Shown here: positions 1 to 64,000 of the stretch, in pieces
Layout of the letters: each line of letters opens with the position of its first letter
Numbering within the stretch: position 1 is the stretch's first letter
From: Candidatus Nomurabacteria bacterium
Lineage (GTDB): Bacteria > Patescibacteriota > WWE3 > UBA101185 > UBA10185
DNA: 64,000 nucleotides
Assembly (NCBI GenBank): GCA_020631855.1
Contig: JACKGU010000001.1
Coordinates: 295,601 to 359,600 of the forward strand
Direction: 5' to 3'
Notes under the pieces: model-generated
Databases searched by the model: none
The model's input: the letters and a program-made list of their open reading frames with translations, nothing else
Told to the model about the DNA's origin: nothing
Program-made: the position numbers and the translations under genes

Positions 1-209
1 TTCTCACTTAAATCGAGATTGTGTCTGGCATTAGCAACTGCGGAATCAAGCACTTTTAGTATTAAAGTCGAAGCATTTGTTCGATTAAACATTAGTACTC
101 TTTTTGCCTCAGCTACGTTTTTGCCCCTTATCAGTGCTAAGACGGGATTCACCTTCTTAACAGATGACTTAGCGTATTTATGTTTTGCATAGACTATTGC
201 GTTACTCAT
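1..209 (-). CDS. rplV: 50S ribosomal protein L22 (N-terminal part; gene runs off the left edge)
   Basis: Manual minus-strand translation from the ATG at 207-209 gives MSNAIVYAKHKYAKSSVKKVNPVLALIRGKNVAEAKRVLMFNRTNASTLILKVLDSAVANARHNLDLSE. This matches the L22 core and follows rpsS as in the S10 operon. Confidence 0.85.
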   Translation of the reverse strand, partial: MSNAIVYAKHKYAKSSVKKVNPVLALIRGKNVAEAKRVLMFNRTNASTLILKVLDSAVANARHNLDLSE

Positions 210-211
210 TT

Positions 212-481
212 TTATTTCTTCTTCTTAGAGGAATGCCCTCTAAATGTCCTTGTAGGCGAAAATTCGCCCAACTTATGCCCCACCATTGCTTCCGAAATGG
301 ACACTTCAATGTGCTTTTTGCCATTGTGTACTGCTATAACCATGCCTACCATCTCAGGTGTTATAGTTGACGCTCGTGCCCATGTAATTATAGGGCCCTT
401 TTTACCGGCCGCTTTTATTTTAGCGACTTTTTCCATTAGTTTTTGGTCAACGTAAGGACCTTTTTTAAGCGATCTTGACAT
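212..481 (-). CDS. rpsS: 30S ribosomal protein S19
   Basis: 89-aa [15 protein letters not shown]...VHNGKKH...GHKLGEF is a canonical S19. S10-operon synteny. Confidence 0.97.
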
Positions 482-1314
482 TATTTACCCTTTCTCTTTC
501 TTGGTCGAGCTGTTACTACAAACTTATTAGTGTGTGTACGGCTACGTGTCTTAAACCCTCTTGTAGGTTTTCCCCAAGGAGTCTTTGGATGACCTGTACC
601 GTTATCTCTGTAAGAACCTGCATGTGGGTGGTCTTTTGGATTCGACATAGCGACACCTCGTACATGTGGTCTTCTACCCAAATGTCTCATTTTACCTGCT
701 TTTCCTAGTCTTGCAAGTCTATGGTCAGCATTCCCGAGGGTTCCTATTGTAGCATAGCATTTTGCAGCAACTTTTTTAACCTCTCCACTAGGGAGTTTAA
801 CGTTTACGAAATTTCCTTCTTTGGCCAAAACAACAGCGCTGTTACCTGCGCCCCTTACCATCTGTGCACCTTTTCCCGGGTTTAGCTCAATATTATGTAT
901 AGGCATACCTGCAGGAATGTTACTTAACGGTAAGCTATTTCCAACCTGAGCTTTTGCATCTTCCCCTACCTCAACGACCATCCCGACTTCTAAACCTTCG
1001 GGTGCCAAAATATAAGACTTCTCCCCATCTGCATAGTGTAAAAGGGCTAAATCGGGCCCTCGGTTCGGATCATATTCGATTGCGGCCACTTTTGCAGGAA
1101 TGCCGAATTTTATTCTTTTAAATTCTATTATTCTGTAATGCTTTTTTGCGCCTCTTTCTCTGAAGCGACTTGTAACAGTGCCTTTACTACGTCCAACATG
1201 GCCTTTTATTGATTTCGTTAATCTTTTTTCAGGCTTTGATTTAGTTATATTACTCTTTACGAGTGTTTTTCTTGTCCTAATTCCCGGACTTGTAGGCTTA
1301 TATTTTTTTAGCAT
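481..1314 (-). CDS. rplB: 50S ribosomal protein L2
   Basis: 277-aa ORF with L2 hallmarks (GRNN-type core, ...[13 protein letters not shown]...). Synteny. Confidence 0.97.
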
Positions 1315-1315
1315 T

Positions 1316-1609
1316 TTACTTCGTCTCCTCCGTCAGTTTTATCTTTTGCCCTTTTTTAATCTCGATTACCGCTTTCTTCCACTTTGGGGTTTTGGTAAAT
1401 CTTCTGGATTTCAGTATTCTTCTCTTTTTTCCGGGCATAATATATGTTTTTACATCCAAAACTTCAACACCAAACATTTTTGCCGCCACTTCAGCAATTG
1501 CACCTTTGGAGGCTTTCACACCCACTTCGAAAGTGTATTTGTTCTGCCCCTCGGCTTGTACAGACTTTTCGGTTATTATCGGTTTTTTAATTATTTCGTT
1601 TAACTTCAT
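1316..1609 (-). CDS. rplW: 50S ribosomal protein L23
   Basis: 97-aa ORF, IIKKPIITEKS... start typical of L23. Lies between L4 and L2. Confidence 0.93.
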   Translation of the reverse strand: MKLNEIIKKPIITEKSVQAEGQNKYTFEVGVKASKGAIAEVAAKMFGVEVLDVKTYIMPGKKRRILKSRRFTKTPKWKKAVIEIKKGQKIKLTEETK

Positions 1610-2244
1610 TATTTAAATCTCCCTTTGTATTTTGTCTGTATTATATCAACGGCCTTTTTTGTAAAAATAACTTTGTGGGCATTCATAAGTTCATAAGCAT
1701 TAACATTTTGTACCAAAGCAGTATGAACCCAAGGAATATTGGCGACACTCTTTCTCACATTCATATCATTATCATCTAGTATTATTAAGGATCTTCTTGA
1801 GTCTAAACCGGCAGCCTTCATCATTGCTGCAAATTTAGAAGTACTTGGCTCTGCTGCCTTTAGCGTATCCACAACAAAAACGTTATCCTTAGACACCTTC
1901 AAAGATAGTGCGCTTAGAAGTGCTAAAGATTTCATCTTCTTTGTAAGTTTTAAGCTCCACGATTTTGGCTTAGGTCCGTGCACAATTCCACCTTTTCTCC
2001 ATAGAGGGCTTCTGATAGACCCGACTCTAGCGCGTCCCGTACCTTTTTGACGCCAAGGCTTTCGACCAGCCCCGGATACTTCAGCTCTGGTTTTAGTTGA
2101 TGAAGTTCCCTGTCGCATATTATGCAAAAAGACTCTTACATACTGTTTTAAAGTCTCTATACGAGGCTCAAGTTTAAACACAGAAGTATCAAGATCCATT
2201 TTCTCTAAAACTTCACCCTTTGTATTAATTACATTAATTTGCAT
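1609..2244 (-). CDS. rplD: 50S ribosomal protein L4
   Basis: ORF 1609..2259 contains GAGRKPWRQKGTGRARVGSIRSPLWRKGG. The start is probably MQINV at 2244 (the upstream MRRYR would deepen the overlap with rplC). Confidence 0.93.
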   Translation of the reverse strand: MQINVINTKGEVLEKMDLDTSVFKLEPRIETLKQYVRVFLHNMRQGTSSTKTRAEVSGAGRKPWRQKGTGRARVGSIRSPLWRKGGIVHGPKPKSWSLKLTKKMKSLALLSALSLKVSKDNVFVVDTLKAAEPSTSKFAAMMKAAGLDSRRSLIILDDNDMNVRKSVANIPWVHTALVQNVNAYELMNAHKVIFTKKAVDIIQTKYKGRFK

Positions 2245-2719
2245 TCTGTACCTCCTCAACGACTGTTCCTTGTTGCGGTAAATCTATGTAAATCGTTATA
2301 TCTGCGTTTCTCGCTCCCGGAACCGGGCCCGTTAAAGCTATGATTTTGGTTTCATTATTAATATCAACAATTCGCAGGCCTTTCAAAGTAACCTGCTTGT
2401 TGCCTTGGTTTCCGGCCATCTTCTTACCCTTAAAAACCTTGCTTGGTGTCTGAGCTCCAATAGAGCCGCCGGATCTTGCCTTGTCTGACTGACCTCGGGT
2501 AGCCTGGGCACCTTTAAAATTCCATTTTTTCATAACTCCTGTAAATCCTTTACCTTTGGAGATGCTGGAAATTACAACTTCATTATTTAAAACCGAGCTG
2601 TCTAAAGCAGACTCCAACGAAACATACGTAACGGGAATAACTTTACCTTCAGGTGTAAATACCTGACTCATGTTAAGTTTCTTACCTTTTAATTTGTTCC
2701 AATTCTTATAGTCTTGCAT
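2234..2719 (-). CDS. rplC: 50S ribosomal protein L3, unusually short (161 aa)
   Basis: N-terminal KGKKLNMSQVF..PVTYV and C-terminal SKGKGFTGVMKKWNF...GSIGAQTPSKVFKGKKMAG blocks match L3. The middle segment is strongly shortened. Confidence 0.9.
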   Translation of the reverse strand: MQDYKNWNKLKGKKLNMSQVFTPEGKVIPVTYVSLESALDSSVLNNEVVISSISKGKGFTGVMKKWNFKGAQATRGQSDKARSGGSIGAQTPSKVFKGKKMAGNQGNKQVTLKGLRIVDINNETKIIALTGPVPGARNADITIYIDLPQQGTVVEEVQNAN

Positions 2720-2832
2720 TTTATCTCGCTAACTTCGCTTATTACTAAGCATTGGCTCTAAGCTCTATTTTAAACTTTTCAGTTTGTTTTTAGTAATAAA
2801 TGCCGAGCTAAAAGCATTTATATTATTTAAAT

Positions 2833-2852
2833 AAAAAAAGCCCTAAAGGGCT
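2833..2852 (-). terminator. Intrinsic terminator between rpsJ and rplC
   Basis: Minus strand reads AGCCC-UUUA-GGGCU followed by seven U. It lies in a 220-bp spacer inside the S10 operon. Confidence 0.55.
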
Positions 2853-2940
2853 CCTAATACTTTATATTATTTGCCCTGTTATGTAAACCTTTTTATTAAA
2901 ATCAACATTTTTTATTTTGCGCAGTAGGCGCATTTGGCAG

Positions 2941-3264
2941 CTACATTTTAATAGAAATACCTACACCTGCCGGTAAGCTAAGGTTTGATAAGGTTTCTAT
3001 TGTTGCAGCTGTTGGATTGACTACATCCAACACTCTCTTGTGAGTTCTAAGTTCAAACTGCTCTCGAGACCTTTTATCTATGTGGGGGCCTCTTATTACA
3101 GTGTATCGTTCTGTTTTTGTTGGCAAAGGAACAGGTCCTACTATCGACGCTCCGGTTCGAACCGTTGCATCGGCAATTTTTTGGCAACTCAAATCAATGA
3201 TTCTGCTATCGTATGCCTTTAGTTTTATTCTAATTTTTATGTCTTTTTTTTCTGTTTTTGCCAT
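2941..3264 (-). CDS. rpsJ: 30S ribosomal protein S10
   Basis: 107-aa [12 protein letters not shown]...LDVVNPT is a canonical S10. Confidence 0.97.
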
Positions 3265-3274
3265 TTTTTCTGGG

Positions 3275-3299
3275 GAGGGGCGCCTGAATGGCGCCCCTC
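3275..3299 (-). other. GC-rich 10-bp stem-loop between tuf and rpsJ (no U-tract)
   Basis: GAGGGGCGCC-5 nt-GGCGCCCCUC, a perfect complement in an AT-rich background. Confidence 0.6.
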
Positions 3300-3310
3300 A
3301 TTAAATAATC

Positions 3311-4489
3311 TTAAGCAAGCACCTTTGTAATAACTCCGGCTCCTACTGTGTGACCGCCTTCTCTAATTGCGAATTTTAGGCCTTCTTCTAATGCTACAGG
3401 TGTAATAAGCTTAACTTTTATGTTTGTGCTGTCACCCGGCATTATCATCTCAACACCTTCGGTTAAAGTGATTTCTCCGGTTACATCTGTTGTTCTAAGA
3501 TAAAATTGAGGCCTATATCCTGCAAAGAATGGCTTGTGTCTTCCGCCCTCTTCTTTTGACAGAACATATATTTCAGCTTCGAATTCGGTGTGAGGTGTAA
3601 CAGAACCTGCCTTGGCAAGTACTTGTCCTCTTTCTATATCTTCTCGACCAATACCTCTAAGAAGAATTCCGACGTTGTCTCCAGCCTGACCCTCCTGCAT
3701 TGATTTTTTGAACATTTCAACACCGGTTACTGTGGTCTTTCTAGTGTCTTTTATACCAACGATTTCGATTTCTTCTCCTACTTTAACGACACCTCTCTCG
3801 ATTCTTCCCGTTGAAACGGTACCTCTACCTGAAATAGAGAATACGTCTTCAACTGGCATCAAGAATGGCTTGTCAAGGTCTCTCTTAGGAGTTGGGATAT
3901 AACTGTCTACAGCGTCCATTAATTTAACAATTGACTCTGCGGCTTCAGCATCGCCTTCTAGAGCCTTTAATGCTGAACCTCTTATTACAGGGATCTCTTC
4001 TCCCGGGAAACCATACTTTGTTAGAAGCTCTCTAACTTCAAGTTCCACCAGATCTAAGAGCTCTGCGTCTTGAACCATGTCTGTTTTATTCATGAACACT
4101 ACTATTGCAGGAACGTTAACCTGTCTTGCAAGAAGTATGTGTTCTCTAGTTTGAGGCATCGGTCCATCAGGTGCAGAAACAACCAAAATAGCCCCGTCCA
4201 ACTGTGCAGCACCGGTAATCATGTTCTTGATGTAGTCGGCGTGACCCGGACAGTCAATATGAGCGTAGTGCCTTGCGGCGGTCTCGTACTCAACGTGGGT
4301 AATATTTATGGTAATACCTCTTGCTCTCTCTTCAGGAGCTTTGTCTATATCTTCAAATTTTTTAAAGTCTGCCATACCTTTGTCTGATAAGACTTTTGTA
4401 ATAGCAGCAGTAAGTGTTGTCTTTCCATGATCGACGTGACCGATGGTACCGACATTGGCATGTGGTTTATTTCTAATAAAATCTGCCAT
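3311..4489 (-). CDS. tuf: Elongation factor Tu
   Basis: 392-aa [21 protein letters not shown], NKxD motifs. Confidence 0.98.
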
Positions 4490-4637
4490 TTTTGGCCTTT
4501 CTTTATATCTTCAACGGCTTGAACGTAATTTCAAACCCTAAAGACATAAACAATTCTATACTACTTGTTCTTAAAGCAACTAACAGTTAACCAAATAATC
4601 ACGAGAAAATCAAGCCTTTGGGCATAAAACAAAAAAC

Positions 4638-6722
4638 CTACCTATGACTTGAAATGTTTTCAGCAATGTTTGCGGGAACTTCTTCGTAGTGACTTGGCTC
4701 CATTGTAAAAGATGCTCGTCCTTGAGTCATGCCTCGAAGATCGGTCGCGTAACCAAACATTTCGGCAAGGGGAACCTTAGCTCTTACAACTGTTGCTTTT
4801 CCTCGTGTTTCAGTACCTTCTATCTTTCCTCGCTTTGAAGAAAGATTTCCTATGACATCGCCCATAAACTCATCGGGAGTGATTACTTCAACTTTCATGA
4901 TAGGCTCAAGAAGATAAGGCTTAGCCGCCCTCTGCGCCATTTTAAATGCTTCAGATGCCGCTATCTTGAAGGCTATTTCTGAAGAGTCAACTTCGTGGTA
5001 CGAACCATCAGTAAGTGTAACAGATACGTCTACAACCGGATAACCTGCAACTACCCCTGCCTCTGTAGCTTCTCTTATTCCCTTTTCTACAGCAGGAACG
5101 TATTCTTTGGGTATAGAACCTCCAACAATCTTATCGTGGAACTCTATGCCTTTTCCGGGTTCGAGAGGTGCCACAGTTATTACAACATGCCCGTACTGAC
5201 CGCGACCCCCTGACTGTCTTATATACTTGTTTTCTTTTTCAACTGTATCTTTAATAGATTCTCTGTATGCTACCTGTGGTCTGCCGGTGTTTACTTCAAC
5301 CTTAAATTCTCTTTTCATTCTATCTACAATAATTTCTAAATGAAGCTCGCCCATTCCATATAAAACTGTTTCACCGGTTTCAACGTCAGATTTCACCTTC
5401 AATGTAGGATCTTCTTCTAAGAATTTTTTAAGAGCTACGCCCATCTTATCTCGGTCGGTTTTTGTTTTTGGCTCTATCATGAGCCCTATAACAGGCTCTG
5501 CGAAATCAATTGATTCTAAAACAACAGGCCTGCCTTCGTCACAAAGAGTGTCTCCAGTGGTGGTCTCACTTAATCCCACTGCAGCTGCGATTTCTCCTGC
5601 AGAAATTTCTTTGATTTCTTCACGATGGTTTGCATGCATTAATAAAATTCGGCTTAATCTTTCTTTTTTGTCTTTTGTGGAGTTGTACAAATATGAGCCG
5701 GATGTTATTTTTCCAGAGTAAACTCTGAAGTAAGTGAGTCTTCCAACAAAAGGGTCGGTCTGAATCTTAAATGCAAGGGCTGTAAAAGGCTCATTCTCAT
5801 CTGTAAGTAATGTAACTTCTTGGTTATTTTTTGTGTTTACACAAACTATATCAGGAGTGTCTTGGGGAGAAGGTAAATATGCGGTTACACCATCTAAAAG
5901 CTTTTGAACCCCAACGTTTCCTAGCGCAGATCCGCAGAACACAGGATACAACTTAGCTTTTATTGTTAGTTTTCGAATGCCTGCCTTTATTTCTTCTGGT
6001 GTAAATTCATCTCCATTTAAGAACCTTTCAAGCATTGCATCGTCTGCCTCAGCAACCTTTTCAATTAACATGGCTCTAAACTCTTTTACTTTTTCTTTAT
6101 AATCTTCGGGAATCGGAATCTCAGAAACCTCTTCACCAAATTTTCCTGCAAAAGAATAGGCTTTCTGCTCTACTAAATCTATTACTGAGTGCATGTCATT
6201 TTCTATACCAATTGGAATCTGTACGGGAACTGCATCTTTTGACAAACGATCATGAATCGAGTTAAGAGACATGTAGAAATCGCCGCCAACTTTATCCAAT
6301 TTGTTAATGAAACATAAAAGAGGAACGTGATATTTTTCGGATTGTCGCCAAACTGTTTCACTTTGAGGTTCAACGCCCTGGGATCCGTCAAATACAACTA
6401 CTCCGCCATCCAAAACTCTTAATGATCTTTCAACTTCAGCAGTGAAATCTACGTGCCCCGGAGTATCAATAATATTAATTCTAAAATCACTCCAGAAACA
6501 AGTAGTAGCGGCAGATGTAATAGTTATGCCCCGCTCGCGCTCCTGCGCCATCCAGTCCATTTGTGCGGCGCCTTCGTGAACCTCGCCGATTTTGTGGGAT
6601 CTCCCTGTGTAGTAAAGAACACGCTCGGTTAGGGTTGTTTTACCGGCATCTACGTGGGCAATAATACCTATGTTTCTAATTTTATCTAGGGTATATTTTT
6701 TATCGGCATTTGCTTTGGACAT
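4638..6722 (-). CDS. fusA: Elongation factor G
   Basis: [17 protein letters not shown], full-length EF-G. The ORF-track start at 6728 is a TTG directly after the rpsG stop; the ATG two codons later (6722) is more likely. Confidence 0.97.
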
Positions 6723-6728
6723 AAACAA

Positions 6729-7193
6729 TTAGAACCTAAAATGCGCAAAAGCTCTATTTGCTTCAGCCATTTTATGAGTGTCATCTCTCTTTTTAACAGA
6801 ATCACCTATACCCTCGTAAGCGTTCTTAATTTCTACATATAATTTTTCTTCCATGGGCTTACCGTGCTTGGTTCTTGCAGATCTTACAATCCAGCGTAAA
6901 GCTAAAGCTTCAGCCCTTGTATGTTTAACGGGCATAGGAACCTGGTATGTCGCCCCACCTATTCTTCGAGATCTAACCTCTTGTTTTGGCATTACTACCT
7001 TAACGGCTTCTTCAAACATTGCGAGCCCTTCTTTTCGATCTTCAGCTAACTTTTCCAATGCTCCATAAACAACCTTTTCGGCGGTGGACTTTTCACCATC
7101 TAACATAACAATATTAATAAAACGTGCAACGACTCTTGATTTGTATAAAGGATCTGGGGTTGTTATTCTTTTTTTTGCTTTTTTAGATCTCAT
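6729..7193 (-). CDS. rpsG: 30S ribosomal protein S7
   Basis: 154-aa ORF typical of S7. str-operon synteny. Confidence 0.96.
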   Translation of the reverse strand: MRSKKAKKRITTPDPLYKSRVVARFINIVMLDGEKSTAEKVVYGALEKLAEDRKEGLAMFEEAVKVVMPKQEVRSRRIGGATYQVPMPVKHTRAEALALRWIVRSARTKHGKPMEEKLYVEIKNAYEGIGDSVKKRDDTHKMAEANRAFAHFRF

Positions 7194-7207
7194 TAACTAT
7201 ATTCTCC

Positions 7208-7624
7208 TTAGTTAGCCTTTGGCTTTTTAGTACCGTAAATTGACCTTGATGATTTTCGCTTTTGAACTCCCTGTAAATCGTATTTTCCTCTCACAATTGT
7301 GTATTTAATACCGGGCAAGTCTTTAACTCTTCCGCCTCTAACTAACACAACAGAGTGTTCCTGCAAATTATGACCTTCTCCTGGAATATAAGCAGTTATT
7401 TCCTTTTTATTTGTGAGTCTTACCCTAGCAACTTTTCTCAAAGCCGAGTTTGGCTTTCTTGGTGTTTGCGTTTTAACTTGAATACAAACTCCTCGTTTAA
7501 AAGGGCCATTTAAATTTTTGAAGACTCTCTTTTTCGTGTTAAACATCAAAGACAAAGCAGGTGTACTGGCTTTTCTAACAGCCGTCTTTCTACCTTTTCT
7601 TACTAATTGATTAATTGTTGGCAT
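7208..7624 (-). CDS. rpsL: 30S ribosomal protein S12
   Basis: [12 protein letters not shown]...PNSALRK is a canonical S12. Confidence 0.97.
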
Positions 7625-7660
7625 AACTTTCTTTCTTTATTCCATCTATCATAAACTCAA

Positions 7661-10600
7661 TTACTCTATCTCCGCCCGTTCGCCGGTTGGGATTAATCTA
7701 CCAATAATAACATTTTCTTTCAATCCCTGGAGCATATCGACTTTACCAGACGAGGCGGCATCGGTCAACACTTGGCTTGTCTGAATAAAAGCCGCGGCAG
7801 ATAAGAAACTGTCTGTATTGAGAGAGGCTTTTGTAATACCAAGAAGTGTGACTCTTGCAGTAGCAGGAGTTCCGCCCTCAGCTATAACCCTTTCGTTCTC
7901 CTCAATAAAGGTATCTTTTGTTGCTATATCGGTCGGCAAAAATGAAGTATCTCCCGCATCCTCAACCTTAACGTGGCCAAACATCTGCTTAACTATAACT
8001 TCAATATGCTTATCGTTCAAAGGCACTCCCTGACTTGCATAAACATTTTGAATTTCACTTAAGATATATTCTTTTGTCTTTGCTACACCCACAGTACTTA
8101 ACAAGTCCGCTAGATCAAGATGACCTTCGGTAAGCTTGTCGCCCTTGGCGACAAGCTGCCCATCCTCAACTATGATTGTTGCAATAGGATCGACAACATA
8201 CTCAACCATCTTTTGTTCCTCAGACGGATCACTTGCTTTAACAAGTATTTTTCTCTCATCTCCGGATTCAATAATAGTAACAGACCCTGTAATATCGCTC
8301 ATAACCGACAAGAATTTAGGAGCCCTGGCTTCAACTAATTCCTCTATTCTCGGCAAACCTTGAGTAATGTCTTTACCAACAACACCTCCGGTGTGGAATG
8401 TTCTCATTGTAAGCTGAGTTCCCGGCTCACCTATTGCTTGGGCTGCTGAAACTCCAACGGCCACGCCCATATCTACCAACGATTGGGTCATTATGTCGGC
8501 GCCATAACATTGTGCACAAATACCTCTGCGGGTTTCACAAGAAAGCGGCGATCTAATAACTACTGTATCTACTTTTTCGTCTTGCAATAAACGTAAATCC
8601 TCAGCTGTTAACATATGCCCACGCTCCAATAGCTTTTTATTGCCTTTCTTCACTTCTTCAGCTAAAATTCTTCCTTTAAATCTTTCCTCAAAGGAATTTA
8701 AGAGAGTCTTTTCTCCCACACGAATTGTTCTACCTGAGGTAGTTCCACAGTCATCTTGTCTAACAATAACCTCCTGGGCTACATCAACCAATTTTCTGGT
8801 CAAGTATCCTGCATCAGCAGTCTTAAGAGATTTATCAACTAGACCTTTACGAGCGCCTCTTGCACCTACGAAGTATTCCAAGGCTGACAATCCAAGCTTA
8901 TAGTTACCGAGCAAAGGCATGGTAACAATGTTTCCTGAAGCATCAAATACTAAACCTCTAATACCGGCCAATTGTGAAACTTGAGTTCTCGAAGCTCTTG
9001 TTGCTTTTGAGTTTATTAGTAATTTCAATGGGTTGCTGTCAGTCAAGTTGCCCCAGATTTTGTCATCTATCTCGGATCTTACGCCTTCCCATAAGTCTTC
9101 CGTATGTCTGTGTTTTTCACGTTCAGTAATGTATCCCATATTAAAGTTTTTATTTACCTCAAAAACTTTAGCTTTTCCTGCTTCAATTAAGGTTTCTCTT
9201 TCGGCTGGAATCGCGACATCGTCAAGTGAAACAGACTGGCCTGCCGATGTTCCGTATTTAAGACCAAAGTCTTTAAGATTGTCGATTAAATCTGCTATAT
9301 CTTGATTTGGGAGCTCATCAAAAACTTTTACTAAAATTTCTTCTACTTTACTCTTATCTACCGCCTCGTTCACAAATGCATAGTTTTCAGGCAAATACTC
9401 ATTAAATCTCAGTCTTCCCAGTGTAGTTTCAACTATTTTTCCGTTTATTCTTACCTTAATTAACTGTCTTTCGGAAATAATTGATAGAGCATCAAAGGCA
9501 TATCTTGCCTCTGCAGCAGAAGCGAATACTTTTTCGTAAAGCTCTGTACTATTATCAAGAGATGTAATGTAGTAAATACCAAACAAAACGATCTTTGCGG
9601 GAATTGAGAAAGGTTTACCGTCGGAAGGGCGTCTTAAATTAGCTATTGAAATCATCTTAGTTTTTGCTTCCTCAACTGATTGCTTTGATAAAGGAACCAA
9701 AACAGCCATTTGGTCTCCGTCAAAGTCAGCGTTATAGCCCGGGCATACGCACAAATGTAATCTAATAGCATTGCCTTCAATTAGCTTGGGATAAAATGCT
9801 TGAATACCTAACCTCCAAAGAGTTGGTTGTCTGTTCAGAAGCACTGGGTGATCTTTAACTACTTCCTCTAAGATGTCCCAGACTTCTGATACTCTTGATT
9901 CTAATACATACTTTGCACTTTTAACATTTGGGGCAATGCCTCGAGATAATAATTCTCTTAACACAAAAGGTTTAAAAAGTTCCAATGCCATTTCCTTTGG
10001 AATTCCACACTCATCCAATCTCAAAGTAGGGCCATTAACAATAACCCCTCTACCGGAGTAATCAACTCTCTTACCTAATAAGTTTTGTCTGAAACGACCC
10101 TGCTTACCTTTTAACTGGTCAGCTAAAGATTTTAAGGTCTTCTTTCCTCTTGAGGATCTCGCCTTATTTCGTTGCTTTGAAGAATCCAACAAAGCATCAA
10201 CCGATTCCTGAAGCATTCTTTTTTCATTTCTAATTATTACTTCCGGGGCTCCTAGATCCAACAATTTTTTCAATCGGTTATTTCTATTTATAACTCTTCT
10301 ATATAGATCGTTTGCGTCTGAAGTTGCGAAACGTCCGCCATCAAGCTGTACCATAGGTCTTAGTTCCGGCGGTATTACGGGCAAAACATCAATAACCATG
10401 CGCGCGGGCTGTATGCCGGCTCTTCTGAAACCCTCAACTACTTTTAATCTTTTCGATAGCTTTACTGCTTTTTGTCCCTTAGATCTCTCTAACTCAGACC
10501 TTAATGATTCGGAAAGATCGTTTAAATCAAGCTCTTCCAAAATATACTTTATGGCATCAGCTCCAATCGCAACTTCACAGAAAAGATCAATGTAATCTGC

Positions 10601-11332
10601 AAGATTAAGATATTCCATGTCTGAAAGAATTGAATGTAGCTGCAATCCTTCGATTTTCTTTTGAACTAGTGAAAAATGGCTTTCAAGATCTTTTATCGAA
10701 TCGTCGTGTTTTTCTTTAAGGACTTGCTGTTTTTGCTTAATCTTAAGTTCCGTTTCTTGTTTCGCCAAATCATTTCCCTTTTGGACACTCTTCAATTCGT
10801 CCTCAACGTCTTTTAGTGCCGAAGTTAGAGTCTTCTCTAAATAAGCTTTTTGCGCTTCTAAATCTTCTGAAATTTTTGAAATAGCCTCTGCTTTTTGATT
10901 CTTATCAATTTCAGTAATTATAAAAGATGAAAAATATATAACAGACTCAAGGCTTCTAGGAGATATATTCAACAATGTTGCCATTTTTGAAGGAATTCCC
11001 TTAAAGAACCAGACATGAACTACAGGGGAGGCCAAAGTAATATGCCCCATACGTTCTCGTCGAACTCTCGATAGAGTTACTTCTACTCCGCACTTATCGC
11101 AAATCACGCCTTTGTATCGGTAACCCTTATACTTACCGCAATAACAATGAAAATCTCGAACCGGTCCAAATATTCTTTCATCAAATAGGCCGTCGCGCTC
11201 AGGCCTAAAAGTTCTATAGTTTATAGTTTCCGGTTTGGTAATCTCGCCGTAAGACCATTCAAGAATATTTTCTTTTGATGCCAGCTCAATTTTTAATGCT
11301 TCAAAATCTTTAAGTTTGGTTAAATCTTTCAT
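7661..11332 (-). CDS. rpoC: RNA polymerase beta-prime subunit
   Basis: 1223 aa. Zinc-binding CYCGKYKG..CDKCGVEV and catalytic NADFDGDQM. Confidence 0.98.
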   Translation of the reverse strand: MKDLTKLKDFEALKIELASKENILEWSYGEITKPETINYRTFRPERDGLFDERIFGPVRDFHCYCGKYKGYRYKGVICDKCGVEVTLSRVRRERMGHITLASPVVHVWFFKGIPSKMATLLNISPRSLESVIYFSSFIITEIDKNQKAEAISKISEDLEAQKAYLEKTLTSALKDVEDELKSVQKGNDLAKQETELKIKQKQQVLKEKHDDSIKDLESHFSLVQKKIEGLQLHSILSDMEYLNLADYIDLFCEVAIGADAIKYILEELDLNDLSESLRSELERSKGQKAVKLSKRLKVVEGFRRAGIQPARMVIDVLPVIPPELRPMVQLDGGRFATSDANDLYRRVINRNNRLKKLLDLGAPEVIIRNEKRMLQESVDALLDSSKQRNKARSSRGKKTLKSLADQLKGKQGRFRQNLLGKRVDYSGRGVIVNGPTLRLDECGIPKEMALELFKPFVLRELLSRGIAPNVKSAKYVLESRVSEVWDILEEVVKDHPVLLNRQPTLWRLGIQAFYPKLIEGNAIRLHLCVCPGYNADFDGDQMAVLVPLSKQSVEEAKTKMISIANLRRPSDGKPFSIPAKIVLFGIYYITSLDNSTELYEKVFASAAEARYAFDALSIISERQLIKVRINGKIVETTLGRLRFNEYLPENYAFVNEAVDKSKVEEILVKVFDELPNQDIADLIDNLKDFGLKYGTSAGQSVSLDDVAIPAERETLIEAGKAKVFEVNKNFNMGYITEREKHRHTEDLWEGVRSEIDDKIWGNLTDSNPLKLLINSKATRASRTQVSQLAGIRGLVFDASGNIVTMPLLGNYKLGLSALEYFVGARGARKGLVDKSLKTADAGYLTRKLVDVAQEVIVRQDDCGTTSGRTIRVGEKTLLNSFEERFKGRILAEEVKKGNKKLLERGHMLTAEDLRLLQDEKVDTVVIRSPLSCETRRGICAQCYGADIMTQSLVDMGVAVGVSAAQAIGEPGTQLTMRTFHTGGVVGKDITQGLPRIEELVEARAPKFLSVMSDITGSVTIIESGDERKILVKASDPSEEQKMVEYVVDPIATIIVEDGQLVAKGDKLTEGHLDLADLLSTVGVAKTKEYILSEIQNVYASQGVPLNDKHIEVIVKQMFGHVKVEDAGDTSFLPTDIATKDTFIEENERVIAEGGTPATARVTLLGITKASLNTDSFLSAAAFIQTSQVLTDAASSGKVDMLQGLKENVIIGRLIPTGERAEIE

Positions 11333-11334
11333 AC

Positions 11335-14300
11335 TTACTCCTGATCTTCAGAAATTTCTACCTGTTCAATTTCGAGATCGTCCACAATCTCTTCATCTGA
11401 ATCAACAACAGTCATACCGTCATCCTCGTCCGAGTCATCGAGTAAAACTGCGTTCTTTAAATCGTCGGCGTCTATTGCGCTCTTTGCGGCATCAAATTTA
11501 TCTTGAATCTCGTCTTCTACCTCATCTTCCGAATCAGTACCAACCGATCCCGAAGGAGATATATTCAAGCACAATCCATTCAGCTCTCTTATTAAAAGCT
11601 TAAATGATTCAGGCACGTTAGATTCCGGAATTGGCTGGCCTTGTAATATAGCTTTATAAGCCTGCGTTCTTCCTAACCAGTCGTCCGACTTAATTGTGAG
11701 CATTTCTTTCAAAATATGGGCTGCCCCGTAAGCTTCAAGTGCCCACACTTCCATTTCTCCGAATCTTTGTCCGCCCATCTGAGACTTACCGCCCAAAGGT
11801 TGTTGGGTAATCAAGGAGTATGGTCCGGTAGATCTTGCGTGCATCTTGAGGCTACTCATGTGAACCAGCTTCAAAATGTATGTGCTTCCTACAACCACCT
11901 CGTTATCAAAATACTCTCCGGTTCTTCCGTCAATAAGCTTCATTTTTCCTGACAACGGAATGCCGGCTTCTTGAAGCTCTTTATCAATTTCTACGTGGGG
12001 AACCTCTTCAAAATTAGGCACAATATACTTTCGTCCTAATCTTTCTCCTGCCATGCTTAATGGGGTCTCTAAGAGCTGTCCCATATTCATTCTTTTAATG
12101 ATGGCCTCCGAAGAAAAAATAACGTCAATTATGGTTCCGTCTTCTAGATGAGGCATGTCCGATGCAGGCAAGATAGCTGAAATGACTCCTTTATTTCCGT
12201 GTCGACTTGAGAGCTTGTCTCCGACTTGTATTTTCTTTTGAGTTGCGACATAGACTGTAATTTCTTCAATAACTCCGGTCGGAAGATTGGAGTTTTCCTT
12301 CTTGCTCACTCTTTTAACCCCTATCACCACACCTTTTTTACCGTGAGGAAGTATAAGTGAGGTATCTCTAACTTCTTTTGCTTTCTCTCCGAATATAGCT
12401 CGTAGAAGCCTTTCCTCTGCAGAAAGCTCAACTTCACCTTTTGGAGCAACTTTACCTACCAAAATATCTCCTGCCTTCACTTTTGCGCCTATGGATATTA
12501 TTCCGTCTTCATTTAGATTCCTTAGAGCTTCTTCGGAAATATTAGGTATATCGAAGGTTAGCTCTTCAGGTCCAAGCTTTGTTTCGAGAACTGCAATCTT
12601 ATAATTTTCTATATGGACCGAGGTTAAAACATCTTCAGTAACAAGCCTATCTGACAAAATAATTCCGTCTTCAAACTCATAACCCTCAAAAATCATATAG
12701 CAAGCATTTAAATTTGCTCCTAAAGCAATCTCACCATCCTGCGAAGCCGGACCTTCTAATATAATGTCGCCTTTTTTAATTTTCTGGCCTGTAGATACCT
12801 TTACTCTCTGGTTTAAGGATGTGTCGGAGTTTGATTTAACAAACTTTTTAGCTAAATATTCGGCCGTACCTGCTTTTTCATATTTTACTTTTACTTTTGT
12901 GGAGTCTGCGTATAAAACCTCTCCTTTATCTTCTGCAACTATGACTATTCCCGAGTTACGGGCAATATCGCTCTCCAAACCTGTAGCTATAATCGGGGAT
13001 TCTACTTTCACTAAAGGTACTGCCTGAGACATTTGCTGAGTACCCATTAAAGCTCTGGAAATATCATCATTTGCCAAAAAAGGAATCTGGCTTGCCATAA
13101 TTCCAACCGCCTGTCCGGGAACAAGCTCCATATACTGAGCTTTTGCAGTAGATCCTAAAGTAAAGTCATTTCCTTTTCGCAAAGGAATTTGCTCCTGTGT
13201 TATAAAACCCTTTTCATCTATACTAACTGTGCTATCTGTTATGTAATAGAGCTCTTCGTCGTAGGCCGCCAAGTAAACCACCTCATCGGTTATTCTTACT
13301 TTGCCGTTCTTTTCTTCCAGCTTTACATATGGTGTCTCTAAAAAACCATACTCATTTACCCTAGCGTACGAAGCTATGTAGTTAATAAGACCGATGTTGG
13401 GGCCTTCGGGAGTTCTAACAGGACAGATCTTGCCGAATGAAGAATAATGAACGTCTCGTACAGACATGCTTGCTCTTTCTTTTGTAAGTCCTCCCGGACC
13501 GGTAACCGAAAGTCTGCGCAAATGATCCAGTGCCGTAACCGGATTTTGTTGGTCATGATGCTGTGAAAGCTGACCGGTAGCAAAAAAGCTGTGAATCGCT
13601 GAGGCTACTGTTCTGGAAGAAATGAGTAAAGATGGTTCAGGCATTTCTTCTCGAGGCTGCAAACTCATTCTTTCTTTTATGTTCCTCTCCATTCGAAGGA
13701 AACCGATTCTAATTTCATCTTGAAGTAATTCCCCCACAGAGCGCACTCTTCTGTTTGACAAGTGATCCAGGTCACTCTCCGATTCAATACCGTTGTTTAT
13801 ATTTATTACCTTTTTTAAAGCAGCTACAAGATCATCTTTGTGAAGTAAATAATGTTCCGGCTCATTAGGGAAATTTAAACCTAACACCTGATTCATTTTA
13901 AATCTACCGACTTTTCCTAGGCTATATCTTCTTCTATTAAAGAAGGTTCCTTGCACTAAAGAACGGGCATTCTCAAGCACTAAAGGCTCGCCCGGTCTCA
14001 TTTTTTTGTATATTTCAAGAATTGCTTCGTTATAGGAAGAGCTCGGATCCTTAGAAAGTGTGCTTTCAATAAAACTAATTTCGGGATTTGAATCAACATC
14101 TTCAAAGGCAGCTCTTATATCGTCATTGGTCTCCAGTCCAAAAATTCTAAGCAATACAGAAACAGGAATTTTTCGGCGTCTGTCTATTTTTACGCTCATC
14201 AAACCGGTCTTTGTTGTATCAACCTCTAACCAAGCCCCATTTTTCGGAAGAATCTTACATCCGCCTAAAATGGCCCCTGTGCTGGGGTGAATCTCTTTTG

Positions 14301-14709
14301 TGAAGAGCACACCTTCTGACCTTTTTAACTGACTAACAACTATTCTTTCAACACCATTAATAATAAAGGTCCCGGTAGGTGTCATTAACGGGATATCTCC
14401 CATATATATTTTTTGCTTCTTTTTCTTATTGTTTATCGGGTCTCGCATTTCAGCATTTAAATACCAAGGAGCGTCGTAGGTACGACCTTTGTATAAAGCT
14501 TCGTCCATTGATATGTTCGGCTTGTCAAAAGACGGATCTGAGAGTTCTAAAACCCATCCGCGACCTGAGAAGTCCTCAACGGGACCAATCTCATCTAAAA
14601 CCTCGGCTATGCCGTTTTTCAAGAGGTCGTTATAGGAGTTGATTTGAATTTCTATTAAATTTGGTACGATTTGGTTATTTTTTCTTTTTGAAAAATCGTG
14701 TCTTTTCAT
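11335..14709 (-). CDS. rpoB: RNA polymerase beta subunit with a ~70-aa acidic C-terminal tail
   Basis: 1124 aa with conserved beta-subunit blocks (..GKVGRFK.., ..SRHGNKGV..). The tail is D/E-rich. Confidence 0.98.
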   Translation of the reverse strand: MKRHDFSKRKNNQIVPNLIEIQINSYNDLLKNGIAEVLDEIGPVEDFSGRGWVLELSDPSFDKPNISMDEALYKGRTYDAPWYLNAEMRDPINNKKKKQKIYMGDIPLMTPTGTFIINGVERIVVSQLKRSEGVLFTKEIHPSTGAILGGCKILPKNGAWLEVDTTKTGLMSVKIDRRRKIPVSVLLRIFGLETNDDIRAAFEDVDSNPEISFIESTLSKDPSSSYNEAILEIYKKMRPGEPLVLENARSLVQGTFFNRRRYSLGKVGRFKMNQVLGLNFPNEPEHYLLHKDDLVAALKKVININNGIESESDLDHLSNRRVRSVGELLQDEIRIGFLRMERNIKERMSLQPREEMPEPSLLISSRTVASAIHSFFATGQLSQHHDQQNPVTALDHLRRLSVTGPGGLTKERASMSVRDVHYSSFGKICPVRTPEGPNIGLINYIASYARVNEYGFLETPYVKLEEKNGKVRITDEVVYLAAYDEELYYITDSTVSIDEKGFITQEQIPLRKGNDFTLGSTAKAQYMELVPGQAVGIMASQIPFLANDDISRALMGTQQMSQAVPLVKVESPIIATGLESDIARNSGIVIVAEDKGEVLYADSTKVKVKYEKAGTAEYLAKKFVKSNSDTSLNQRVKVSTGQKIKKGDIILEGPASQDGEIALGANLNACYMIFEGYEFEDGIILSDRLVTEDVLTSVHIENYKIAVLETKLGPEELTFDIPNISEEALRNLNEDGIISIGAKVKAGDILVGKVAPKGEVELSAEERLLRAIFGEKAKEVRDTSLILPHGKKGVVIGVKRVSKKENSNLPTGVIEEITVYVATQKKIQVGDKLSSRHGNKGVISAILPASDMPHLEDGTIIDVIFSSEAIIKRMNMGQLLETPLSMAGERLGRKYIVPNFEEVPHVEIDKELQEAGIPLSGKMKLIDGRTGEYFDNEVVVGSTYILKLVHMSSLKMHARSTGPYSLITQQPLGGKSQMGGQRFGEMEVWALEAYGAAHILKEMLTIKSDDWLGRTQAYKAILQGQPIPESNVPESFKLLIRELNGLCLNISPSGSVGTDSEDEVEDEIQDKFDAAKSAIDADDLKNAVLLDDSDEDDGMTVVDSDEEIVDDLEIEQVEISEDQE

Positions 14710-14715
14710 TAAAAA

Positions 14716-14721
14716 ATTCTA
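14716..14721 (-). promoter_or_regulatory. Candidate -10 box (TAGAAT) 6 nt upstream of the rpoB ATG
   Basis: Minus strand reads TAGAAT-TTTTTA-ATG. No convincing -35 and no SD. Confidence 0.3.
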
Positions 14722-14801
14722 CTTAAAATTTTGATAAACTAAGAAGCCAATAGACAAAGCGAAAGTTACCATTTTAACAGCATCCTGTCAATAGTTTCGC
14801 A

Positions 14802-15404
14802 CTAAAAAAACATGATATCACTAATCGGCCAAAAACGAAACACAACTTTTCCAACAATGGCTTCTGATTGCACTATACCAAAAATCCTTGAATCTTGGGA
14901 AACATCTCGATTATCCCCCAATACAAAAAATTCATTTTCCTCAAGATGCAACGACCTTCCATCTCTAAATCTTGTACCTGAGGTTGTACACTGATCCGTA
15001 AATAAATACTTTTCCTCTAACTCAAACTTGCCATCGGAGTTAGATACATAGACCTTACAATTGAAAATTTTTATATCTTCTCCAGGTAAAGCTACGATTC
15101 TTTTTACATATTCTTTCTGCTCATGCCCCGGGGGATGCAACACAACTATGTCTCCGCGCCTATAAGGTTTAAAGTGCTTTGAAACTTTTTCGACTAAAAC
15201 CCTCTCTTTGTCGTATAAAGTAGGCTCCATGCTTGCCCCGTCAACTTTTTCTGGCACAGCAATAAGAGTAAAAATTAACAGCAGAACAATAAAAGACATG
15301 GAAACTGTTTCAATTATTTCCGCCAACAAGGCTTTGAAGGGTGTTTTTTTAAGCTCCTCATTCGAATCGCTCACTTGCTGTGAAGGCCTGCTGATTTTCT
15401 TCAT
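14802..15404 (-). CDS. lepB: Signal peptidase I
   Basis: N-terminal TM, GASMEPTL (Ser box), KRIVALPGE, GDNRDVSQDSR. Confidence 0.9.
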   Translation of the reverse strand: MKKISRPSQQVSDSNEELKKTPFKALLAEIIETVSMSFIVLLLIFTLIAVPEKVDGASMEPTLYDKERVLVEKVSKHFKPYRRGDIVVLHPPGHEQKEYVKRIVALPGEDIKIFNCKVYVSNSDGKFELEEKYLFTDQCTTSGTRFRDGRSLHLEENEFFVLGDNRDVSQDSRIFGIVQSEAIVGKVVFRFWPISDIMFF

Positions 15405-15408
15405 CTAA

Positions 15409-16041
15409 TTACCGTCCTTCCAAAATTACGTTCTTAAGTTGTTCCGGAGTATCAACAAGAAACTTGGGTGATTTTTTTGCTAAAGTTGCTGAGTCATTAA
15501 AGCCCCAAGTCACCGAGGCAATATCAATTCCTGCTTTTTCGCAAGCTACGATATCCCTAATCTCATCGCCAACATAGAGCGTTTCCTTTTTTCGTAAGTG
15601 CTTTTTTCGAAGCATTTTTTTTATTAATCTATGCTTTTTAAACAATTTACGCCCTGAATAAATGTCTAAAATGCCTGATATTTTGTGCATTTTAAGATAT
15701 GCCGTAACTATTCTCCTGTCATTGCTTGTAAGAATGTAAATTTTATAGCCATGCGACTGCAGCCCTGAAATTATCTCTGCCATTCCTTCAATGAGGGCTA
15801 AGTCGGAAAGATTATTTCGCATCTCTTCGCGAAGCATTTTTACAAAACGAGGTATTTTAAAAACATTTATATTAAATTCGCGGAAGATGTATCGCATAGA
15901 CAAACTCCTCAACTTAGGAATTTCGTTAGCATCAATACCGTCTATACCGTATTTTGAGGGATTAGAATTTACTACCTTTAATAAAAAGTTAAATGAATCG
16001 GCTATAGTACCGTCAAAATCAAAGATTATGTTTTTATACAC
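15409..16041 (-). CDS. HAD-superfamily hydrolase (phosphoglycolate phosphatase-like)
   Basis: FDFDGTIADS motif I, LTSN motif II, GDEIRD motif IV. GTG start preceded by GGAG. Confidence 0.8.
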   Translation of the reverse strand: MYKNIIFDFDGTIADSFNFLLKVVNSNPSKYGIDGIDANEIPKLRSLSMRYIFREFNINVFKIPRFVKMLREEMRNNLSDLALIEGMAEIISGLQSHGYKIYILTSNDRRIVTAYLKMHKISGILDIYSGRKLFKKHRLIKKMLRKKHLRKKETLYVGDEIRDIVACEKAGIDIASVTWGFNDSATLAKKSPKFLVDTPEQLKNVILEGR

Positions 16042-16067
16042 TTTAAAAATTCTCCAATAATATCATC

Positions 16068-16181
16068 AAAACTACCAATCACCGCCAGCTTACGCAGGTG
16101 TTTTGCTGTAATTTCTTTTTGTTGCAAAGCCCAACATGCTGGGTAAGCTACCTCTACTAGCTTACGCAAGCAGCTATAAGT
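16068..16181 (-). ncRNA. Candidate structured small RNA, repeat-family copy A
   Basis: Aligns over its whole length with 30257-30366 and 32796-32904. Conserved TATAAT at 16188-16193 (minus). Three hairpins with compensatory changes. Confidence 0.55.
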
Positions 16182-16196
16182 AACAAAATTATAAAA

Positions 16197-18755
16197 TTAA
16201 GCGTCTTTGCCGTGGCATTTCTTGTATTTTTTACCGCTCCCGCAAGGACAAGGATCATTTCTACCAATCTTATCTACAGATTTAGTAGTTGGGGCTTTTG
16301 TACTTTTATTTTTTAACTTTGCTTCGTCTTCGACACCGCTATTTAGCTCTCCCTGCTCATAAACGGCCGACTGCAACTCACTCTTTAGTTTGCTTTCTAA
16401 TCTATTTTCTACGCTACGAACTTGCTCAGGAGCTCTTTTTATTTCTTTTAACCTCAGCAGTCTCTCGCTAATACCCGAGTATATACTATCAACCAGCATA
16501 TCAAATCTGGTGTGACCTTCTCGTTTATATTCAACAATAGGATCTTTTTGCGCGTAACCTCTGAGCCCAATTCCATCTCGTAAGTTGTCCATATCTACCA
16601 AATGCTCCATCCATAGCATATCAACAACTTCCACACTCAGCTGTGCAACAACCTGGGCCCATATTTCTTCACCTAGCTCTTTGCTATAATAATCCCAACG
16701 CTCCGAAACCTCAGAAGAAAGTTTTTCCAAAAACCAATCTTTGTGTGTCAAATCTTTGGACCCAATTTCAAGAATTCTACGCCTCAGTTTATACACTACT
16801 TCCCTATGCACATTCATAACATCGTCCATTTCAACGACCTGTTTTCGTCTGTCGAAGTTAAAGTTTTCAACTTTCTTTTGCGCGTTTTCGATAGCCTTAG
16901 ACACTATACCGGCTTCTAAAGGAACCGAATCATCTATGCCAAAGCGGTTCATCAACCTTTCTACCTGGGCGCCTCCGAAAACGCGCATCAGGTCATCCTG
17001 CAACGAAACATAAAACCTCGAAGAGCCGGGGTCGCCCTGTCGACCGGAGCGACCTCTCAACTGATTATCAATTCTTCTAGACTCATGTCTTTCGGTTCCA
17101 ATAACATGCAGGCCTCCAAGCTCCCTGATTTCAGCTTGTTCTTCTTCAGTCGACGGATCTCCACCTAATATAATGTCCACACCTCGGCCCGCCATATTAG
17201 TTGAAATAGTTACAGCACCTTTTTTACCCGCTTGAGCAACAATTAATGCCTCACGTTCGTGATTCTTTGCGTTTAATATCTCGTGTGGAATTTTTCTTCG
17301 TTGTAAGAAATTATGTAGAAGTTCGCTTTTTTCAACCGTTGTTGTACCAACAAGAACCGGCTGACCTTTTTCATGTAGTTTTGCTATTTCATCGGCCACG
17401 GCCTTAAATTTTCCTGCCTCTGTTTTGTACACCACATCGTTATAGTCAATTCTAGCTACAGGCATGTGGGTAGGAATTACAACTACTTCAAGTTTATAGA
17501 TTTTAAACAACTCCTCGGCCTCAGTCACCGCAGTACCGGTCATGCCGGCCAGCTTTGAATACATTCTAAAATAATTTTGATAAGAAATCTCAGCTACTGT
17601 TTTGCTTTCTTGCTGTATTTGAACATTTTCTTTAGCTTCAATTGCCTGATGCAATCCTTGAGAGAATCTATTCGAGGGCAAAAGTCTGCCGGTAAATTGA
17701 TCTACAATTACAACCTGGCCGTCTTTCACAACATAATCTCTGTCTTTCTCATACAAGGCGTGTGCGCTCAAAGACTGCTCTATCAAATGAACCATCTCGA
17801 AATCTTGTTCATAAAGATTATCTATTTTTAGTAAATTCTCAACTCTCCTTATACCAAAATCTGTTAGCGAGGCGTTTCTAAATTTTTCTTCTACTTCATA
17901 GTCAGTATTTTTTTCTAGCTGATCTATAATTCTGTTCGCCTGCATGTAACGTTCAGTGGGTTGAGCTGAAGAAGTGGAAATTATTAAAGGCGTTCTAGCT
18001 ACATCAATTAAAATTGAATCTACTTCATCAACAATAGCAAAATTATGGCTCCCCCAATCACCGTTTGGATTGGTCTGTACGGTTTGATCAAGTGTAAGTA
18101 CCATGTTATCTCTTAAGTAATCGAAGCCGAATTCGTGGTTAGTACCATAAGTTATATCTGCACGGTAGGCATCAGCCTTGCTGATCTCGCGCAGATGCTT
18201 TGTATACTCATCTTGAAACTCGGAACTAACAAACTCAGGATCGAAAATAAACGCTCGTTGCTGCATAATTACACCCGTCTTCAGTCCAAGATAATCGTAC
18301 ACTCCGCCCATCCATCCGGCCCCGTGTTTTGAAAGATAATCGTTAGGCGTTACGAGATGAGCACCCTTACCTGTTAGTGCATTAAGATACAAGGGTAAAA
18401 CGGCCGTAAGAGTCTTACCTTCGCCGGTCTTCTGTTCCGCTACCTTGCCTTGGTGCAAAGCAATGCCGGCCAACATTTGCACATCATGAATTCTGATTGT
18501 CTTATTCTCATCGCTCAAAACCCTTCTTGCCGCCTCTCTTACTAATGCGAAAGCTTCCGGCAAAATTGAATCCATATACCTTGAGGCTTCCTTGTCATCC
18601 ATTTTGGATAGAGCCTCTTTCCAAAAAGCCGTCTTTTGTAAAAAAGCAGGTCGGTCTAACCTCTCGAATTCAGGTTCAAAAGAACTGATCTTACTCAGTA
18701 TGGGGGCTTGCTTGGCAAGCAATTTTGAATTTGTATCGAAAAATTTTTTAAACAT
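16197..18755 (-). CDS. secA: Preprotein translocase ATPase SecA
   Basis: 852 aa, DEAD-like motor motifs, C-terminal zinc motif [14 protein letters not shown]. Confidence 0.98.
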
Positions 18756-18763
18756 GCTGAATG

Positions 18764-18772
18764 ATTATAGCA
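18764..18772 (-). promoter_or_regulatory. Extended -10 promoter (TGCTATAAT) 8 nt from the secA ATG
   Basis: Minus strand reads TGCTATAAT-CATTCAGC-ATG. No SD. Confidence 0.5.
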
Positions 18773-18783
18773 CTATAGAAAAG

Positions 18784-18812
18784 TTGAAGTGTAAATTCTT
18801 TATTTATATAAT
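18784..18812 (+). promoter_or_regulatory. Promoter TTGAAG-17-TATAAT, 6 nt from the ATG at 18819
   Basis: Hexamers and spacing read directly from the sequence. No SD between the -10 box and the ATG. Confidence 0.5.
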
Positions 18813-18818
18813 TTTCTC

Positions 18819-19322
18819 ATGGGATATATACTCGACCTTGATACCGTTGTTTATATCTCACAAGACCTTAGAAGAAGAAAAAAGAAAATAATATACACCC
18901 ACGGAAGCTTCGATCTATTTCATTCCGGACACTCATACCTATTTAATAAAGCAAAAAAACTGGGCGACGTATTAATAGTAGGCGTAGATTCTGACGAAAA
19001 AGTAAGGAAATTTAAAGGGGAGAGAAGACCGGTAAATCAGCACTCGCTTAGAGCTGAGATGGTAAACAACCATAAAGATGTTGATATAGTCTTTTCAATA
19101 GAAGGGTTAGCAGAAAACGAGGAAGATTACTATGTTGGACTATATAAAAAGCTATCTCCGCACATCGTCGTTGTAGGAAACTCTTTTGGGTTTCGGAACA
19201 ATTTCAGAAAGAAACTTGCAAACACTGAGTTCGTTTTAATAGATCTTTTACCCGAACACCAGATCTCTACCACCGACATAATTCAAAAAGTATTAGATAC
19301 GCACGTAGAAAAGTCCGAGTAG
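18819..19322 (+). CDS. Cytidylyltransferase-family nucleotidyltransferase (TagD / RfaE domain II-like)
   Basis: THGSFDLFHSGH (HxGH motif), LIVGVDSDE. Confidence 0.8.
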   Translation: MGYILDLDTVVYISQDLRRRKKKIIYTHGSFDLFHSGHSYLFNKAKKLGDVLIVGVDSDEKVRKFKGERRPVNQHSLRAEMVNNHKDVDIVFSIEGLAENEEDYYVGLYKKLSPHIVVVGNSFGFRNNFRKKLANTEFVLIDLLPEHQISTTDIIQKVLDTHVEKSE

Positions 19323-20114
19323 AACCAAAACAATAAGAATCCTATAGACTATAAAGGTTGTTAAAGAATTGTTACGCAAAAATTTCATTAAAAAGCTTAT
19401 TGCTAAAATTCCGGTTATAAAGCTCGATAGAAAACCAACAACTACAAGCAGGCCGCCCAATTGCTGAAGACTTTCAAAAGAGGAATAGATTTTATACAAA
19501 GCGGCGCCGAGTATAGTGGGAATAGCCATAATAAAAGAGAATCTTGCCGCTTCTTTTCTGCTTAAACCAACGATCATGCCTCCGGAGATTGTGGATCCTG
19601 ATCTGGAGAAACCTGGCAACAAGGCGAGCATCTCAAAAAGTCCTATTGCGATTGATTTTTTTAAGGTAAGTTCTGACTTAGTTTCGATACGAGCAAATCT
19701 TTTTTCAGCCACGTACATTAAAATCGTGCCTAAAAGCAAAAAGAGCTCGACCCACAAAGCACTTCTAAAAACTTGTTCGAGAGTAGCATCTAATACAATA
19801 CCGGCGATACCTGCAGGAATAACTGCAACCAGAGCAAATAAGCCGTACTTTCCAGATCGGGAATATTCTTGCAACTTGTTTCTTTTTTGAGCAATGTTGA
19901 AAAATAAAGCCTTGGCAATATCCAAAAGATCGCGAAAAAAATACACTATAAGAGCAACCGAGGTTCCCACATGCAGGACCAAATCAAATGCCAAAGACTG
20001 CTCATTCCAGCGTAGAAGATAGGGTAAAAGAATGAGATGTCCTGAGGACGAAATAGGTAGAAACTCGCTAAGACCCTGAATAGTTCCTAAAACCAGTGCT
20101 TGAAAAATTGTCAT
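19293..20114 (-). CDS. uppP: Undecaprenyl-diphosphate phosphatase
   Basis: QGLSEFLPISSSGHLIL and a polytopic membrane profile. The 3' end overlaps the convergent gene by 30 bp. Confidence 0.93.
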   Translation of the reverse strand: MTIFQALVLGTIQGLSEFLPISSSGHLILLPYLLRWNEQSLAFDLVLHVGTSVALIVYFFRDLLDIAKALFFNIAQKRNKLQEYSRSGKYGLFALVAVIPAGIAGIVLDATLEQVFRSALWVELFLLLGTILMYVAEKRFARIETKSELTLKKSIAIGLFEMLALLPGFSRSGSTISGGMIVGLSRKEAARFSFIMAIPTILGAALYKIYSSFESLQQLGGLLVVVGFLSSFITGILAISFLMKFLRNNSLTTFIVYRILIVLVLLGLFYVRI

Positions 20115-20116
20115 AA

Positions 20117-20827
20117 CTAAGCTCGGCCAAAAATTAAAATATTATCGGCATTGCTTTTACCGGGAATGATTTCAGTCTCAACGTTTGTAAAAAAATCTTT
20201 TACATTATCCAAAAACATATGGGCCTCATCCTGGTGGTCATCGGTTTTATAGTATCTGTGAAACACAACTAAGCCCCCAGGGTGAGTCATGCTTTTTAAA
20301 AGTGAAAAAAAGTTTCCGGAATTCCCTAAATCTGGGTATACATCACCAATAAAAATATCAACAACAACAGCACTAAAAGATTGTTTACGCAGTCCGTACT
20401 TTTCAGGCGATACAACCACCGCACAAGCATCGGCAACTATAATCGAGTGGTTTGGAATCTCGTCCGCACGGAAATGTGTCCTTGCTATATCAACTACAAC
20501 CGGGTCAATTTCCACACTAACAATATGTACACCGGGATACGCTTTTGCAAGGAGATGCTGGAAAGTCGCGCCTCCCAGACCCATTACAAGAACACTCTGC
20601 AGTTCGGGCTCTTGCTCTTTAATGACCTGTACCATATTTCCCCACACCAATGCCTCAGCAGATTTGGAATCATGCGCTACAGAGTGAATCACACCATTAT
20701 TAATAAGTTTTTTTGTAGTTCCAACTTTTACGACCTTCAAAGATTTACTGAAATCCGATGATGTAGATAATATAACCTCAGGCTCCTTGATATTACTAAA
20801 TACGGAATACATATTTTGATAATACAA
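20117..20827 (-). CDS. Spermidine synthase-like class I SAM-dependent transferase
   Basis: VLVMGLGGATF...VEIDPVVVDIAR motif. The start is uncertain (TTG at 20827 or ATG at 20812). Confidence 0.65.
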   Translation of the reverse strand: MYYQNMYSVFSNIKEPEVILSTSSDFSKSLKVVKVGTTKKLINNGVIHSVAHDSKSAEALVWGNMVQVIKEQEPELQSVLVMGLGGATFQHLLAKAYPGVHIVSVEIDPVVVDIARTHFRADEIPNHSIIVADACAVVVSPEKYGLRKQSFSAVVVDIFIGDVYPDLGNSGNFFSLLKSMTHPGGLVVFHRYYKTDDHQDEAHMFLDNVKDFFTNVETEIIPGKSNADNILIFGRA

Positions 20828-20862
20828 TAAAATTTAATCTAAACATATACTGTACTCCATGC

Positions 20863-22164
20863 TCACTGAGGTCTGGGCTTATCTCTCAAAGAAATTGGTC
20901 TAATAACCTCCAAGCCATTCATGTAGGGCTTTAAAACTTCCGGTATTAAAACAGAGCCGTCTGCTTGCTGGTAATTTTCCAATATAGCGATAATTGTTCT
21001 TGACGTTGCAACTGCAGTTCCGTTTAACATGTGAACATACTCAGTGCCGCCTGTGTCTAATTTATACTTAATATTTAAATTTCTCGCTTGGTAATCTGTA
21101 CAATTTGAAGTGGATGTCACTTCCCCATAGTCTTTTCTACCAGGCATCCAAGCCTCTATATCATATTTTCTTGCTGCCATCGCACCTAAGTCTCCGGTGC
21201 ATTGCTTTAGAACCCTATAAGAAATGCCCAGGCCTTGGTAAATTGATTCTTCCATCTCCAGCAGATAATCATGCATCTGCATTGATTCTTCAGGCTTACA
21301 ATAAATAAACATTTCCACTTTTGTAAATTGGTGAACTCTATATAGCCCTTTTGAATACTTTCCATAAGCGCCGGCCTCTTTTCTAAAACAGTGAGAATAG
21401 CCAACATATTTTAAGGGTAAATTTTCCAGAAGTAGAACCTCGTCAGCATGCTTACCGGCAAGAGTTACTTCAGCAGTTGCAATTAAACCCAAATCCTCAC
21501 CTTCGATTGTATAAGTTTGGGCCTCATCTCCTCTAGGGGCATAGCCTGTTCCAAGATAATAACGGGACTTTGCTAAATCAGGCGTCAAGGTCGGAGTAAA
21601 ACCAGCTTTACTAAGCTTTTCAAACGCGTATTGCACAAGCGCAAGCTCCATTAAGACACCGGCACCATATAGAAAATAAAATTGAGAACCTGAAACTTTG
21701 GCACCGTCTTCAAAACTTATAATTCCGAGGGATTCTCCCAATTCAACGTGATCTTTTGGTTCAAAATCAAGCTTTGGAATGTCACCCACATGCTTTAATA
21801 TTTCATTTCCTGATTCATCTCTTCCTACAGGAACGTCTGCCGAAGGTATATTTGGAACAGCCATAACCATAGCGTCCAATTCGTTTTTTAAAACCAACAG
21901 TTTATCTTCCAACCCCTTTAGTTCCTCTTTCGTGTCACTAGCTTGTGTGATTAATTTTTCACGAGCATCGCCAGATACTTTTGAAATGTCTTGAGAGAGC
22001 TCGTTGCGAATTGCTCTAAGCTCTTCTACTTTCTTAAGTAAATTTCTATACTCAACGTCAACTTGTAGAAGCCTATCTATGTCCACAACGCCATTCATGT
22101 TTTTGTCTTCTATTGCTTTTTTTACAACCTCAGGGTTTTCTCTTATTATTTTTATGTCCAACAT
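20863..22164 (-). CDS. serS: Seryl-tRNA synthetase
   Basis: 433 aa, N-terminal coiled-coil arm, class II motifs (..FRKEAGAYG.., ..GTAVATSRT..). Confidence 0.97.
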   Translation of the reverse strand: MLDIKIIRENPEVVKKAIEDKNMNGVVDIDRLLQVDVEYRNLLKKVEELRAIRNELSQDISKVSGDAREKLITQASDTKEELKGLEDKLLVLKNELDAMVMAVPNIPSADVPVGRDESGNEILKHVGDIPKLDFEPKDHVELGESLGIISFEDGAKVSGSQFYFLYGAGVLMELALVQYAFEKLSKAGFTPTLTPDLAKSRYYLGTGYAPRGDEAQTYTIEGEDLGLIATAEVTLAGKHADEVLLLENLPLKYVGYSHCFRKEAGAYGKYSKGLYRVHQFTKVEMFIYCKPEESMQMHDYLLEMEESIYQGLGISYRVLKQCTGDLGAMAARKYDIEAWMPGRKDYGEVTSTSNCTDYQARNLNIKYKLDTGGTEYVHMLNGTAVATSRTIIAILENYQQADGSVLIPEVLKPYMNGLEVIRPISLRDKPRPQ

Positions 22165-22204
22165 AATTTATTCCTAAAATATAAATAACTACTAACCGGG
22201 GATT

Positions 22205-22405
22205 GAGAATAAAAAACCCCCTGGTTTTACCCAAGAGGCTCAATACTAATGTATTGAAGGTGCCAGCCTTCTTCATACTTATTAACAGCTATAACGGGCA
22301 TTCCCGACTTGGCATTTCCTCCAAGCAGCTCCGTGATTGGAAAATTCACATCAAAGCTTTTTTAGTTTTTTTATACAAACAAACTCAATTATTTGTTAGT
22401 CTGTG
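22205..22405 (-). promoter_or_regulatory. T-box riboswitch leader of serS
   Basis: Antiterminator AGGC-[UGGCACC bulge]-UCAAUAC-AUUA-GUAUUGA-GCCU is mutually exclusive with the terminator. F-box-like CCGUUA at 22292-22297. Confidence 0.7.
22208..22240 (-). terminator. T-box expression-platform terminator
   Basis: AGCCUCUUGG-GUAAAA-CCAGGGGGUU overlapping a U6 tract, about 40 nt upstream of the serS ATG. Confidence 0.7.
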
Positions 22406-22411
22406 TTCGTA

Positions 22412-22440
22412 AATATAACAATTAAGTGGTCGAGATTCAA
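22412..22440 (-). promoter_or_regulatory. Promoter TTGAAT-17-(TGT)TATATT driving the T-box leader
   Basis: Hexamers, 17-nt spacer and extended TGn read on the minus strand. Confidence 0.55.
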
Positions 22441-22578
22441 CCAGTAAATACTTTTTTTAGCAACGATTGATTGCTTTACAGGTCTGCAATCAACACTAAG
22501 AAATGATCCGGACGAAAAACCTGTTCAAACGGTAAGAGCTGGGGAAGAAGCGCAGAAACTTAAATGTTTAATCCCTAT

Positions 22579-24696
22579 CTATTTGGCTTGATTTTTGTAA
22601 ACATTGATCAAAAACTCTACATGTGCATCAAAACCCTCACCTAGTTGTTCAACACCATATAAAATCTCTTCACGATCAATTTTAGCCGCAAAAGCCCTAT
22701 CTTTAAATTTCTTCTTTACTGACGATACTTTCATGCCGTCGTAACCTTCGGGGCGCATCAATGCGTACGCATATAGAAATCCGGCCATCTCATCCACGGC
22801 AATAAGCGCAGAGGCCAGCCTGGTCTGAGGTTTTACATTGGTTCTCATGTGAGCATGAGCTGCAACTGCATGAATTAAACTCTCAGGATAGTTTCTCTCT
22901 TTAAACCATTCTAATGATTTTGCAGGATGCTCATCAGGGTATTCAAAATAATCAAGGTCATGTAATAAACCTGTGATATACCAGAGTTCGCGATCTTCAT
23001 TGAATTTTTCAGCATATGCTTCAAGACCGCGGGCGATCATAAGAGCATGCTGTATTTGATAGCTGTCCTTGACATGGTCCCGTAAAAGCGCCTCCGCCTC
23101 CTTTCTAGAAGGTAGAAATCCCTCGGAGCTAATGTATAAACTCTCGTTTAAATCAGTTTTACTTAGAGAGTCTTCTACTAGAGGATCGCTCTTGGATAAC
23201 CCGTAGATTTCAGCGTTTGCATCGTCGTAAACATGCTTCAATTGAGGAAATGGAACTCCTTCCCTTGCTGTAACATCCTCTAAAAACCAAAAAACTCTTT
23301 CTGAATGACCATAACCAAATGTCGGCGGCATGCCGTATTCAAGCATTTCAACATAATCAATATCGAGCCACTGCGCTTCCGAATCACCGGAATCTCTCAT
23401 TGACTGCTGTTCCGAAAATCGTTCAAACTGATCCAAGCCACTATTTATTTCCGACCAGCCATTTCCGAGTTCGGAGCCGGCAATAATTGGCTGGAAACGC
23501 TCTGTTATTCTGGTATCTTTTGGGTTCGCCTTTGCTAACGGCGACAAATACTTAGGGTGATTAATTAAAAAGGCAGGCCCCCCAATAGTTCTACGTATTT
23601 CTTTCCAAAGAGCGTCCACTAATCGTGGCCGATTCTCTGTCTCTGCCTTTATTCCGGCTTTTTCGCAAGCTAGCTTTAAATCTTCAATACTTGAATTGTG
23701 TACGTCTACTCCATATCTCTGCTTCATGATGTCAGAGAAATCAATCCTTTCCCACTCTTTTTTGGAGAAATCAACTTCAAAACCCCTAATACTGAACTTC
23801 TTCTTATCTCCGTAAAGAGATTCAATCACGTAATTAAAAAGGTCTTGAATAAAATCCATACCTGATTGCCAATCAGCGTAAGCCCAATAAACCTCCATCG
23901 CCATGTGTTCGGGAAGATGCTCGTCGGATAAACCCTCATTTCTGAATCTTGGGCCTATTTCATAAACTTTTTCATAGCCCCCTCCAATTAATCTTTTCAA
24001 AAAAAGTTCATGGGAAATTCTAAGATAAAGAGTCTCATCGATGGAGTCCATATGAGTCACAAAAGGATTCGCGTCTGCCCCTCCGGGCACTGCTTCTAAA
24101 ACAGGAATATTAATCTCATAGAAACCCCTTTTTTCAAAAAACTCGCGATGAGCAGCCCAAAACTTAGAACGTCTAATGTATCTATCACGAACATCATCAT
24201 TTATCCTTGTATCTAGATATCTTTTACGCATTCTGGTCTCTCTGTCTTTAAGCCCATCGTGCTTGTCGGGCAATGGTCTAAGGGATTTGGCCAATATTCT
24301 TATGCTGTGGGGCTCTATAGACTGCTCGCCGCTATTTGTTATTACTAAAGCTCCCTTGCACTCTATATAATCTCCAATATCTAATAAATCCAGCTCAGAG
24401 TAGGATATTTCACTATTTTTGTGTTCAACTTTTTCAAGATTTTGTTCCTTAATATATACCTGAATTGTGCCTGAAAAATCTTTTATATCAAAAAATGTCA
24501 GCTTTCCATGTCTTCTCAACGACATGATCCAACCGGCTAAAATTACTTCCTTTCCCCCAAGTTTGCCAAAGCTGCTTATAACTTCAGAGATTAGGTGGGT
24601 CCTAAAAGACGTTGCCGGATAAGGATCAACGCCTAGATCTTGAAGATTTTTAAGTTTTTGTAATCTTACATCCCTTAGCTCTTTTAAAGTGGCCAT
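22579..24696 (-). CDS. lysS: Lysyl-tRNA synthetase (class II) fused to a C-terminal HD-domain phosphohydrolase
   Basis: N-terminal OB and class II core, then a ~180-aa HD module (QHAL...LLHDLDY...AAHAH). The start is taken at MATLKEL (24696), behind AGGAAA. Confidence 0.9.
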   Translation of the reverse strand: MATLKELRDVRLQKLKNLQDLGVDPYPATSFRTHLISEVISSFGKLGGKEVILAGWIMSLRRHGKLTFFDIKDFSGTIQVYIKEQNLEKVEHKNSEISYSELDLLDIGDYIECKGALVITNSGEQSIEPHSIRILAKSLRPLPDKHDGLKDRETRMRKRYLDTRINDDVRDRYIRRSKFWAAHREFFEKRGFYEINIPVLEAVPGGADANPFVTHMDSIDETLYLRISHELFLKRLIGGGYEKVYEIGPRFRNEGLSDEHLPEHMAMEVYWAYADWQSGMDFIQDLFNYVIESLYGDKKKFSIRGFEVDFSKKEWERIDFSDIMKQRYGVDVHNSSIEDLKLACEKAGIKAETENRPRLVDALWKEIRRTIGGPAFLINHPKYLSPLAKANPKDTRITERFQPIIAGSELGNGWSEINSGLDQFERFSEQQSMRDSGDSEAQWLDIDYVEMLEYGMPPTFGYGHSERVFWFLEDVTAREGVPFPQLKHVYDDANAEIYGLSKSDPLVEDSLSKTDLNESLYISSEGFLPSRKEAEALLRDHVKDSYQIQHALMIARGLEAYAEKFNEDRELWYITGLLHDLDYFEYPDEHPAKSLEWFKERNYPESLIHAVAAHAHMRTNVKPQTRLASALIAVDEMAGFLYAYALMRPEGYDGMKVSSVKKKFKDRAFAAKIDREEILYGVEQLGEGFDAHVEFLINVYKNQAK

Positions 24697-24730
24697 TATT
24701 TTATTTCCTAAACTGAATACGTACTTCGCA

Positions 24731-24739
24731 ATTATAACA
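24731..24739 (-). promoter_or_regulatory. Extended -10 promoter (TGTTATAAT) of lysS, 34-nt leader with an SD
   Basis: Read on the minus strand. AGGAAA lies about 10 nt before the ATG. Confidence 0.45.
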
Positions 24740-24907
24740 GAAAAGGGGCAGGTACAAAGCACCCAAAAATAGTGCTAAAACATTTTTACGGCCTAAATTT
24801 TTTTATTTGCTTTTATATTGCTAACCCGAACAAAATTCTTTTAGTACATGGCCTAACCTGCTTATACTAGCCACAAACAACAAAGAACTGTAAAATATCT
24901 GCAGAGT

Positions 24908-25873
24908 ATGAAAAAAATAACTGAAGCTACGATCGCTCAAGGCACTAGGGTTTTTGTGAGTACAGATATAGATGTACCTATAGATAATGGGCATATTAGA
25001 AATACTTTTAGACTCGACCGTGGCTTAGAAACTCTTAAGTACATAGTAGATAAAGGAGCAATCCCAGTAATTGGGGGCCATATAAAAAATCCTCAAGGAA
25101 AATACGATCCCCAGCTTAGTACAGCACCTCTTAAAAAGTATTATAATGAAAAATTAGGGGAGGGTTCTTACGAACTATTAGAAAATCTGCGTTTTGACAT
25201 TAGAGAAGATCAGAATGAGGATACCTACGCACAGGAACTGGCAAATAAAACAGAGGTCTTTGTAAACGAGAATTTTGCAACCTCACATCGAACAAATGCT
25301 TCTTTAGTTGCTATTACTAAATACTTACCTTCATTCGCGGGACTTAATTTGAGCAGAGAAATCGAAGCTTTGGATAAAATACTTATCGACTACAAAAAGC
25401 CTTTTACTGCAGTTATTGGCGGAGCGAAAGTTGAAAGCAAGGCACCTGTTATTGATTCGCTTTGCAACATAGCTGACAATATCCTGCTTGGTGGGAAAAT
25501 AGGCTTAAACTATTCTACGGATAATGCTAGGGTGAGCTCTCCGGCCGACTACGCAGACGGTAATCAAGATATCGGCCCGAAAACAATCCTAAACTATACA
25601 GGATACATACTGTCAGCCCAAACACTTTTATGGGCCGGGCCTATGGGAGCTTATGAAAAAGACGAATTCTGTATTGGTACAAATCTAATCGCAGATGCGA
25701 TAGTGGAAGCAACAAAAGGCGGCGCTTATAGCATAATAGGAGGCGGAGATACGATTACAGCTTATAGCAAGAACCACGCATTGGGAGAAGTAAGTTTTGT
25801 TTCAACAGGAGGAGGGGCCATGCTGACATATCTGGCGCATAAGAATATGCCCGGCATTGAGGCTTTAGGATAA
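24908..25873 (+). CDS. pgk: Phosphoglycerate kinase (compact, 321 aa)
   Basis: NENFATSHR, IGGAKVESK, GGGDT, STGGGAML motifs. Confidence 0.92.
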   Translation: MKKITEATIAQGTRVFVSTDIDVPIDNGHIRNTFRLDRGLETLKYIVDKGAIPVIGGHIKNPQGKYDPQLSTAPLKKYYNEKLGEGSYELLENLRFDIREDQNEDTYAQELANKTEVFVNENFATSHRTNASLVAITKYLPSFAGLNLSREIEALDKILIDYKKPFTAVIGGAKVESKAPVIDSLCNIADNILLGGKIGLNYSTDNARVSSPADYADGNQDIGPKTILNYTGYILSAQTLLWAGPMGAYEKDEFCIGTNLIADAIVEATKGGAYSIIGGGDTITAYSKNHALGEVSFVSTGGGAMLTYLAHKNMPGIEALG

Positions 25874-25876
25874 ATT

Positions 25877-26179
25877 ATGGCAAAAAGTTTAAAAGTTCAG
25901 TTTCCGGAACGTTGCATAGGCTGCGAACTGTGCATCATGGAAATACAAAGACAGCTTAAAAAACACGGCCTCGAAGGTTCTCTGATTAGAGTTTTTAAAA
26001 GTGCCAAAGAAGGAAAAGAAATATGCGAGACTCTGGAATACTCAATAGATCTAGACCCGAGCATAAATTCATACGACATTGAACAAATTAGGAAAATTTG
26101 CCCAAAAAGTGTTTTTGTTGTGGCCGACATGACAGAAGAAGAGAACTACGAAGACGCTCTGCTGGAACAGAAAGATTAA
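25877..26179 (+). CDS. Small ferredoxin-like protein (single CxxCxxC...CP cluster motif)
   Basis: FPERCIGCELC plus a distal ICP. Starts 4 nt after the pgk stop and ends 2 nt before the next start. Confidence 0.6.
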   Translation: MAKSLKVQFPERCIGCELCIMEIQRQLKKHGLEGSLIRVFKSAKEGKEICETLEYSIDLDPSINSYDIEQIRKICPKSVFVVADMTEEENYEDALLEQKD

Positions 26180-26181
26180 AT

Positions 26182-27015
26182 ATGCATAAATCAGTCTTAT
26201 TTGTTAATTTAAAAAATAAAACATACGAGGTTAAAAAATTTGACGAACTCGCAAAATACATAGGAGGAGTTGCTGTTGGATTTAAACTTCTTCTTGATAA
26301 TATAGAGCACGATCCAATTATATTTTCTATCGGACCTTTGAACGGCGTGTTTCCTTTCGCATCAAAAACTTCTATCGTTCTGCATAACAATGGCGTAGTC
26401 GAAGACTTATATATCGGGGGTTCCCTAAGCTCCAGAATGGCCTTTTCCGGGGTTGACTCCATAGTATTTATAGAATCCGCAGAAGAGCCCACATACGTTG
26501 AAATAACGAATGAGGAAGTGTTCTTTAAACCAATAACAACTGATATAGATTCTTTAGGATTACCGGGGAAAAGATCAGTTTTAAAACCAATTAAAAATAA
26601 ATACTTTTTAGATGATTATTTTTTAACTCCGGAGTTATTTTTTGAAGAAAAGCTTGCAAAGAAAAATGTAGGAGGAATAGTGTTAACAGGAACAAAAACA
26701 CGTGAAATAAAAAATCCTGAAAAATATAAGGAACTTTTACACGAAATATTAGGTAAAAAGTCTTTAATGGAAATAGATGAGGGAGATAGCCCCTCTTGCA
26801 CATTTTGTCCAATGGGGTGCTCAAAGTCTCGTACCGGAGAAATTGGAGGAAACATATTGGTACACAGCATGGTGGGATGCAAGCTTAGCCAAAAAATATA
26901 CAGCGACGTGGGAACAATTTTTTCTTGCTTGAGTGTGTTGGGCTATTCCTACACACACGAAGATATTGAAGACCTGCCTCTTCTGGTAAAAGAGGTACTG
27001 GAAAAATTAAATTAA
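26182..27015 (+). CDS. Truncated aldehyde:ferredoxin oxidoreductase-like protein (AOR N-domain plus CxxCxxxC)
   Basis: MHKSVLFVNLKNKTYEVKKF..YIGGVAVGFKLL..IFSIGPLNG..SSRMAFSGVDSIVFIE resembles the AOR N-terminal domain. CTFCPMGC matches the AOR 4Fe-4S motif. Only 277 aa. Confidence 0.6.
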   Translation: MHKSVLFVNLKNKTYEVKKFDELAKYIGGVAVGFKLLLDNIEHDPIIFSIGPLNGVFPFASKTSIVLHNNGVVEDLYIGGSLSSRMAFSGVDSIVFIESAEEPTYVEITNEEVFFKPITTDIDSLGLPGKRSVLKPIKNKYFLDDYFLTPELFFEEKLAKKNVGGIVLTGTKTREIKNPEKYKELLHEILGKKSLMEIDEGDSPSCTFCPMGCSKSRTGEIGGNILVHSMVGCKLSQKIYSDVGTIFSCLSVLGYSYTHEDIEDLPLLVKEVLEKLN

Positions 27016-27671
27016 TGAAATATTTAGTAGCAAACTGGAAATCTAATATGACAGTCTCCGAGGTTATTGTCTGGCTAAAAGCTTGGGATAAACTAATAAA
27101 AAGCGCAGAGAGTAATGATGCGGTAAGAGTTTTAGTAGCCCCTTGTTTTATACATCTTCCATTATTTACCGGTCTGGAAAATATTTATTCTTGCGGGCAG
27201 GATGTCTCGGAGAACAGCGTAGGGCCTTATACCGGATACGTGAATGCTACACAGCTAAGGGAATTCGCTGATTACAGCATAGTCGGGCACAGCGAAAGAA
27301 ATGAAGACTCTGAAACAGTTGTCAAAAAGATTAATCAGTGTAGAAATAACGGAATTGAGGCCATTGCTTGTTTCACTCACACTGAAAATGCAACAGAGTA
27401 TTCAAAATTCACAAAGATCTTAGCTTGGGAGGACCCTGAAAATATATCAAAACAAGGAAAGTATGCAGAATTAAGGTATGGTGAAATAAATCACTCTATT
27501 GAAAAAATTTACTCTAATATTGAACCCGATACTGTGTTATTATACGGAGGCTCTGTTAACTCGAATAATATTAGCGAATTAACTAGAATTAAGAGTATAT
27601 CGGGGTTTTTAGTAGGAAACGCAAGTCTGGACGTGGCTCACTTTTATAAGCTATACTGCTCCATGATCTAG
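27015..27671 (+). CDS. tpiA: Triosephosphate isomerase (compact, 218 aa)
   Basis: ANWKSN, GHSERN, GGSV motifs. The start overlaps the previous stop (TAATG). Confidence 0.9.
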   Translation: MKYLVANWKSNMTVSEVIVWLKAWDKLIKSAESNDAVRVLVAPCFIHLPLFTGLENIYSCGQDVSENSVGPYTGYVNATQLREFADYSIVGHSERNEDSETVVKKINQCRNNGIEAIACFTHTENATEYSKFTKILAWEDPENISKQGKYAELRYGEINHSIEKIYSNIEPDTVLLYGGSVNSNNISELTRIKSISGFLVGNASLDVAHFYKLYCSMI

Positions 27672-27750
27672 TACAATAAAGTGTAAGAAGTTAAAATTAA
27701 CTTTCTAAAGAAGTCTTTTTAATAGTAGAGAGCTAAGAGAAAAATTTAAA

Positions 27751-28815
27751 ATGAAATACATTGATGCGCATAAAAAAATAAATACAATTACTAAACCTGT
27801 AGCTAAAAAAAACTCAAAAGGAAGCTTCAAGGGTATTGCTACACTGGCACTTATACTTCTAATCTTCGTTGCCGTCGGGGGAACAGTTTTACTTTTTAAA
27901 AGCAAGCTGAACCCCGTTTCAATTGTTGCAAGCGCAACAAAGGCAAATATCAAAGAAACTGACGGGAGAACAAACATTCTAGTTCTCGGAAGCGACAAGA
28001 GAGATAACGGCAATGCTGTCACGTCAGTATTGACCGACACCATACTGCTAGTCTCAATAGGAAGGGTCGAGCACGACGTACTACTACTTTCCATGCCCAG
28101 AGATCTGTATGTTGAAAATTCAAAGGGATACAGTACAAAAATTAACGCTGTGTATACTTTAGAGGGGCCGGAGGAACTCCAGTCTGTAGTTGAAGACGTT
28201 CTTGGTGTTCCAATTCATTACTATGCCGTAGTTGACTTTAATTTGTTTGTAAATGCCATAAACGTACTTGGCGGCATTGATGTTAATGTTCAAAATGCGT
28301 TCACAGACTACCAGTATCCTATTGAGGGTAAGGAGAACGCGCCTATTGAGGAAAGATACGAAACAATATCTTTTGCGGCCGGAAAACAACACATGGACGG
28401 AGAGACAGCATTGAAATTCGCGAGATCAAGAAAAGGCGACAATAACGAAGGTACTGATTTCGCAAGAGCAGCAAGACAACAGTTGGTGATTGAGGCAATT
28501 AAGGAAAAGGCCCTATCCTTAAAAACAGTTACAAACGCTTCAAAGATTAAAGAGTTATACGACCTATACGCAGAAGGAATAGATACAAACCTGGGGTTTG
28601 CTGACGTCCAGGGCTTCTACCTATTGTCACAACAAATCAACTTTGACAGCATCAGATCTATTGTTCTCGACGACAGGAGCGAGGCAGATAAAGGTGGTCT
28701 ACTTTATGCTCCAATCGATACGGCCCTTTACGGCAATCAATATGTTCTCATTCCGCAGTCCGGAGACTATAGCCAAATACATGCATATGTTCAAAGATAT
28801 CTCTTTGGAGAATAA
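27751..28815 (+). CDS. LytR-CpsA-Psr (LCP) family cell-wall glycopolymer transferase
   Basis: N-terminal TM, NILVLGSD, TDTILLVSI, SMPRDLYV, VDFNLFVNAINVLGGIDV. Confidence 0.88.
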   Translation: MKYIDAHKKINTITKPVAKKNSKGSFKGIATLALILLIFVAVGGTVLLFKSKLNPVSIVASATKANIKETDGRTNILVLGSDKRDNGNAVTSVLTDTILLVSIGRVEHDVLLLSMPRDLYVENSKGYSTKINAVYTLEGPEELQSVVEDVLGVPIHYYAVVDFNLFVNAINVLGGIDVNVQNAFTDYQYPIEGKENAPIEERYETISFAAGKQHMDGETALKFARSRKGDNNEGTDFARAARQQLVIEAIKEKALSLKTVTNASKIKELYDLYAEGIDTNLGFADVQGFYLLSQQINFDSIRSIVLDDRSEADKGGLLYAPIDTALYGNQYVLIPQSGDYSQIHAYVQRYLFGE

Positions 28816-28817
28816 AA

Positions 28818-29456
28818 ATGATCGTTTTAGTTCACGGTAATAACTCTGTAAACAAAGCCGATGTAGTTTTTAAACTTAGTGAAAAAATCTCAACCCCAAG
28901 AAAATATCTTTCAATTGACGAGAATTCACCAACAGATGTTCTAACTGCAACAGCGACTAATAATATGTTTACCGGTGCACCAATTGTAATTCTGGATCTG
29001 GGTTCAAATACAAAAAGCGATGCAAAGAGTTTCCTAGATATTTTCCCGCGAGTACCTGCAAAAAGTTTGCTAATTTTATTGGCACAAAAAGAACTTCCTA
29101 AGTCAAATCAATTCCTTCAGCACGCACAGCAACAAGGCTATAAAATAATACTTAGCAACACTACTCCCACAGCAAACATTTTTTCTTTTGTCAGCTCCCT
29201 ATACTCAAAAAATAGAAAGAAAACATATAGAGAATACGAGACTTTAATAGCAGAAGGTGCTGATCCTTTTTACATTCTTTCTATGGTAATGTTCGGCGCG
29301 AGAAAGCAAGCAAAAGCTGTGAATGGGGATAAAATAGATGAAAAAACACTATCTTTATATAAATATATCTTCGAGACCGACCTAAAAACAAAAACCGGCA
29401 AAATTCCTGTTGACGTTGCTCTTCCTTTGATCATAGAAAAAGTGCTAACATCTTAG
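28818..29456 (+). CDS. Hypothetical protein, possibly a short DNA polymerase III delta (HolA-like)
   Basis: MIVLVHGNN start, MFTGAPIVILD and a helical C-terminus resemble HolA. This is a weak by-eye match. Confidence 0.4.
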   Translation: MIVLVHGNNSVNKADVVFKLSEKISTPRKYLSIDENSPTDVLTATATNNMFTGAPIVILDLGSNTKSDAKSFLDIFPRVPAKSLLILLAQKELPKSNQFLQHAQQQGYKIILSNTTPTANIFSFVSSLYSKNRKKTYREYETLIAEGADPFYILSMVMFGARKQAKAVNGDKIDEKTLSLYKYIFETDLKTKTGKIPVDVALPLIIEKVLTS

Positions 29457-29459
29457 TGC

Positions 29460-30215
29460 ATGGGAAAATTTAAAAAGAAGGTTTACCACAAAAAATATAC
29501 TAATGATCAGATCTATAACAACGTAAATCTGGGATTTACCTTAAAAAGCTCTGCGGTCCCACTTGTACTTACAGTTACGGCATGCGCCATATTTGCAACC
29601 CAAGTACTTTACCCGCTTATAAATTTTACGACCCAAGATCTTACGTCCGTCGCCGCTCAACACACAGCTTTAGCAAAAATATCAGGTTTTCGCGAGTTTC
29701 AATACTCAGAGTTACAAAGAAATGTACTAGGCTCAACAAATAATAGCGAACAGGTACAGGAGAAGTTTTATATTTCGATTCCAAAACTTAATATTGAAAA
29801 CGCTGAGGTAGAGACAAACTCTTCGAACCTAAATCCTGAAACCGCTCTTGGCCATTATCTGGGCTCAGCCTTACCGGGGCAAAATGGCACAGCGTTTGTG
29901 TACGGACACTCTGTGCTGCCTTTCTTTTACAACCCAAAAAACTATAAAACTATATTTTCAACCCTGGGAGATCTAGAAAAAGGAGATTTGATATATGTCA
30001 TATACGGCAATAGATCTTATACATACGAGGTAGAAGGGCAGAGAGAGCTTAAACCGGAAGAGGTTAATCCTATTGAGAACATAAAACCTGAATATCTACG
30101 AAAATCGTCCTTAGTTCTTATGACCTGCTCACCGCCGGGAACAAAGCTTAAAAGGCTACTTATAGACTCTGTTCTAATAAACACATCGATAATACAACAG
30201 AATTCAATAGAATAG
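29460..30215 (+). CDS. Sortase-family transpeptidase
   Basis: N-terminal TM, catalytic His in VYGHS, Cys in LVLMTCSPPG (TLxTC type), downstream Arg (KLKRLL). Confidence 0.85.
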   Translation: MGKFKKKVYHKKYTNDQIYNNVNLGFTLKSSAVPLVLTVTACAIFATQVLYPLINFTTQDLTSVAAQHTALAKISGFREFQYSELQRNVLGSTNNSEQVQEKFYISIPKLNIENAEVETNSSNLNPETALGHYLGSALPGQNGTAFVYGHSVLPFFYNPKNYKTIFSTLGDLEKGDLIYVIYGNRSYTYEVEGQRELKPEEVNPIENIKPEYLRKSSLVLMTCSPPGTKLKRLLIDSVLINTSIIQQNSIE

Positions 30216-30256
30216 TGTTATTTACTGACAATAGCAGATTTAATGAGCCAGGTCTT

Positions 30257-30366
30257 AAAATCATCCGCCACCAGCTTACGCGGGTGGTTTGCTGTAATTT
30301 CTTTGCGTTGCAAACCCAACATGTTGGGTAAACTATACCTACTAGCTTAAGCAAGTAGTTTTAAGT
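30257..30366 (-). ncRNA. Candidate structured small RNA, repeat-family copy B
   Basis: About 89 percent identical to copy C by eye. TATAAT at 30373-30378. Preceded by a terminator. Confidence 0.55.
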
Positions 30367-30378
30367 AATGAGATTATA

Positions 30379-30413
30379 AACAAGAATACAGAAATACGCC
30401 TCATGGGCGTATT
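30379..30413 (-). terminator. Terminator of the VPVTG-protein operon
   Basis: AAUACGCC-CAUGA-GGCGUAUU followed by U-rich UCUGUAUUCUUGUUU. Confidence 0.5.
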
Positions 30414-30459
30414 CCTAAAATGTTCTATAATTATAGTGCTCTGGGCTCAACGCAGATAC

Positions 30460-31011
30460 CTAATCTCTTAGAATCTTCTTTTCAAATCTAGTTTTAATAT
30501 AGCTCTTTGGGTTCATGAAGAAGTTGTAAAAGACAAACGTAAACAATGTTAACGAAATTAGCAAACCCAAAGTTACGCTAGTAGAGCCAGTTACAGGAAC
30601 TGGTGCGGTAGTTTGAGTTGTTTGAATTACTCCCCCGCCACCTCCTGCTGCAGCAGCTAAGACTGCAGGTGTATTTACTCCTCCTACCGACTCGGAATCA
30701 CCAGCACCGGTTACTAAAGATGCAAAAACACTTGGCTCTTCCATTGCCCCATCGGTTGCCTGAGTCACGGAAGTTGTTGTAGGTTCAGCAGAACCTGTTT
30801 CTTTTATTGAATAAATTCCCATAACGGCCTCATTGTCGCCTGGAGTCTTTTTCTGAGCATTTTTAGAGGAAATTGAAGAATCGGAAATTGAAACCGAATC
30901 AACGGAAGTCTCAGAAACCATAAAATACAGCGCACTGAAAACCAAAACTGATATCGAAAAAGTTATTATAAATGTTTTTAAGCCATTCTTAGCTTGACTG
31001 TTAGTATTCAT
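30460..31011 (-). CDS. Ser/Thr-rich surface protein with a C-terminal sortase sorting signal (VPVTG + TM + basic tail)
   Basis: N-terminal signal/anchor, low-complexity body, VPVTG at 30586-30600, then the hydrophobic stretch LGLLISLTLFTFVFYNFF and KSYIKTRFEKKILRD. Start taken at MNTNSQ. Confidence 0.7.
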   Translation of the reverse strand: MNTNSQAKNGLKTFIITFSISVLVFSALYFMVSETSVDSVSISDSSISSKNAQKKTPGDNEAVMGIYSIKETGSAEPTTTSVTQATDGAMEEPSVFASLVTGAGDSESVGGVNTPAVLAAAAGGGGGVIQTTQTTAPVPVTGSTSVTLGLLISLTLFTFVFYNFFMNPKSYIKTRFEKKILRD

Positions 31012-31189
31012 AGGCAGGAATCCTAATACTATCAATATACTGAATGTCGAGATCTCCCTTAAACGGCACAGCATTTATTCTAGCTTGTTCCGAAATTTCA
31101 AAGGATCTTGAGATCTCTTCTCTTCCTTTTGAAAGTACTATAAAAAGTATAAAGATACTTGAGCAAAAAATCAACAAGAACCATTTCAT
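31001..31189 (-). CDS. Possible small membrane protein (62 aa)
   Basis: The ORF has a hydrophobic N-terminus (MKWFLLIFCSSIFILFIVL) and overlaps the next start by 11 nt. No SD and no homology recognised. Confidence 0.25.
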   Translation of the reverse strand: MKWFLLIFCSSIFILFIVLSKGREEISRSFEISEQARINAVPFKGDLDIQYIDSIRIPAYEY

Positions 31190-31246
31190 ATTATTATTTT
31201 ATATCTTTCTACAAACAAATACTTCATAAAAATGCAAAGCTTAGTA

Positions 31247-31828
31247 TCAATTAATATAGTAAATAGCAAATGTAACTATAAGAGTATCCTTTCCGGAATT
31301 GGGATTGGAATCTACATCCGCCCGTGCACTAACCACTGCGTATACTCTTTTTGAGACACTCAGGTCCTGCAGAAATTTAGGCAAAGCAGAAATATCTCCT
31401 GTTAACTTAGCAGAATAGAGCTCAGAGTATTCAACATAATCCGACTTCGTCACACTGGAATCATTGGAGGATGTCCCCTTGACTTCATCAAGCGACAGTC
31501 CGTTAATCCTTGCTATCTGTGATAGTTCAAAAATCATACCATCGTAGTCCTTTTCAACGGGAACTCCATTCATAATAATTTCAGTTTTTAAATTTCTTAC
31601 TAAATAAGGCTCGAGCAGAGCTACACGATTTATATTGTTTTTTATAATAGTTCCTTGCTCCGAAAACTCTTTAACGAGATCTTTCTTATATTTATAGGCG
31701 GAATAACCCCTAACGGCACCGAAATATCCCACAACAACTACATTAAAAGCTAAAAAGCACAGAAACAAAACAAAATTTCTGTAAGGTCGGCTTTGTATTT
31801 CTCGATCATAATAATTATTCAACTTCAT
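31247..31828 (-). CDS. Bitopic membrane protein, PilO-like topology
   Basis: Short cytoplasmic N-terminus, one TM, coiled segment, then an alpha/beta C-domain. 4-nt overlap with the upstream gene. The assignment is tentative. Confidence 0.4.
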   Translation of the reverse strand: MKLNNYYDREIQSRPYRNFVLFLCFLAFNVVVVGYFGAVRGYSAYKYKKDLVKEFSEQGTIIKNNINRVALLEPYLVRNLKTEIIMNGVPVEKDYDGMIFELSQIARINGLSLDEVKGTSSNDSSVTKSDYVEYSELYSAKLTGDISALPKFLQDLSVSKRVYAVVSARADVDSNPNSGKDTLIVTFAIYYIN

Positions 31829-32466
31829 TTGTATGTAACCTCTATCGAAATATCATACGAGCCCCCGCGATTTAAGCCTGCGTACAATAAACTGATTGAT
31901 TCTATATCTTTGTTTGAAAAAAGATTAGACATATAGATAGAAGCGTTTATCGGCTCGGAAACAACAATGTTTAGGTTTGCTTTATCAGTATCAAATGACG
32001 TGCTAGAGTAAAAACCCTTCGGCACATCCGTATTCATTACTTCTGCGTGTCTGCTGATCAGACTTCTTTTTGACTCTATAGATTTGTAAGTAGCTATACG
32101 ATCATTTACTTTAGTAACATCGGCAATAATATCTTTTCTGCTGCTGAAAGTATCTGACAAGTCTTCGACTTCTATTACAAGCTGCTCAAGCTGTCGGTTA
32201 ACTGAAAAGTTAAGCAGAAGGATAATCAAATATATTACCTGAATAAAAATGATTAAATAAACTATTATCCTCGGGGTAGAGTCGGGAATACTAATACTTT
32301 TTTCTTGAAATAAGTTTGGGGTATAAATAGGCTCAGTTGCCTCTAGCGGCTCATTTAGTGGCTGGTTTAGTCTTTGCTTTAGATTTTGAAGCTTTTTCTT
32401 TGCTGGCAGTAGAAACTTTAGTTTCTTTTTCAGCTGTATTTTTTTCTTTTTCTGGACCTTGGGCAT
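31825..32466 (-). CDS. Bitopic membrane protein, PilN-like topology, Lys-rich N-terminus
   Basis: One TM (IIVYLIIFIQVIYLIILLL), coiled coil, C-domain. The ATG at 32466 lies inside the rpsT tail. The assignment is tentative. Confidence 0.4.
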   Translation of the reverse strand: MPKVQKKKKIQLKKKLKFLLPAKKKLQNLKQRLNQPLNEPLEATEPIYTPNLFQEKSISIPDSTPRIIVYLIIFIQVIYLIILLLNFSVNRQLEQLVIEVEDLSDTFSSRKDIIADVTKVNDRIATYKSIESKRSLISRHAEVMNTDVPKGFYSSTSFDTDKANLNIVVSEPINASIYMSNLFSNKDIESISLLYAGLNRGGSYDISIEVTYK

Positions 32467-32728
32467 TGGCAGATACTTTCTTTGAAATCTTTGATTTTAT
32501 TCTGGCAGCCTTGTTCTTATGAATAACGTTATTTTTTGCAGCTTTATCTACTACTTTATACAATACTCTTTCCTGCTCTTTGATTATATCAAGTTCTTTT
32601 GTATTTGTAGAAAGCAATTTTTCTATTGCCTTCACAGAAGCCTTAATCTTGGTTTTCCAGAATATGTTATGAAGTCTTTTCTTCGCAGAAGATCTGACGG
32701 CTTTTTTTGCTGACTGTGTATTTGCCAT
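32351..32728 (-). CDS. rpsT: 30S ribosomal protein S20 with a ~40-aa Lys-rich C-terminal extension
   Basis: MANTQSAKKAVRSSAKKR...VIHKNKAARIKSKISKK is the S20 core. The frame stays open to the TGA at 32351. Confidence 0.88.
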   Translation of the reverse strand: MANTQSAKKAVRSSAKKRLHNIFWKTKIKASVKAIEKLLSTNTKELDIIKEQERVLYKVVDKAAKNNVIHKNKAARIKSKISKKVSANAQGPEKEKNTAEKETKVSTASKEKASKSKAKTKPATK

Positions 32729-32739
32729 ACTGCGGTAGT

Positions 32740-32767
32740 ATGATAACACAGTAGCACAATTTGACAA
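32740..32767 (-). promoter_or_regulatory. rpsT promoter TTGTCA-16-(TGT)TATCAT, 11 nt from the ATG
   Basis: Read on the minus strand. No SD. Confidence 0.5.
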
Positions 32768-32795
32768 TACTTTGTTATACTAGGACCCCATAACT

Positions 32796-32904
32796 GATCA
32801 ACCACCACCAGCTGACGCAGGTGATTTGCTGTAATTTCTTTGCGCTGTAAAGCCCAACATGTTGGGCAAACTACATTTACTAGCTTACGCAAGTAGTTTT
32901 AAGT
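32796..32904 (-). ncRNA. Candidate structured small RNA, repeat-family copy C
   Basis: TATAAT at 32911-32916. Hairpins AAACUAC/GUAGUUU, GCCCAAC/GUUGGGC and CACC/GGUG. Lies upstream of a separate rpsT promoter. Confidence 0.6.
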
Positions 32905-33009
32905 AACGAAATTATATAAGATAGCAAAAATTAAGACGGTGCTTAAATAATCGGCTGTGTACACAGGCCGTAATTTTTGCTAAAAAGAAACATACATAGA
33001 TACAAAAAA

Positions 33010-34671
33010 ATGAAAAAGTTTTACAAAAACATAACCAATAAAATAAAAATTCGCGGAAGATGGAGCTTTATAGCCAAGGCGCAAAAAACTATACTTTCGG
33101 CAGCATTCGTGATCGCACTCTTTGCAGGCCTTTCTTCCATACTGGGCTTTGTCAAAGGGAGAATGCTAATTAACTTTTTCGGAGTTAGCGACGAGCTGGG
33201 TATCTTTTACGCCGCAGACAGAGTGCCCAACATGGTGTACTCAATAATAGTTGCCGGAGCTATATCCACTATATTCATTCCTGTATTCACCGATTTATTA
33301 AAAAAAGACAAAAAGGAGGCGTGGAAAACAGCCTCGAACGTCATTAACATTACACTGATTTCTTTCCTTTTTTTAGGGGGATTTCTGGTAATTTTTGCTT
33401 ATCCTGTCATGAATCTTTTATCCCTGGGCGAATTAACGCCGGAACAACTTAAGCTAGGGGCGGGCTTAATGAGAATAATGGTAGGATCACAGTTAATTTT
33501 AATTTTGAGCAGCCTGCTCTCAAGTATTCTCCAATCACATAAGTTCTTTTTAGTCCCAGCTGCAGCTCCAGTACTTTACAATGTGGGCATGATCGTCGGC
33601 TTGATTGCTCTATCCGGAAAATATGGGATATATGCTCCGGCGCTGGGCACAGTAGTTGGAGCCGCACTCCATTTGCTAATTCAGATACCTTTATTAAAAA
33701 AGACAAGCTTCTCCTATGTTGTAAGTAAAACATTGCTAAACAAAGAGACACGAAAAATTTTTTCACTTGTACCGCCTAGAATTGCGAGTGTGGTTCTAAC
33801 ACAGCTCTCCATTGTGGTCAACAACTCTCTTGCCATACTTATATCTCCTGCCTCGGTAGTTATCTTAAAATCCGCAAGCCAAGTTCAGTTTTTACCTGTA
33901 AACATTTTTGGGGCTTCTATGGCTTTAGCCTCGCTCCCCGTTCTTGCGGAACATGCGGATACAAGCGAGCACGACAAGTTTAAACGAATTTTTATAACCA
34001 CCTTACACCAAACCGCATACCTAGTACTTCCTTTTAGCGCCCTGATGCTTGTTCTAAGAGTTCCCATAGTGAGGATTGTTTATGGGGTTGCCAACTTTCC
34101 GTGGGAGGCCACGATAGAGACAGCCTTAACGCTTGGATTTTTCAGCTTATCAATATTTTCTCAAAGCGTAGTGTACCTGTTTACCAGAGCTTTTTATGCT
34201 CTAAAAGACACTACCACTCCTGTCACAGTGAGTTTGCTCACCATTATTATAAATACAACTCTTTCAGTATTTTTTGTACATTTTTTAAGATTGGGGGTGT
34301 GGTCTCTCGCAATGTCTTACACAATTACCAGCCTTCTGGACTCTATCTTACTTTTCTACAAACTGGATAGAAAATTAAACGGATTTATATTATCCGAGGT
34401 TTTAGTTCCTTTAATAAAGATATCGACCGCCTCCGCTATGATGGGTGTTTTCGTTTACGTGCCAATGAAAATACTTGATCTGTACGTTCTTGATACGTCC
34501 AGAACAATTCAACTTATCATAACCACAGGCACGTCTGCAGCGTCAGGGCTAGGGATCTACCTACTTCTTACTAAACTACTAAAAGTAGAGGAAGTGAATC
34601 TATTCTATAAACTGATACTCAAAATTAAACCGAAAAAAACTTTTCAAGAAGTAGTTTCAGAAGAACAGTAA
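33010..34671 (+). CDS. murJ: Lipid II flippase MurJ (MviN family)
   Basis: Polytopic, with an MviN-type N-terminus (ILGFVKGRMLINFFG..). The start is ATG 33010 or TTG 32977. Confidence 0.88.
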   Translation: MKKFYKNITNKIKIRGRWSFIAKAQKTILSAAFVIALFAGLSSILGFVKGRMLINFFGVSDELGIFYAADRVPNMVYSIIVAGAISTIFIPVFTDLLKKDKKEAWKTASNVINITLISFLFLGGFLVIFAYPVMNLLSLGELTPEQLKLGAGLMRIMVGSQLILILSSLLSSILQSHKFFLVPAAAPVLYNVGMIVGLIALSGKYGIYAPALGTVVGAALHLLIQIPLLKKTSFSYVVSKTLLNKETRKIFSLVPPRIASVVLTQLSIVVNNSLAILISPASVVILKSASQVQFLPVNIFGASMALASLPVLAEHADTSEHDKFKRIFITTLHQTAYLVLPFSALMLVLRVPIVRIVYGVANFPWEATIETALTLGFFSLSIFSQSVVYLFTRAFYALKDTTTPVTVSLLTIIINTTLSVFFVHFLRLGVWSLAMSYTITSLLDSILLFYKLDRKLNGFILSEVLVPLIKISTASAMMGVFVYVPMKILDLYVLDTSRTIQLIITTGTSAASGLGIYLLLTKLLKVEEVNLFYKLILKIKPKKTFQEVVSEEQ

Positions 34672-34730
34672 TTATCTTTTCAATACAGAGAGGGGTTGTA
34701 GTTTTAGATCAAGAATTATAAAGTACTTTT

Positions 34731-36542
34731 GTGAACCATACAGCCAATATTAGAAATTTTAGTATTATTGCCCACATTGATCACGGCAAGTCTACCTTGG
34801 CGGATCGCTTGCTGGATATAACCGGCACTATAGAAAAAAGACAACTCAAAGATCAAACGTTAGACAGCATGGAGCTTGAAAGAGAAAAGGGTATAACAAT
34901 AAAGCTAAAGGCCGTTCGCATGAACTATACCCTCGATTCAATTGAATATCAGCTTAATCTCATTGATACGCCCGGACATGTGGACTTTTCCTATGAAGTT
35001 TCACGCTCTCTGGCTGCTTGTGAGGGCGCTGTTTTAGTTGTAGATGCTACACAAGGAATTCAGGCACAAACCGTTTCAAATGTTTATAAAGCTATAGATG
35101 CTAACCTAACAATCATTCCGGTCATAAATAAGGTAGATTTGGCAGGAAGTAATGTGGAAAAAACGGCCCAAGATTTAGTGGATACTTTTGGTTTTAAACA
35201 CGATGAAATTTTGCAAATCTCGGCAAAAACCGGCCTCGGGATTGAACGGCTACTTTCCGAAATTATTAAGAGAGTTCCTGCACCAAAAGATACCTATGAC
35301 AAGAATTTTCGAGGATTAATATTTGATACATATTACGATGAGTTCTTGGGCGTCATCGCGCTTATTAAGGTCGAGGACGGAAAAATTGAACTCCAGGATG
35401 TGAAAAACCATAGAAAAATATACTTAATGGCAACCAAAGCAGAGTCTGATCCTGAAAGTATAGGAATAATGGTTCCCCACCGCAAAGAAGTGGGATCTTT
35501 ATCTGCGGGGGAGGTTGGCTTCATCTCGACAGGCGTCAAAGATATAAAAACGGTCCGAGTAGGCGACACGGTTACTTTTAAAGATATCGCCTCCGCAACA
35601 CAGCAACTGGAGGGATACAAAGAAGTTAAACCCTTCGTATTCATGTCCATCTACCCAATTGAAAACGATAAATACCCTGAATTAAAAGACGCTTTAGAGA
35701 AGCTGTCTTTATCAGATTCTGCCCTTCAATACACCGCCGAAAGTAACTCCGCTCTAGGATTCGGATATCGTTGCGGTTTTTTAGGACTTCTTCACGCTGA
35801 CATAGTGCAGGAAAGGCTTGAAAGAGAATACAATCTGGAACTGATATCGACTACCCCTAGCGTAGAATATACCGCAACACTAACCACAGGGGAAACCGTA
35901 AAAGTGAAAAACCCATCAGAAATGCCCGAGCCCACTAGAATACAGAGTGTGCAAGAGCCGTGGATTATTTTACATATTTTTTCGCCGGCAACATACACAG
36001 GAGGGATAATTACCCTATGTGAAAGTCGGAGGGGCATTATGAGAAAAATGGAATACCCTACACAAGACACGATTATGTTTGAATACGAACTGCCTCTATC
36101 TGAACTTGTAAATAATTTTTTCGATGAACTCAAAACAATATCTTCCGGATATGCATCAATTGATTACGACTTTCTGGAATACAGAAATGTAAAAGTAATA
36201 AAAATGGACATTCTGGTACACGGAGCTGAGGTTGAGCCTTTGGCACAAATAGTTCTAAAAGATAACGCCCAAGCAATCGGCAAAAAAATAATAAACAGAC
36301 TAAAAGATGTAATACCACGACAACAGTTTGCAGTCGCTGTTCAAGCCGCCATAGGCGGAAAAATCATAGCTCGCGAGACCATACCGGCCATGAGAAAAGA
36401 TGTTCTATCGGGCATATATGGAGGCCACAGAGAAAGAAAAGATAAGTTATTAGAAAGACAAAAAAAAGGTAAAAAAAGAATGAAGAGACTAGGAAAAGTT
36501 GATATTCCGCAAGAAGCCTTTAGACAAGTTCTAAGTAATTGA
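34731..36542 (+). CDS. lepA: Elongation factor 4 (LepA)
   Basis: [25 protein letters not shown], and a conserved LepA C-terminal domain. Confidence 0.97.
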   Translation: MNHTANIRNFSIIAHIDHGKSTLADRLLDITGTIEKRQLKDQTLDSMELEREKGITIKLKAVRMNYTLDSIEYQLNLIDTPGHVDFSYEVSRSLAACEGAVLVVDATQGIQAQTVSNVYKAIDANLTIIPVINKVDLAGSNVEKTAQDLVDTFGFKHDEILQISAKTGLGIERLLSEIIKRVPAPKDTYDKNFRGLIFDTYYDEFLGVIALIKVEDGKIELQDVKNHRKIYLMATKAESDPESIGIMVPHRKEVGSLSAGEVGFISTGVKDIKTVRVGDTVTFKDIASATQQLEGYKEVKPFVFMSIYPIENDKYPELKDALEKLSLSDSALQYTAESNSALGFGYRCGFLGLLHADIVQERLEREYNLELISTTPSVEYTATLTTGETVKVKNPSEMPEPTRIQSVQEPWIILHIFSPATYTGGIITLCESRRGIMRKMEYPTQDTIMFEYELPLSELVNNFFDELKTISSGYASIDYDFLEYRNVKVIKMDILVHGAEVEPLAQIVLKDNAQAIGKKIINRLKDVIPRQQFAVAVQAAIGGKIIARETIPAMRKDVLSGIYGGHRERKDKLLERQKKGKKRMKRLGKVDIPQEAFRQVLSN

Positions 36543-37445
36543 CGAGATATAGGACTTCAATTTTTTCAGCTTAATTACATCTTCTAGCCTTCTGGTGCCG
36601 GCCTTTATCTCCATATAATATTCAAAAATATTAGTCACATCGTTGAGAAACTTCTTTGTTGAAACAACATACCCGGCTATTAGAACGAGCTCGGAGATTT
36701 GTTTAGTACCCATAAATACATCGCGCACAACAAGTAGCAAAATACTAAGTTTAAAAAAAGACACTAATGATTGAAGGCTGAACCAGGAAATAAAACGAAA
36801 AGACTGAACATCACCATACTTACCCCAAACTTTCTCAGCATAACTTTTTACGCGATCATTAACCAAAAGCCGTGAGTAATATTTCTCTCTAACCTGATCG
36901 AATTTTTCGTATAAAACCTCATAGTGTCTTGAAAGAAAATAAGAAGAGATAATATAGAAAGATATCGCAGAAACCTCTAAATAAAAGACTCGTACATCAA
37001 TCAACAATAAGATGAAAGGGATTAAAATAAACTCAACAATTCCCTGAAAACCATCGTCAATCATATGAGTTACAAACCGTCTAATGGCATGAGTTAAATT
37101 ACGAACTGCCTGCACTACCTCCATACGGTCTTTTTCTTTCGGAGAAAACGTTATTAAAAAGTCTGTTTGAACTTCAACAAGCTTTTTTTCTGTCGTAAAA
37201 GAAATCAAAGATTTTGATCCGACACGAACAAGGTGCTCAATAATTTCTGTAACTAGAATAAGGGCAAGGGGCAAAACGATTTCGCTAAGGGACATTCTTT
37301 GCTCTATACGATAAATGCCTAATGAAAATAGAAAAGTTACTAAAAGAGGCCCTAAGGTGCAAATAAGACGCAACAAAATATACAGGTTATACTCTCGCGT
37401 GAAAAAAAATTTAATTAAGTAGTTTCTTATAAGACGGGCAGTCAT
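36531..37445 (-). CDS. Polytopic membrane protein resembling an ABC-exporter transmembrane domain without an ATPase domain
   Basis: 304 aa, about 5-6 TM helices with long intracellular helical linkers. No Walker motifs. Weak by-eye call. Confidence 0.35.
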   Translation of the reverse strand: MTARLIRNYLIKFFFTREYNLYILLRLICTLGPLLVTFLFSLGIYRIEQRMSLSEIVLPLALILVTEIIEHLVRVGSKSLISFTTEKKLVEVQTDFLITFSPKEKDRMEVVQAVRNLTHAIRRFVTHMIDDGFQGIVEFILIPFILLLIDVRVFYLEVSAISFYIISSYFLSRHYEVLYEKFDQVREKYYSRLLVNDRVKSYAEKVWGKYGDVQSFRFISWFSLQSLVSFFKLSILLLVVRDVFMGTKQISELVLIAGYVVSTKKFLNDVTNIFEYYMEIKAGTRRLEDVIKLKKLKSYISSIT

Positions 37446-37540
37446 GAATCAATTATACACAGCTAGACACTAGTTTAAACAAATTTTGCATTATAGGTTT
37501 TGTAAGAATTTCAAAGATTAATACAAGCAAACCATACTGC

Positions 37541-37576
37541 TTGACACTCTTAGCACTCATGATAATATAGTGACAA
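37541..37576 (+). promoter_or_regulatory. hrcA promoter (TTGACA-16-TGATAATAT) overlapping a half-degenerate CIRCE operator
   Basis: TTAGCACTC (37550-37558) - N9 - TAGTGACAA (37568-37576), against the CIRCE consensus TTAGCACTC-N9-GAGTGCTAA. Confidence 0.6.
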
Positions 37577-37577
37577 T

Positions 37578-38309
37578 ATGTTGTTAACAGAAAGACAGAT
37601 AAACCTACTAAAAGCTATCATAGAAGAGTATTTAGATACTGCTCAACCTGTTGGGTCCTCTCTTATTGTCGAGAAATACAACGTTAAATGCTCCCCTGCC
37701 ACAGTTAGAAACGAAATGGCAAGATTGCTCAGCGAAGGTTTTTTGCAGATGGAGCATACATCTTCGGGAAGAATTCCAACTTCTTCGGCTTATAAGTTCT
37801 TTTTGGAGGAATTGATGGAAGAAGAAGAGCTGGATGTCCTGCAGGAAGTTGCGATGAAACAGAAACTTTGGGCTAACAGATATGAATTTGAAAAACTTCT
37901 AAGACAAGCGGTACTCGCGTTATCTGAAATAACGCAAGAATTGGCCCTAGCTACAACCGATGACGGATACGTAATTCATGCAGGATCGGTTAACCTTTTG
38001 GATCACAAGGAGTTCACTGATGAAAATACAATAAAAAGCATACTACATATGCTGGACAGACACGAGGCGCTAGCAAAAATATTTGAAAAAATAAGCTTAG
38101 TAGATGACGGAGAAGTAAAATGTCTGATAGGCGCAGATTTGGAGCACCCGAACTTAGAAGGTTGCAGCGCAATTGTCGCAAAATACAGCGTGGGGAAAAG
38201 AAAAGGTTATATAGCGGTATTAGGTCCCTCAAGACTTCAGTATCAAAGAATAATCCCTTCACTTAGGTACACTAAAAATTTAGTAGAAGAACTTGGCGGT
38301 TCTTGGTAA
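37578..38309 (+). CDS. hrcA: Heat-inducible transcription repressor HrcA (short, 243 aa)
   Basis: LTERQINLLKAIIEEY..PVGS...SPATVRNEMARL. Synteny with grpE-dnaK-dnaJ. Confidence 0.9.
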   Translation: MLLTERQINLLKAIIEEYLDTAQPVGSSLIVEKYNVKCSPATVRNEMARLLSEGFLQMEHTSSGRIPTSSAYKFFLEELMEEEELDVLQEVAMKQKLWANRYEFEKLLRQAVLALSEITQELALATTDDGYVIHAGSVNLLDHKEFTDENTIKSILHMLDRHEALAKIFEKISLVDDGEVKCLIGADLEHPNLEGCSAIVAKYSVGKRKGYIAVLGPSRLQYQRIIPSLRYTKNLVEELGGSW

Positions 38310-38314
38310 TCAAA

Positions 38315-38776
38315 ATGACAAGTAAAAAAAGCACAACAAAAGTAGTCGAAGAACTACAGAAAAAAATTGAAGAATACGAAGAAAATTGGAAACGAGCTCT
38401 AGCGGACTATAAAAATCTTCAAAAAAGGGTTGAGGAAGAAAGGGCTGAGATATTCGGGTACGCAAATAAAAACCTAATTCAAAGATTTATACCTGTTCTG
38501 GACAACCTGGAAACTATGGCAAAGCACTTTGAAGACCAAGGAATAAAATTAATTTTAAAACAATTGATACAAATTCTTGAAGAAGAGGGTGTAGCAGAGA
38601 TAGAGTCCGATAAGAAAACGTTTGATCCACATGAAATGGAAGCAGTTGAGCATGTAGAAACCGGAGGCGATCTAGACAACAAAGTTATTGAGACTACTCA
38701 AAAAGGATACAAGATGGGAAACAAAGTTATCAGGCCTGCTAGAGTAAAAGTAGGCAAAACAAAAGGAGAAAAATAG
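38315..38776 (+). CDS. grpE: Nucleotide exchange factor GrpE
   Basis: [12 protein letters not shown]..., [23 protein letters not shown]. The ATG at 38315 is preferred over the TTG at 38303. Confidence 0.93.
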
Positions 38777-38777
38777 T

Positions 38778-40658
38778 ATGGGTAAAATAATAGGCATAGA
38801 CCTAGGTACAACAAACAGTGCGATGGCCGTAATGGAAAGTGGCCAACCAAAAATAATTCCAAACTCTGAGGGTATGAATACAACTCCCTCGATAGTAAAC
38901 CCTACTGCAAACTTGGTAGGCGTAGCTGCAAAGAGACAGCAGGTGGTAAATCCAAAAAACACCATTTTCAGCATCAAAAGGCTGATAGGTATGAAGTTCA
39001 ACGATCCTGAGATTGACACACTCAAAAAAAACTATCCCTACACTATAGTGGAAGGTAAAAATGGAATGGCTGCAGTAGAGGTAGACGGGAAAACCTTCAC
39101 GCCACAAGAAATATCAGCCATGATTTTAAGAAAACTTAAAGCTGATGCTGAAAAATATTTGGGGCAAGAAGTAACAGAGGCGGTAATTACCGTCCCTGCC
39201 TACTTTAATGACGCGCAAAGATCAGCAACTAAAGAAGCCGGACAAATAGCAGGCTTAGAGGTTAAAAGAATAATTAACGAGCCTACTGCAGCTTCTCTAG
39301 CCTATGGCTTGGATAAGAAATCAAATGAAAAGATAGTGGTTTATGACTTAGGTGGAGGAACCTTTGATGTTTCTGTACTTGAGGTGGGAGACGGAGTTTT
39401 TGAGGTTAAATCAACGAACGGAGATACACATTTAGGGGGAGATGACTTTGACGTATGTTTAATAAATTGGCTGCTTGAGGAGTTTAAGAAAGAAACAGGC
39501 ATAGAACTAACTCAAGACAAGCAAGCAATGCAAAGACTAAAAGATGCAGCGGAAAAAGCCAAAATAGAGCTATCAAGTACTCTTGAAACAGAAGTAAATA
39601 TACCTTTCATCACTGCAGATGCAAATGGCCCAAAACACATGAATATTAAACTCACTCGATCTAAATACGAACAACTAGTCGAGGAGTTGATTAATAAAAC
39701 ACTCAAGCCAATAGAAAACGCACTAAAAGATGCGTCCTTAGATAAAGGGCAGATAGACGAAATTGTGATGGTCGGAGGTATGACTAGAACTCCAAAAGTG
39801 AACGAGGTTGTTAAAAAATCTTTCGGAAAAGAGCCGCATAAAGGAGTTAACCCCGATGAAGTTGTTGCAATTGGGGCCGCTATACAAGGGGGCGTACTAG
39901 GTGGGGACGTAAAAGATGTTCTACTACTCGATGTCACACCCCTAACCTTGGGGATCGAAACACTAGGCGGAATTATGACTCCTTTAATTAAACGGAACAC
40001 AACAGTGCCGACTGCAGCAAATCAAATATTCAGCACTGCTGCCGATAGCCAAACTAGCGTGGAAATAAACATTCTTCAAGGAGAACGCGAAATGGCAATA
40101 GATAACAAGAGTCTTGGCCGCTTTATATTAGACGGAATACCGCCGGCCCCAAGAGGCGTTCCTCAGATAGAAGTTACATTTGACTTAGATGCCAGCGGCA
40201 TAATACACGTTAGCGCCAAAGACAAGACCTCAGGCAAAGAACAAAAAATAAAGATTGAAGGTGGAACAGGCCTTAGTCAAGAAGAAATAGATAAAATGGT
40301 AAAAGACGCCCAACTTCATGCTGAAGAAGATAAAAAGAAAAAAGAACAAATAGAGGCCAGGAATATAGCTGATAACATGTGCCATGCCGCAGAGAAAGCC
40401 TTAAAGGATTCCGAAGGTAAGCTGACAGAGGAAATTGTTTCTGATATTACAGCTAAGGTGAAGGGTGTCAGAGATGTTCTGTCCACAGCTTCCACAGAAG
40501 AACTCAAGCAAAAAACCGAAGAGTTAAGTAGCGCTATGCAGAAAATAGGAGAGCACCTTGCAAAGCAATCACAAACCGGCACGGAAGAGCAAGGAAATGA
40601 CCCTAAAAGAGAAGGTCCGGAGGATGAAGTAACAGAAGGGGAAGTGGTGCAAGAGTAG
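38778..40658 (+). CDS. dnaK: Chaperone DnaK (Hsp70)
   Basis: [17 protein letters not shown], and a full substrate-binding domain. AAAGGAG SD. Confidence 0.98.
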
Positions 40659-40688
40659 AGTTTACGGACAGATTCTGAGTGTCTTTTG

Positions 40689-40714
40689 GTGTGCGGGCCG
40701 TAAGGCCCGCACAC
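40689..40714 (+). other. GC-rich 11-bp stem-loop with a GUAA tetraloop after dnaK (no U-tract)
   Basis: GUGUGCGGGCC-GUAA-GGCCCGCACAC. Confidence 0.65.
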
Positions 40715-40746
40715 TACGTTAAAACTAAGAGAAAGAAAAGAACAAT

Positions 40747-41661
40747 ATGGAAAAAAGAGATTACTATGAAATACTAGGCATTTCTAAAAGCGCCTCTCCG
40801 GAAGAAATAAAAAGCGCTTACAGAAAACTTGCCAGAGAGCACCATCCGGATATGGTAAAAGATGGGGACAAGGCAGCTGCTGAGAAAAGATTTAAAGAAA
40901 TAAATGAAGCTTATCAAATATTAAGCGAGCCCGATAAAAGAAAAATGTACGATCAATTCGGCCACGAAGGCGCTAAATATCGAAATACCGGACAAGGTTT
41001 TAGCGGGGGAGGCGCCGGAGGTCCTTTCAGCTATACCTACACAACGGGAGGCGCGGGCTTTGACGGAATAGATCCTTTTGATATATTCGAACAATTTTTC
41101 GGGTTTCGCGGCTTCGGGGGAAGAAGGCAAAACAAAGGAAAGAATCTTTACTACGAACTACATGTTGCATTTGAAGACGCAGTGCATGGTGCAAAAAAAG
41201 ATATAACCACAGAAGCCGGCAAAATAACAATAAAAATCCCGCAAGGAGCCAGAGACGGTATAGAGCTAAGATTCGCGGGCAAGGGAATGCCGGGTCCGGC
41301 AAAAGACATACCTAACGGAGATTTATTTATAACATTAAGGATCGCAACACCGAAGATTTTTCAAAGAGCCGGAGATAATCTTGGGACACTACTAAAAATT
41401 GACTTCATTCAGGCTATATTGGGTGACGAGGTGCCTGTAGATGTAATAGATACATCAGAGAAAACAGGCATGGGCCACGTGAAACTTAAAATACCAGCGG
41501 GTACTCAAAACGGGGCCCAATTCAGGCTTAAAAACCGAGGTATGCCGAAACTTCAAGGAACAGGACAAGGAGATTTAATAGTTCAAGTTGAGGTAATAAC
41601 ACCAAAAAAAGTTTCAAAGAAACAGAAACAGCTACTTGAAGAATACCGTAAAAACTCATAA
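40747..41661 (+). CDS. dnaJ: J-domain co-chaperone (DnaJ/CbpA type) lacking the Cys-rich zinc-finger domain
   Basis: J domain with HPD, G/F region and C-terminal beta domains. No CxxCxGxG repeats. Confidence 0.9.
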
Positions 41662-41797
41662 AACAGGCATGGTAAGGGGGCGACTTTAGTACAACGCCGG
41701 TCTTAAAATAACATAATCATCAATGCACTATTTTAAGTTGCTAGATTTTCCTGTACACTTTCATACACACAAACTTAACATGGGAAGTTAAAGAATC

Positions 41798-42469
41798 ATG
41801 ACAACTATTTATCTAGTTAGACACGGAGAAAACCTAGCAAACATTACCAGAGAACTTTCTTATAAACACATAGACTATGAGCTGACGAACAAAGGACATT
41901 TTCAAGCAGCTCAAACTGCTACAGCCTTTGATAATATAACCATAGATGCAATCTACTCTTCTCCTCTTAAAAGAGCGATGCAAACGGCAGAATATATAGC
42001 TAAAAGAAAGAAACTAATACCAAAAATTTTAGAAAACTTCAGAGAAATAAATATGGGAAAGGTCGAAGGGATGAAGCCAAATGAAGAAAGTTGGAAACAA
42101 TATTTTTTAATCACACATAAATGGTATATGGGCGAAGAAGACATAAGCTTTCCTGAAGGAGAAAACTACTCTCAGCTAGTTAACCGCTTTGCAACGGGCC
42201 TACTAGAAGCAATCAAAAAAACTCTGCACGGTAATATTGCAGTTATTGGGCATGCAGGCATCTTTGCAGCCGGAGTGATCCATCTTTGTAAAATAGAAAA
42301 TAAAAAAGAGTTTTCTGCTATACAAAACCATAACTGCTCAATAAGCGAGCTGTCGGTCACACAAAACAATCAAAACCTATCTTACTCCTTAGTCAAGTGG
42401 GCCGACAGCTCGCACTTAACGGGCAGCGCCGCGAAACTAGTTAAAGGCATGCCCGAATCGTCATCCTGA
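41798..42469 (+). CDS. Histidine phosphatase family protein (phosphoglycerate mutase-like)
   Basis: LVRHGEN (RHG motif), SSPLKRAMQTAE, downstream GHAG. Confidence 0.85.
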   Translation: MTTIYLVRHGENLANITRELSYKHIDYELTNKGHFQAAQTATAFDNITIDAIYSSPLKRAMQTAEYIAKRKKLIPKILENFREINMGKVEGMKPNEESWKQYFLITHKWYMGEEDISFPEGENYSQLVNRFATGLLEAIKKTLHGNIAVIGHAGIFAAGVIHLCKIENKKEFSAIQNHNCSISELSVTQNNQNLSYSLVKWADSSHLTGSAAKLVKGMPESSS

Positions 42470-42609
42470 GGCCAAGCTTGACCAACACACTTAATGTGTG
42501 GTAATTTACCTAGTGGACTTAAAAGGTGCTTAAAAACACCTATTAGCAAAAAACCATTATTCTTAGCCCAAGCTTAGGCTTGGAAAGATTAACTATAAAA
42601 ACAAAATGA

Positions 42610-42632
42610 GGTGGGAAGTTCCCGCCTTTTTT
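42610..42632 (+). terminator. Intrinsic terminator 140 nt downstream of the phosphatase gene
   Basis: GGUGGG-AAGUU-CCCGCC followed by U6. Confidence 0.6.
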
Positions 42633-42690
42633 GATAGAATTATACTGTTAGTAAAGGTTAATTGCTAAAGTAATAAATTTGGATAAAAAA

Positions 42691-43815
42691 ATGGCAACAA
42701 CAGAATTTAAAGCAGCATTAATACAGGTGGCAACTGAAAGAGGAATATCGGCCGAAGATGTTATAGAGTCTATTAAAAGTGCGCTGATTTCGGCATACAA
42801 AAAAGATTATGGGGCTGATCTCACTGAAGAGCAAATAGAGGAAATTACTGTAATTGTTGATCCTGACACCGGAGAAGCTAAAATAATTAAAGACAAGAAA
42901 GACGTTACGCCTCCGGGATTTGGCCGCATTGCAGCTCAGACGGCAAAACAGGTTATTTTGCAAAAAATACGCGAAAGCGAGAAAAAGGTCTTATTCGACG
43001 AATTTAAAGATAAGATAGGAATCTTAATTACAGGACAAATTTTTAGAATTGAGAACGGTCTTATTATATTGGACATCGGAAAAGCACAGGGCGTACTACC
43101 TCAGTCGGAACAAGTTGAGAATGAGCATTACAGAATTAATCAAAGACTAAAAGTTTACGTAAAAGACGTTAGAACAGGCCCTAGAGGCACAGAAGTAATT
43201 TTAAGCAGGAGCGACGCTGAATTAGTAAGAAGGCTTTTTGAACAGGAAGTTCCTGAAGTGTCCTCCGGGGTCGTAGAAATAAAAGCTATAGCTAGAGAAG
43301 CCGGCTCACGAACAAAAATAGCGGTTTCATCAAACGACGCAAAAATAGATCCGGTGGGCAGCTGTGTGGGCCAAAAGGGTGTAAGAGTACAGGCTATAAT
43401 CTCAGAGCTATTCGGGGAAAAAATAGATATAATCCCCTTTTCTGCTAGTATTGAAAAGTACATAGCAGCAGCGCTATCGCCAGCTAGAGTTACGGGAGTA
43501 GAAATAATCGAAGATGAAAATAGGGCCGTAGTATCGGTTCCGGAAGATCAGCAGAGCCTTGCTATAGGACGCGAAGGACAAAACGCCCGCCTAGCAAATA
43601 AACTAACTAAATGGAAAATAGATATAAAGGGCACAAAAGGGGTATTCGACACAACCGAAGACACATCTTCACAGTCAACTGAAAATAGGGATGTGGTAGG
43701 AGTATGGGACGCTGCTATTGAAAAAGTAAACAAGCAGTTAGAGGACTCTGCCAAAACAACAGAAGAAAAAATACAAGAAAACACTGAGAGCGAAAAAACA
43801 GAATCTACCCAATAG
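42691..43815 (+). CDS. nusA: Transcription termination/antitermination factor NusA
   Basis: N-terminal domain, S1 and two KH domains (..GSCVGQKGVRVQAI.., ..AIGREGQNARLA..). ATG at 42691 preferred over TTG at 42679. Confidence 0.95.
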   Translation: MATTEFKAALIQVATERGISAEDVIESIKSALISAYKKDYGADLTEEQIEEITVIVDPDTGEAKIIKDKKDVTPPGFGRIAAQTAKQVILQKIRESEKKVLFDEFKDKIGILITGQIFRIENGLIILDIGKAQGVLPQSEQVENEHYRINQRLKVYVKDVRTGPRGTEVILSRSDAELVRRLFEQEVPEVSSGVVEIKAIAREAGSRTKIAVSSNDAKIDPVGSCVGQKGVRVQAIISELFGEKIDIIPFSASIEKYIAAALSPARVTGVEIIEDENRAVVSVPEDQQSLAIGREGQNARLANKLTKWKIDIKGTKGVFDTTEDTSSQSTENRDVVGVWDAAIEKVNKQLEDSAKTTEEKIQENTESEKTESTQ

Positions 43816-43881
43816 TAAGACCTAAACAAGAAGCATTAGAGTGTGAGGAAAAAAATAAAAGGGCTTTTTAAATCCTTCCCG

Positions 43882-43890
43882 TGCTAAAAT
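43882..43890 (+). promoter_or_regulatory. Extended -10 promoter (TGCTAAAAT) upstream of infB
   Basis: Read directly. About 50-nt leader ending in AAGGTG-N4-ATG. Confidence 0.4.
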
Positions 43891-43943
43891 ATTGCGTTAG
43901 ATTTACACATAATTAAAAGATCGGTGTATAGTAAAAGGTGAAC

Positions 43944-45440
43944 ATGAGTACAACAAATAAAACAAATACTAAATCAAATAAAGCTGTGAGACCTCCTATT
44001 GTAACAATAATGGGACATGTGGACCACGGTAAAACGAGCATACTGGATTACATTAGAAAAACAAAAATCCAAGAACGAGAGTACGGCGGAATAACTCAGC
44101 ACATAGGCGCATACCAAATAAGTCATAAATCTAAATTGATAACATTTATCGATACACCGGGGCACGCAGCCTTTTCTCAAATGCGTTCCAGAGGGGGCAA
44201 AGCTGCCGATTTGGTGGTTTTAGTTGTAGCCGCTGAAGAAGGCGTAAAGCCGCAAACAAAAGAAGCGATTCTACACGCTAAAGCGGCTGGGGTACCAATT
44301 ATTGTTGCAATAAACAAAATAGATAAACCCGGCGCGGATTCTCAAAAAGTAAAACAAGAGCTTGCCCAAGCCAATATAATGGTCGAGGATTGGGGCGGAG
44401 ACATAGTATGTGTAGAAACCTCAGCAATCTCCGGAAAAGGCATATCTGAGCTTTTAGACGCCATTTTAGCTGTAGCCGAGATGGAGAATTTAGTAGCAGA
44501 CAGCAATGCGGAACTTGAAGCAATAATCATTGAATCAAAACTTGACCCTAAAAGAGGTGTGGTTGTAAGTTGCATAGTTAAAAGCGGCTCCTTGAAAGTC
44601 GGCTCTGAAGTTACGGGCAGCGGCATAGAGGCAAAAGTAAAATCAATGGTAAATCCTTATGGTATAAGCATTGATATCGCAGGCCCTTCTACCCCTGTTG
44701 AAATACTGGGTTTTAAAACCACGCCGCACATAGGCGATTTGATTGTCGAAAAAGGAAGCGAACTTGCTGAGTTAAGCATTGTTGATGATCACAACGAAGT
44801 TATAGGGGCTAACACAAAACGTACTGTAGGAATTATTATTAGAGCCGACACGCAAGGCACACTCGAAGCAGTTAAACAGAGCCTAGCCAACCTCATTACC
44901 GAATCGGTGGGCTTAGACTTTTCTATAAAATTTGTACACACTGCAACGGGAGATATTACAGACTCAGACGTACTTCTGGCTTCAACAACCGACAGCGTTA
45001 TCGTGGGCTTTAATGTTAAAGAGGGAAAATCGGTTACTGAGCTCGCATCAGAACTAAAAGTAACAGCAAAAACATATAAAACTATATACGACCTCATAGA
45101 TGAAATAAAGGATCTTTTAGAAGGTACTGCGATTAAAGAGGAGCAAAAAATAAAAGGTCGTGCTCAGGTTATAAAAAAGTTTAAACTTCCATCCGGAGAC
45201 GTAATTTTGGGCAGTAAAATTTTGGCAGGAAAAGTAAAAGAAAACGACAGGGTCGGCATATTTCTAATCAATCCATCAGAGGCCACCGAGCAAGATACGC
45301 CTCTATATTACTCTAAAATTAAGAAAATCAAGGTTCAAAAAAACGAAGTAAAAGAAATAAAAAAAGGTCTTGAATGCGGCCTACTGTTAAAACCTCAAAT
45401 AGACGAAATCGAGCCCGGCATGTACATAGAAGTTCTTTAG
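43944..45440 (+). CDS. infB: Translation initiation factor IF-2 (short form, no long N-terminal region)
   Basis: [31 protein letters not shown] at 43944 is preferred because the GTG at 43938 is part of the SD AAGGTG. Confidence 0.95.
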
Positions 45441-45474
45441 AAACTGCAGTTCGCAAGCAAATAAGGCCAATACA

Positions 45475-45503
45475 TTGACACTATAGGACATTTATTGTAT
45501 ACT
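45475..45503 (+). promoter_or_regulatory. Consensus-like promoter TTGACA-17-TATACT
   Basis: Perfect -35 and 17-nt spacer. The -10 ends 4 nt before the GTG at 45508, so the first usable start may be the ATG at 45532. Confidence 0.6.
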
Positions 45504-45531
45504 CTACGTGTTCCAGCCCATACAGATTAAT

Positions 45532-46191
45532 ATGCAGATAGAAAACTACGACAATAATCAAATAGCCGAGCTTTTGCGTGATGCAAAAAGCGTTGGCATA
45601 ATAGCCTCAAGACTAAATCAACCGGATACTTTCTGTGCCGCTTCTGGACTCTACTTGATGCTCAAAAATACGTTCGAAGACAAAGAAATTAAACTTATTT
45701 ACAAAGGCGACATCCCCACAGAATGCAGCAATTTAATAAATAGCGAAGACGTTCACGCCAATGTCGATGAGAGAGACTTGGTAGTGACTGTGAACTACAA
45801 AGGGACAAGCGCATCAAAGGTACAATATAGCACTGAAGACGGAGTATTTCAGTTCAGGCTCGGCCCTGTGCCGAAATATTTTGATTTGGGCAACATTCAA
45901 AGCGTACTTTCAGGATTCGACTTCGATGTTGTGGTTACCATAGGTATTCCTGACCTCGAGGTAACAGGGAGTCTATACAGTAGCCTGAAGCACGAACTTA
46001 GCAGCGCAAAAATTGTAAACATAGACAATACAGGACTAAATAAAAGGTTTGGGAGCGTCAATGTAATTGATACGCAAGCAAGCTCACTTAGTACACTGGT
46101 CTTTAATTTAGCGGCAGAATGGAAACTCAAACCAACTGCAAAATCTGCAAAAATGCTGTTAGTAGGGGTTTCATCTACAAGCATAGACTAG
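45532..46191 (+). CDS. DHH-phosphoesterase-like protein with degenerate catalytic motifs
   Basis: Layout resembles an NrnA N-domain (GIIAS..QPDTFCAASGLYL; VVVTIGIPD; VNIDNTG where DHH is expected). The ORF-track start is at 45508. Confidence 0.4.
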   Translation: MQIENYDNNQIAELLRDAKSVGIIASRLNQPDTFCAASGLYLMLKNTFEDKEIKLIYKGDIPTECSNLINSEDVHANVDERDLVVTVNYKGTSASKVQYSTEDGVFQFRLGPVPKYFDLGNIQSVLSGFDFDVVVTIGIPDLEVTGSLYSSLKHELSSAKIVNIDNTGLNKRFGSVNVIDTQASSLSTLVFNLAAEWKLKPTAKSAKMLLVGVSSTSID

Positions 46192-46220
46192 TTGAAATAA
46201 GTATTTAATATTGTTACAAT
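46192..46220 (+). promoter_or_regulatory. rpsO promoter TTGAAA-17-(TGT)TACAAT, 10 nt from the ATG
   Basis: Hexamers and spacing read directly. No SD. Confidence 0.55.
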
Positions 46221-46230
46221 GTTTTAGCAT

Positions 46231-46491
46231 ATGGCATTAGATAAAAAGAATAAAACACAATTAATACAAGGTAGCAGACTTCACGATACCGACACAGGTT
46301 CCCCAGAGGTTCAAATAACTATATTGTCAAAAAGAATAGCCGAACTTTCTGAACACCTAAAAAAACACAAAAAAGACAACCACTCACGAAGAGGTCTTTT
46401 GCAAATGGTAAATAAACGAAGAAGGCTCCTTGCATTTTTGAAGAAAAAAGATCCTGAAAGATTCGAGAAATACGTAGAAAAACACGAGTAA
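46231..46491 (+). CDS. rpsO: 30S ribosomal protein S15
   Basis: 86 aa, ..[35 protein letters not shown]... Confidence 0.96.
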
Positions 46492-46764
46492 TGGCTTTTC
46501 CATATATCGGGGTATAGCGCCCGAAACTTTTTCAGTTTTTCCATATTTATAGAGTATCTTGAGGCCAAGCCTGGGATCCATGTGCTTCAAAGCACTTAGG
46601 CAGATTTGCCAAATATACGCACAGCGTATAAAGTATATAGTTGAAAGTATAAAAATTAAGGCGGAAGCTTTGTGATTAGGGTCAGACATAATGTACATAA
46701 TGTTTTAAATATTATGGATAGTATCTCTCATCTTAGTCACACAACAGCACTCCGAATAAAATAA

Positions 46765-48999
46765 ATGAAACAAGTCAAAAAAGAAATAGACTTTAACGGT
46801 AAAAAAATTACGCTTGAAACAGGCAAATTAGCCCCTCAAGCAAATGTATCAATCAAGGCCACATACGGCGAAACGGTCATCTTGGTGACCGCAGTGTCAG
46901 GCGGGCAGAATCCAGACCTGGATTACTTCCCTCTTCAGATGTCTTACGAAGAGAAACTTTATGCAAGCGGAACAATAAAAACTTCCAGATTTGTAAAAAG
47001 AGACGGAAGACCCACTGACGATGCAACAGTCACACGAAGACTCATAGATAGAGCTATTAGACCTCTTTTTCCGGATGACTTTTCGGATGAAATACAAATA
47101 ATCATGACAGTATTATCCTTGGACGAAGATTCCGATCCTGCATTTCTAGCGGGCTTGGCGGCTTCTGCTGCGCTGCAAGCCTCAAATATTCCATTTGAAG
47201 GCCCCATGATTCCTGTAAAAGTAGGCTATGCGGATCAAAAATATATTCTCATACCGACCAGAAAACAAACCGAAGAAGATTCCGATCTTAATATGATGGT
47301 CTCTTTTTCAGGAACAGATAGAAAATTTTTATCAATTGATGCCAGCGCCAATATCTTGCCAGAAAAAGTAATTTTAGGAGCAATAGAATTTGCAAGAGAT
47401 AACGCGGAACCATTGTTAAACCTAGTTATGGATTTCGCTAAGGAATATAATCCAGATGGTACGAAATATACTTATATTTCATCAAAACCTTCGGATGAAG
47501 TCATTAACTCCGTAAAAGCAATTGTAAAAGACGAGCTCGCAACGTTAATAAAGGGAAACTACAAGTACAACGAAGCTTTAAATAATCAAAAGAGCATGCT
47601 TGTAGAAAAAGTCTTTACAGAACTTGAAGGCAAGTTTAAGAAATCCGAAATGGTTAAAGCGCTGGAGAAAATAGAGAAAAACATAGCTCGAGCTCTCATA
47701 ATGGAATCAGGAAAAAGAATTGACGGTCGTTCAGAGAGCGACCTTAGACCGATTTCAGGAGAAGTCGGGCTATTGCCACGAACACACGGCAGCGGATTAT
47801 TTAACAGAGGGCTGACTCAAGCTCTAACAGTTGCTACATTAGGAAATCCTTCTTTAGAGCTGCTTATTCAAGACATGTATGGAGAAAAAACAAAACGATA
47901 CCTCCATTACTATAACTTCCCTCCTTTTGCTACAGGCGAAGTAGGACGAATAGGCGGAGCCAATCCAAGAGAAATTGGCCATGGGATGTTAGCTGAAAAA
48001 GCACTTGTCCCTGTAATACCAAGCAAAGAAGAGTTTCCATATACAATTTTACTTATGACCGAAACTTTATCTTCAAACGGCTCCAGCTCGATGGCCGCGA
48101 CATGTGGCTCTACCCTGGCTCTGATGGATGCTGGCGTACCAATTAAAGGCGCTGTAGGAGGAGTTGCAATGGGACTTATGGCAAACGAAGATCAATCAGA
48201 ATTTATGATTCTTAACGATCTTAGCGGCTATGAAGACTCTGTTGGCTACATGGACTTTAAAATGACAGGAACAAAAGAAGGAATAACCGCTATACAAGTC
48301 GACATCAAACTAAAAGGCTTACCAATGGACTTGATTCCGAGAATAATTGAGAAATCGAGAGAAGCTCGACTGGAAATTATTGAAAAAATAGAAGAGATTA
48401 TCTCCTCACCAAGAGATAGTTTGAGTAAATACGCGCCGAAAATGTGTGTAGTCAAGATTGATCCTACAAAAATCGGAATGGTTATAGGCAGCGGAGGCAA
48501 AACCATCAAGGAAATTCAGGAGCAGACTAATACTGAGCTTGGCATCGATGATGATGGGACAGTATTTATCTCAGGAGAATCCGAAGAAGATGTTGCACGC
48601 GCTCAAGGAATGGTTGAGGGCCTGACCAAGGATATTGAGGTTGGAGAAGTGTACGAAGGAACTGTAAAAGAAATAGTAGACTTTGGTGCTTTCGTAGAAA
48701 TTCTTCCTAATAAACAAGGGTTACTTCATATAAGCGAGATTACAGATGATTACGTAGAAAAGGCTTCAGATCACCTAAAAGAAGGTCAAGTGGTTACCGT
48801 AAAGGTAATAGAAACAGGCCCTAATGGAAAAGTCTCTCTATCGATGAGAGCCATGAATCCCGGGTATGAGCCCAAACCAAGGCACAGCGACAGAGGAGGA
48901 AGATCTTCAAGTGGCGGACACAGCGGGCGCGATAGAAACTCACACAATTCCGGAGGCGGAAGAGATAGAGGCGGAAGGAACTTCAGAGATAGAAGATAG
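46765..48999 (+). CDS. pnp: Polynucleotide phosphorylase with an Arg/Gly-rich C-terminal tail
   Basis: Two RNase PH domains, KH (GSGGKTIKEI) and S1 (GEVYEGTVKEIVDFGAFVEI), then an RGG-type tail. Confidence 0.97.
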   Translation: MKQVKKEIDFNGKKITLETGKLAPQANVSIKATYGETVILVTAVSGGQNPDLDYFPLQMSYEEKLYASGTIKTSRFVKRDGRPTDDATVTRRLIDRAIRPLFPDDFSDEIQIIMTVLSLDEDSDPAFLAGLAASAALQASNIPFEGPMIPVKVGYADQKYILIPTRKQTEEDSDLNMMVSFSGTDRKFLSIDASANILPEKVILGAIEFARDNAEPLLNLVMDFAKEYNPDGTKYTYISSKPSDEVINSVKAIVKDELATLIKGNYKYNEALNNQKSMLVEKVFTELEGKFKKSEMVKALEKIEKNIARALIMESGKRIDGRSESDLRPISGEVGLLPRTHGSGLFNRGLTQALTVATLGNPSLELLIQDMYGEKTKRYLHYYNFPPFATGEVGRIGGANPREIGHGMLAEKALVPVIPSKEEFPYTILLMTETLSSNGSSSMAATCGSTLALMDAGVPIKGAVGGVAMGLMANEDQSEFMILNDLSGYEDSVGYMDFKMTGTKEGITAIQVDIKLKGLPMDLIPRIIEKSREARLEIIEKIEEIISSPRDSLSKYAPKMCVVKIDPTKIGMVIGSGGKTIKEIQEQTNTELGIDDDGTVFISGESEEDVARAQGMVEGLTKDIEVGEVYEGTVKEIVDFGAFVEILPNKQGLLHISEITDDYVEKASDHLKEGQVVTVKVIETGPNGKVSLSMRAMNPGYEPKPRHSDRGGRSSSGGHSGRDRNSHNSGGGRDRGGRNFRDRR

Positions 49000-49011
49000 C
49001 TTGAATTTTGT

Positions 49012-49038
49012 ATGCGGCACATTACCAATGTGCCGCAT
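49012..49038 (+). other. 11-bp stem-loop after pnp (no U-tract)
   Basis: AUGCGGCACAU-UACCA-AUGUGCCGCAU. Confidence 0.65.
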
Positions 49039-49050
49039 ATCTGATAGAAT
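49022..49050 (+). promoter_or_regulatory. Promoter TTACCA-17-(TGA)TAGAAT, 6 nt from the ATG at 49057
   Basis: The -35 lies in the loop of the pnp hairpin. No SD before the ATG. Confidence 0.45.
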
Positions 49051-49056
49051 TTAAAC

Positions 49057-50157
49057 ATGCCCGACAAAAACTTTAGCATTGCAGACACCCCCAATCTTTC
49101 AGCCGCAGACTACGCATTTGCGGAACTCAGAACACTTTCGTCACTGGTTAATGACACCAGAGATATTCCTGAAGACCTTAAAGATAGGCTGAACCAGATG
49201 CTCGATCGTCTTGATAGAATGGCTAAGCTTGGTCACTATGCCCAAGAGTTCGATACCCTTTCCAGATATATCGAGACTATTGCAGAAATACCTTGGGGAG
49301 AAAAAACAAAAGACAATCTTGATCTAACAGAAACAAAAAATATTTTGGATAAGAATCACTATGGAATGGAGTGGGTCAAAGAGAGAATACTTGAATACCT
49401 AGCAACTATAAAACTTTTAAAAGACAGACAAAAAGAAGGGGTTGGAAAATCTCCGGTTTTGTTATTAGTGGGCTTACAGGGCATTGGAAAAACCACACTT
49501 GCAATGTCAGTAGCTGAAGCCTTGGGCAGAAAATTTATTAGAATATCCATGGGAGGTATAGGGAGTACTCTAGAATTAAGAGGAAGAAGCAAAGCCTACC
49601 CTGAAGCTGAGCCCGGGCAAATAATTAAAGCGTTGATCAAAACTGGCGTTAAAAACCCGGTAATCTTACTTGATGAAATTGAAAAAGCAAGCGGAGAGTC
49701 GGGGCTTAGATCGGATATCATGGCGATACTTCTGGAAATACTTGATCCGAGCCAAAATAACAGCTTTAGAGACCATTATATTGACTATCCGATAGATTTA
49801 TCCGACGTATTGTTCATTTGCTCAGCAAACAACACCGGCACAATAACAACTGCACTTATGGATAGGTTGGAAATAATCAAAATGCCTTCCTACACGGATG
49901 CGGAAAAAGCTACTATAGCCAAAGACTACTTATTACCTAAAGTTATCGAACTAAGTGGACTAAAGCCGGAAGAATTAGAAATTGATCCGGCTCTTTGGCC
50001 TAGCATTGTGCGTCCTTTTGGTTTTGATAGTGGTATTAGAAGCCTAAGTAGAACTTTAGAGGCTATTTGCAGAAAAGTAGCCAAAGAAATAGTTGAAGGA
50101 AAAACTAAAAAAGTAAGGGTAGACGAATCAAATTTAAAATACTACCTTCCCAGCTAA
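49057..50157 (+). CDS. Stand-alone Lon-type AAA+ ATPase module (no LON N-domain, no protease domain)
   Basis: Collinear with the Lon ATPase region: HYGMEWVKERILEYLA, GLQGIGKTT, ILLDEIEK, LLEILDPSQNNSFRDHY, LMDRLEII. It ends where the protease domain would begin, and there is no DGPSAG-type serine motif. Confidence 0.8.
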   Translation: MPDKNFSIADTPNLSAADYAFAELRTLSSLVNDTRDIPEDLKDRLNQMLDRLDRMAKLGHYAQEFDTLSRYIETIAEIPWGEKTKDNLDLTETKNILDKNHYGMEWVKERILEYLATIKLLKDRQKEGVGKSPVLLLVGLQGIGKTTLAMSVAEALGRKFIRISMGGIGSTLELRGRSKAYPEAEPGQIIKALIKTGVKNPVILLDEIEKASGESGLRSDIMAILLEILDPSQNNSFRDHYIDYPIDLSDVLFICSANNTGTITTALMDRLEIIKMPSYTDAEKATIAKDYLLPKVIELSGLKPEELEIDPALWPSIVRPFGFDSGIRSLSRTLEAICRKVAKEIVEGKTKKVRVDESNLKYYLPS

Positions 50158-50192
50158 CACGAACGGGATAAACAGGTGTAAGCAAGAAAAAA

Positions 50193-50804
50193 ATGAGCCA
50201 AAATACAGAAAAACTACAAATTATAGAAAGAGAAATACGCAAGTGCGAAAAGTGTTCTCTGTGCAAAACTGCCCTACAGGCAGTACCCGGAGAAGGTTCA
50301 AGCACGGCAAAAGTAGTTTTTATCGGCGAAGCTCCGGGAGCAACAGAAGATAAAACAGGCCGACCATTTGTAGGAAGAGCCGGAAATCTACTGGAAAAGC
50401 TTCTTGAAAAAATAAACCTGTCGAGGGAGGAAGTTTGGATAGGAAATATTATCAAACACAGGCCCCCTAAGAACCGCGACCCTCTGCCTGAAGAAATTAA
50501 AGCTTGCAGAGGGTATCTTGAAAACCAATTGGCAGTAATAAAGCCATCCCTGATAGTGACTTTGGGGAGATTCGCAATGAACCACTTCTATCCCGAAGGA
50601 AAAATTACAAAAGATCACGGCAAACTAATCAAACTGCACAATTTCAATGTTTTTCCTGTTTATCATCCTGCCGCGGCTTTAAGAAACAGATCATTTGCTG
50701 AAGCTTTAGCAAAAGATTTTTTAAATATTCCGAACGTACTTACGGAACTTAGTAAAAATGAGAAGAGTACAAATAACACAATGATGGCGAAGCCGTTATT
50801 GTAA
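50193..50804 (+). CDS. Uracil-DNA glycosylase, family 4
   Basis: CEKCSLC, VFIGEAPGATEDKTGRPFVGRAGNLL, HPAAALR. Confidence 0.9.
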   Translation: MSQNTEKLQIIEREIRKCEKCSLCKTALQAVPGEGSSTAKVVFIGEAPGATEDKTGRPFVGRAGNLLEKLLEKINLSREEVWIGNIIKHRPPKNRDPLPEEIKACRGYLENQLAVIKPSLIVTLGRFAMNHFYPEGKITKDHGKLIKLHNFNVFPVYHPAAALRNRSFAEALAKDFLNIPNVLTELSKNEKSTNNTMMAKPLL

Positions 50805-50841
50805 ATAACTAATTCACAATAGAAAGGATTTTTAGTTAATA

Positions 50842-52551
50842 ATGAATACAAATAATTTTAATAGCGTCAATTCAATTCAACCTGAATTACGAATAATAGG
50901 TTTTAGCGGCGCCGAAGGCGCCACAAAAAACATGACAGTATATGAGTCCGGAACCGATATCATAATCGTAGACTGTGGTATAGGCTTTCCCGACGACGAA
51001 CTAAGAGGGGTCGACGTAGTAATACCTGATTTCACGTATATTCTGGAAAATATCGAGAAAGTAAGAGGGCTCTTTGTAACACACGGGCACGAGGACCATC
51101 TTGGTGCCATACCATATCTCCTGAAAGAAGCGAATATCAAGATCTTCACAACCCCGATTGTTCAAGGATTTATAAGGTCTAGGCTTTTAGACAGAGGGTC
51201 TCAGAAAATACACGATGATGTGAGTTTTTATACAATGGTGCCCGGAGGAGAAGCAGTAACATTAGGAAATTTCTCTGTTTCAGCTTTTCATGTTAATCAT
51301 TCCGTACCCGATTCAGTAGGGCTTGCAATAAAAACTCCGCAAGGCACAGTATTGCATATGGCGGACTATAAAATTGACCTTGCACCGGTAATTGATAAGC
51401 CCATGGATTTTGCAGCAATATCAAACTTCGGTAAAGAGGGAGTGCTGTGCCTGCTTTCGGACTGTCTAGGAGCCAATAAAGAAGGCCATTCTAAATACGA
51501 GCAATCGATGAAGGGCGTTTTTACAGATCTCTACGAAAAGGGCGAAGGTAAGCAAATAATCATTACTACGATATCTTCAAATATATCCAGAATGTATCAG
51601 ATAATGGACGCCGCTACTAAATCAGGGAGAAAGGTTGTTTTATTAGGCAGATCAATAAATAACAGTGTTGAGATTGCAAGAGGTTTAGATATGTTGCCTT
51701 TTTCAGATGAACTTTTTGTCAGCCATAGAGACTCCATGAAACATAGTCAGTCGGAGCTGGTTTACATTGCGGCCGGATGTTTCGGCCAGCAAGGTTCCGC
51801 TCTCGATAGAATAAGTAGAGGAGAACACAGAGATGTTACGCTTGAAGAAGATGCGTTAGTGATTTTCTCGGCAGATCCTGCACCTCCGGGAACAAGAATA
51901 CCTGTCGAAAGATTAATGGACCAACTAACCTTAAAAGGTGCTGAGGTTATATACACAAAGATTCAGGACAATCTGCACGTCTCGGGGCACGGCCCAAAGG
52001 GAGATCTCGAACTTGTAGCCTCAATGGTAAATCCAAAATATTTCATACCGATTGGCGGAAGCGTAACTCAAATGAGAGCTTACACGAGCATGGTAAAAGG
52101 TTTGGGATATTCAACAGATCAGGTTTTTGAAATGCTTGAGGGGGAAATATTGGAATTTACTGAAAATGGAGCTTTGATGTTGGACGAGAAAATAGACGTA
52201 AAACAGGTCTATGTTGACGGCACAGATGTAGGAGAAATAGGCGAAGTAGTAATAAAAGACAGAGAAATCCTCGCAAATGAAGGTGTCTTTGTAGTTGTAG
52301 TTCCTTACTCAAAAACAGACAAACAGGTGAAGGGCAATTCTGACGTCATAACCAGGGGCTTTGTATATGTTAAAAACTCAAAACAACTCATGGGGACTGC
52401 TAAAGACTTAGTAAACAAAATTATCGATAAGTCATCAACGGACGAGCCTTGGACAAAGCTACAAGCTAAAATTGAACAAGAAGTCTCAAAACTACTGAAA
52501 AAAGAGACCGGAAGAGATCCGATGGTAATAGTCCATGCATTATACGTGTAA
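50842..52551 (+). CDS. rnj: Ribonuclease J
   Basis: Metallo-beta-lactamase/beta-CASP: VTHGHEDHLGAIPYL, HVSGHG. Confidence 0.92.
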   Translation: MNTNNFNSVNSIQPELRIIGFSGAEGATKNMTVYESGTDIIIVDCGIGFPDDELRGVDVVIPDFTYILENIEKVRGLFVTHGHEDHLGAIPYLLKEANIKIFTTPIVQGFIRSRLLDRGSQKIHDDVSFYTMVPGGEAVTLGNFSVSAFHVNHSVPDSVGLAIKTPQGTVLHMADYKIDLAPVIDKPMDFAAISNFGKEGVLCLLSDCLGANKEGHSKYEQSMKGVFTDLYEKGEGKQIIITTISSNISRMYQIMDAATKSGRKVVLLGRSINNSVEIARGLDMLPFSDELFVSHRDSMKHSQSELVYIAAGCFGQQGSALDRISRGEHRDVTLEEDALVIFSADPAPPGTRIPVERLMDQLTLKGAEVIYTKIQDNLHVSGHGPKGDLELVASMVNPKYFIPIGGSVTQMRAYTSMVKGLGYSTDQVFEMLEGEILEFTENGALMLDEKIDVKQVYVDGTDVGEIGEVVIKDREILANEGVFVVVVPYSKTDKQVKGNSDVITRGFVYVKNSKQLMGTAKDLVNKIIDKSSTDEPWTKLQAKIEQEVSKLLKKETGRDPMVIVHALYV

Positions 52552-52554
52552 TTT

Positions 52555-52563
52555 TGTTATTAT
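52555..52563 (+). promoter_or_regulatory. Extended -10 (TGTTATTAT) 7 nt from the ftsK ATG
   Basis: Read directly. Lies within the 3' end and spacer after rnj. No SD. Confidence 0.4.
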
Positions 52564-52570
52564 CTAAGCA

Positions 52571-54832
52571 ATGTCCGCAAGAAGAGGCCGTAAAAAAAAG
52601 TTTAAGCTGAAGTTTAATATACGTGGGGAAACTGTACGATCAATTGCAGCGTTATTACTAATATTGCTGGCTGGGGTCGTGCTAGTGTCCTTTGCTGCAG
52701 GAGTAGTCTCAGTTGACTCATCTATTCAAAGAGTTCTAAAAATTCTATTTGGATACGCGCACCTTGCTCTAGTGCCGATTTTCCTTATCACCGGACTACT
52801 CTTAATAGACAGTATTGATTGGAGATTTGTAGAGGGCCGGGTCTTAGCCGGCTTCAGTATACTACTTTTCGGAGCATCGGGATTACTTCACGCATTCTAT
52901 CTCGGAGACGGCTACGAGGCAGCAAAAGCAGGAAAAGGCGGGGGAATAGTAGGATACAAGATTTTTTCTGTACTAAGTTCTAATACCAGCTCTCTTGGGG
53001 CAATTCTTGTTCTGCTTACCCTGGTTATAATCTCTATCCTTCTTATCTGGGATAAGCCTATCGAAGAACTTGCAGCAAAACTTTCTGCATTAGGTCTACC
53101 CTTCTCTAAACTCAAGGCGGCGGGACTTGAAAGAAAATCAAAGAACGCTAGCACACACCAGAAAGAGGATATTCACATTACTTCAGGACTCAATCTAAAC
53201 TTCAGCGATAACACAGGTTACAACGAAAGCATAGAGAGTTCTCCGGAAGAAGATGCAACAAATTATCACGACGAAGATTCTGCAGCCGAGGAGATAGAAA
53301 TAATTCCTTCTCTAGCCGAGCCTAAATCTAAGAATTCTCACGAATTCAAAACAAATCCAAAAGTAACAGATACTTTGGCCCCGGCACCCCTTCCCTATTC
53401 GGATAGGGTGTGGGAAAATCCCCCCTTGGATATCTTAAACGATCCTCCGAATACTCCCGTAGATCGAGGAGACATCAATCAGAGATCGGCAATTATTGTT
53501 AACGCCTTAGCTTCTTTCGGCATAAATGTTGTGGTTAAAGACGTGCGTTTTGGTCCCTCTGTAACCCAGTATGCGCTAGAAACGGAGCCGGGAACCAAAA
53601 TTACTAAAATTTTAAGCCACCAATACGACTTAGCCCTAGCTTTGGCTTCGCCCACAGGTTCGGTTAGAATAGAAGCTCCAATCCCCGGAAAAAGTTTAAT
53701 CGGTGTGGAAGTACCAAATAACACGAGGGTCGTAGTTCATTTCAAAGAACTCTTACTGTCTGAGCAGATGAAAAACATGAAATCAAAAATCGGCATGGTT
53801 CTGGGGCTTGATGTTGGGGGGCAGCCGAAAGTTTATAATATCGCAAAAATGCCACACTTACTTATCGCAGGAGCTACAAACTCAGGTAAATCGGTACTCA
53901 TTCACAACATAATGTTCTCAATACTTTTTAGGGCAAGTCCGGAAGAAGTAAAGTTCATACTCATAGATCCCAAGCGCGTTGAACTAATGTACTACAACGA
54001 CATACCGCACTTGCTAACCCCTGTAATCACAGAGACAGAAAAAGCTCCTGCAGCTTTTAAATGGTTGGTGGGCGAAATGACCAGGAGATACAACCTTCTG
54101 GAATCGGCGCACGTAAGAAATATAGAATCTTACAACGAAAAGTCGGGCTTTCAAGCAATGCCATACATAGTAATGATAGTCGACGAGCTGGGGGAAATAA
54201 TGGTAACCGATCCTGCAGCAGTAGAAAAAAGTATTATAAGACTAGCTCAATTAGCAAGGGCTACCGGAATACACTTGGTGTTAGCGCTGCAAAGGCCTTC
54301 CGCAAATGTAGTTACAGGACTTATTAAAGCCAACGTGCCTTGTAGGATCGCGTTTAATGTTACCAGCCAGGTAGATTCCAGGGTAATTATCGACCAGCCG
54401 GGGGCGGAAAAATTGCTAGGAAAAGGAGACATGCTTTTTATTCCTCCAGACGACTCCAAACCCACCAGAATTCAAGGCTCTTATATTGCCGATAACGAAA
54501 TCAATGCCCTGGTATCATATCTTAAAAGCACAGGCGTAAAACCCGACTATAAAGAAGAGATTCTCTCCACACACGAGCCGGAAAAAAGCGTCTCTCTAGG
54601 AGGAGATAATGTCGATGAATATTATGACGAAGCTATGCGAACTGTAATTTCGGAAGGCAGGGCTTCCGCATCCTTATTGCAGAGACGACTGCAGATAGGT
54701 TATTCACGAGCAGCAAGAATTCTGGACGAGCTTGAGGCAAACGGTGTTATAGGTCCGGCGAGAGGTGCAAAACCCAGAGAAATTCTAAACAACTCCATTG
54801 CCGATCTTGAAGACGAAGAAGATGTGATATAA
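52571..54832 (+). CDS. ftsK: DNA translocase FtsK/SpoIIIE
   Basis: N-terminal TM helices, linker, motor domain (IAGATNSGKS, VDELG), C-terminal winged-helix gamma domain (SASLLQRRLQIGYSRAARILDELE). Confidence 0.95.
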   Translation: MSARRGRKKKFKLKFNIRGETVRSIAALLLILLAGVVLVSFAAGVVSVDSSIQRVLKILFGYAHLALVPIFLITGLLLIDSIDWRFVEGRVLAGFSILLFGASGLLHAFYLGDGYEAAKAGKGGGIVGYKIFSVLSSNTSSLGAILVLLTLVIISILLIWDKPIEELAAKLSALGLPFSKLKAAGLERKSKNASTHQKEDIHITSGLNLNFSDNTGYNESIESSPEEDATNYHDEDSAAEEIEIIPSLAEPKSKNSHEFKTNPKVTDTLAPAPLPYSDRVWENPPLDILNDPPNTPVDRGDINQRSAIIVNALASFGINVVVKDVRFGPSVTQYALETEPGTKITKILSHQYDLALALASPTGSVRIEAPIPGKSLIGVEVPNNTRVVVHFKELLLSEQMKNMKSKIGMVLGLDVGGQPKVYNIAKMPHLLIAGATNSGKSVLIHNIMFSILFRASPEEVKFILIDPKRVELMYYNDIPHLLTPVITETEKAPAAFKWLVGEMTRRYNLLESAHVRNIESYNEKSGFQAMPYIVMIVDELGEIMVTDPAAVEKSIIRLAQLARATGIHLVLALQRPSANVVTGLIKANVPCRIAFNVTSQVDSRVIIDQPGAEKLLGKGDMLFIPPDDSKPTRIQGSYIADNEINALVSYLKSTGVKPDYKEEILSTHEPEKSVSLGGDNVDEYYDEAMRTVISEGRASASLLQRRLQIGYSRAARILDELEANGVIGPARGAKPREILNNSIADLEDEEDVI

Positions 54833-54878
54833 TTTTTTCATATACTGCATGTATCAGTAATCTAAAAATAAACTGCCT

Positions 54879-55166
54879 ATGGAATTACAAACATTTTTAA
54901 TAATTACCTTAATATTCATCACTTTAAGTATAGTTGCAGTTTCTGTTTACATAATACTAATACTTAGAGAGTTTAAATCCACGGTACAAAAAGTTAATGG
55001 TGTCCTCTCTGTTACCGAGACACTATCGACTAAGCTCGCTAATACGAGCATAACCTTTGGAAATATTGTAAATGCCGTAATGGGTGCTGTGAAAACTGTC
55101 AAAACAATAAGATCCATAGCTGATTTTGGAGATGAGGAGAATAAAGATGCCAAAAGCAAAAGGTAA
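54879..55166 (+). CDS. Small membrane protein (DUF948-like)
   Basis: N-terminal TM followed by a helical segment. Pairing with a YtxH-like gene resembles the Firmicutes arrangement. Confidence 0.5.
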   Translation: MELQTFLIITLIFITLSIVAVSVYIILILREFKSTVQKVNGVLSVTETLSTKLANTSITFGNIVNAVMGAVKTVKTIRSIADFGDEENKDAKSKR

Positions 55167-55446
55167 ATTCATAAAAGGTTTGTTTCTTGGTGCTGCTATT
55201 GGAACCGTGCTCGGGCTTCTTAACGCACCGGCAAAAGGCTCTGAAACAAAAAAAAGCCTTAAAAGCAAGTCAGAAAACTTTAAAAAGAAAATCAATGCTT
55301 TAGAACAAGAAGATATTGAGCAGCTCAAAAAAAGAGTAAATAAAGATGTGAAAAGCTCTATAAGCAAAAGTCTTAAAATACTAGCTTCAAAAATAGAAAA
55401 AGAAAACGAAAAATCTAACAAGGATAAAACAGATCGTATTGCATAG
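55147..55446 (+). CDS. YtxH-like protein
   Basis: KGKFIKGLFLGAAIGTVLGLLNAPAKGSETKK motif, then a coiled Lys/Glu-rich region. Start taken at MPKAKG. Confidence 0.6.
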   Translation: MPKAKGKFIKGLFLGAAIGTVLGLLNAPAKGSETKKSLKSKSENFKKKINALEQEDIEQLKKRVNKDVKSSISKSLKILASKIEKENEKSNKDKTDRIA

Positions 55447-55460
55447 TACTCCCGGAATAA

Positions 55461-55469
55461 TGATACAAT
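55461..55469 (+). promoter_or_regulatory. Extended -10 (TGATACAAT) 6 nt from the ATG at 55476
   Basis: Read directly. No SD. Confidence 0.45.
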
Positions 55470-55475
55470 TACAGT

Positions 55476-56285
55476 ATGGACCTTAATGCTGCTCAAAACA
55501 CCAATAATCAACAGCTAAACTCGCACCCAGACGATGCTCAGAAAAATAAGCTCAATACGATTTTACCGGGCACCAATTCTCAAAGCTTGGGAGGGAATTC
55601 TCCGATTACAAGCATTGCAGGGGTGTCGGACGACGATCTTCAAAACAAAAGCATAAATCTAGACACGCAAGATACCCTAAGTACAGAAAATAAGACCAAC
55701 ACAAACAAAGAAATAGAAAAAGCAAAAGGCTACAAAGATGACATAAGTAAAATTGTATATGACTTTCTAGAAAAAAACGGAGAGAGCCTAGACAGTATGG
55801 AAGAGGTTCCATCAGACATAGGACCCTCAATAAATAACCATCCCGCAACACTTGGCCCCGGAAAAGGAAGAAGGGAGATTTTTACAAGCCCTGTAATAGG
55901 AACTATTAGTGAAAATGCGCCTATAAGCCATCGCGAAACCTTCCAAACTGAAATAGACCCGGCTTCTCAAACAGAGCAGATTTCTGTAGCTAAGGCAGAA
56001 ACATCCGCTCAAGAAGAAAAAAATTCTTCGGAAATTCAAAGTATACAGGAAGTATTACAAAACCCACAACCAGATTCCGAGAATTACGATAAAATATCAA
56101 CATTGATTCCAGAAACCGAACCTATACCGCAGCCGGATAGTGATTTGAACGTTGTTGACCTGAGAACAGGCCATGAAAATTTGCAACAAATTGCCGATCC
56201 AATAGATAAATTAACTGAAGAAGCAGATGAGAAAGAGGCAGACTTTATAACAAAAGTGGAGGATACACATGCTGTCGCTAACTGA
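55476..56285 (+). CDS. Acidic, low-complexity (likely disordered) hypothetical protein
   Basis: 269 aa, rich in D/E/Q/N/S/T/P, no TM. The 3' end overlaps the next gene by 17 nt. Confidence 0.6.
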   Translation: MDLNAAQNTNNQQLNSHPDDAQKNKLNTILPGTNSQSLGGNSPITSIAGVSDDDLQNKSINLDTQDTLSTENKTNTNKEIEKAKGYKDDISKIVYDFLEKNGESLDSMEEVPSDIGPSINNHPATLGPGKGRREIFTSPVIGTISENAPISHRETFQTEIDPASQTEQISVAKAETSAQEEKNSSEIQSIQEVLQNPQPDSENYDKISTLIPETEPIPQPDSDLNVVDLRTGHENLQQIADPIDKLTEEADEKEADFITKVEDTHAVAN

Positions 56286-58677
56286 TATAGCCTACAACAT
56301 CTTCTGGATACTCTTTTACATTATTTTCTTGGCGAGCACTATATTAGGAATATTTTATATGCTTGCCAAAACCAAAAGACAAAGATTTCTAAAAAACAAA
56401 CAATATAATTTGACCTTCTTCCATGTTAAAGTACCACAACAAAACGAATTCGAAATAGATGCGGCAGAACAACTTTTTGCAGGCGTGGCAGGTTTGAGAA
56501 GATCAACTCTGGAAGGACTTTTGAAAGGCCAATACCAAGTCTCATTTGAGATCTTGGCCAAACACGGGCAAATAGGCTTCTATATAGTAATGCCTGACGA
56601 ATTGGTGGAATTTATGGAAAAGCAGATTAACGGGGCCTATCCTACTGCCGAAATAGACATTATTGATCCAAACGAAGTTTGGGACAGAGGGCACTTCACA
56701 GCTATCGCAGAGCTAAAACTTAAAGGACCGGCATTCTACCCTATTAGAACGATAAAAGAGAAAGAAGGTGACCCGCTAAGCACTCTCACCTCGGTACTAA
56801 CAAAGCTGAAAAAAGACGAGGTTATAGCTATTCAGCTTGTAACCTCACCTGCCAGTAACTGGTGGAGGGCTGCAGGAAATGCTTTTATCGGACATGTCAA
56901 ACACGGCGGAAATCCCGAAAAGAAAAGTGCCCCAGACAACTCCATGCTGGAAGGTGTTGAGAAAAAAATAGGAAAAAGCGGGCTTGATGTCGTTGTGAGA
57001 GTTGTCTCAATAGCTGAAACCAAACACATAGCGGAAAGCCACATAATGAACGTTGTAACCGCCTTCGAGCAGTATACTGATGTTAAATACAATAAATTCA
57101 AAAAAAGCAGAGTTTTATTTAAAACAAAATTTGTAAATGATTTCATTTACAGAAACATAACGCCTCTAAATATATACATCCCGATTTTATATAACACACT
57201 TTATAGCAGAACCTCGGTACTGAATATTACTGAGATGGCAAACATCTTCCACATGCCTAACAAAAACATACAAACTCCAAACATTCTGTGGCTAATTGCA
57301 AGAAAGGCGTCAGCCCCGTCAAACATACCTCACGAAGGCCTGTATTTAGGAATCAATCAGTTTAGAGGCTCACAGAGAGGTATCTATATGAAAGAGAAAG
57401 ATCGTACACGACATATGTATATTATAGGGCAAACGGGCACAGGTAAATCCGAGTTTATGAAGACACTGGTACTACAAGATATTGCCGCGGGAAAAGGTTT
57501 GGCTCTAATTGATCCTCACGGAAGCGATATAGACGATATCTTAGAAAAAATCCCGGAAAGCAGAATAGACGACGTAATACTTTTTGATGTTTCAGATATA
57601 GAACGCCCGATGGGATTAAACATGCTTGAAGCTGAAACCGAGGAAGAGAAACACATGATTATTAACTCATTTATTGCCTTGTTATATAAGCTATACGACC
57701 CAAACAGACAAGGTATCATGGGCCCTCAACTTGAAAGGGCTATAAGAAACGTTATGCTAACCGCAATGGTAGATAAAGAATCAACCATGGTAGATGTTCT
57801 AAGGCTATTGATCGACAACAAATATGTAGAAACTTTTATACCAAGAATTCAAGATCCACTAGTTAAACGGTACTGGACTGATGAAATGGCCAACACAAGC
57901 GACTACCATAAAGGCGAGAAAATGGGCTATTTTGTATCAAAATTTGATAGGTTCGTAACAGAGAGGACCATGAGAAATATACTAGGGCAACCAAAAAGTG
58001 CATTTAATTTTAACAAGATTATGGCAGAAAAAAAGATACTGCTCGTAGACCTGTCTAAAGGTAAGATTGGAGAAGAGAATTCAAACTTTATCGGCCTGCT
58101 TCTGGTTCCACGAATACTTGCTGCAGCTCTATCCAGAGCTTCCCTTTTAGGTAAAGAGGATTTCCCTGATTTTTATCTTTATGTAGATGAGTTTCAAAAC
58201 TTTGCCACACCTGACTTTGCTACTATACTGTCGGAAGCCAGAAAATATAAACTAAATTTGGTTGTCGCGCACCAATTTGTGGCACAGTTAACCGACGACA
58301 TTAAAGAAGCCGTGTTTGGTAACGTAGGAACAACTTGTGTTTACAGGGTTGGTCCGGACGATGCCGAATATCTTGAAAAACAGTTTGACCCTTATTTCAC
58401 AAAGTCAGATTTATTAAACTTGCCAATTGGAAACGCTTACATGAGGCTGCTTGTCGACGGCCACCCAACAACGCCTTTTTCCCTTGCTGTAGATTGGGAC
58501 ATGGTTAATAAAACTAAAAAAGATCCTTCTGTGGCAAAGAGAATAAGAGAAAACTCAAGCATGAAATACGGAACACCAGTAAATGAGGTTGAGGAATACA
58601 TAAATAAAAGGGCAGGGCTGAATAAACAAGGCGAGGATAGCCAACTACTTGAAAAAAGAAGTTTAATACCTTTTTAA
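56269..58677 (+). CDS. Membrane-anchored VirD4/TraD-like (type IV coupling protein-like) P-loop ATPase
   Basis: One N-terminal TM, a ~340-aa domain of unknown function, then GQTGTGKSEF (Walker A), IDPHGS, LYVDEFQNF (Walker B), ARKYKLNLVVAHQFVAQL. Confidence 0.8.
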   Translation: MLSLTDIAYNIFWILFYIIFLASTILGIFYMLAKTKRQRFLKNKQYNLTFFHVKVPQQNEFEIDAAEQLFAGVAGLRRSTLEGLLKGQYQVSFEILAKHGQIGFYIVMPDELVEFMEKQINGAYPTAEIDIIDPNEVWDRGHFTAIAELKLKGPAFYPIRTIKEKEGDPLSTLTSVLTKLKKDEVIAIQLVTSPASNWWRAAGNAFIGHVKHGGNPEKKSAPDNSMLEGVEKKIGKSGLDVVVRVVSIAETKHIAESHIMNVVTAFEQYTDVKYNKFKKSRVLFKTKFVNDFIYRNITPLNIYIPILYNTLYSRTSVLNITEMANIFHMPNKNIQTPNILWLIARKASAPSNIPHEGLYLGINQFRGSQRGIYMKEKDRTRHMYIIGQTGTGKSEFMKTLVLQDIAAGKGLALIDPHGSDIDDILEKIPESRIDDVILFDVSDIERPMGLNMLEAETEEEKHMIINSFIALLYKLYDPNRQGIMGPQLERAIRNVMLTAMVDKESTMVDVLRLLIDNKYVETFIPRIQDPLVKRYWTDEMANTSDYHKGEKMGYFVSKFDRFVTERTMRNILGQPKSAFNFNKIMAEKKILLVDLSKGKIGEENSNFIGLLLVPRILAAALSRASLLGKEDFPDFYLYVDEFQNFATPDFATILSEARKYKLNLVVAHQFVAQLTDDIKEAVFGNVGTTCVYRVGPDDAEYLEKQFDPYFTKSDLLNLPIGNAYMRLLVDGHPTTPFSLAVDWDMVNKTKKDPSVAKRIRENSSMKYGTPVNEVEEYINKRAGLNKQGEDSQLLEKRSLIPF

Positions 58678-58687
58678 GAAAGACGCT

Positions 58688-60565
58688 ATGGTAGAAACAG
58701 CAACCGCCGCAAATGACGCTTTAACAGCATTAAAGGGAAGGAGCGAAACAAAAGTTTCGCCTCTTGAAGAATTTTGGACAAATATAAATGCGCTTACTGC
58801 GGCTTCGCGACAACTGCTGACTAAAATAGAAACCAGCCCCCAGAGCGGACTGAATCAACGCAGAGCCGCACAGCTAGCTAGACAGGCTTTGGCTAGCTAT
58901 GAGATGACGACTAGCCTGACAGAAAATCCCACTAATAGAGAGGAAATTAATGCCCTTTCCAGGTTAGGCGCTGCGACAAACATCGACCCAACAAATCTAT
59001 ACAGAGAGACAATATTACTACAGCCGGAAGTACACTCGTATGAATATTCGGTCAAGCTGTTATTCTCCCACATAGTGTCTATGACCACTGAGGACAGAAG
59101 CAACACCACAAAAAACTTAGCATTGGTTTTAGCCGGGAATTGCTTAGACGGGAGTAAGGTTGATGTAAGAAAAATTCAAAACGAGCTCAGAGAATTAAAT
59201 TTTCCGAACCACCACTTATCAGAAGCAGCAGAGGCCATCGCTGCTATAATCCGGCATACGCCTTACAATCTAACAGATCATCAAGAAAAATTGGGGGTAA
59301 CAGGATACCCGGAAGTCTTGGCTAAAGCTTATAAGAGACTCTACGATCTAGCAACCAAACTTGATCCGGATACACCGCCTACAAAAGCGGAAGAAAGGTC
59401 ACAGCACCAACCCTATGCCAATTGGGAAGCCAGGGCCAAAGAAAGAGAATCGATACACTACAACAGTAATCCTAGAGAACACAAAATATTTTCACGTAAA
59501 GGAGAGATTTTGACTGCCAAGGGTTCGGAGAATAAAACAGCCCAAGTCTTAATTCCAACTGCCATACTTACCAGAACCGTACCTTTGGCGGACTTTGCAG
59601 GCAATGACAGGGCTTTCAATAAAGGATACGTAAAACTACAGCAGGTATTTACCTGCACAACATTTCAAGAAGTCGAAGCTACCCTTGAAATGCTAAACGC
59701 AGCATCTATTGCAGAAGAAGAAAAAACAGCACAGGTACCCATATATGTTCCTAAAACCGTGGTTCAAAATGGAAAAACAACAATTGAATATGAGATAACC
59801 TACATGGAGATGCCGATTGGAACCTATAATAGCTGGCGTAAAGCTTTAATGGAGGCTCGCAAATCCTACCTTAGAGCAGGATTTTCTATTCAAAACCAAG
59901 ATATAACTGCTGGAGTACGCTTAGCAACAGAGCAAGAGAATGCCTATGCAGAACAGACAATGTTGAATAGATATCAAGAGCTTTTGTCTGGACCTAGCCA
60001 TATCAAAGATTCTCTAGACGCATGGATGAGTCAAAGTCATTCAAGGGACAGATTTTACATTAAAGAATTGATGCAAAATACAATGGAACTAGTAAATGAG
60101 TTGACTGAAGAGCTTAATTTGACCCGAAACCCTCGCAATATAACATTAGAGGCTATGAAAACTCTTTATGAAGAAGGGCATGAGCAGCACCCACTGACGA
60201 TGGAAAAAGAAATAACACAGATGTTCGACAACAGAATGGCCGAGCGCTCTAACTATTATGTTGCAATGAAGGTAGCTTTGACAACTCTTGAAAATGTAAA
60301 TGCTTTACCGCCGCCAAGAGATCGCAAAGAAGCAAAAGAACAGATTAGAATGATTATAAATGTTCAAACACAAATAAAACAAATAATGCTTTTCTTGGCA
60401 CTTCAAGAAAAGGGCGTCTCCGAGAGCCGTGCCTCACAAGTCGCGCTGGAAAACTTCCCGGAACACTCAGTGATTAAAGCTCAAGTACCTTATAGGGCTA
60501 GAAATAGTCAAGCCAGAAGGGTTGCAGGAAAGAGACAAGCTGTTAGCAACCAAGGCTCTAGTTGA
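58688..60565 (+). CDS. Hypothetical 625-aa soluble protein (no family recognised)
   Basis: Long ORF starting 10 nt after the ATPase gene. Predicted mostly helical, no TM or signal peptide, no motif I can name. Confidence 0.6.
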   Translation: MVETATAANDALTALKGRSETKVSPLEEFWTNINALTAASRQLLTKIETSPQSGLNQRRAAQLARQALASYEMTTSLTENPTNREEINALSRLGAATNIDPTNLYRETILLQPEVHSYEYSVKLLFSHIVSMTTEDRSNTTKNLALVLAGNCLDGSKVDVRKIQNELRELNFPNHHLSEAAEAIAAIIRHTPYNLTDHQEKLGVTGYPEVLAKAYKRLYDLATKLDPDTPPTKAEERSQHQPYANWEARAKERESIHYNSNPREHKIFSRKGEILTAKGSENKTAQVLIPTAILTRTVPLADFAGNDRAFNKGYVKLQQVFTCTTFQEVEATLEMLNAASIAEEEKTAQVPIYVPKTVVQNGKTTIEYEITYMEMPIGTYNSWRKALMEARKSYLRAGFSIQNQDITAGVRLATEQENAYAEQTMLNRYQELLSGPSHIKDSLDAWMSQSHSRDRFYIKELMQNTMELVNELTEELNLTRNPRNITLEAMKTLYEEGHEQHPLTMEKEITQMFDNRMAERSNYYVAMKVALTTLENVNALPPPRDRKEAKEQIRMIINVQTQIKQIMLFLALQEKGVSESRASQVALENFPEHSVIKAQVPYRARNSQARRVAGKRQAVSNQGSS

Positions 60566-60615
60566 AAAATATCGAGGGCCTGTTTTTCAAATATACTACA
60601 AAAGCCCATTTATAG

Positions 60616-60621
60616 TATAAT
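60616..60621 (+). promoter_or_regulatory. -10 box TATAAT 7 nt from the ATG at 60629
   Basis: Read directly. Weak -35 and no SD. Confidence 0.35.
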
Positions 60622-60628
60622 CAAGTAA

Positions 60629-61834
60629 ATGTTTAAACTGCCATTTAAAATAAATTTCAATAAAAAATCAAAAACGGATACTTTTTTAACAATAGACATA
60701 GGATCAAGCACAGTCAAAACACTAGCTTTTTATAATGACAGCGAAAGCAGATTAAAAGTAATCGGGCTGGGGAAGGAATTTTTACCCGAGGGTGCGGTAC
60801 GAGCCGGATATATAACTGATTTAAAAAGTGTCATAGAAGCAGTGGACGAAACAATTTATCAGGCCCTTGCTAATACGGAACACAGAATTACAGATGCGAT
60901 AATAGGAATATCCGAAAACCTGTGCTATTCGCAAGTTACAACCGGCCGGCTAAACAGAACTACGCCGGGAGAACTGGTTACAGAGAAAGAGCTGGATAAT
61001 TTGAAATACAAAATAATTGATGCTGCGTACAACACGGCCCTAGATGATTTTGTCTATAAAACCGGCGATCTTTCAACAGAGCTTATTCATATAAGCTCTA
61101 TTCCGGCCCATACAAAACTTGATTCAAAGATTGTTGACGACCCAACCGACTTGCCGGGAGCAAAAGTTGAGCTGGCAATTTACAATGCCTATTCCCCCGA
61201 ATATCATACAAAGCAACTGCAAAAAATTGCTGACACGCTAAAACTTTCAGTTTTAGCTATGGTTCCCAACATGTTCTCGTTAGGGGAAGCCCTAAAAAAA
61301 CTCACAAAGGACAATGAGTTGGATTGTATCATTTTAGATATCGGGGGAGAAACAACAGATGTAGGAATTATGTTTGGAGGGGGCCTTATAACTACAAAAA
61401 GCTTACCTATAGGAGGAAGGCACTATACAGAACAGCTATCTTTACAGAGCGGCCTTACTTGGGCAGAATCTGAAAAAAAGAAGAATCAGTACTATTTCGG
61501 ACAAACAGCAGATACAGAAACATCTTTCATCGAAACAGTAATGACTGAAACAACCGACCTGTGGCTCAGCGGGCTGGAAACCCTGTTTAATGAATTTAAT
61601 GGGGTCAGGACCTTTGCATCTGATATATTTGTAGTTGGGGGAGGAAGCTTGCTACCCGATATAATGGCAGCTCTAGAGTCCAGGCCATGGACAAAATCCA
61701 TACCTTTTAGAGAGCCGCCAAGAATAAAACGGGTCAGCATTTCTGAGCTGGATTTTGCTAGAGATACAACCGGCAAACTAAATGAATTGGATTATATTCA
61801 AGCCCTGTCTTTAGGTTTGATGGGAGAATATTAA
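60629..61834 (+). CDS. Actin-fold ATPase of the FtsA/PilM type
   Basis: LTIDIGSSTVKTLAF (phosphate 1), ILDIGGETTDVGI (phosphate 2), VVGGGSLLP (adenosine). No adjacent ftsZ. Confidence 0.7.
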   Translation: MFKLPFKINFNKKSKTDTFLTIDIGSSTVKTLAFYNDSESRLKVIGLGKEFLPEGAVRAGYITDLKSVIEAVDETIYQALANTEHRITDAIIGISENLCYSQVTTGRLNRTTPGELVTEKELDNLKYKIIDAAYNTALDDFVYKTGDLSTELIHISSIPAHTKLDSKIVDDPTDLPGAKVELAIYNAYSPEYHTKQLQKIADTLKLSVLAMVPNMFSLGEALKKLTKDNELDCIILDIGGETTDVGIMFGGGLITTKSLPIGGRHYTEQLSLQSGLTWAESEKKKNQYYFGQTADTETSFIETVMTETTDLWLSGLETLFNEFNGVRTFASDIFVVGGGSLLPDIMAALESRPWTKSIPFREPPRIKRVSISELDFARDTTGKLNELDYIQALSLGLMGEY

Positions 61835-63364
61835 ATGACAAAATTTGAAATTGAAATACACGACGATTTAATAAATGTGCTTGGAAAACTACAAACAATA
61901 AATGACGACGGAATTGAGCTCATTATTCCTGAAGGTTCAGTAATTTTTGAAAACATTTTAAATCTTAGAATTATTCAAAAAGAACTTGAAAAATCTGGAA
62001 AAACAATACATTTCGAGACGTCGGATGAAAACGGAAAAAGACTTATAGAAAATCTTGAAAATGACTCCTCCGGCCTTTCTTCCGAGCTGGATTTTACAGA
62101 AGCTGAAGCAACTGAAATAAACCCAAAAACACACAGAAAAAAACAACGCACGGTCTCGCTTGCATTACCTAAATTTAAATTTTCAGGGGGTACAAAATTT
62201 AAAATAGCAGGTTTAATAGGAGTTGTGACCGCCGTAATCATAGGAAGTTTATACCTATTGATTTGGAAACAGCATAAGGCAATCGTAAATTTAGTCGTGG
62301 AGGCACAGCCTCTGGTTAAGAGCGTACAGATTAGAGTGGCAACAAACAGCGAAACAAATACCGAACAAAAAACTCTAAAAGGCTCACAAGTAAGTACAAG
62401 CACCGTCCAGACCGCGAGCGTGCCAACAACAGGGGAAAAACTGGTAGGTAACCAAGCCTCAGGAACTGTAAAAATTTACAACAAAACAACAAATGGTAAA
62501 ACCTTTAAAAAAGGTACGGTTCTTGTCTATAAAAAAGACGATAAAACCCTAAAATATACACTTGACGAAGAAGTAGAAGTACCTGAAAGAACGGAAGATA
62601 TCTTGCAGGATCCGCCATTAATAACTTGGGGTGAAAAAGAAGTTGATGTTACAGCAGAGGAAATAGGAAATTCTTATAATATTGACTCGGGCGAAAGTTT
62701 GGATTTTGATGATTTCGACAAGGACGATTACACTGCAAAGAGCACGACAAAAATCAACGGGGGCAGCAGCGAGACACTTAAAATTGTGGCCCAAGAAGAT
62801 ATAGACAACCTACTTATCGAGCTGGAAAAAAGTGACGATAAAACTAAAACCGAGCTACAGCAAAAAACTTCGACAGGACGAAAATTAATTCCCGGGTCAA
62901 TCAGCCTTCAGACAACAAAAGATTCCTTTAGCGCCGAACTAGGAGACGAGGCGGAAAATCTAGAGCTTGTCAGAGAAGCGACGGCCACAGGGCTAACTTA
63001 TTCCGAAAATGAACTGGAAGTTCTACTAGACAGACTCGTAGATGATTTCGTCCCGGAAGGCTTTGAGCTATCGACAAAAGACAAGGAGATAAAAGCAGAG
63101 GTCTTAGGTGCAACGGAAACTACGACACTTTCAAGCGAACAGGCCGATTTACAGGTAACCATTAAGGCTTACGTGATACCAAAAATTGATGAGATCGAGC
63201 TAAGGGAGAATTTGGCAGGGGCCCCGTTGTCGAAAGCAGAAGAAATATTAAATGCTATTTCTAATGTTGCAACCTATTCTTTAGATGTAAAACCAAATAT
63301 TCCGCTGCTTAATTCCCTTCCCCATAATCCGGAAAATATAGAGATAACAGTAACTAAAAGGTAA
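61835..63364 (+). CDS. Bitopic membrane protein (cytoplasmic ~120-aa N-domain, one TM, ~360-aa external domain)
   Basis: TM segment IAGLIGVVTAVIIGSLYLLIW. The start abuts the stop of the actin-like gene. Confidence 0.6.
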   Translation: MTKFEIEIHDDLINVLGKLQTINDDGIELIIPEGSVIFENILNLRIIQKELEKSGKTIHFETSDENGKRLIENLENDSSGLSSELDFTEAEATEINPKTHRKKQRTVSLALPKFKFSGGTKFKIAGLIGVVTAVIIGSLYLLIWKQHKAIVNLVVEAQPLVKSVQIRVATNSETNTEQKTLKGSQVSTSTVQTASVPTTGEKLVGNQASGTVKIYNKTTNGKTFKKGTVLVYKKDDKTLKYTLDEEVEVPERTEDILQDPPLITWGEKEVDVTAEEIGNSYNIDSGESLDFDDFDKDDYTAKSTTKINGGSSETLKIVAQEDIDNLLIELEKSDDKTKTELQQKTSTGRKLIPGSISLQTTKDSFSAELGDEAENLELVREATATGLTYSENELEVLLDRLVDDFVPEGFELSTKDKEIKAEVLGATETTTLSSEQADLQVTIKAYVIPKIDEIELRENLAGAPLSKAEEILNAISNVATYSLDVKPNIPLLNSLPHNPENIEITVTKR

Positions 63365-63366
63365 AA

Positions 63367-63804
63367 ATGAAAAATAAAAATACTCCCTCAAAAAACACTA
63401 CCTATCTTGGGGTAGATTATGGAAAAAAGAGAACCGGCCTTGCGTTAGGAAGAAACGGACTCACTGCAATACTCACAGCAATAGACTCAAAAGACACGAT
63501 TTATGCATTAAATGAGTTGGCAAAGATTATTGCCCTAAATAAAGTGGATGTCATAGTTTTTGGACTTCCGCTCGATGCCGAGGGTAAAGACACTGCAATG
63601 TCTATAGAAGTTCGAACATTTGCAAACAGCCTAAAAAGAAAAATTAAAAAGAATATTCAATATGTAAACGAATTCCAGTCATCGGTGGAAGCAACAGAAG
63701 ATGCAATAAGCTCGGGTTTATCAAAAAAAGGTCGAAAATCTGTTGACAGTATATCTGCCGGAATTATTTTGAAAAGGTATTTCGAAAATCTTGATACAGA
63801 GTAA
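63367..63804 (+). CDS. ruvX: Holliday-junction-resolvase-like nuclease YqgF/RuvX
   Basis: YLGVDYGKKRTGLALG..., VFGLPLDAEG, SVDSISAGIILKRY. Confidence 0.88.
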   Translation: MKNKNTPSKNTTYLGVDYGKKRTGLALGRNGLTAILTAIDSKDTIYALNELAKIIALNKVDVIVFGLPLDAEGKDTAMSIEVRTFANSLKRKIKKNIQYVNEFQSSVEATEDAISSGLSKKGRKSVDSISAGIILKRYFENLDTE

Positions 63805-63831
63805 AGGCAGGGATCCCGTAGCGAATATGAG

Positions 63832-64000
63832 CTACCTCTTTTCCTCCATTACAACATCCTTTGAGCCGCACTTCATACATTCGAAATTTTCACCCGGCTT
63901 CAAACAAGCAGGGCAAATGTATAAACCGTCCTTATATATTAACTCGGACCTTTCGCATCTATTACATAAAAAAATAACATCGTCCTGTGAAACATCTCCA
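63832..64000 (-). CDS. C-terminal zinc-ribbon segment of a protein that continues beyond the right edge
   Basis: Manual translation gives ...DDVIFLCNRCERSELIYKDGLYICPACLKPGENFECMKCGSKDVVMEEKR*, with three CxxC pairs. The open frame reaches the window end. Confidence 0.45.
   Translation of the reverse strand, partial: GDVSQDDVIFLCNRCERSELIYKDGLYICPACLKPGENFECMKCGSKDVVMEEKR

What the first reader, a model, noticed from the sequence alone, without database searches (positions are those of the whole stretch)
32796..32916. Copy C of the RNA candidate sits in tandem with, and is separate from, the rpsT promoter
Minus-strand order in the murJ/rpsT divergent region is as follows. First the conserved TATAAT (32911-32916), then the conserved ~110-nt body (to about 32796). 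About 30 nt further on comes a distinct TTGTCA-16-TGTTATCAT promoter (32740-32767), whose -10 ends 11 nt from the rpsT ATG. Two tandem promoters argue that the element is not simply the rpsT 5' UTR. Copy C has the cleanest hairpins (AAACUAC/GUAGUUU; GCCCAAC/GUUGGGC; CACC/GGUG). None of the three copies ends in a strong U-tract, so 3'-end formation is unclear.
Basis: partly seen in the sequence, partly recalled or inferred. Interest (0 to 1): 0.55.

Follow-up and report, generated by a model that had tools for sequence, protein, structure and literature searches.

The report
Dispersed 120-nt hairpin repeat near rpsT
The sequence upstream of the ribosomal protein S20 gene is one copy of a 120-base repeat scattered through this uncultured bacterium's genome; it looks more like a small decayed mobile element than a regulatory RNA gene, so it is fairly ordinary.

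Summary
Copy C (32916..32797, minus strand) is a discrete 120-nt repeat unit. It starts with TATAAT and lies upstream of a separate rpsT promoter, TTGTCA-16-TGTTATCAT, whose -10 ends 11 nt before the ATG. I found five copies in about 105 kb of this Patescibacteria genome, 74-87% identical, with unrelated flanks. A relative that lacks the element keeps the same rpsT promoter. Three downstream genes have their own extended -10 promoter between the element and the gene. The idea of a structured RNA gene with its own promoter is not supported. There is one compensatory pair in 33, and only two of five copies fold better than shuffled sequence. None has a terminator. The TATAAT lacks the TGn that marks this genome's promoters, and one copy reads TGTAGT. 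The anatomy is two near-identical imperfect hairpins in direct orientation, 20 nt from the left end and 9-10 nt from the right. There are no terminal inverted repeats and no target duplication. This fits a transposase-less IS200/IS605-type element (PATE). No transposase was found and mobility is unproven. Rfam has no match.

The parts
32797..32916 (-). Copy C of the repeat, a complete unit of 120 nt
   Evidence: BLAST against the window; nhmmer; sharp boundaries, since the flanks are unrelated between copies.
32911..32916 (-). TATAAT at the left end of the element. It has no TGn and no -35 box. It can also pair with GAAATTA at 32838..32832.
   Evidence: It is conserved in 4 of 5 copies; copy D has TGTAGT.
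32877..32900 (-). Left hairpin module AAAA-CTACTTGC-GTAA-GCTAGTAA, an imperfect palindrome with a T.T mismatch. Its foot is 20 nt from the left end.
32852..32867 (-). Central palindrome GCCCAACATGTTGGGC. The 3' half is invariant in all copies. The 5' half has decayed without compensation in copies D and E.
32825..32841 (-). AAAGAAATTACAGCAAA, a 17-nt run invariant in all five copies, just 5' of the right hairpin
   Evidence: column permutation gives p = 0.007; no complementary target sites elsewhere in the window.
32806..32827 (-). Right hairpin module AAAT-CACCTGC-GTCA-GCTGGTG, a direct repeat of the left module (19 of 22 identical in the consensus)
32797..32805 (-). Right tail GTGGTTGAT, 9 nt from the hairpin foot to the end of homology
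32740..32767 (-). The rpsT gene's own promoter: -35 TTGTCA, 16-nt spacer, extended -10 TGTTATCAT. It ends 11 nt before the ATG, so the mRNA is nearly leaderless.
   Evidence: The same arrangement occurs in relative L123, which lacks the element.
32351..32728 (-). rpsT (ribosomal protein S20, 125 aa)
   Evidence: Pfam PF01649.
30260..30378 (-). Copy B. It lies after the 204-aa ORF and a terminator-like hairpin (30417..30389), convergent with the sortase gene that ends at 30215.
16074..16193 (-). Copy A. Its TATAAT starts 3 nt after the secA stop codon (16199..16197). It is followed by TGATATTAT (16065..16057) and the HAD hydrolase GTG at 16041.
33010..34671 (+). murJ, the divergent neighbour

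Best explanation
Copy C is one member of a lineage-specific family of dispersed 120-bp intergenic repeats. The element's architecture is that of a non-autonomous IS200/IS605-type element, a palindrome-associated transposable element (PATE).

Shown: it carries two near-identical imperfect hairpins on the same strand. One is about 20 nt from the left end and the other 9-10 nt from the right end. It has no terminal inverted repeats, causes no target duplication and has no coding capacity.

Inferred: a Y1 (HUH) transposase supplied in trans once recognised the two hairpins in single-stranded DNA and moved the unit into intergenic gaps. The copies now look old (74-87% identical) and fixed. Copy C landed between murJ and the pre-existing, nearly leaderless rpsT promoter. 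Any transcription of it is probably incidental. The TATAAT at its left end may be a relic of the parent element's promoter.
For: 1. Five copies with sharp boundaries and unrelated flanks, all in intergenic DNA. They abut a stop codon (A), a tRNA 3' end (D) and a terminator hairpin (B).
2. The 22-nt hairpin module is repeated in direct orientation: AAAACTACTTGCGTAAGCTAGT and AAAAC-ACCTGCGTAAGCTGGT, 19 of 22 identical, p < 2e-4. A T.T mismatch is kept in most copies.
3. The end distances are asymmetric, 20 nt on the left and 9-10 nt on the right. In IS608 they are 19 and 10 nt (PMC3201880). PATEs are described as having the longer distance at the 5' end and similar near-terminal palindromes, up to a 22-bp exact duplication (PMC3119063).
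4. There are no terminal inverted repeats and no flank duplication.
5. The orthologous sites of copies A, B and C hold no element in syntenic relatives.
6. Nothing points to selection on RNA structure. One compensatory pair occurs among 33, and 124 of 500 shuffles do as well. Folding z-scores are about 0 for three copies. By my count about 14 changes disrupt pairing and 8 preserve it.
7. Indels of 1 and 2 nt break every reading frame.
8. All three window copies share one orientation.
Against: No Y1 transposase or TnpB gene occurs in the roughly 105 kb available from this organism. No insertion polymorphism was seen among near-identical strains. The left flank shares only TT, not a clear 4-5-nt target. 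The 17-nt invariant run (p = 0.007) suggests constraint beyond neutral decay. Only five copies are known, and the full genome could not be scanned. Candidate phyla radiation (CPR) genomes are small and, to my knowledge, usually poor in repeats.
Confidence: 0.45

Rival explanations
1. The copies form a family of paralogous small RNA genes. Each would be transcribed from its own -10-only promoter (TATAAT). The invariant single-stranded AAAGAAAUUACAGCAAA would act as a seed or a protein-binding site, and the 3' ends would be made by processing.
For: A perfect TATAAT sits exactly at the 5' boundary in 4 of 5 copies. Copy B is preceded by a terminator-like hairpin, so it would need its own start. 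There is a 17-nt invariant run predicted to be unpaired. Several stem changes are G.U-compatible only on this strand. Copy D could be made by co-transcription with tRNA-Val.
Against: No copy has TGn or a -35 box, whereas 16 of 28 upstream regions in this genome carry TGnTAnnnT. No terminator or U-tract follows the element. There is no covariation. Stability and minimum-free-energy structures differ between copies. GNRA loops are lost in 4 of 10 hairpins. The window holds no complementary targets. There is no Rfam match.
Confidence: 0.25
2. The element is a cis-acting RNA in the 5' UTR or intergenic part of the mRNAs of the downstream genes (rpsT, HAD hydrolase, GH1, clpC), for example a leader, a processing site or a stabiliser.
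For: Four of five copies are co-oriented with a downstream gene that starts 25-70 nt away. Copy D has no promoter between it and the GH1 gene.
Against: Copies A, C and E are followed by a typical extended -10 promoter, so the main transcript excludes the element. Copy B has no downstream gene on its strand. The downstream genes are functionally unrelated. Relatives have rpsT without the element. There is no covariation.
Confidence: 0.07
3. The element works as double-stranded DNA. It would be a cassette of protein-binding palindromes: two operator-like sites 71-72 bp apart plus the central 16-bp palindrome, bound by a regulator or a nucleoid protein.
For: Primary sequence is conserved rather than pairing. 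The two palindromes are spaced 71-72 bp apart in all three window copies. Copy C has a perfect 16-bp palindrome.
Against: Conservation extends over the whole 120 bp, not only the palindromes. The left half of the central palindrome decays freely. Copy B faces no promoter. No candidate regulator is linked to any copy.
Confidence: 0.08
4. The element encodes a micro-protein, either MLGFATKRNYSKTPA or the 36-53-aa RKLV..CWALQ..KEITA frame that one gene caller annotated.
For: ATG..TAA is intact in copies A and E. A 47-aa ORF is called in one JGI contig.
Against: A 1-nt indel in B and a 2-nt indel in E shift both frames. The stop codon is lost in C and D. Changes fall mainly at first codon positions. 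There is no Shine-Dalgarno sequence. The protein database holds only that single called ORF.
Confidence: 0.02

Closest known systems
PATEs, the transposase-less derivatives of IS200/IS605 (IS605-type) elements (Haloquadratum HqIRS families, PMC3119063), and the IS608 ends (PMC3201880)
   Same: No terminal inverted repeats and no target duplication. Two similar near-terminal imperfect palindromes on one strand. The distance to the end is longer on the left (20 nt here, 19 nt in IS608) than on the right (9-10 nt here, 10 nt in IS608). [quoted passage not shown] Intergenic, with a single orientation in the window.
   Different: No cognate IS or Y1/TnpB gene was found. No clear 4-5-nt target next to the left end. 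No sequence similarity to any described element was tested or shown. The host is a CPR bacterium. The copies are old and show no polymorphism.
REP/BIME elements mobilised by RAYT (TnpA-REP) (PMC3333891)
   Same: Short intergenic imperfect palindromes with a stem mismatch, often just downstream of genes.
   Different: REPs carry a conserved GTAG 5' of the hairpin foot and pair up in inverse orientation. Here both hairpins are preceded by AAAAC and lie in direct orientation inside a fixed 120-bp unit.
Classical bacterial MITE-like intergenic repeats (Correia, ERIC, RUP, BOX); comparison from general knowledge
   Same: Repeats of about 100-150 bp in intergenic DNA that can carry promoter-like hexamers and fold when transcribed.
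   Different: Correia and RUP elements have terminal inverted repeats and target duplications. This element has neither.
Multicopy sRNA families (csRNA, LhrC, Qrr) and IS200-derived sRNAs; comparison from general knowledge
   Same: Several paralogous units of about 100 nt, each with hairpins and a conserved unpaired stretch.
   Different: Those families have recognisable promoters or regulator sites and intrinsic terminators. Neither is present here.

Membership tests
PATE / IS200-IS605-type ends | No terminal inverted repeats | tested here: met
   The inverted-repeat search on copies A, B and C finds only internal hairpins, and no terminal pair shared between copies.
PATE / IS200-IS605-type ends | Near-terminal imperfect palindromes of similar sequence at both ends, on the same strand | tested here: met
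   The 22-nt module is repeated in direct orientation, 19 of 22 identical, p < 2e-4. All 6 hairpin cores in the window lie inside the copies. A T.T mismatch is kept in most copies.
PATE / IS200-IS605-type ends | The hairpin lies farther from the left end than from the right end (IS608: 19 nt and 10 nt) | tested here: met
   20 nt on the left and 9-10 nt on the right. The boundaries are known only to about 2 nt.
PATE / IS200-IS605-type ends | No target-site duplication | tested here: met
   The flanks of the five copies show no direct repeat and no similarity to each other.
PATE / IS200-IS605-type ends | A conserved 4-5-nt target oligonucleotide abutting the left end | tested here: inconclusive
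   The flanks end in TCTTA, TGTT, ATTT, CCTT and AATT. Only TT is shared, and it may belong to the element itself.
PATE / IS200-IS605-type ends | A cognate autonomous IS (Y1 TnpA and/or TnpB) with related palindromes in the genome or lineage | tested here: inconclusive
   None occurs in about 105 kb of this organism.
PATE / IS200-IS605-type ends | Evidence of mobility: occupied and empty sites | tested here: inconclusive
   The orthologous sites hold no element in relatives at 54-69% protein identity. A strain 99.98% identical to the window has the same copy A, and six contigs carry an identical copy C.
REP/BIME (RAYT) | A conserved GTAG 5' of the hairpin foot; REP and iREP in inverse orientation | tested here: not met
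   Both hairpins are preceded by AAAAC and lie in direct orientation.
Classical MITE | Terminal inverted repeats plus target-site duplication | tested here: not met
Independent sRNA gene | A promoter of the type this genome uses | tested here: not met
   TGnTAnnnT occurs in 16 of 28 upstream regions against 3.7 in shuffles. The element's TATAAT has no TGn and no -35 box in any copy. Copy D has TGTAGT.
Independent sRNA gene | An intrinsic terminator or other defined 3' end | tested here: not met
   No terminator-like site follows window copies A, B or C. The sequences after the element in D and E show no U-tract either.
Independent sRNA gene / structured RNA | Conserved secondary structure supported by covariation | tested here: inconclusive
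   82-84% of cells pair, but only 0-1 compensatory pairs occur and shuffles match the observed score. Folding z-scores are -2.2, -2.2, +0.2, +0.1 and 0.0. Five sequences give little power.
rpsT (S20) leader | Lies inside the rpsT transcript and is conserved upstream of rpsT in relatives | tested here: not met
   A conserved proximal promoter lies downstream of the element. L123 has the same promoter, a 50-nt spacer and no element.
Any Rfam 15 family | A covariance-model hit | tested here: not met
   There are no gathering-score hits in the window. Searches at E <= 10 on copies C, A and E give only different noise hits.
Integron attC | RYYYAAC and GTTRRRY at opposite termini of one long imperfect hairpin | tested here: not met
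   GCCCAAC and GTTGGGC are adjacent in the centre of the element, not at its ends. The attC consensus is recalled from memory.

The most novel reading that the evidence does not exclude
The repeats are expressed, functional RNAs in a CPR bacterium. They could be a family of five or more trans-acting sRNAs with an invariant 17-nt seed. Alternatively they could be orphan omega-RNA-like transcripts left by an IS605-type element, which would read out into the flanking DNA and could guide a TnpB-like nuclease.
Probability: 0.2. Interest if true: 0.55.

Novelty: new member of a known kind. Interest (0 to 1): 0.3.

Why it matters
If the reading is right, this reduced Patescibacteria genome carries relics of single-strand (HUH) transposition inserted among essential genes such as secA, rpoB, rpsT and clpC. 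This bears on mobile DNA in CPR bacteria. It would also stop the repeat from being annotated as a regulatory RNA or as a small protein; one pipeline already calls a 47-aa ORF inside it. It has no bearing on rpsT regulation, because rpsT keeps its own conserved, nearly leaderless promoter.

Tried and rejected
All were chance matches in unrelated taxa, and none extended beyond about 25 nt. That scan was wasted.
2. The metagenome scan with a 21-nt pattern gave two true new copies (D and E) and five chance hits.
3. Viral-contig scans with two patterns gave only unrelated coding repeats.
4. The micro-protein readings were rejected because of frame-shifting indels. A protein-database search with the translated frame returned only the one ORF already called in copy A.
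5. The sRNA seed-target search found no complementary sites beyond the copies themselves.
6. Extended homology between the flanks of B and C (the shared TATTGTCA) is not significant.
7. A diversity-generating retroelement TR/VR pair was rejected, because the differences are not adenine-specific (38 transitions, 23 transversions) and the copies are intergenic.
8. attC, REP/BIME and classical MITE readings fail their defining features (see the membership tests).
9. Walking along the 629,590-bp contig was not possible. Extending the window by 10 kb on each side gave no further copy.

Full report
**Observation.**
- TATAAT is at 32916..32911, and the conserved body runs to 32797.
- TTGTCA (32767..32762), a 16-nt spacer and TGTTATCAT (32748..32740) follow. 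Then come 11 nt and the rpsT ATG at 32728.
- The promoter scan reports this proximal site at 10 of 12 matches with TG. It reports nothing at the upstream TATAAT and no terminator after the element.
- The repeat is real. Copy C matches 30378..30260 (copy B, 87.5%, E 1.6e-37) and 16196..16067 (copy A, 84%, E 2.4e-35).

**Organism and further copies.** The window comes from an uncultured Patescibacteria (CPR) bacterium. NCBI labels it 'Candidatus Nomurabacteria'. Its nearest MurJ and SecA homologues are only 58% and 69% identical and include WWE3 bacteria.
- A metagenome pattern scan found two more copies on other contigs of the same sample, with the same coverage of about 5x.
- Copy D (L124, 9479..9366, minus strand) starts 6 nt after tRNA-Val and lies about 30 nt before a GH1 glycosidase gene.
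- Copy E (L128, 6306..6188, minus strand) lies between polA and clpC.
- Extending the window by 10 kb on each side gave no more copies.
- That makes five copies in about 105 kb, 74-87% identical to one another.
- Sequence outside the roughly 120-nt unit is unrelated between copies, so the unit is discrete.

**It is not an rpsT leader.** Two syntenic relatives keep the order sortase, four small genes, rpsT, murJ.
- In L123 the divergent spacer between murJ and rpsT is 50 nt. It contains TGTTATGAT, then 10 nt, then the ATG, and no element.
- The sites of copies B and A hold no element in relatives.
- Extended -10 promoters (TGnTAnnnT) are the rule in this genome. They occur in 16 of 28 upstream regions, against 3.7 in shuffles.
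- Such a promoter lies between the element and the downstream gene in copy A (TGATATTAT), copy C (TGTTATCAT) and copy E (TGCTAATAT).

**The TATAAT as a promoter, and the element as a structured RNA.** Neither idea gains support.
- None of the five copies has TGn or a -35 box.
- Copy D has TGTAGT. Both of its changes would preserve pairing with the invariant GAAAUUACA, which hints that the hexamer need not be a promoter.
- No Rfam family matches.
- On the five-copy alignment, two hand-built structures pair 82-84% of cells. They show only 0-1 compensatory pairs, and 124 of 500 shuffles do as well.
- By my count, about 14 changes disrupt pairing and 8 preserve it. This is near the neutral expectation.
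- Folding z-scores are -2.2 (C), -2.2 (B), +0.2 (A), +0.1 (D) and 0.0 (E). The minimum-free-energy structures differ between copies.
- Both possible small ORFs are broken by a 1-nt indel in B and a 2-nt indel in E.
- One signal argues against pure neutrality: a 17-nt invariant run, AAAGAAATTACAGCAAA (p = 0.007). It has no complementary targets elsewhere in the window.

**Anatomy.** The element contains a 22-nt module repeated in direct orientation. The two versions are AAAACTACTTGCGTAAGCTAGT and AAAAC-ACCTGCGTAAGCTGGT, 19 of 22 identical, p < 2e-4.
- Each module is an imperfect hairpin with a T.T mismatch.
- The left hairpin foot is 20 nt from the left end. The right hairpin foot is 9-10 nt from the right end.
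- There are no terminal inverted repeats and no target duplication.

**Comparison with known elements.** This anatomy matches the published description of PATEs, the transposase-less relatives of IS605-type elements.
- PATEs have no inverted terminal repeats and cause no target duplication. They carry similar near-terminal palindromes and have the longer distance at the 5' end (PMC3119063).
- IS608 has its cleavage sites 19 nt 5' of the left hairpin and 10 nt 3' of the right hairpin (PMC3201880).
- REP/BIME elements require a GTAG 5' of the hairpin foot and an inverse orientation (PMC3333891). Neither is met here.

**Caveats.**
- No Y1 or TnpB gene occurs in the sequence I could reach.
- The left flanks share only TT.
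- Near-identical strains show no polymorphism.
- The genome-contig scan was wasted on chance matches.

**Verdict.**
- Best reading: a PATE-like dispersed repeat (confidence 0.45).
- Main rival: a multicopy sRNA family (confidence 0.25).
- Novelty: a new member of a known kind.
- Interest: 0.3.

Noticed in passing
window 22233..22363 (-), with the leader spanning about 22165..22420: serS has a leader of about 230 nt. It gives a sub-threshold T-box hit (RF00230, 37.5 bits against a gathering score of 93, E 4.9e-7 on 331 nt). A terminator-like AAAACCAGGGGGTTTTTT follows. This is probably a divergent T-box riboswitch that the gathering-score scan missed.
   Followed up: partly
window-wide; examples at 32740..32748 (rpsT), 16057..16065 (HAD hydrolase) and L128 upstream of 6135 (clpC): Promoters in this genome are of the extended -10 type, TGnTAnnnT (16 of 28 upstream regions against 3.7 in shuffles). 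Many end 6-11 nt before the start codon, which implies leaderless or nearly leaderless mRNAs for secA, hrcA, rpsT, clpC and a lon-like gene.
   Followed up: partly
window about 32700..36000: Genes switch from the minus strand (1..32.7 kb) to the plus strand (33 kb onward) at the rpsT/murJ spacer. Cumulative GC skew reaches its minimum at about 33-36 kb. This may mark a replication origin, or it may only reflect gene orientation. No dnaA gene was seen.
   Followed up: no
window 32955..32966: A perfect 12-bp palindrome, CTGTGTACACAG (within GGCCTGTGTACACAGCC), lies between copy C and murJ. It could be an operator or a hairpin for murJ.
   Followed up: no
window 37550..37576 (+): The hrcA promoter (TTGACA ... 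TGATAATAT) overlaps a CIRCE-like site. The left half, TTAGCACTC, is exact; the full CIRCE consensus is matched with 3 mismatches.
   Followed up: partly
L128 about 6150..6165 (-): The palindrome CACTTGCGCAAGTG overlaps the -35 region of the clpC promoter, about 24 nt after copy E. Its arms resemble the element's hairpin arms.
   Followed up: no
window 32351..32728 (-) and 31825..32466 (-): S20 is 125 aa long and has a Lys/Ala-rich C-terminal extension. The next ORF, if started at its first ATG, overlaps that extension. Gene callers start it later, giving 134 aa.
   Followed up: no
L155 12587..12730, equal to window about 16026..16169 (-): One pipeline calls a 47-aa 'protein' inside copy A that overlaps the HAD hydrolase start. 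It is almost certainly spurious, and it is the only such ORF in the 5.8-billion-protein collection.
   Followed up: yes
window 30260..30378 read on the + strand: Read on the opposite strand, each hairpin module is followed by a T-rich run (GTTTTAAG and ATTTGCTGTAATTTCTTT). Copy B could therefore act as a terminator for the convergent sortase gene. The terminator scan did not flag it.
   Followed up: no

Follow-up and report, generated by a model that had tools for sequence, protein, structure and literature searches.

Patescibacteria make up a large part of bacterial diversity, with tiny genomes and a dependence on host cells. The ATPase described here is most readily compared with type IV coupling proteins (T4CPs; TrwB, VirD4, TraD, DotL), with VirB4 (TrwK of plasmid R388; the VirB4 C-terminal domain of Thermoanaerobacter pseudethanolicus), and with the FtsK/SpoIIIE and HerA proteins. 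T4CPs possess two TM helices and a Walker A/B nucleotide-binding domain with an inserted all-alpha domain; VirB4 comprises an N-terminal domain, whose fold is known among solved structures only from this T4SS protein, followed by a RecA-like C-terminal domain; FtsK/SpoIIIE proteins feature 4TM, alpha, beta and gamma domains; and HerA features an N-terminal barrel and a NurA partner. T4CP genes frequently lie apart from virB4, and only 148 of 5,713 T4CP homologues in one survey lay near it (PMC12102498). In Southlakia epibionticum, the one species studied in this respect, the T4SS is essential and is reported to lack a recognisable coupling protein (Wang et al. 2023, PMC10633639). Here we describe a two-gene module comprising an acidic, largely disordered small protein and a DUF8128 ATPase of ~800 aa, which is chromosomal, vertically inherited and widespread in Patescibacteria.

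Organization of the locus

The locus lies in a 64,000-nucleotide stretch of a WWE3 genome (Candidatus Nomurabacteria bacterium), referred to throughout as the window. Three forward-strand ORFs are found in succession: the gene of a small acidic protein of 269 aa (55476..56285), that of a membrane-anchored, 802-aa ATPase matching Pfam DUF8128 (PF26449; 56269..58677), and that of a 625-aa orphan (58688..60565) situated between the ATPase and an FtsA-like gene. The 3' end of the first gene overlaps the start of the second by 17 nt, and a gap of 10 nt separates the second from the third. The initial annotation read these genes as one tight module; its ORFs, their overlap and spacing, and the motifs it quoted are all real when checked against ORF coordinates and motif positions. 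None of the three genes departs from the neighboring housekeeping genes in GC or GC3.

An extended -10-like box, TGATACAAT, is present on the forward strand at 55461..55469, 6 nt before the ATG of the 269-aa gene. The initial annotation called it a promoter, but it is a consensus match only, and the promoter and terminator counts in our scan equal the shuffled-sequence expectation, with no enrichment. If this box were used, the mRNA of the 269-aa gene would be leaderless. A Shine-Dalgarno sequence, GGAGG, can be read within the 269-aa gene at 56258..56262 (forward strand), 6 nt before the ATPase ATG; its position inside the upstream gene suggests that the 269-aa gene and the ATPase are translationally coupled.

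Architecture of the ATPase

The ATPase begins with a single hydrophobic helix, residues 7-33 (56287..56367, forward strand), with a Kyte-Doolittle maximum of 2.49 and a K/R-rich stretch behind it, and its AF2 model features a helix at residues 4-44; the single N-terminal TM of the initial annotation is thus borne out. By the positive-inside rule, the remainder of the protein is predicted to be cytoplasmic. Next is the DUF8128 domain, residues ~45-352 (56401..57324, forward strand), which adopts the fold of the VirB4 N-terminal domain and resolves the 340-aa region that had been left unassigned; LTFFHVKVP and SFEILAKHGQIGFYIVMP are both found in this N-domain. The RecA-like motor spans residues ~370-785 (57376..58623, forward strand), with an inserted all-alpha domain at ~455-590. 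It contains GQTGTGKSEF (residues 387-396), which includes the Walker A motif GQTGTGKS (nt 57427-57450, forward strand), then IDPHGS (residues 414-419), LYVDEFQNF (residues 637-645), which includes the Walker B motif LYVDEF (nt 58177-58194, forward strand), and ARKYKLNLVVAHQFVAQL (residues 657-674). The catalytic residues, including both Walker motifs, are invariant in the ATPase alignment. After a low-confidence linker, the protein ends in an IPF tail (58666..58674, forward strand), which occurs as IPF, FPF or LPF and is conserved only within WWE3; alignment A1 shows conservation of at least 90% for both P801 and F802, and pLDDT is below 50 for residues 787-802. The AF2 monomer models have pLDDT values of 84.6 (the 802-aa protein) and 81.3. 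Pfam matches precomputed for the identical protein in loci L002 and L003 are to DUF8128, DUF87 and TraG-D_C. No DNA-binding domain was detected in the ATPase. As modeled, the ATPase is a TM helix followed by a domain with the VirB4 N-terminal fold and a RecA-like motor of the VirB4/VirD4 class with an all-alpha insert.

These features are shared only in part with each of the described families. As in T4CPs, the ATPase possesses a Walker A/B nucleotide-binding domain with an inserted all-alpha domain, and its motor is nearest to T4CPs by sequence. Unlike T4CPs, it has one TM helix instead of two, carries the VirB4-like domain of ~300 aa between anchor and motor, and is encoded with no relaxase or T4SS nearby, such that it departs from T4CPs in both anchor-to-motor arrangement and genetic linkage. 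Moreover, it falls far below all curated T4CP cut-offs (SXT_TraD, 43.4 bits vs 366; CD1115 family, 42 vs 250; TraD_Ftype, 18.5 vs 521). Its two-domain fold, a VirB4-type N-terminal domain and then a RecA-like C-terminal domain, is that of VirB4. However, identity to the VirB4 proteins is only 9-14%, the TIGR00929 score of 13.3 bits falls far short of the 643 cut-off, and there is no CagE_TrbE_VirB match; the ATPase also differs from VirB4 in having its own N-terminal TM helix, in a motor closer to coupling proteins by sequence, and in not being encoded with VirB3, VirB6 or VirB8. It features neither the 4TM, alpha or gamma domains of FtsK nor the N-terminal barrel of HerA, and has no NurA partner. 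The gene just upstream encodes FtsK_alpha, FtsK_SpoIIIE and FtsK_gamma domains in an identical sequence, in keeping with the canonical ftsK proposed for that position, and we agree that the ATPase is not the division FtsK.

Distribution of the DUF8128 family

The ATPase was described as an orphan, a label that is misleading for so large a family. Like other members of PF26449 it has an N-terminal DUF8128 match followed by a P-loop motor. Searches returned more than 4,000 homologous matches, the best at 58-68% identity, and all of the best 120 carry PF26449. When the N-domain alone served as query, 1,651 clusters at 50% identity were recovered, in which the domain is always N-terminal. Matches to the ATPase occur in at least 600 GTDB species genomes, the best 80 of which span WWE3, Microgenomates, Dojkabacteria, Doudna-, Magasanik- and Uhrbacteria. 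A literature search for DUF8128 found nothing.

A paralogue of this ATPase, represented by a 1,078-aa protein at locus L108 and by SEML1_0293 of S. epibionticum, shares the DUF8128 domain and T4CP-like motor of the window ATPase, with 33% identity. It differs in being longer, in adjoining a sigma factor, and in forming a separate clade in a rough NJ tree, outside which both the window ATPase and its homolog at locus L109 are placed; the L108 copy, as called, has no N-terminal hydrophobic helix. SEML1_0293 is non-essential by Tn-seq (NE/NE/NE; PMC10633639, Table S1).

The conserved partner

The 269-aa protein has a pI of 4.3, is 39% Q/N/S/T/P and contains no hydrophobic segment, which agrees with the earlier description of an acidic, Q/N/S/T/P-rich protein without a TM. 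It has no Pfam or NCBIfam match, and identical copies were its only matches among 5.8 billion proteins. Its position is nevertheless conserved: in 59 of 79 independent loci the ATPase is immediately preceded by a small, hydrophilic, same-strand ORF, with a median gap of 3 nt. Across eight WWE3 loci, the window among them, the aligned small proteins share a C-terminal peptide, LTEEADEKEADFITKVEDTHAVAN in the window (56211..56282, forward strand), with the consensus LT..AD.EE.EFI.KV..AHG; this peptide is detected by BLAST against locus L001 with an E value of 9e-10. We also rejected homology across classes for these small upstream proteins: hhalign probabilities stayed below 1%, the one exception being the comparison between two Microgenomates groups. 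The 269-aa protein is a clade-specific small partner of the ATPase.

A variable slot downstream of the ATPase

The 625-aa protein presents a different picture. As first noted, it has no recognisable motif; no Pfam or NCBIfam match was found, and its sole match among 5.8 billion proteins is a 100%-identical fragment. At least five WWE3 relatives have nothing in the slot downstream of the ATPase, and in some other WWE3 genomes it holds large, fast-evolving orphans of 727, 822 and 1,051 aa. The 822-aa and 727-aa slot proteins (L001 and L085) are homologous to each other (E 5e-24). By eye the 625-aa protein resembles these two, but BLAST gave nothing significant and a motif HMM built from the pair yielded an E value of 7.5, so this candidate homology was rejected. 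Copies of the locus in other samples are all 100% identical, leaving no strain variation for dN/dS of the orphans. The GC3 of the 625-aa gene is native.

These data bear on the original model, in which the trio works as a single minimal translocation device: the acidic protein would be its adaptor, and the 625-aa protein a cargo or effector specific to the lineage. The tight same-strand packing, with its 17-nt overlap and 10-nt gap, is consistent with such a device. So is the position of a -10-like TATAAT box (nt 60616-60621), which is not encountered until the FtsA-like gene that follows, 7 nt from its ATG at 60629. The large orphans of other WWE3 slots would fit variable effectors, and the 625-aa protein ends in 25 residues rich in Arg and Lys. 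However, basic C-termini are not found among the other slot proteins, and the putative cargo protein of 625 aa has neither a homolog nor detectable similarity to them. Moreover, the empty slot in at least five WWE3 relatives implies that the ATPase does not need it. Co-conservation of the trio thus fails for the 625-aa gene, and only the pair of small protein and ATPase is kept. We therefore regard the three-gene device as improbable; the 625-aa gene is a lineage-specific insertion that adjoins the conserved module and lies outside it.

Genomic context

The Pfam scan covered about 40 of the roughly 55 window ORFs, and all of those scanned are housekeeping genes. Among these ~40 ORFs there is no relaxase, integrase, pilin, T4SS channel or phage gene. 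The initial annotation's statement that the window lacks VirB4, relaxase, pilin and integrase genes therefore stands for the ORFs scanned, with the qualification that the ATPase itself possesses a VirB4-type N-terminal domain. No other VirB4/T4CP-type ATPase was found within 10 kb of the module in ~95 related loci, and no T4SS gene was found near the module in any locus examined. Together with the housekeeping content of the window, this supports the original view that the module is not part of a conventional conjugative element.

Two other origins were considered for the module: the remains of an ICE or prophage, and an anti-phage defence ATPase of the HerA type paired with a variable effector. 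IMG/VR contigs do carry stand-alone relatives of the motor, but only as short, motor-only proteins of 411-582 aa at 31-39% identity, one of which (L101) adjoins an M23 peptidase and a PLD nuclease. There is also a match to phrog_5156, a family with no assigned function. The adjoining gene slot is variable, and PADLOC gives matches to mad8 (1e-15) and HerA (2e-8). These matches are weak, the PADLOC and NCBIfam scores lie far below family level, and the flanking proteins have no PADLOC match; membership in the HerA-type defence and repair systems (HerA-NurA, DptH, Nezha, MADS) was accordingly rejected. Moreover, the composition of the window is native, none of its scanned ORFs is an integrase, relaxase or phage gene, synteny is conserved within WWE3 and, vertically, across classes, and the family is near-universal rather than patchy. 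With an apparent counterpart gene that is called essential in S. epibionticum (see below), a mobile or defence origin is largely refuted, and we consider it very improbable.

The neighbors of the module vary by clade. In WWE3 it is flanked by ftsK upstream and by an FtsA/PilM-like gene and ruvX downstream; of 55 Microgenomates loci, 24 have a XerC/D-like recombinase and 20 have FtsB/DivIC within five ORFs; in Parcubacteria the neighbor is dnaX, identified in part by eye; and in Saccharimonadia gyrB lies directly downstream. Their common theme is DNA and division, which raises the alternative of a T4SS-independent housekeeping translocase: a second membrane-anchored motor of the FtsK/HerA class, exapted from a VirB4/VirD4 ancestor and serving replication, segregation, division or another envelope process. 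However, this synteny has no genome-wide control, the categories were picked post hoc, and, with 600-1,000 genes to a genome, it is not rare to meet a DNA or division gene within five ORFs. The canonical FtsK already encoded next door also argues against this alternative, as do the lack of a detected DNA-binding domain, an N-domain fold known among solved structures only from VirB4, and the T4CP-type all-alpha domain of the motor.

An apparent essential counterpart in S. epibionticum

In S. epibionticum ML1, a small hypothetical gene, SEML1_0141, is followed after 12 nt by SEML1_0142, a large 'TraM recognition domain' ATPase whose P-loop domain starts from about residue 381. The gene order here is the same as that of locus L109 (L28, site-2 protease, L20, L35, IF3, YifB, small ORFs, ATPase, GyrB), where the DUF8128 protein is 36.6% identical to the window ATPase and is preceded by an acidic 208-aa protein. 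The counterpart differs from the window in its greater length (1,019 aa; in L109 the C-terminus is extended by low-complexity sequence), in a partner of unrelated sequence, and in having gyrB as its neighbor instead of an FtsA-like gene. SEML1_0141 and SEML1_0142 thus appear to be the positional counterparts of the window pair, on the basis of synteny with L109, length, domain position, naming and the rough tree, rather than of the SEML1_0142 sequence itself.

Both genes were called essential by Tn-seq, and these calls were reported without discussion of the genes (Wang et al. 2023, Cell; PMC10633639). For SEML1_0142, called ES/ES/ES, 114 insertions in the input DNA fell to 11, 11 and 9 at the three time points, and for SEML1_0141 nine input insertions fell to none (PMC10633639, Table S1). 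These calls suggest that the cell cannot do without the function of the module. SEML1_0142 is ES already at T0, as are primase, RpoD and GyrB, whereas the majority of T4SS genes begin as GD at T0 and become ES at later time points (PMC10633639, Table S1). This timing favors the housekeeping translocase, as does the fact that the module was never adjacent to T4SS genes in the loci examined. T4CP-like genes are also more widespread than VirB4, occurring in 2,918 of 3,035 genomes against only 2,417 for VirB4 (PMC12102498), such that many genomes may have this ATPase without a T4SS, a comparison confounded by MAG incompleteness. Weighing both sides, we consider a housekeeping role unlikely, though by no means negligible.

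A candidate motor for the patescibacterial T4SS

The explanation we favor, tentatively and with somewhat less than even confidence, is that the pair constitutes an essential translocation motor, namely the 'missing' coupling or energizing ATPase of the phylum's chromosomal, non-conjugative T4SS, which is encoded elsewhere in the genome. The ATPase would form a membrane-bound ring, in which the VirB4-like domain may serve as a membrane-proximal docking platform, and ATP hydrolysis would power the transfer of a macromolecule, either a protein or DNA, to a membrane channel. The small partner varies in sequence from class to class and may act as an adaptor or regulator via its conserved C-terminal peptide. 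A T4SS link is favored by the reported absence of a recognisable coupling protein from the S. epibionticum T4SS and by the frequent distance of T4CP genes from virB4. Counted against a T4SS role are the separation of the module from T4SS genes, the rarity of T4CP homologs near virB4, the wider spread of T4CP-like genes than of VirB4, the essentiality of SEML1_0142 from T0, and the recurrent DNA and division neighbors.

A further reading, doubtful at present, is that the pair of DUF8128 ATPase and acidic protein constitutes an essential, Patescibacteria-specific translocation system independent of the canonical T4SS, comprising a third branch of the VirB4/VirD4 superfamily that has kept the VirB4 N-domain or recombined it with a coupling-protein motor. 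If the module is T4SS-independent, it might handle the chromosome at division, or take up or export a macromolecule vital to host-dependent cells.

In joining a VirB4-type docking domain to a coupling-protein-type motor, the DUF8128 ATPase bears on how VirB4 and VirD4 diverged. With a widespread family and an apparent counterpart that is called essential, the module is either the missing motor of the T4SS or a new essential machine, and the genetic system of S. epibionticum makes the question of its role directly testable.

ATPase architecture and distribution

The 802-aa ATPase (56269-58677, + strand) is a member of the VirB4/VirD4 superfamily whose unusual architecture has not been described before. 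Its AF2 model is confident (pLDDT 84.6), and the C-terminal half matches the solved structures of the VirB4 CTD (4ag5; score 29.2), the DptH C-domain (27.4), TrwB (26.7), HerA (23.9), DotL (23.2) and FtsK (14.7). At the sequence level, the motor points towards the coupling proteins (T4CPs) of type IV secretion systems (T4SSs), as the initial annotation had held: Pfam TraG-D_C and TrwB_AAD_bind score above cut-offs and the top PDB profile matches are DotL and TrwB, while the top NCBIfam matches, TraD and the CD1115 VirD4-like family, both lie far below cut-offs. The N-terminal domain of ~300 aa, left unassigned in the initial annotation, was modeled separately (pLDDT 81), and Foldseek, a check proposed in that annotation, returned TrwK/VirB4 in 13 of 13 significant matches. 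From these structure and sequence matches, the ATPase pairs the domain order of VirB4 with a motor whose sequence is T4CP-like, and it brings its own membrane anchor, one hydrophobic helix at the N-terminus (residues 7-33). Walker A, Walker B and adjoining residues are invariant across 50 homologues. Motor-only relatives (411-582 aa) on IMG/VR contigs fit a coupling-protein lineage for the motor; one, at locus L101, adjoins an M23 peptidase and a PLD nuclease. In the ATPase of L094 (7001-9075), identity to the window protein is 51% over the N-half and 84% over the C-half, the halves being divided by a frame break; lineages may have recombined here, or the sequence may be an assembly chimera.

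The ATPase had been called an orphan, which does not hold in the sense of rarity, since it matches more than 4,000 proteins, with DUF8128 (PF26449) N-terminal in all of the best 120, and at least 600 genomes when each GTDB species is represented by one. Searched on their own, the first 365 residues recover 1,651 clusters at 50% identity, N-terminal in every case and mostly in full-length proteins of 780-1,100 aa. The best homologues (58-68% identical) belong to candidate division WWE3 and to other Patescibacteria, and WWE3, many Microgenomates lineages, Dojkabacteria, Doudna-, Magasanik- and Uhrbacteria are all represented in the best 80 of the at least 600 loci. The titles of a few records name other phyla; their gene order is Patescibacterial, and we therefore take them to be mis-binned contigs.

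A conserved gene pair and a variable slot

The ATPase gene overlaps an upstream 269-aa gene (55476-56285) by 17 nt and is followed, after 10 nt, by a 625-aa gene (58688-60565), all on the + strand. These coordinates and spacings are exactly those first described, and all motifs quoted at that time lie at their expected positions. The 269-aa protein is likewise acidic (pI 4.3), Q/N/S/T/P-rich and free of hydrophobic segments. An extended -10 promoter had also been proposed; TGATACAAT is indeed present at 55461-55469, 6 nt before the ATG of the 269-aa gene, but is a bare consensus match, because a promoter scan showed no enrichment over shuffled sequence. Boxes of this kind (TGATACAAT; TATAAT) end 6-7 nt before the ATG of both the 269-aa gene and a downstream FtsA-like gene (55461-55478; 60616-60631), neither of which is preceded by a Shine-Dalgarno; use of these boxes would make both mRNAs leaderless. 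Within the 269-aa gene, 6 nt ahead of the ATPase start codon, is a GGAGG.

Among 5.8 billion proteins, neither the 269-aa nor the 625-aa protein matched anything except itself. The upstream position is nevertheless conserved: in 59 of 79 independent loci, a small ORF on the same strand stops directly at the start of the ATPase gene (median length 152 aa, median gap 3 nt); the encoded proteins are hydrophilic, with a TM-like segment in only 4/59. WWE3 versions have in common only a C-terminal peptide (LT..AD.EE.EFI.KV..AHG), and those of Microgenomates and Parcubacteria have no detectable homology, whether between themselves or with the WWE3 type. By contrast, the slot between the ATPase and FtsA-like genes is empty in five WWE3 relatives (L006, L007, L087, L090, L098), holds other large orphans in L001, L085 and L088 (822, 727 and 1,051 aa), and a different gene in L095 and L096. 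The L001 and L085 orphans are related to each other; no relation of the three to the 625-aa protein was found. The 462-aa slot ORF of L095 (1144-2532) and L096 (1121-2509), likewise WWE3 relatives, resembles on visual inspection the N-terminal catalytic portion of an alanyl-tRNA synthetase. Since the position of the pair is kept and the slot gene is not conserved, the small upstream gene and the ATPase form a unit and the originally proposed trio does not, by the co-conservation criterion set with that proposal. That all three genes form one device, with the 625-aa protein as its cargo, is a weak possibility.

Genomic context

Pfam annotations identify the window as a housekeeping stretch, with genes for translation (ribosomal proteins, EF-Tu, EF-G, IF-2, LepA), chaperones and secretion (SecA, DnaK, DnaJ, HrcA), envelope and division (MurJ, FtsK), and RNA and transcription (NusA, PNPase, RNase J); going by size and position rather than Pfam, an ORF pair at 7661-14709 looks like rpoC and rpoB. 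A 727-aa lysyl-tRNA-synthetase-type protein (22579-24762, - strand) joins tRNA-synt_2 and an anticodon OB fold to a C-terminal HD phosphohydrolase domain. At 24908-27671, phosphoglycerate kinase is short (321 aa), its Pfam match falling in three pieces, and a 305-aa protein between pgk and tpiA matches only the aldehyde:ferredoxin oxidoreductase N-terminal domain. A 366-aa AAA+ protein (49057-50157) with a Lon-type lid and no protease domain keeps its position in WWE3 (L001, L002).

As initially reported, no relaxase, integrase, pilin or T4SS channel protein occurs among the window ORFs scanned. In about 95 loci, no second VirB4/T4CP-type ATPase was found within 10 kb. GC and GC3 of the 269-aa, ATPase and 625-aa genes match those of adjoining housekeeping genes. 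Mobile-element and defence readings are largely excluded.

The ATPase neighbors are housekeeping genes that differ between clades: in WWE3, FtsK, a YtxH protein and a small TM protein upstream, and an FtsA/PilM-like gene, a 509-aa bitopic protein and RuvX downstream; in Microgenomates, a XerC/D-like recombinase and FtsB/DivIC; in Parcubacteria, DnaX (recognized by eye in a cluster representative, outside Pfam testing); and in Saccharimonadia, GyrB. At least one such neighbor lies within 5 ORFs at 33/55 loci, an association that, having no genome-wide control, is suggestive only. In the window, a 95-aa TM protein (weak DUF948 match) and the YtxH-family protein occupy 54879-55446, a pair also found in L001 (9021-9579), L090, L087 and L094. 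The downstream block (60629-63364) begins with the 401-aa actin-fold FtsA/PilM-like gene, always after the ATPase in WWE3 (also L001, L006, L007, L085, L087, L090, L095), followed by the 509-aa protein (TM helix near residue 125; no firm Pfam match) and RuvX. The block was seen in no other class.

Apparent counterparts in Southlakia epibionticum

A 2025 survey found VirD4-like homologues in 2,918 of 3,035 Patescibacteria genomes, 5,713 in total with only 148 near virB4, and VirB4 in 2,417 genomes (PMC12102498). It describes the S. epibionticum t4cp as non-essential and exaptation as possible (PMC12102498). Wang et al. 2023 reported an essential S. epibionticum T4SS without a recognisable coupling protein, and their supplementary tables list two T4CP-like genes, with Tn-seq calls at three time points (PMC10633639). 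SEML1_0293 (2,766 nt), adjoining a sigma factor, is called NE/NE/NE (insertions 82 in the input, then 87/120/110) and fits the t4cp of the survey. SEML1_0142 (3,060 nt; P-loop at aa 381-800), of a core, Patescibacteria-enriched family, is called ES/ES/ES (114, then 11/11/9), and SEML1_0141 (420 nt), 12 nt upstream, GD/ES/ES (9, then 0/0/0) (PMC10633639). The main text of Wang et al. mentions neither SEML1_0141 nor SEML1_0142 (PMC10633639), and term searches of the survey found no mention of SEML1_0142 or its small upstream gene (PMC12102498).

Locus L109 connects the window to these genes. It encodes an acidic, hydrophilic 208-aa protein and, after 4 nt, a 997-aa protein with a precomputed DUF8128 match that shares 36.6% identity with the window ATPase across 766 residues, and has gene order in common with S. 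epibionticum (L28, site-2 protease, L20, L35, IF3, YifB, small ORFs, ATPase, GyrB). In L109, the module is preceded by a small polytopic membrane protein; its likely counterpart, SEML1_0140, is called NE/GD/GD. L108 carries both paralogues, an 852-aa TM-bearing type and a 1,078-aa type adjoining a sigma factor, as in SEML1_0293/0294. A c10-like 170-aa protein and the sigma-70 factor lie between the two (L108, 5558-13237); in L074 (1128-6163) two DUF8128 paralogues stand in tandem. A rough NJ tree places the sigma-linked long forms in a separate clade, with the window protein and L109 both outside. From the L109 gene order, the DUF8128 match and this tree, we infer that the window pair corresponds to SEML1_0141/0142, so that the positional counterpart of the ATPase is called essential.

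Possible roles

Domain architecture, intact catalytic motifs, pair conservation and a non-mobile native context are established; the initial observation is confirmed, and its interpretation supported in part. The ATPase would form a membrane-bound ring, its VirB4-like domain docking at the membrane, and may hand over a protein or DNA substrate at the expense of ATP, with the small partner as a putative clade-specific adaptor. We tentatively rank first, at somewhat below even chances, that it is the missing coupling or energising ATPase of the T4SS, because structure searches match both of its domains best to T4SS ATPases and because that T4SS is essential yet lacks a coupling protein. Less probable, and ranked second, is a housekeeping translocase independent of the T4SS, for which speak a gene that is never near T4SS genes and sits among DNA and division genes, a distribution wider than that of VirB4, and essentiality from the first time point. 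The family is spread phylum-wide, and its apparent counterpart is called essential in the sole genetically tractable species.
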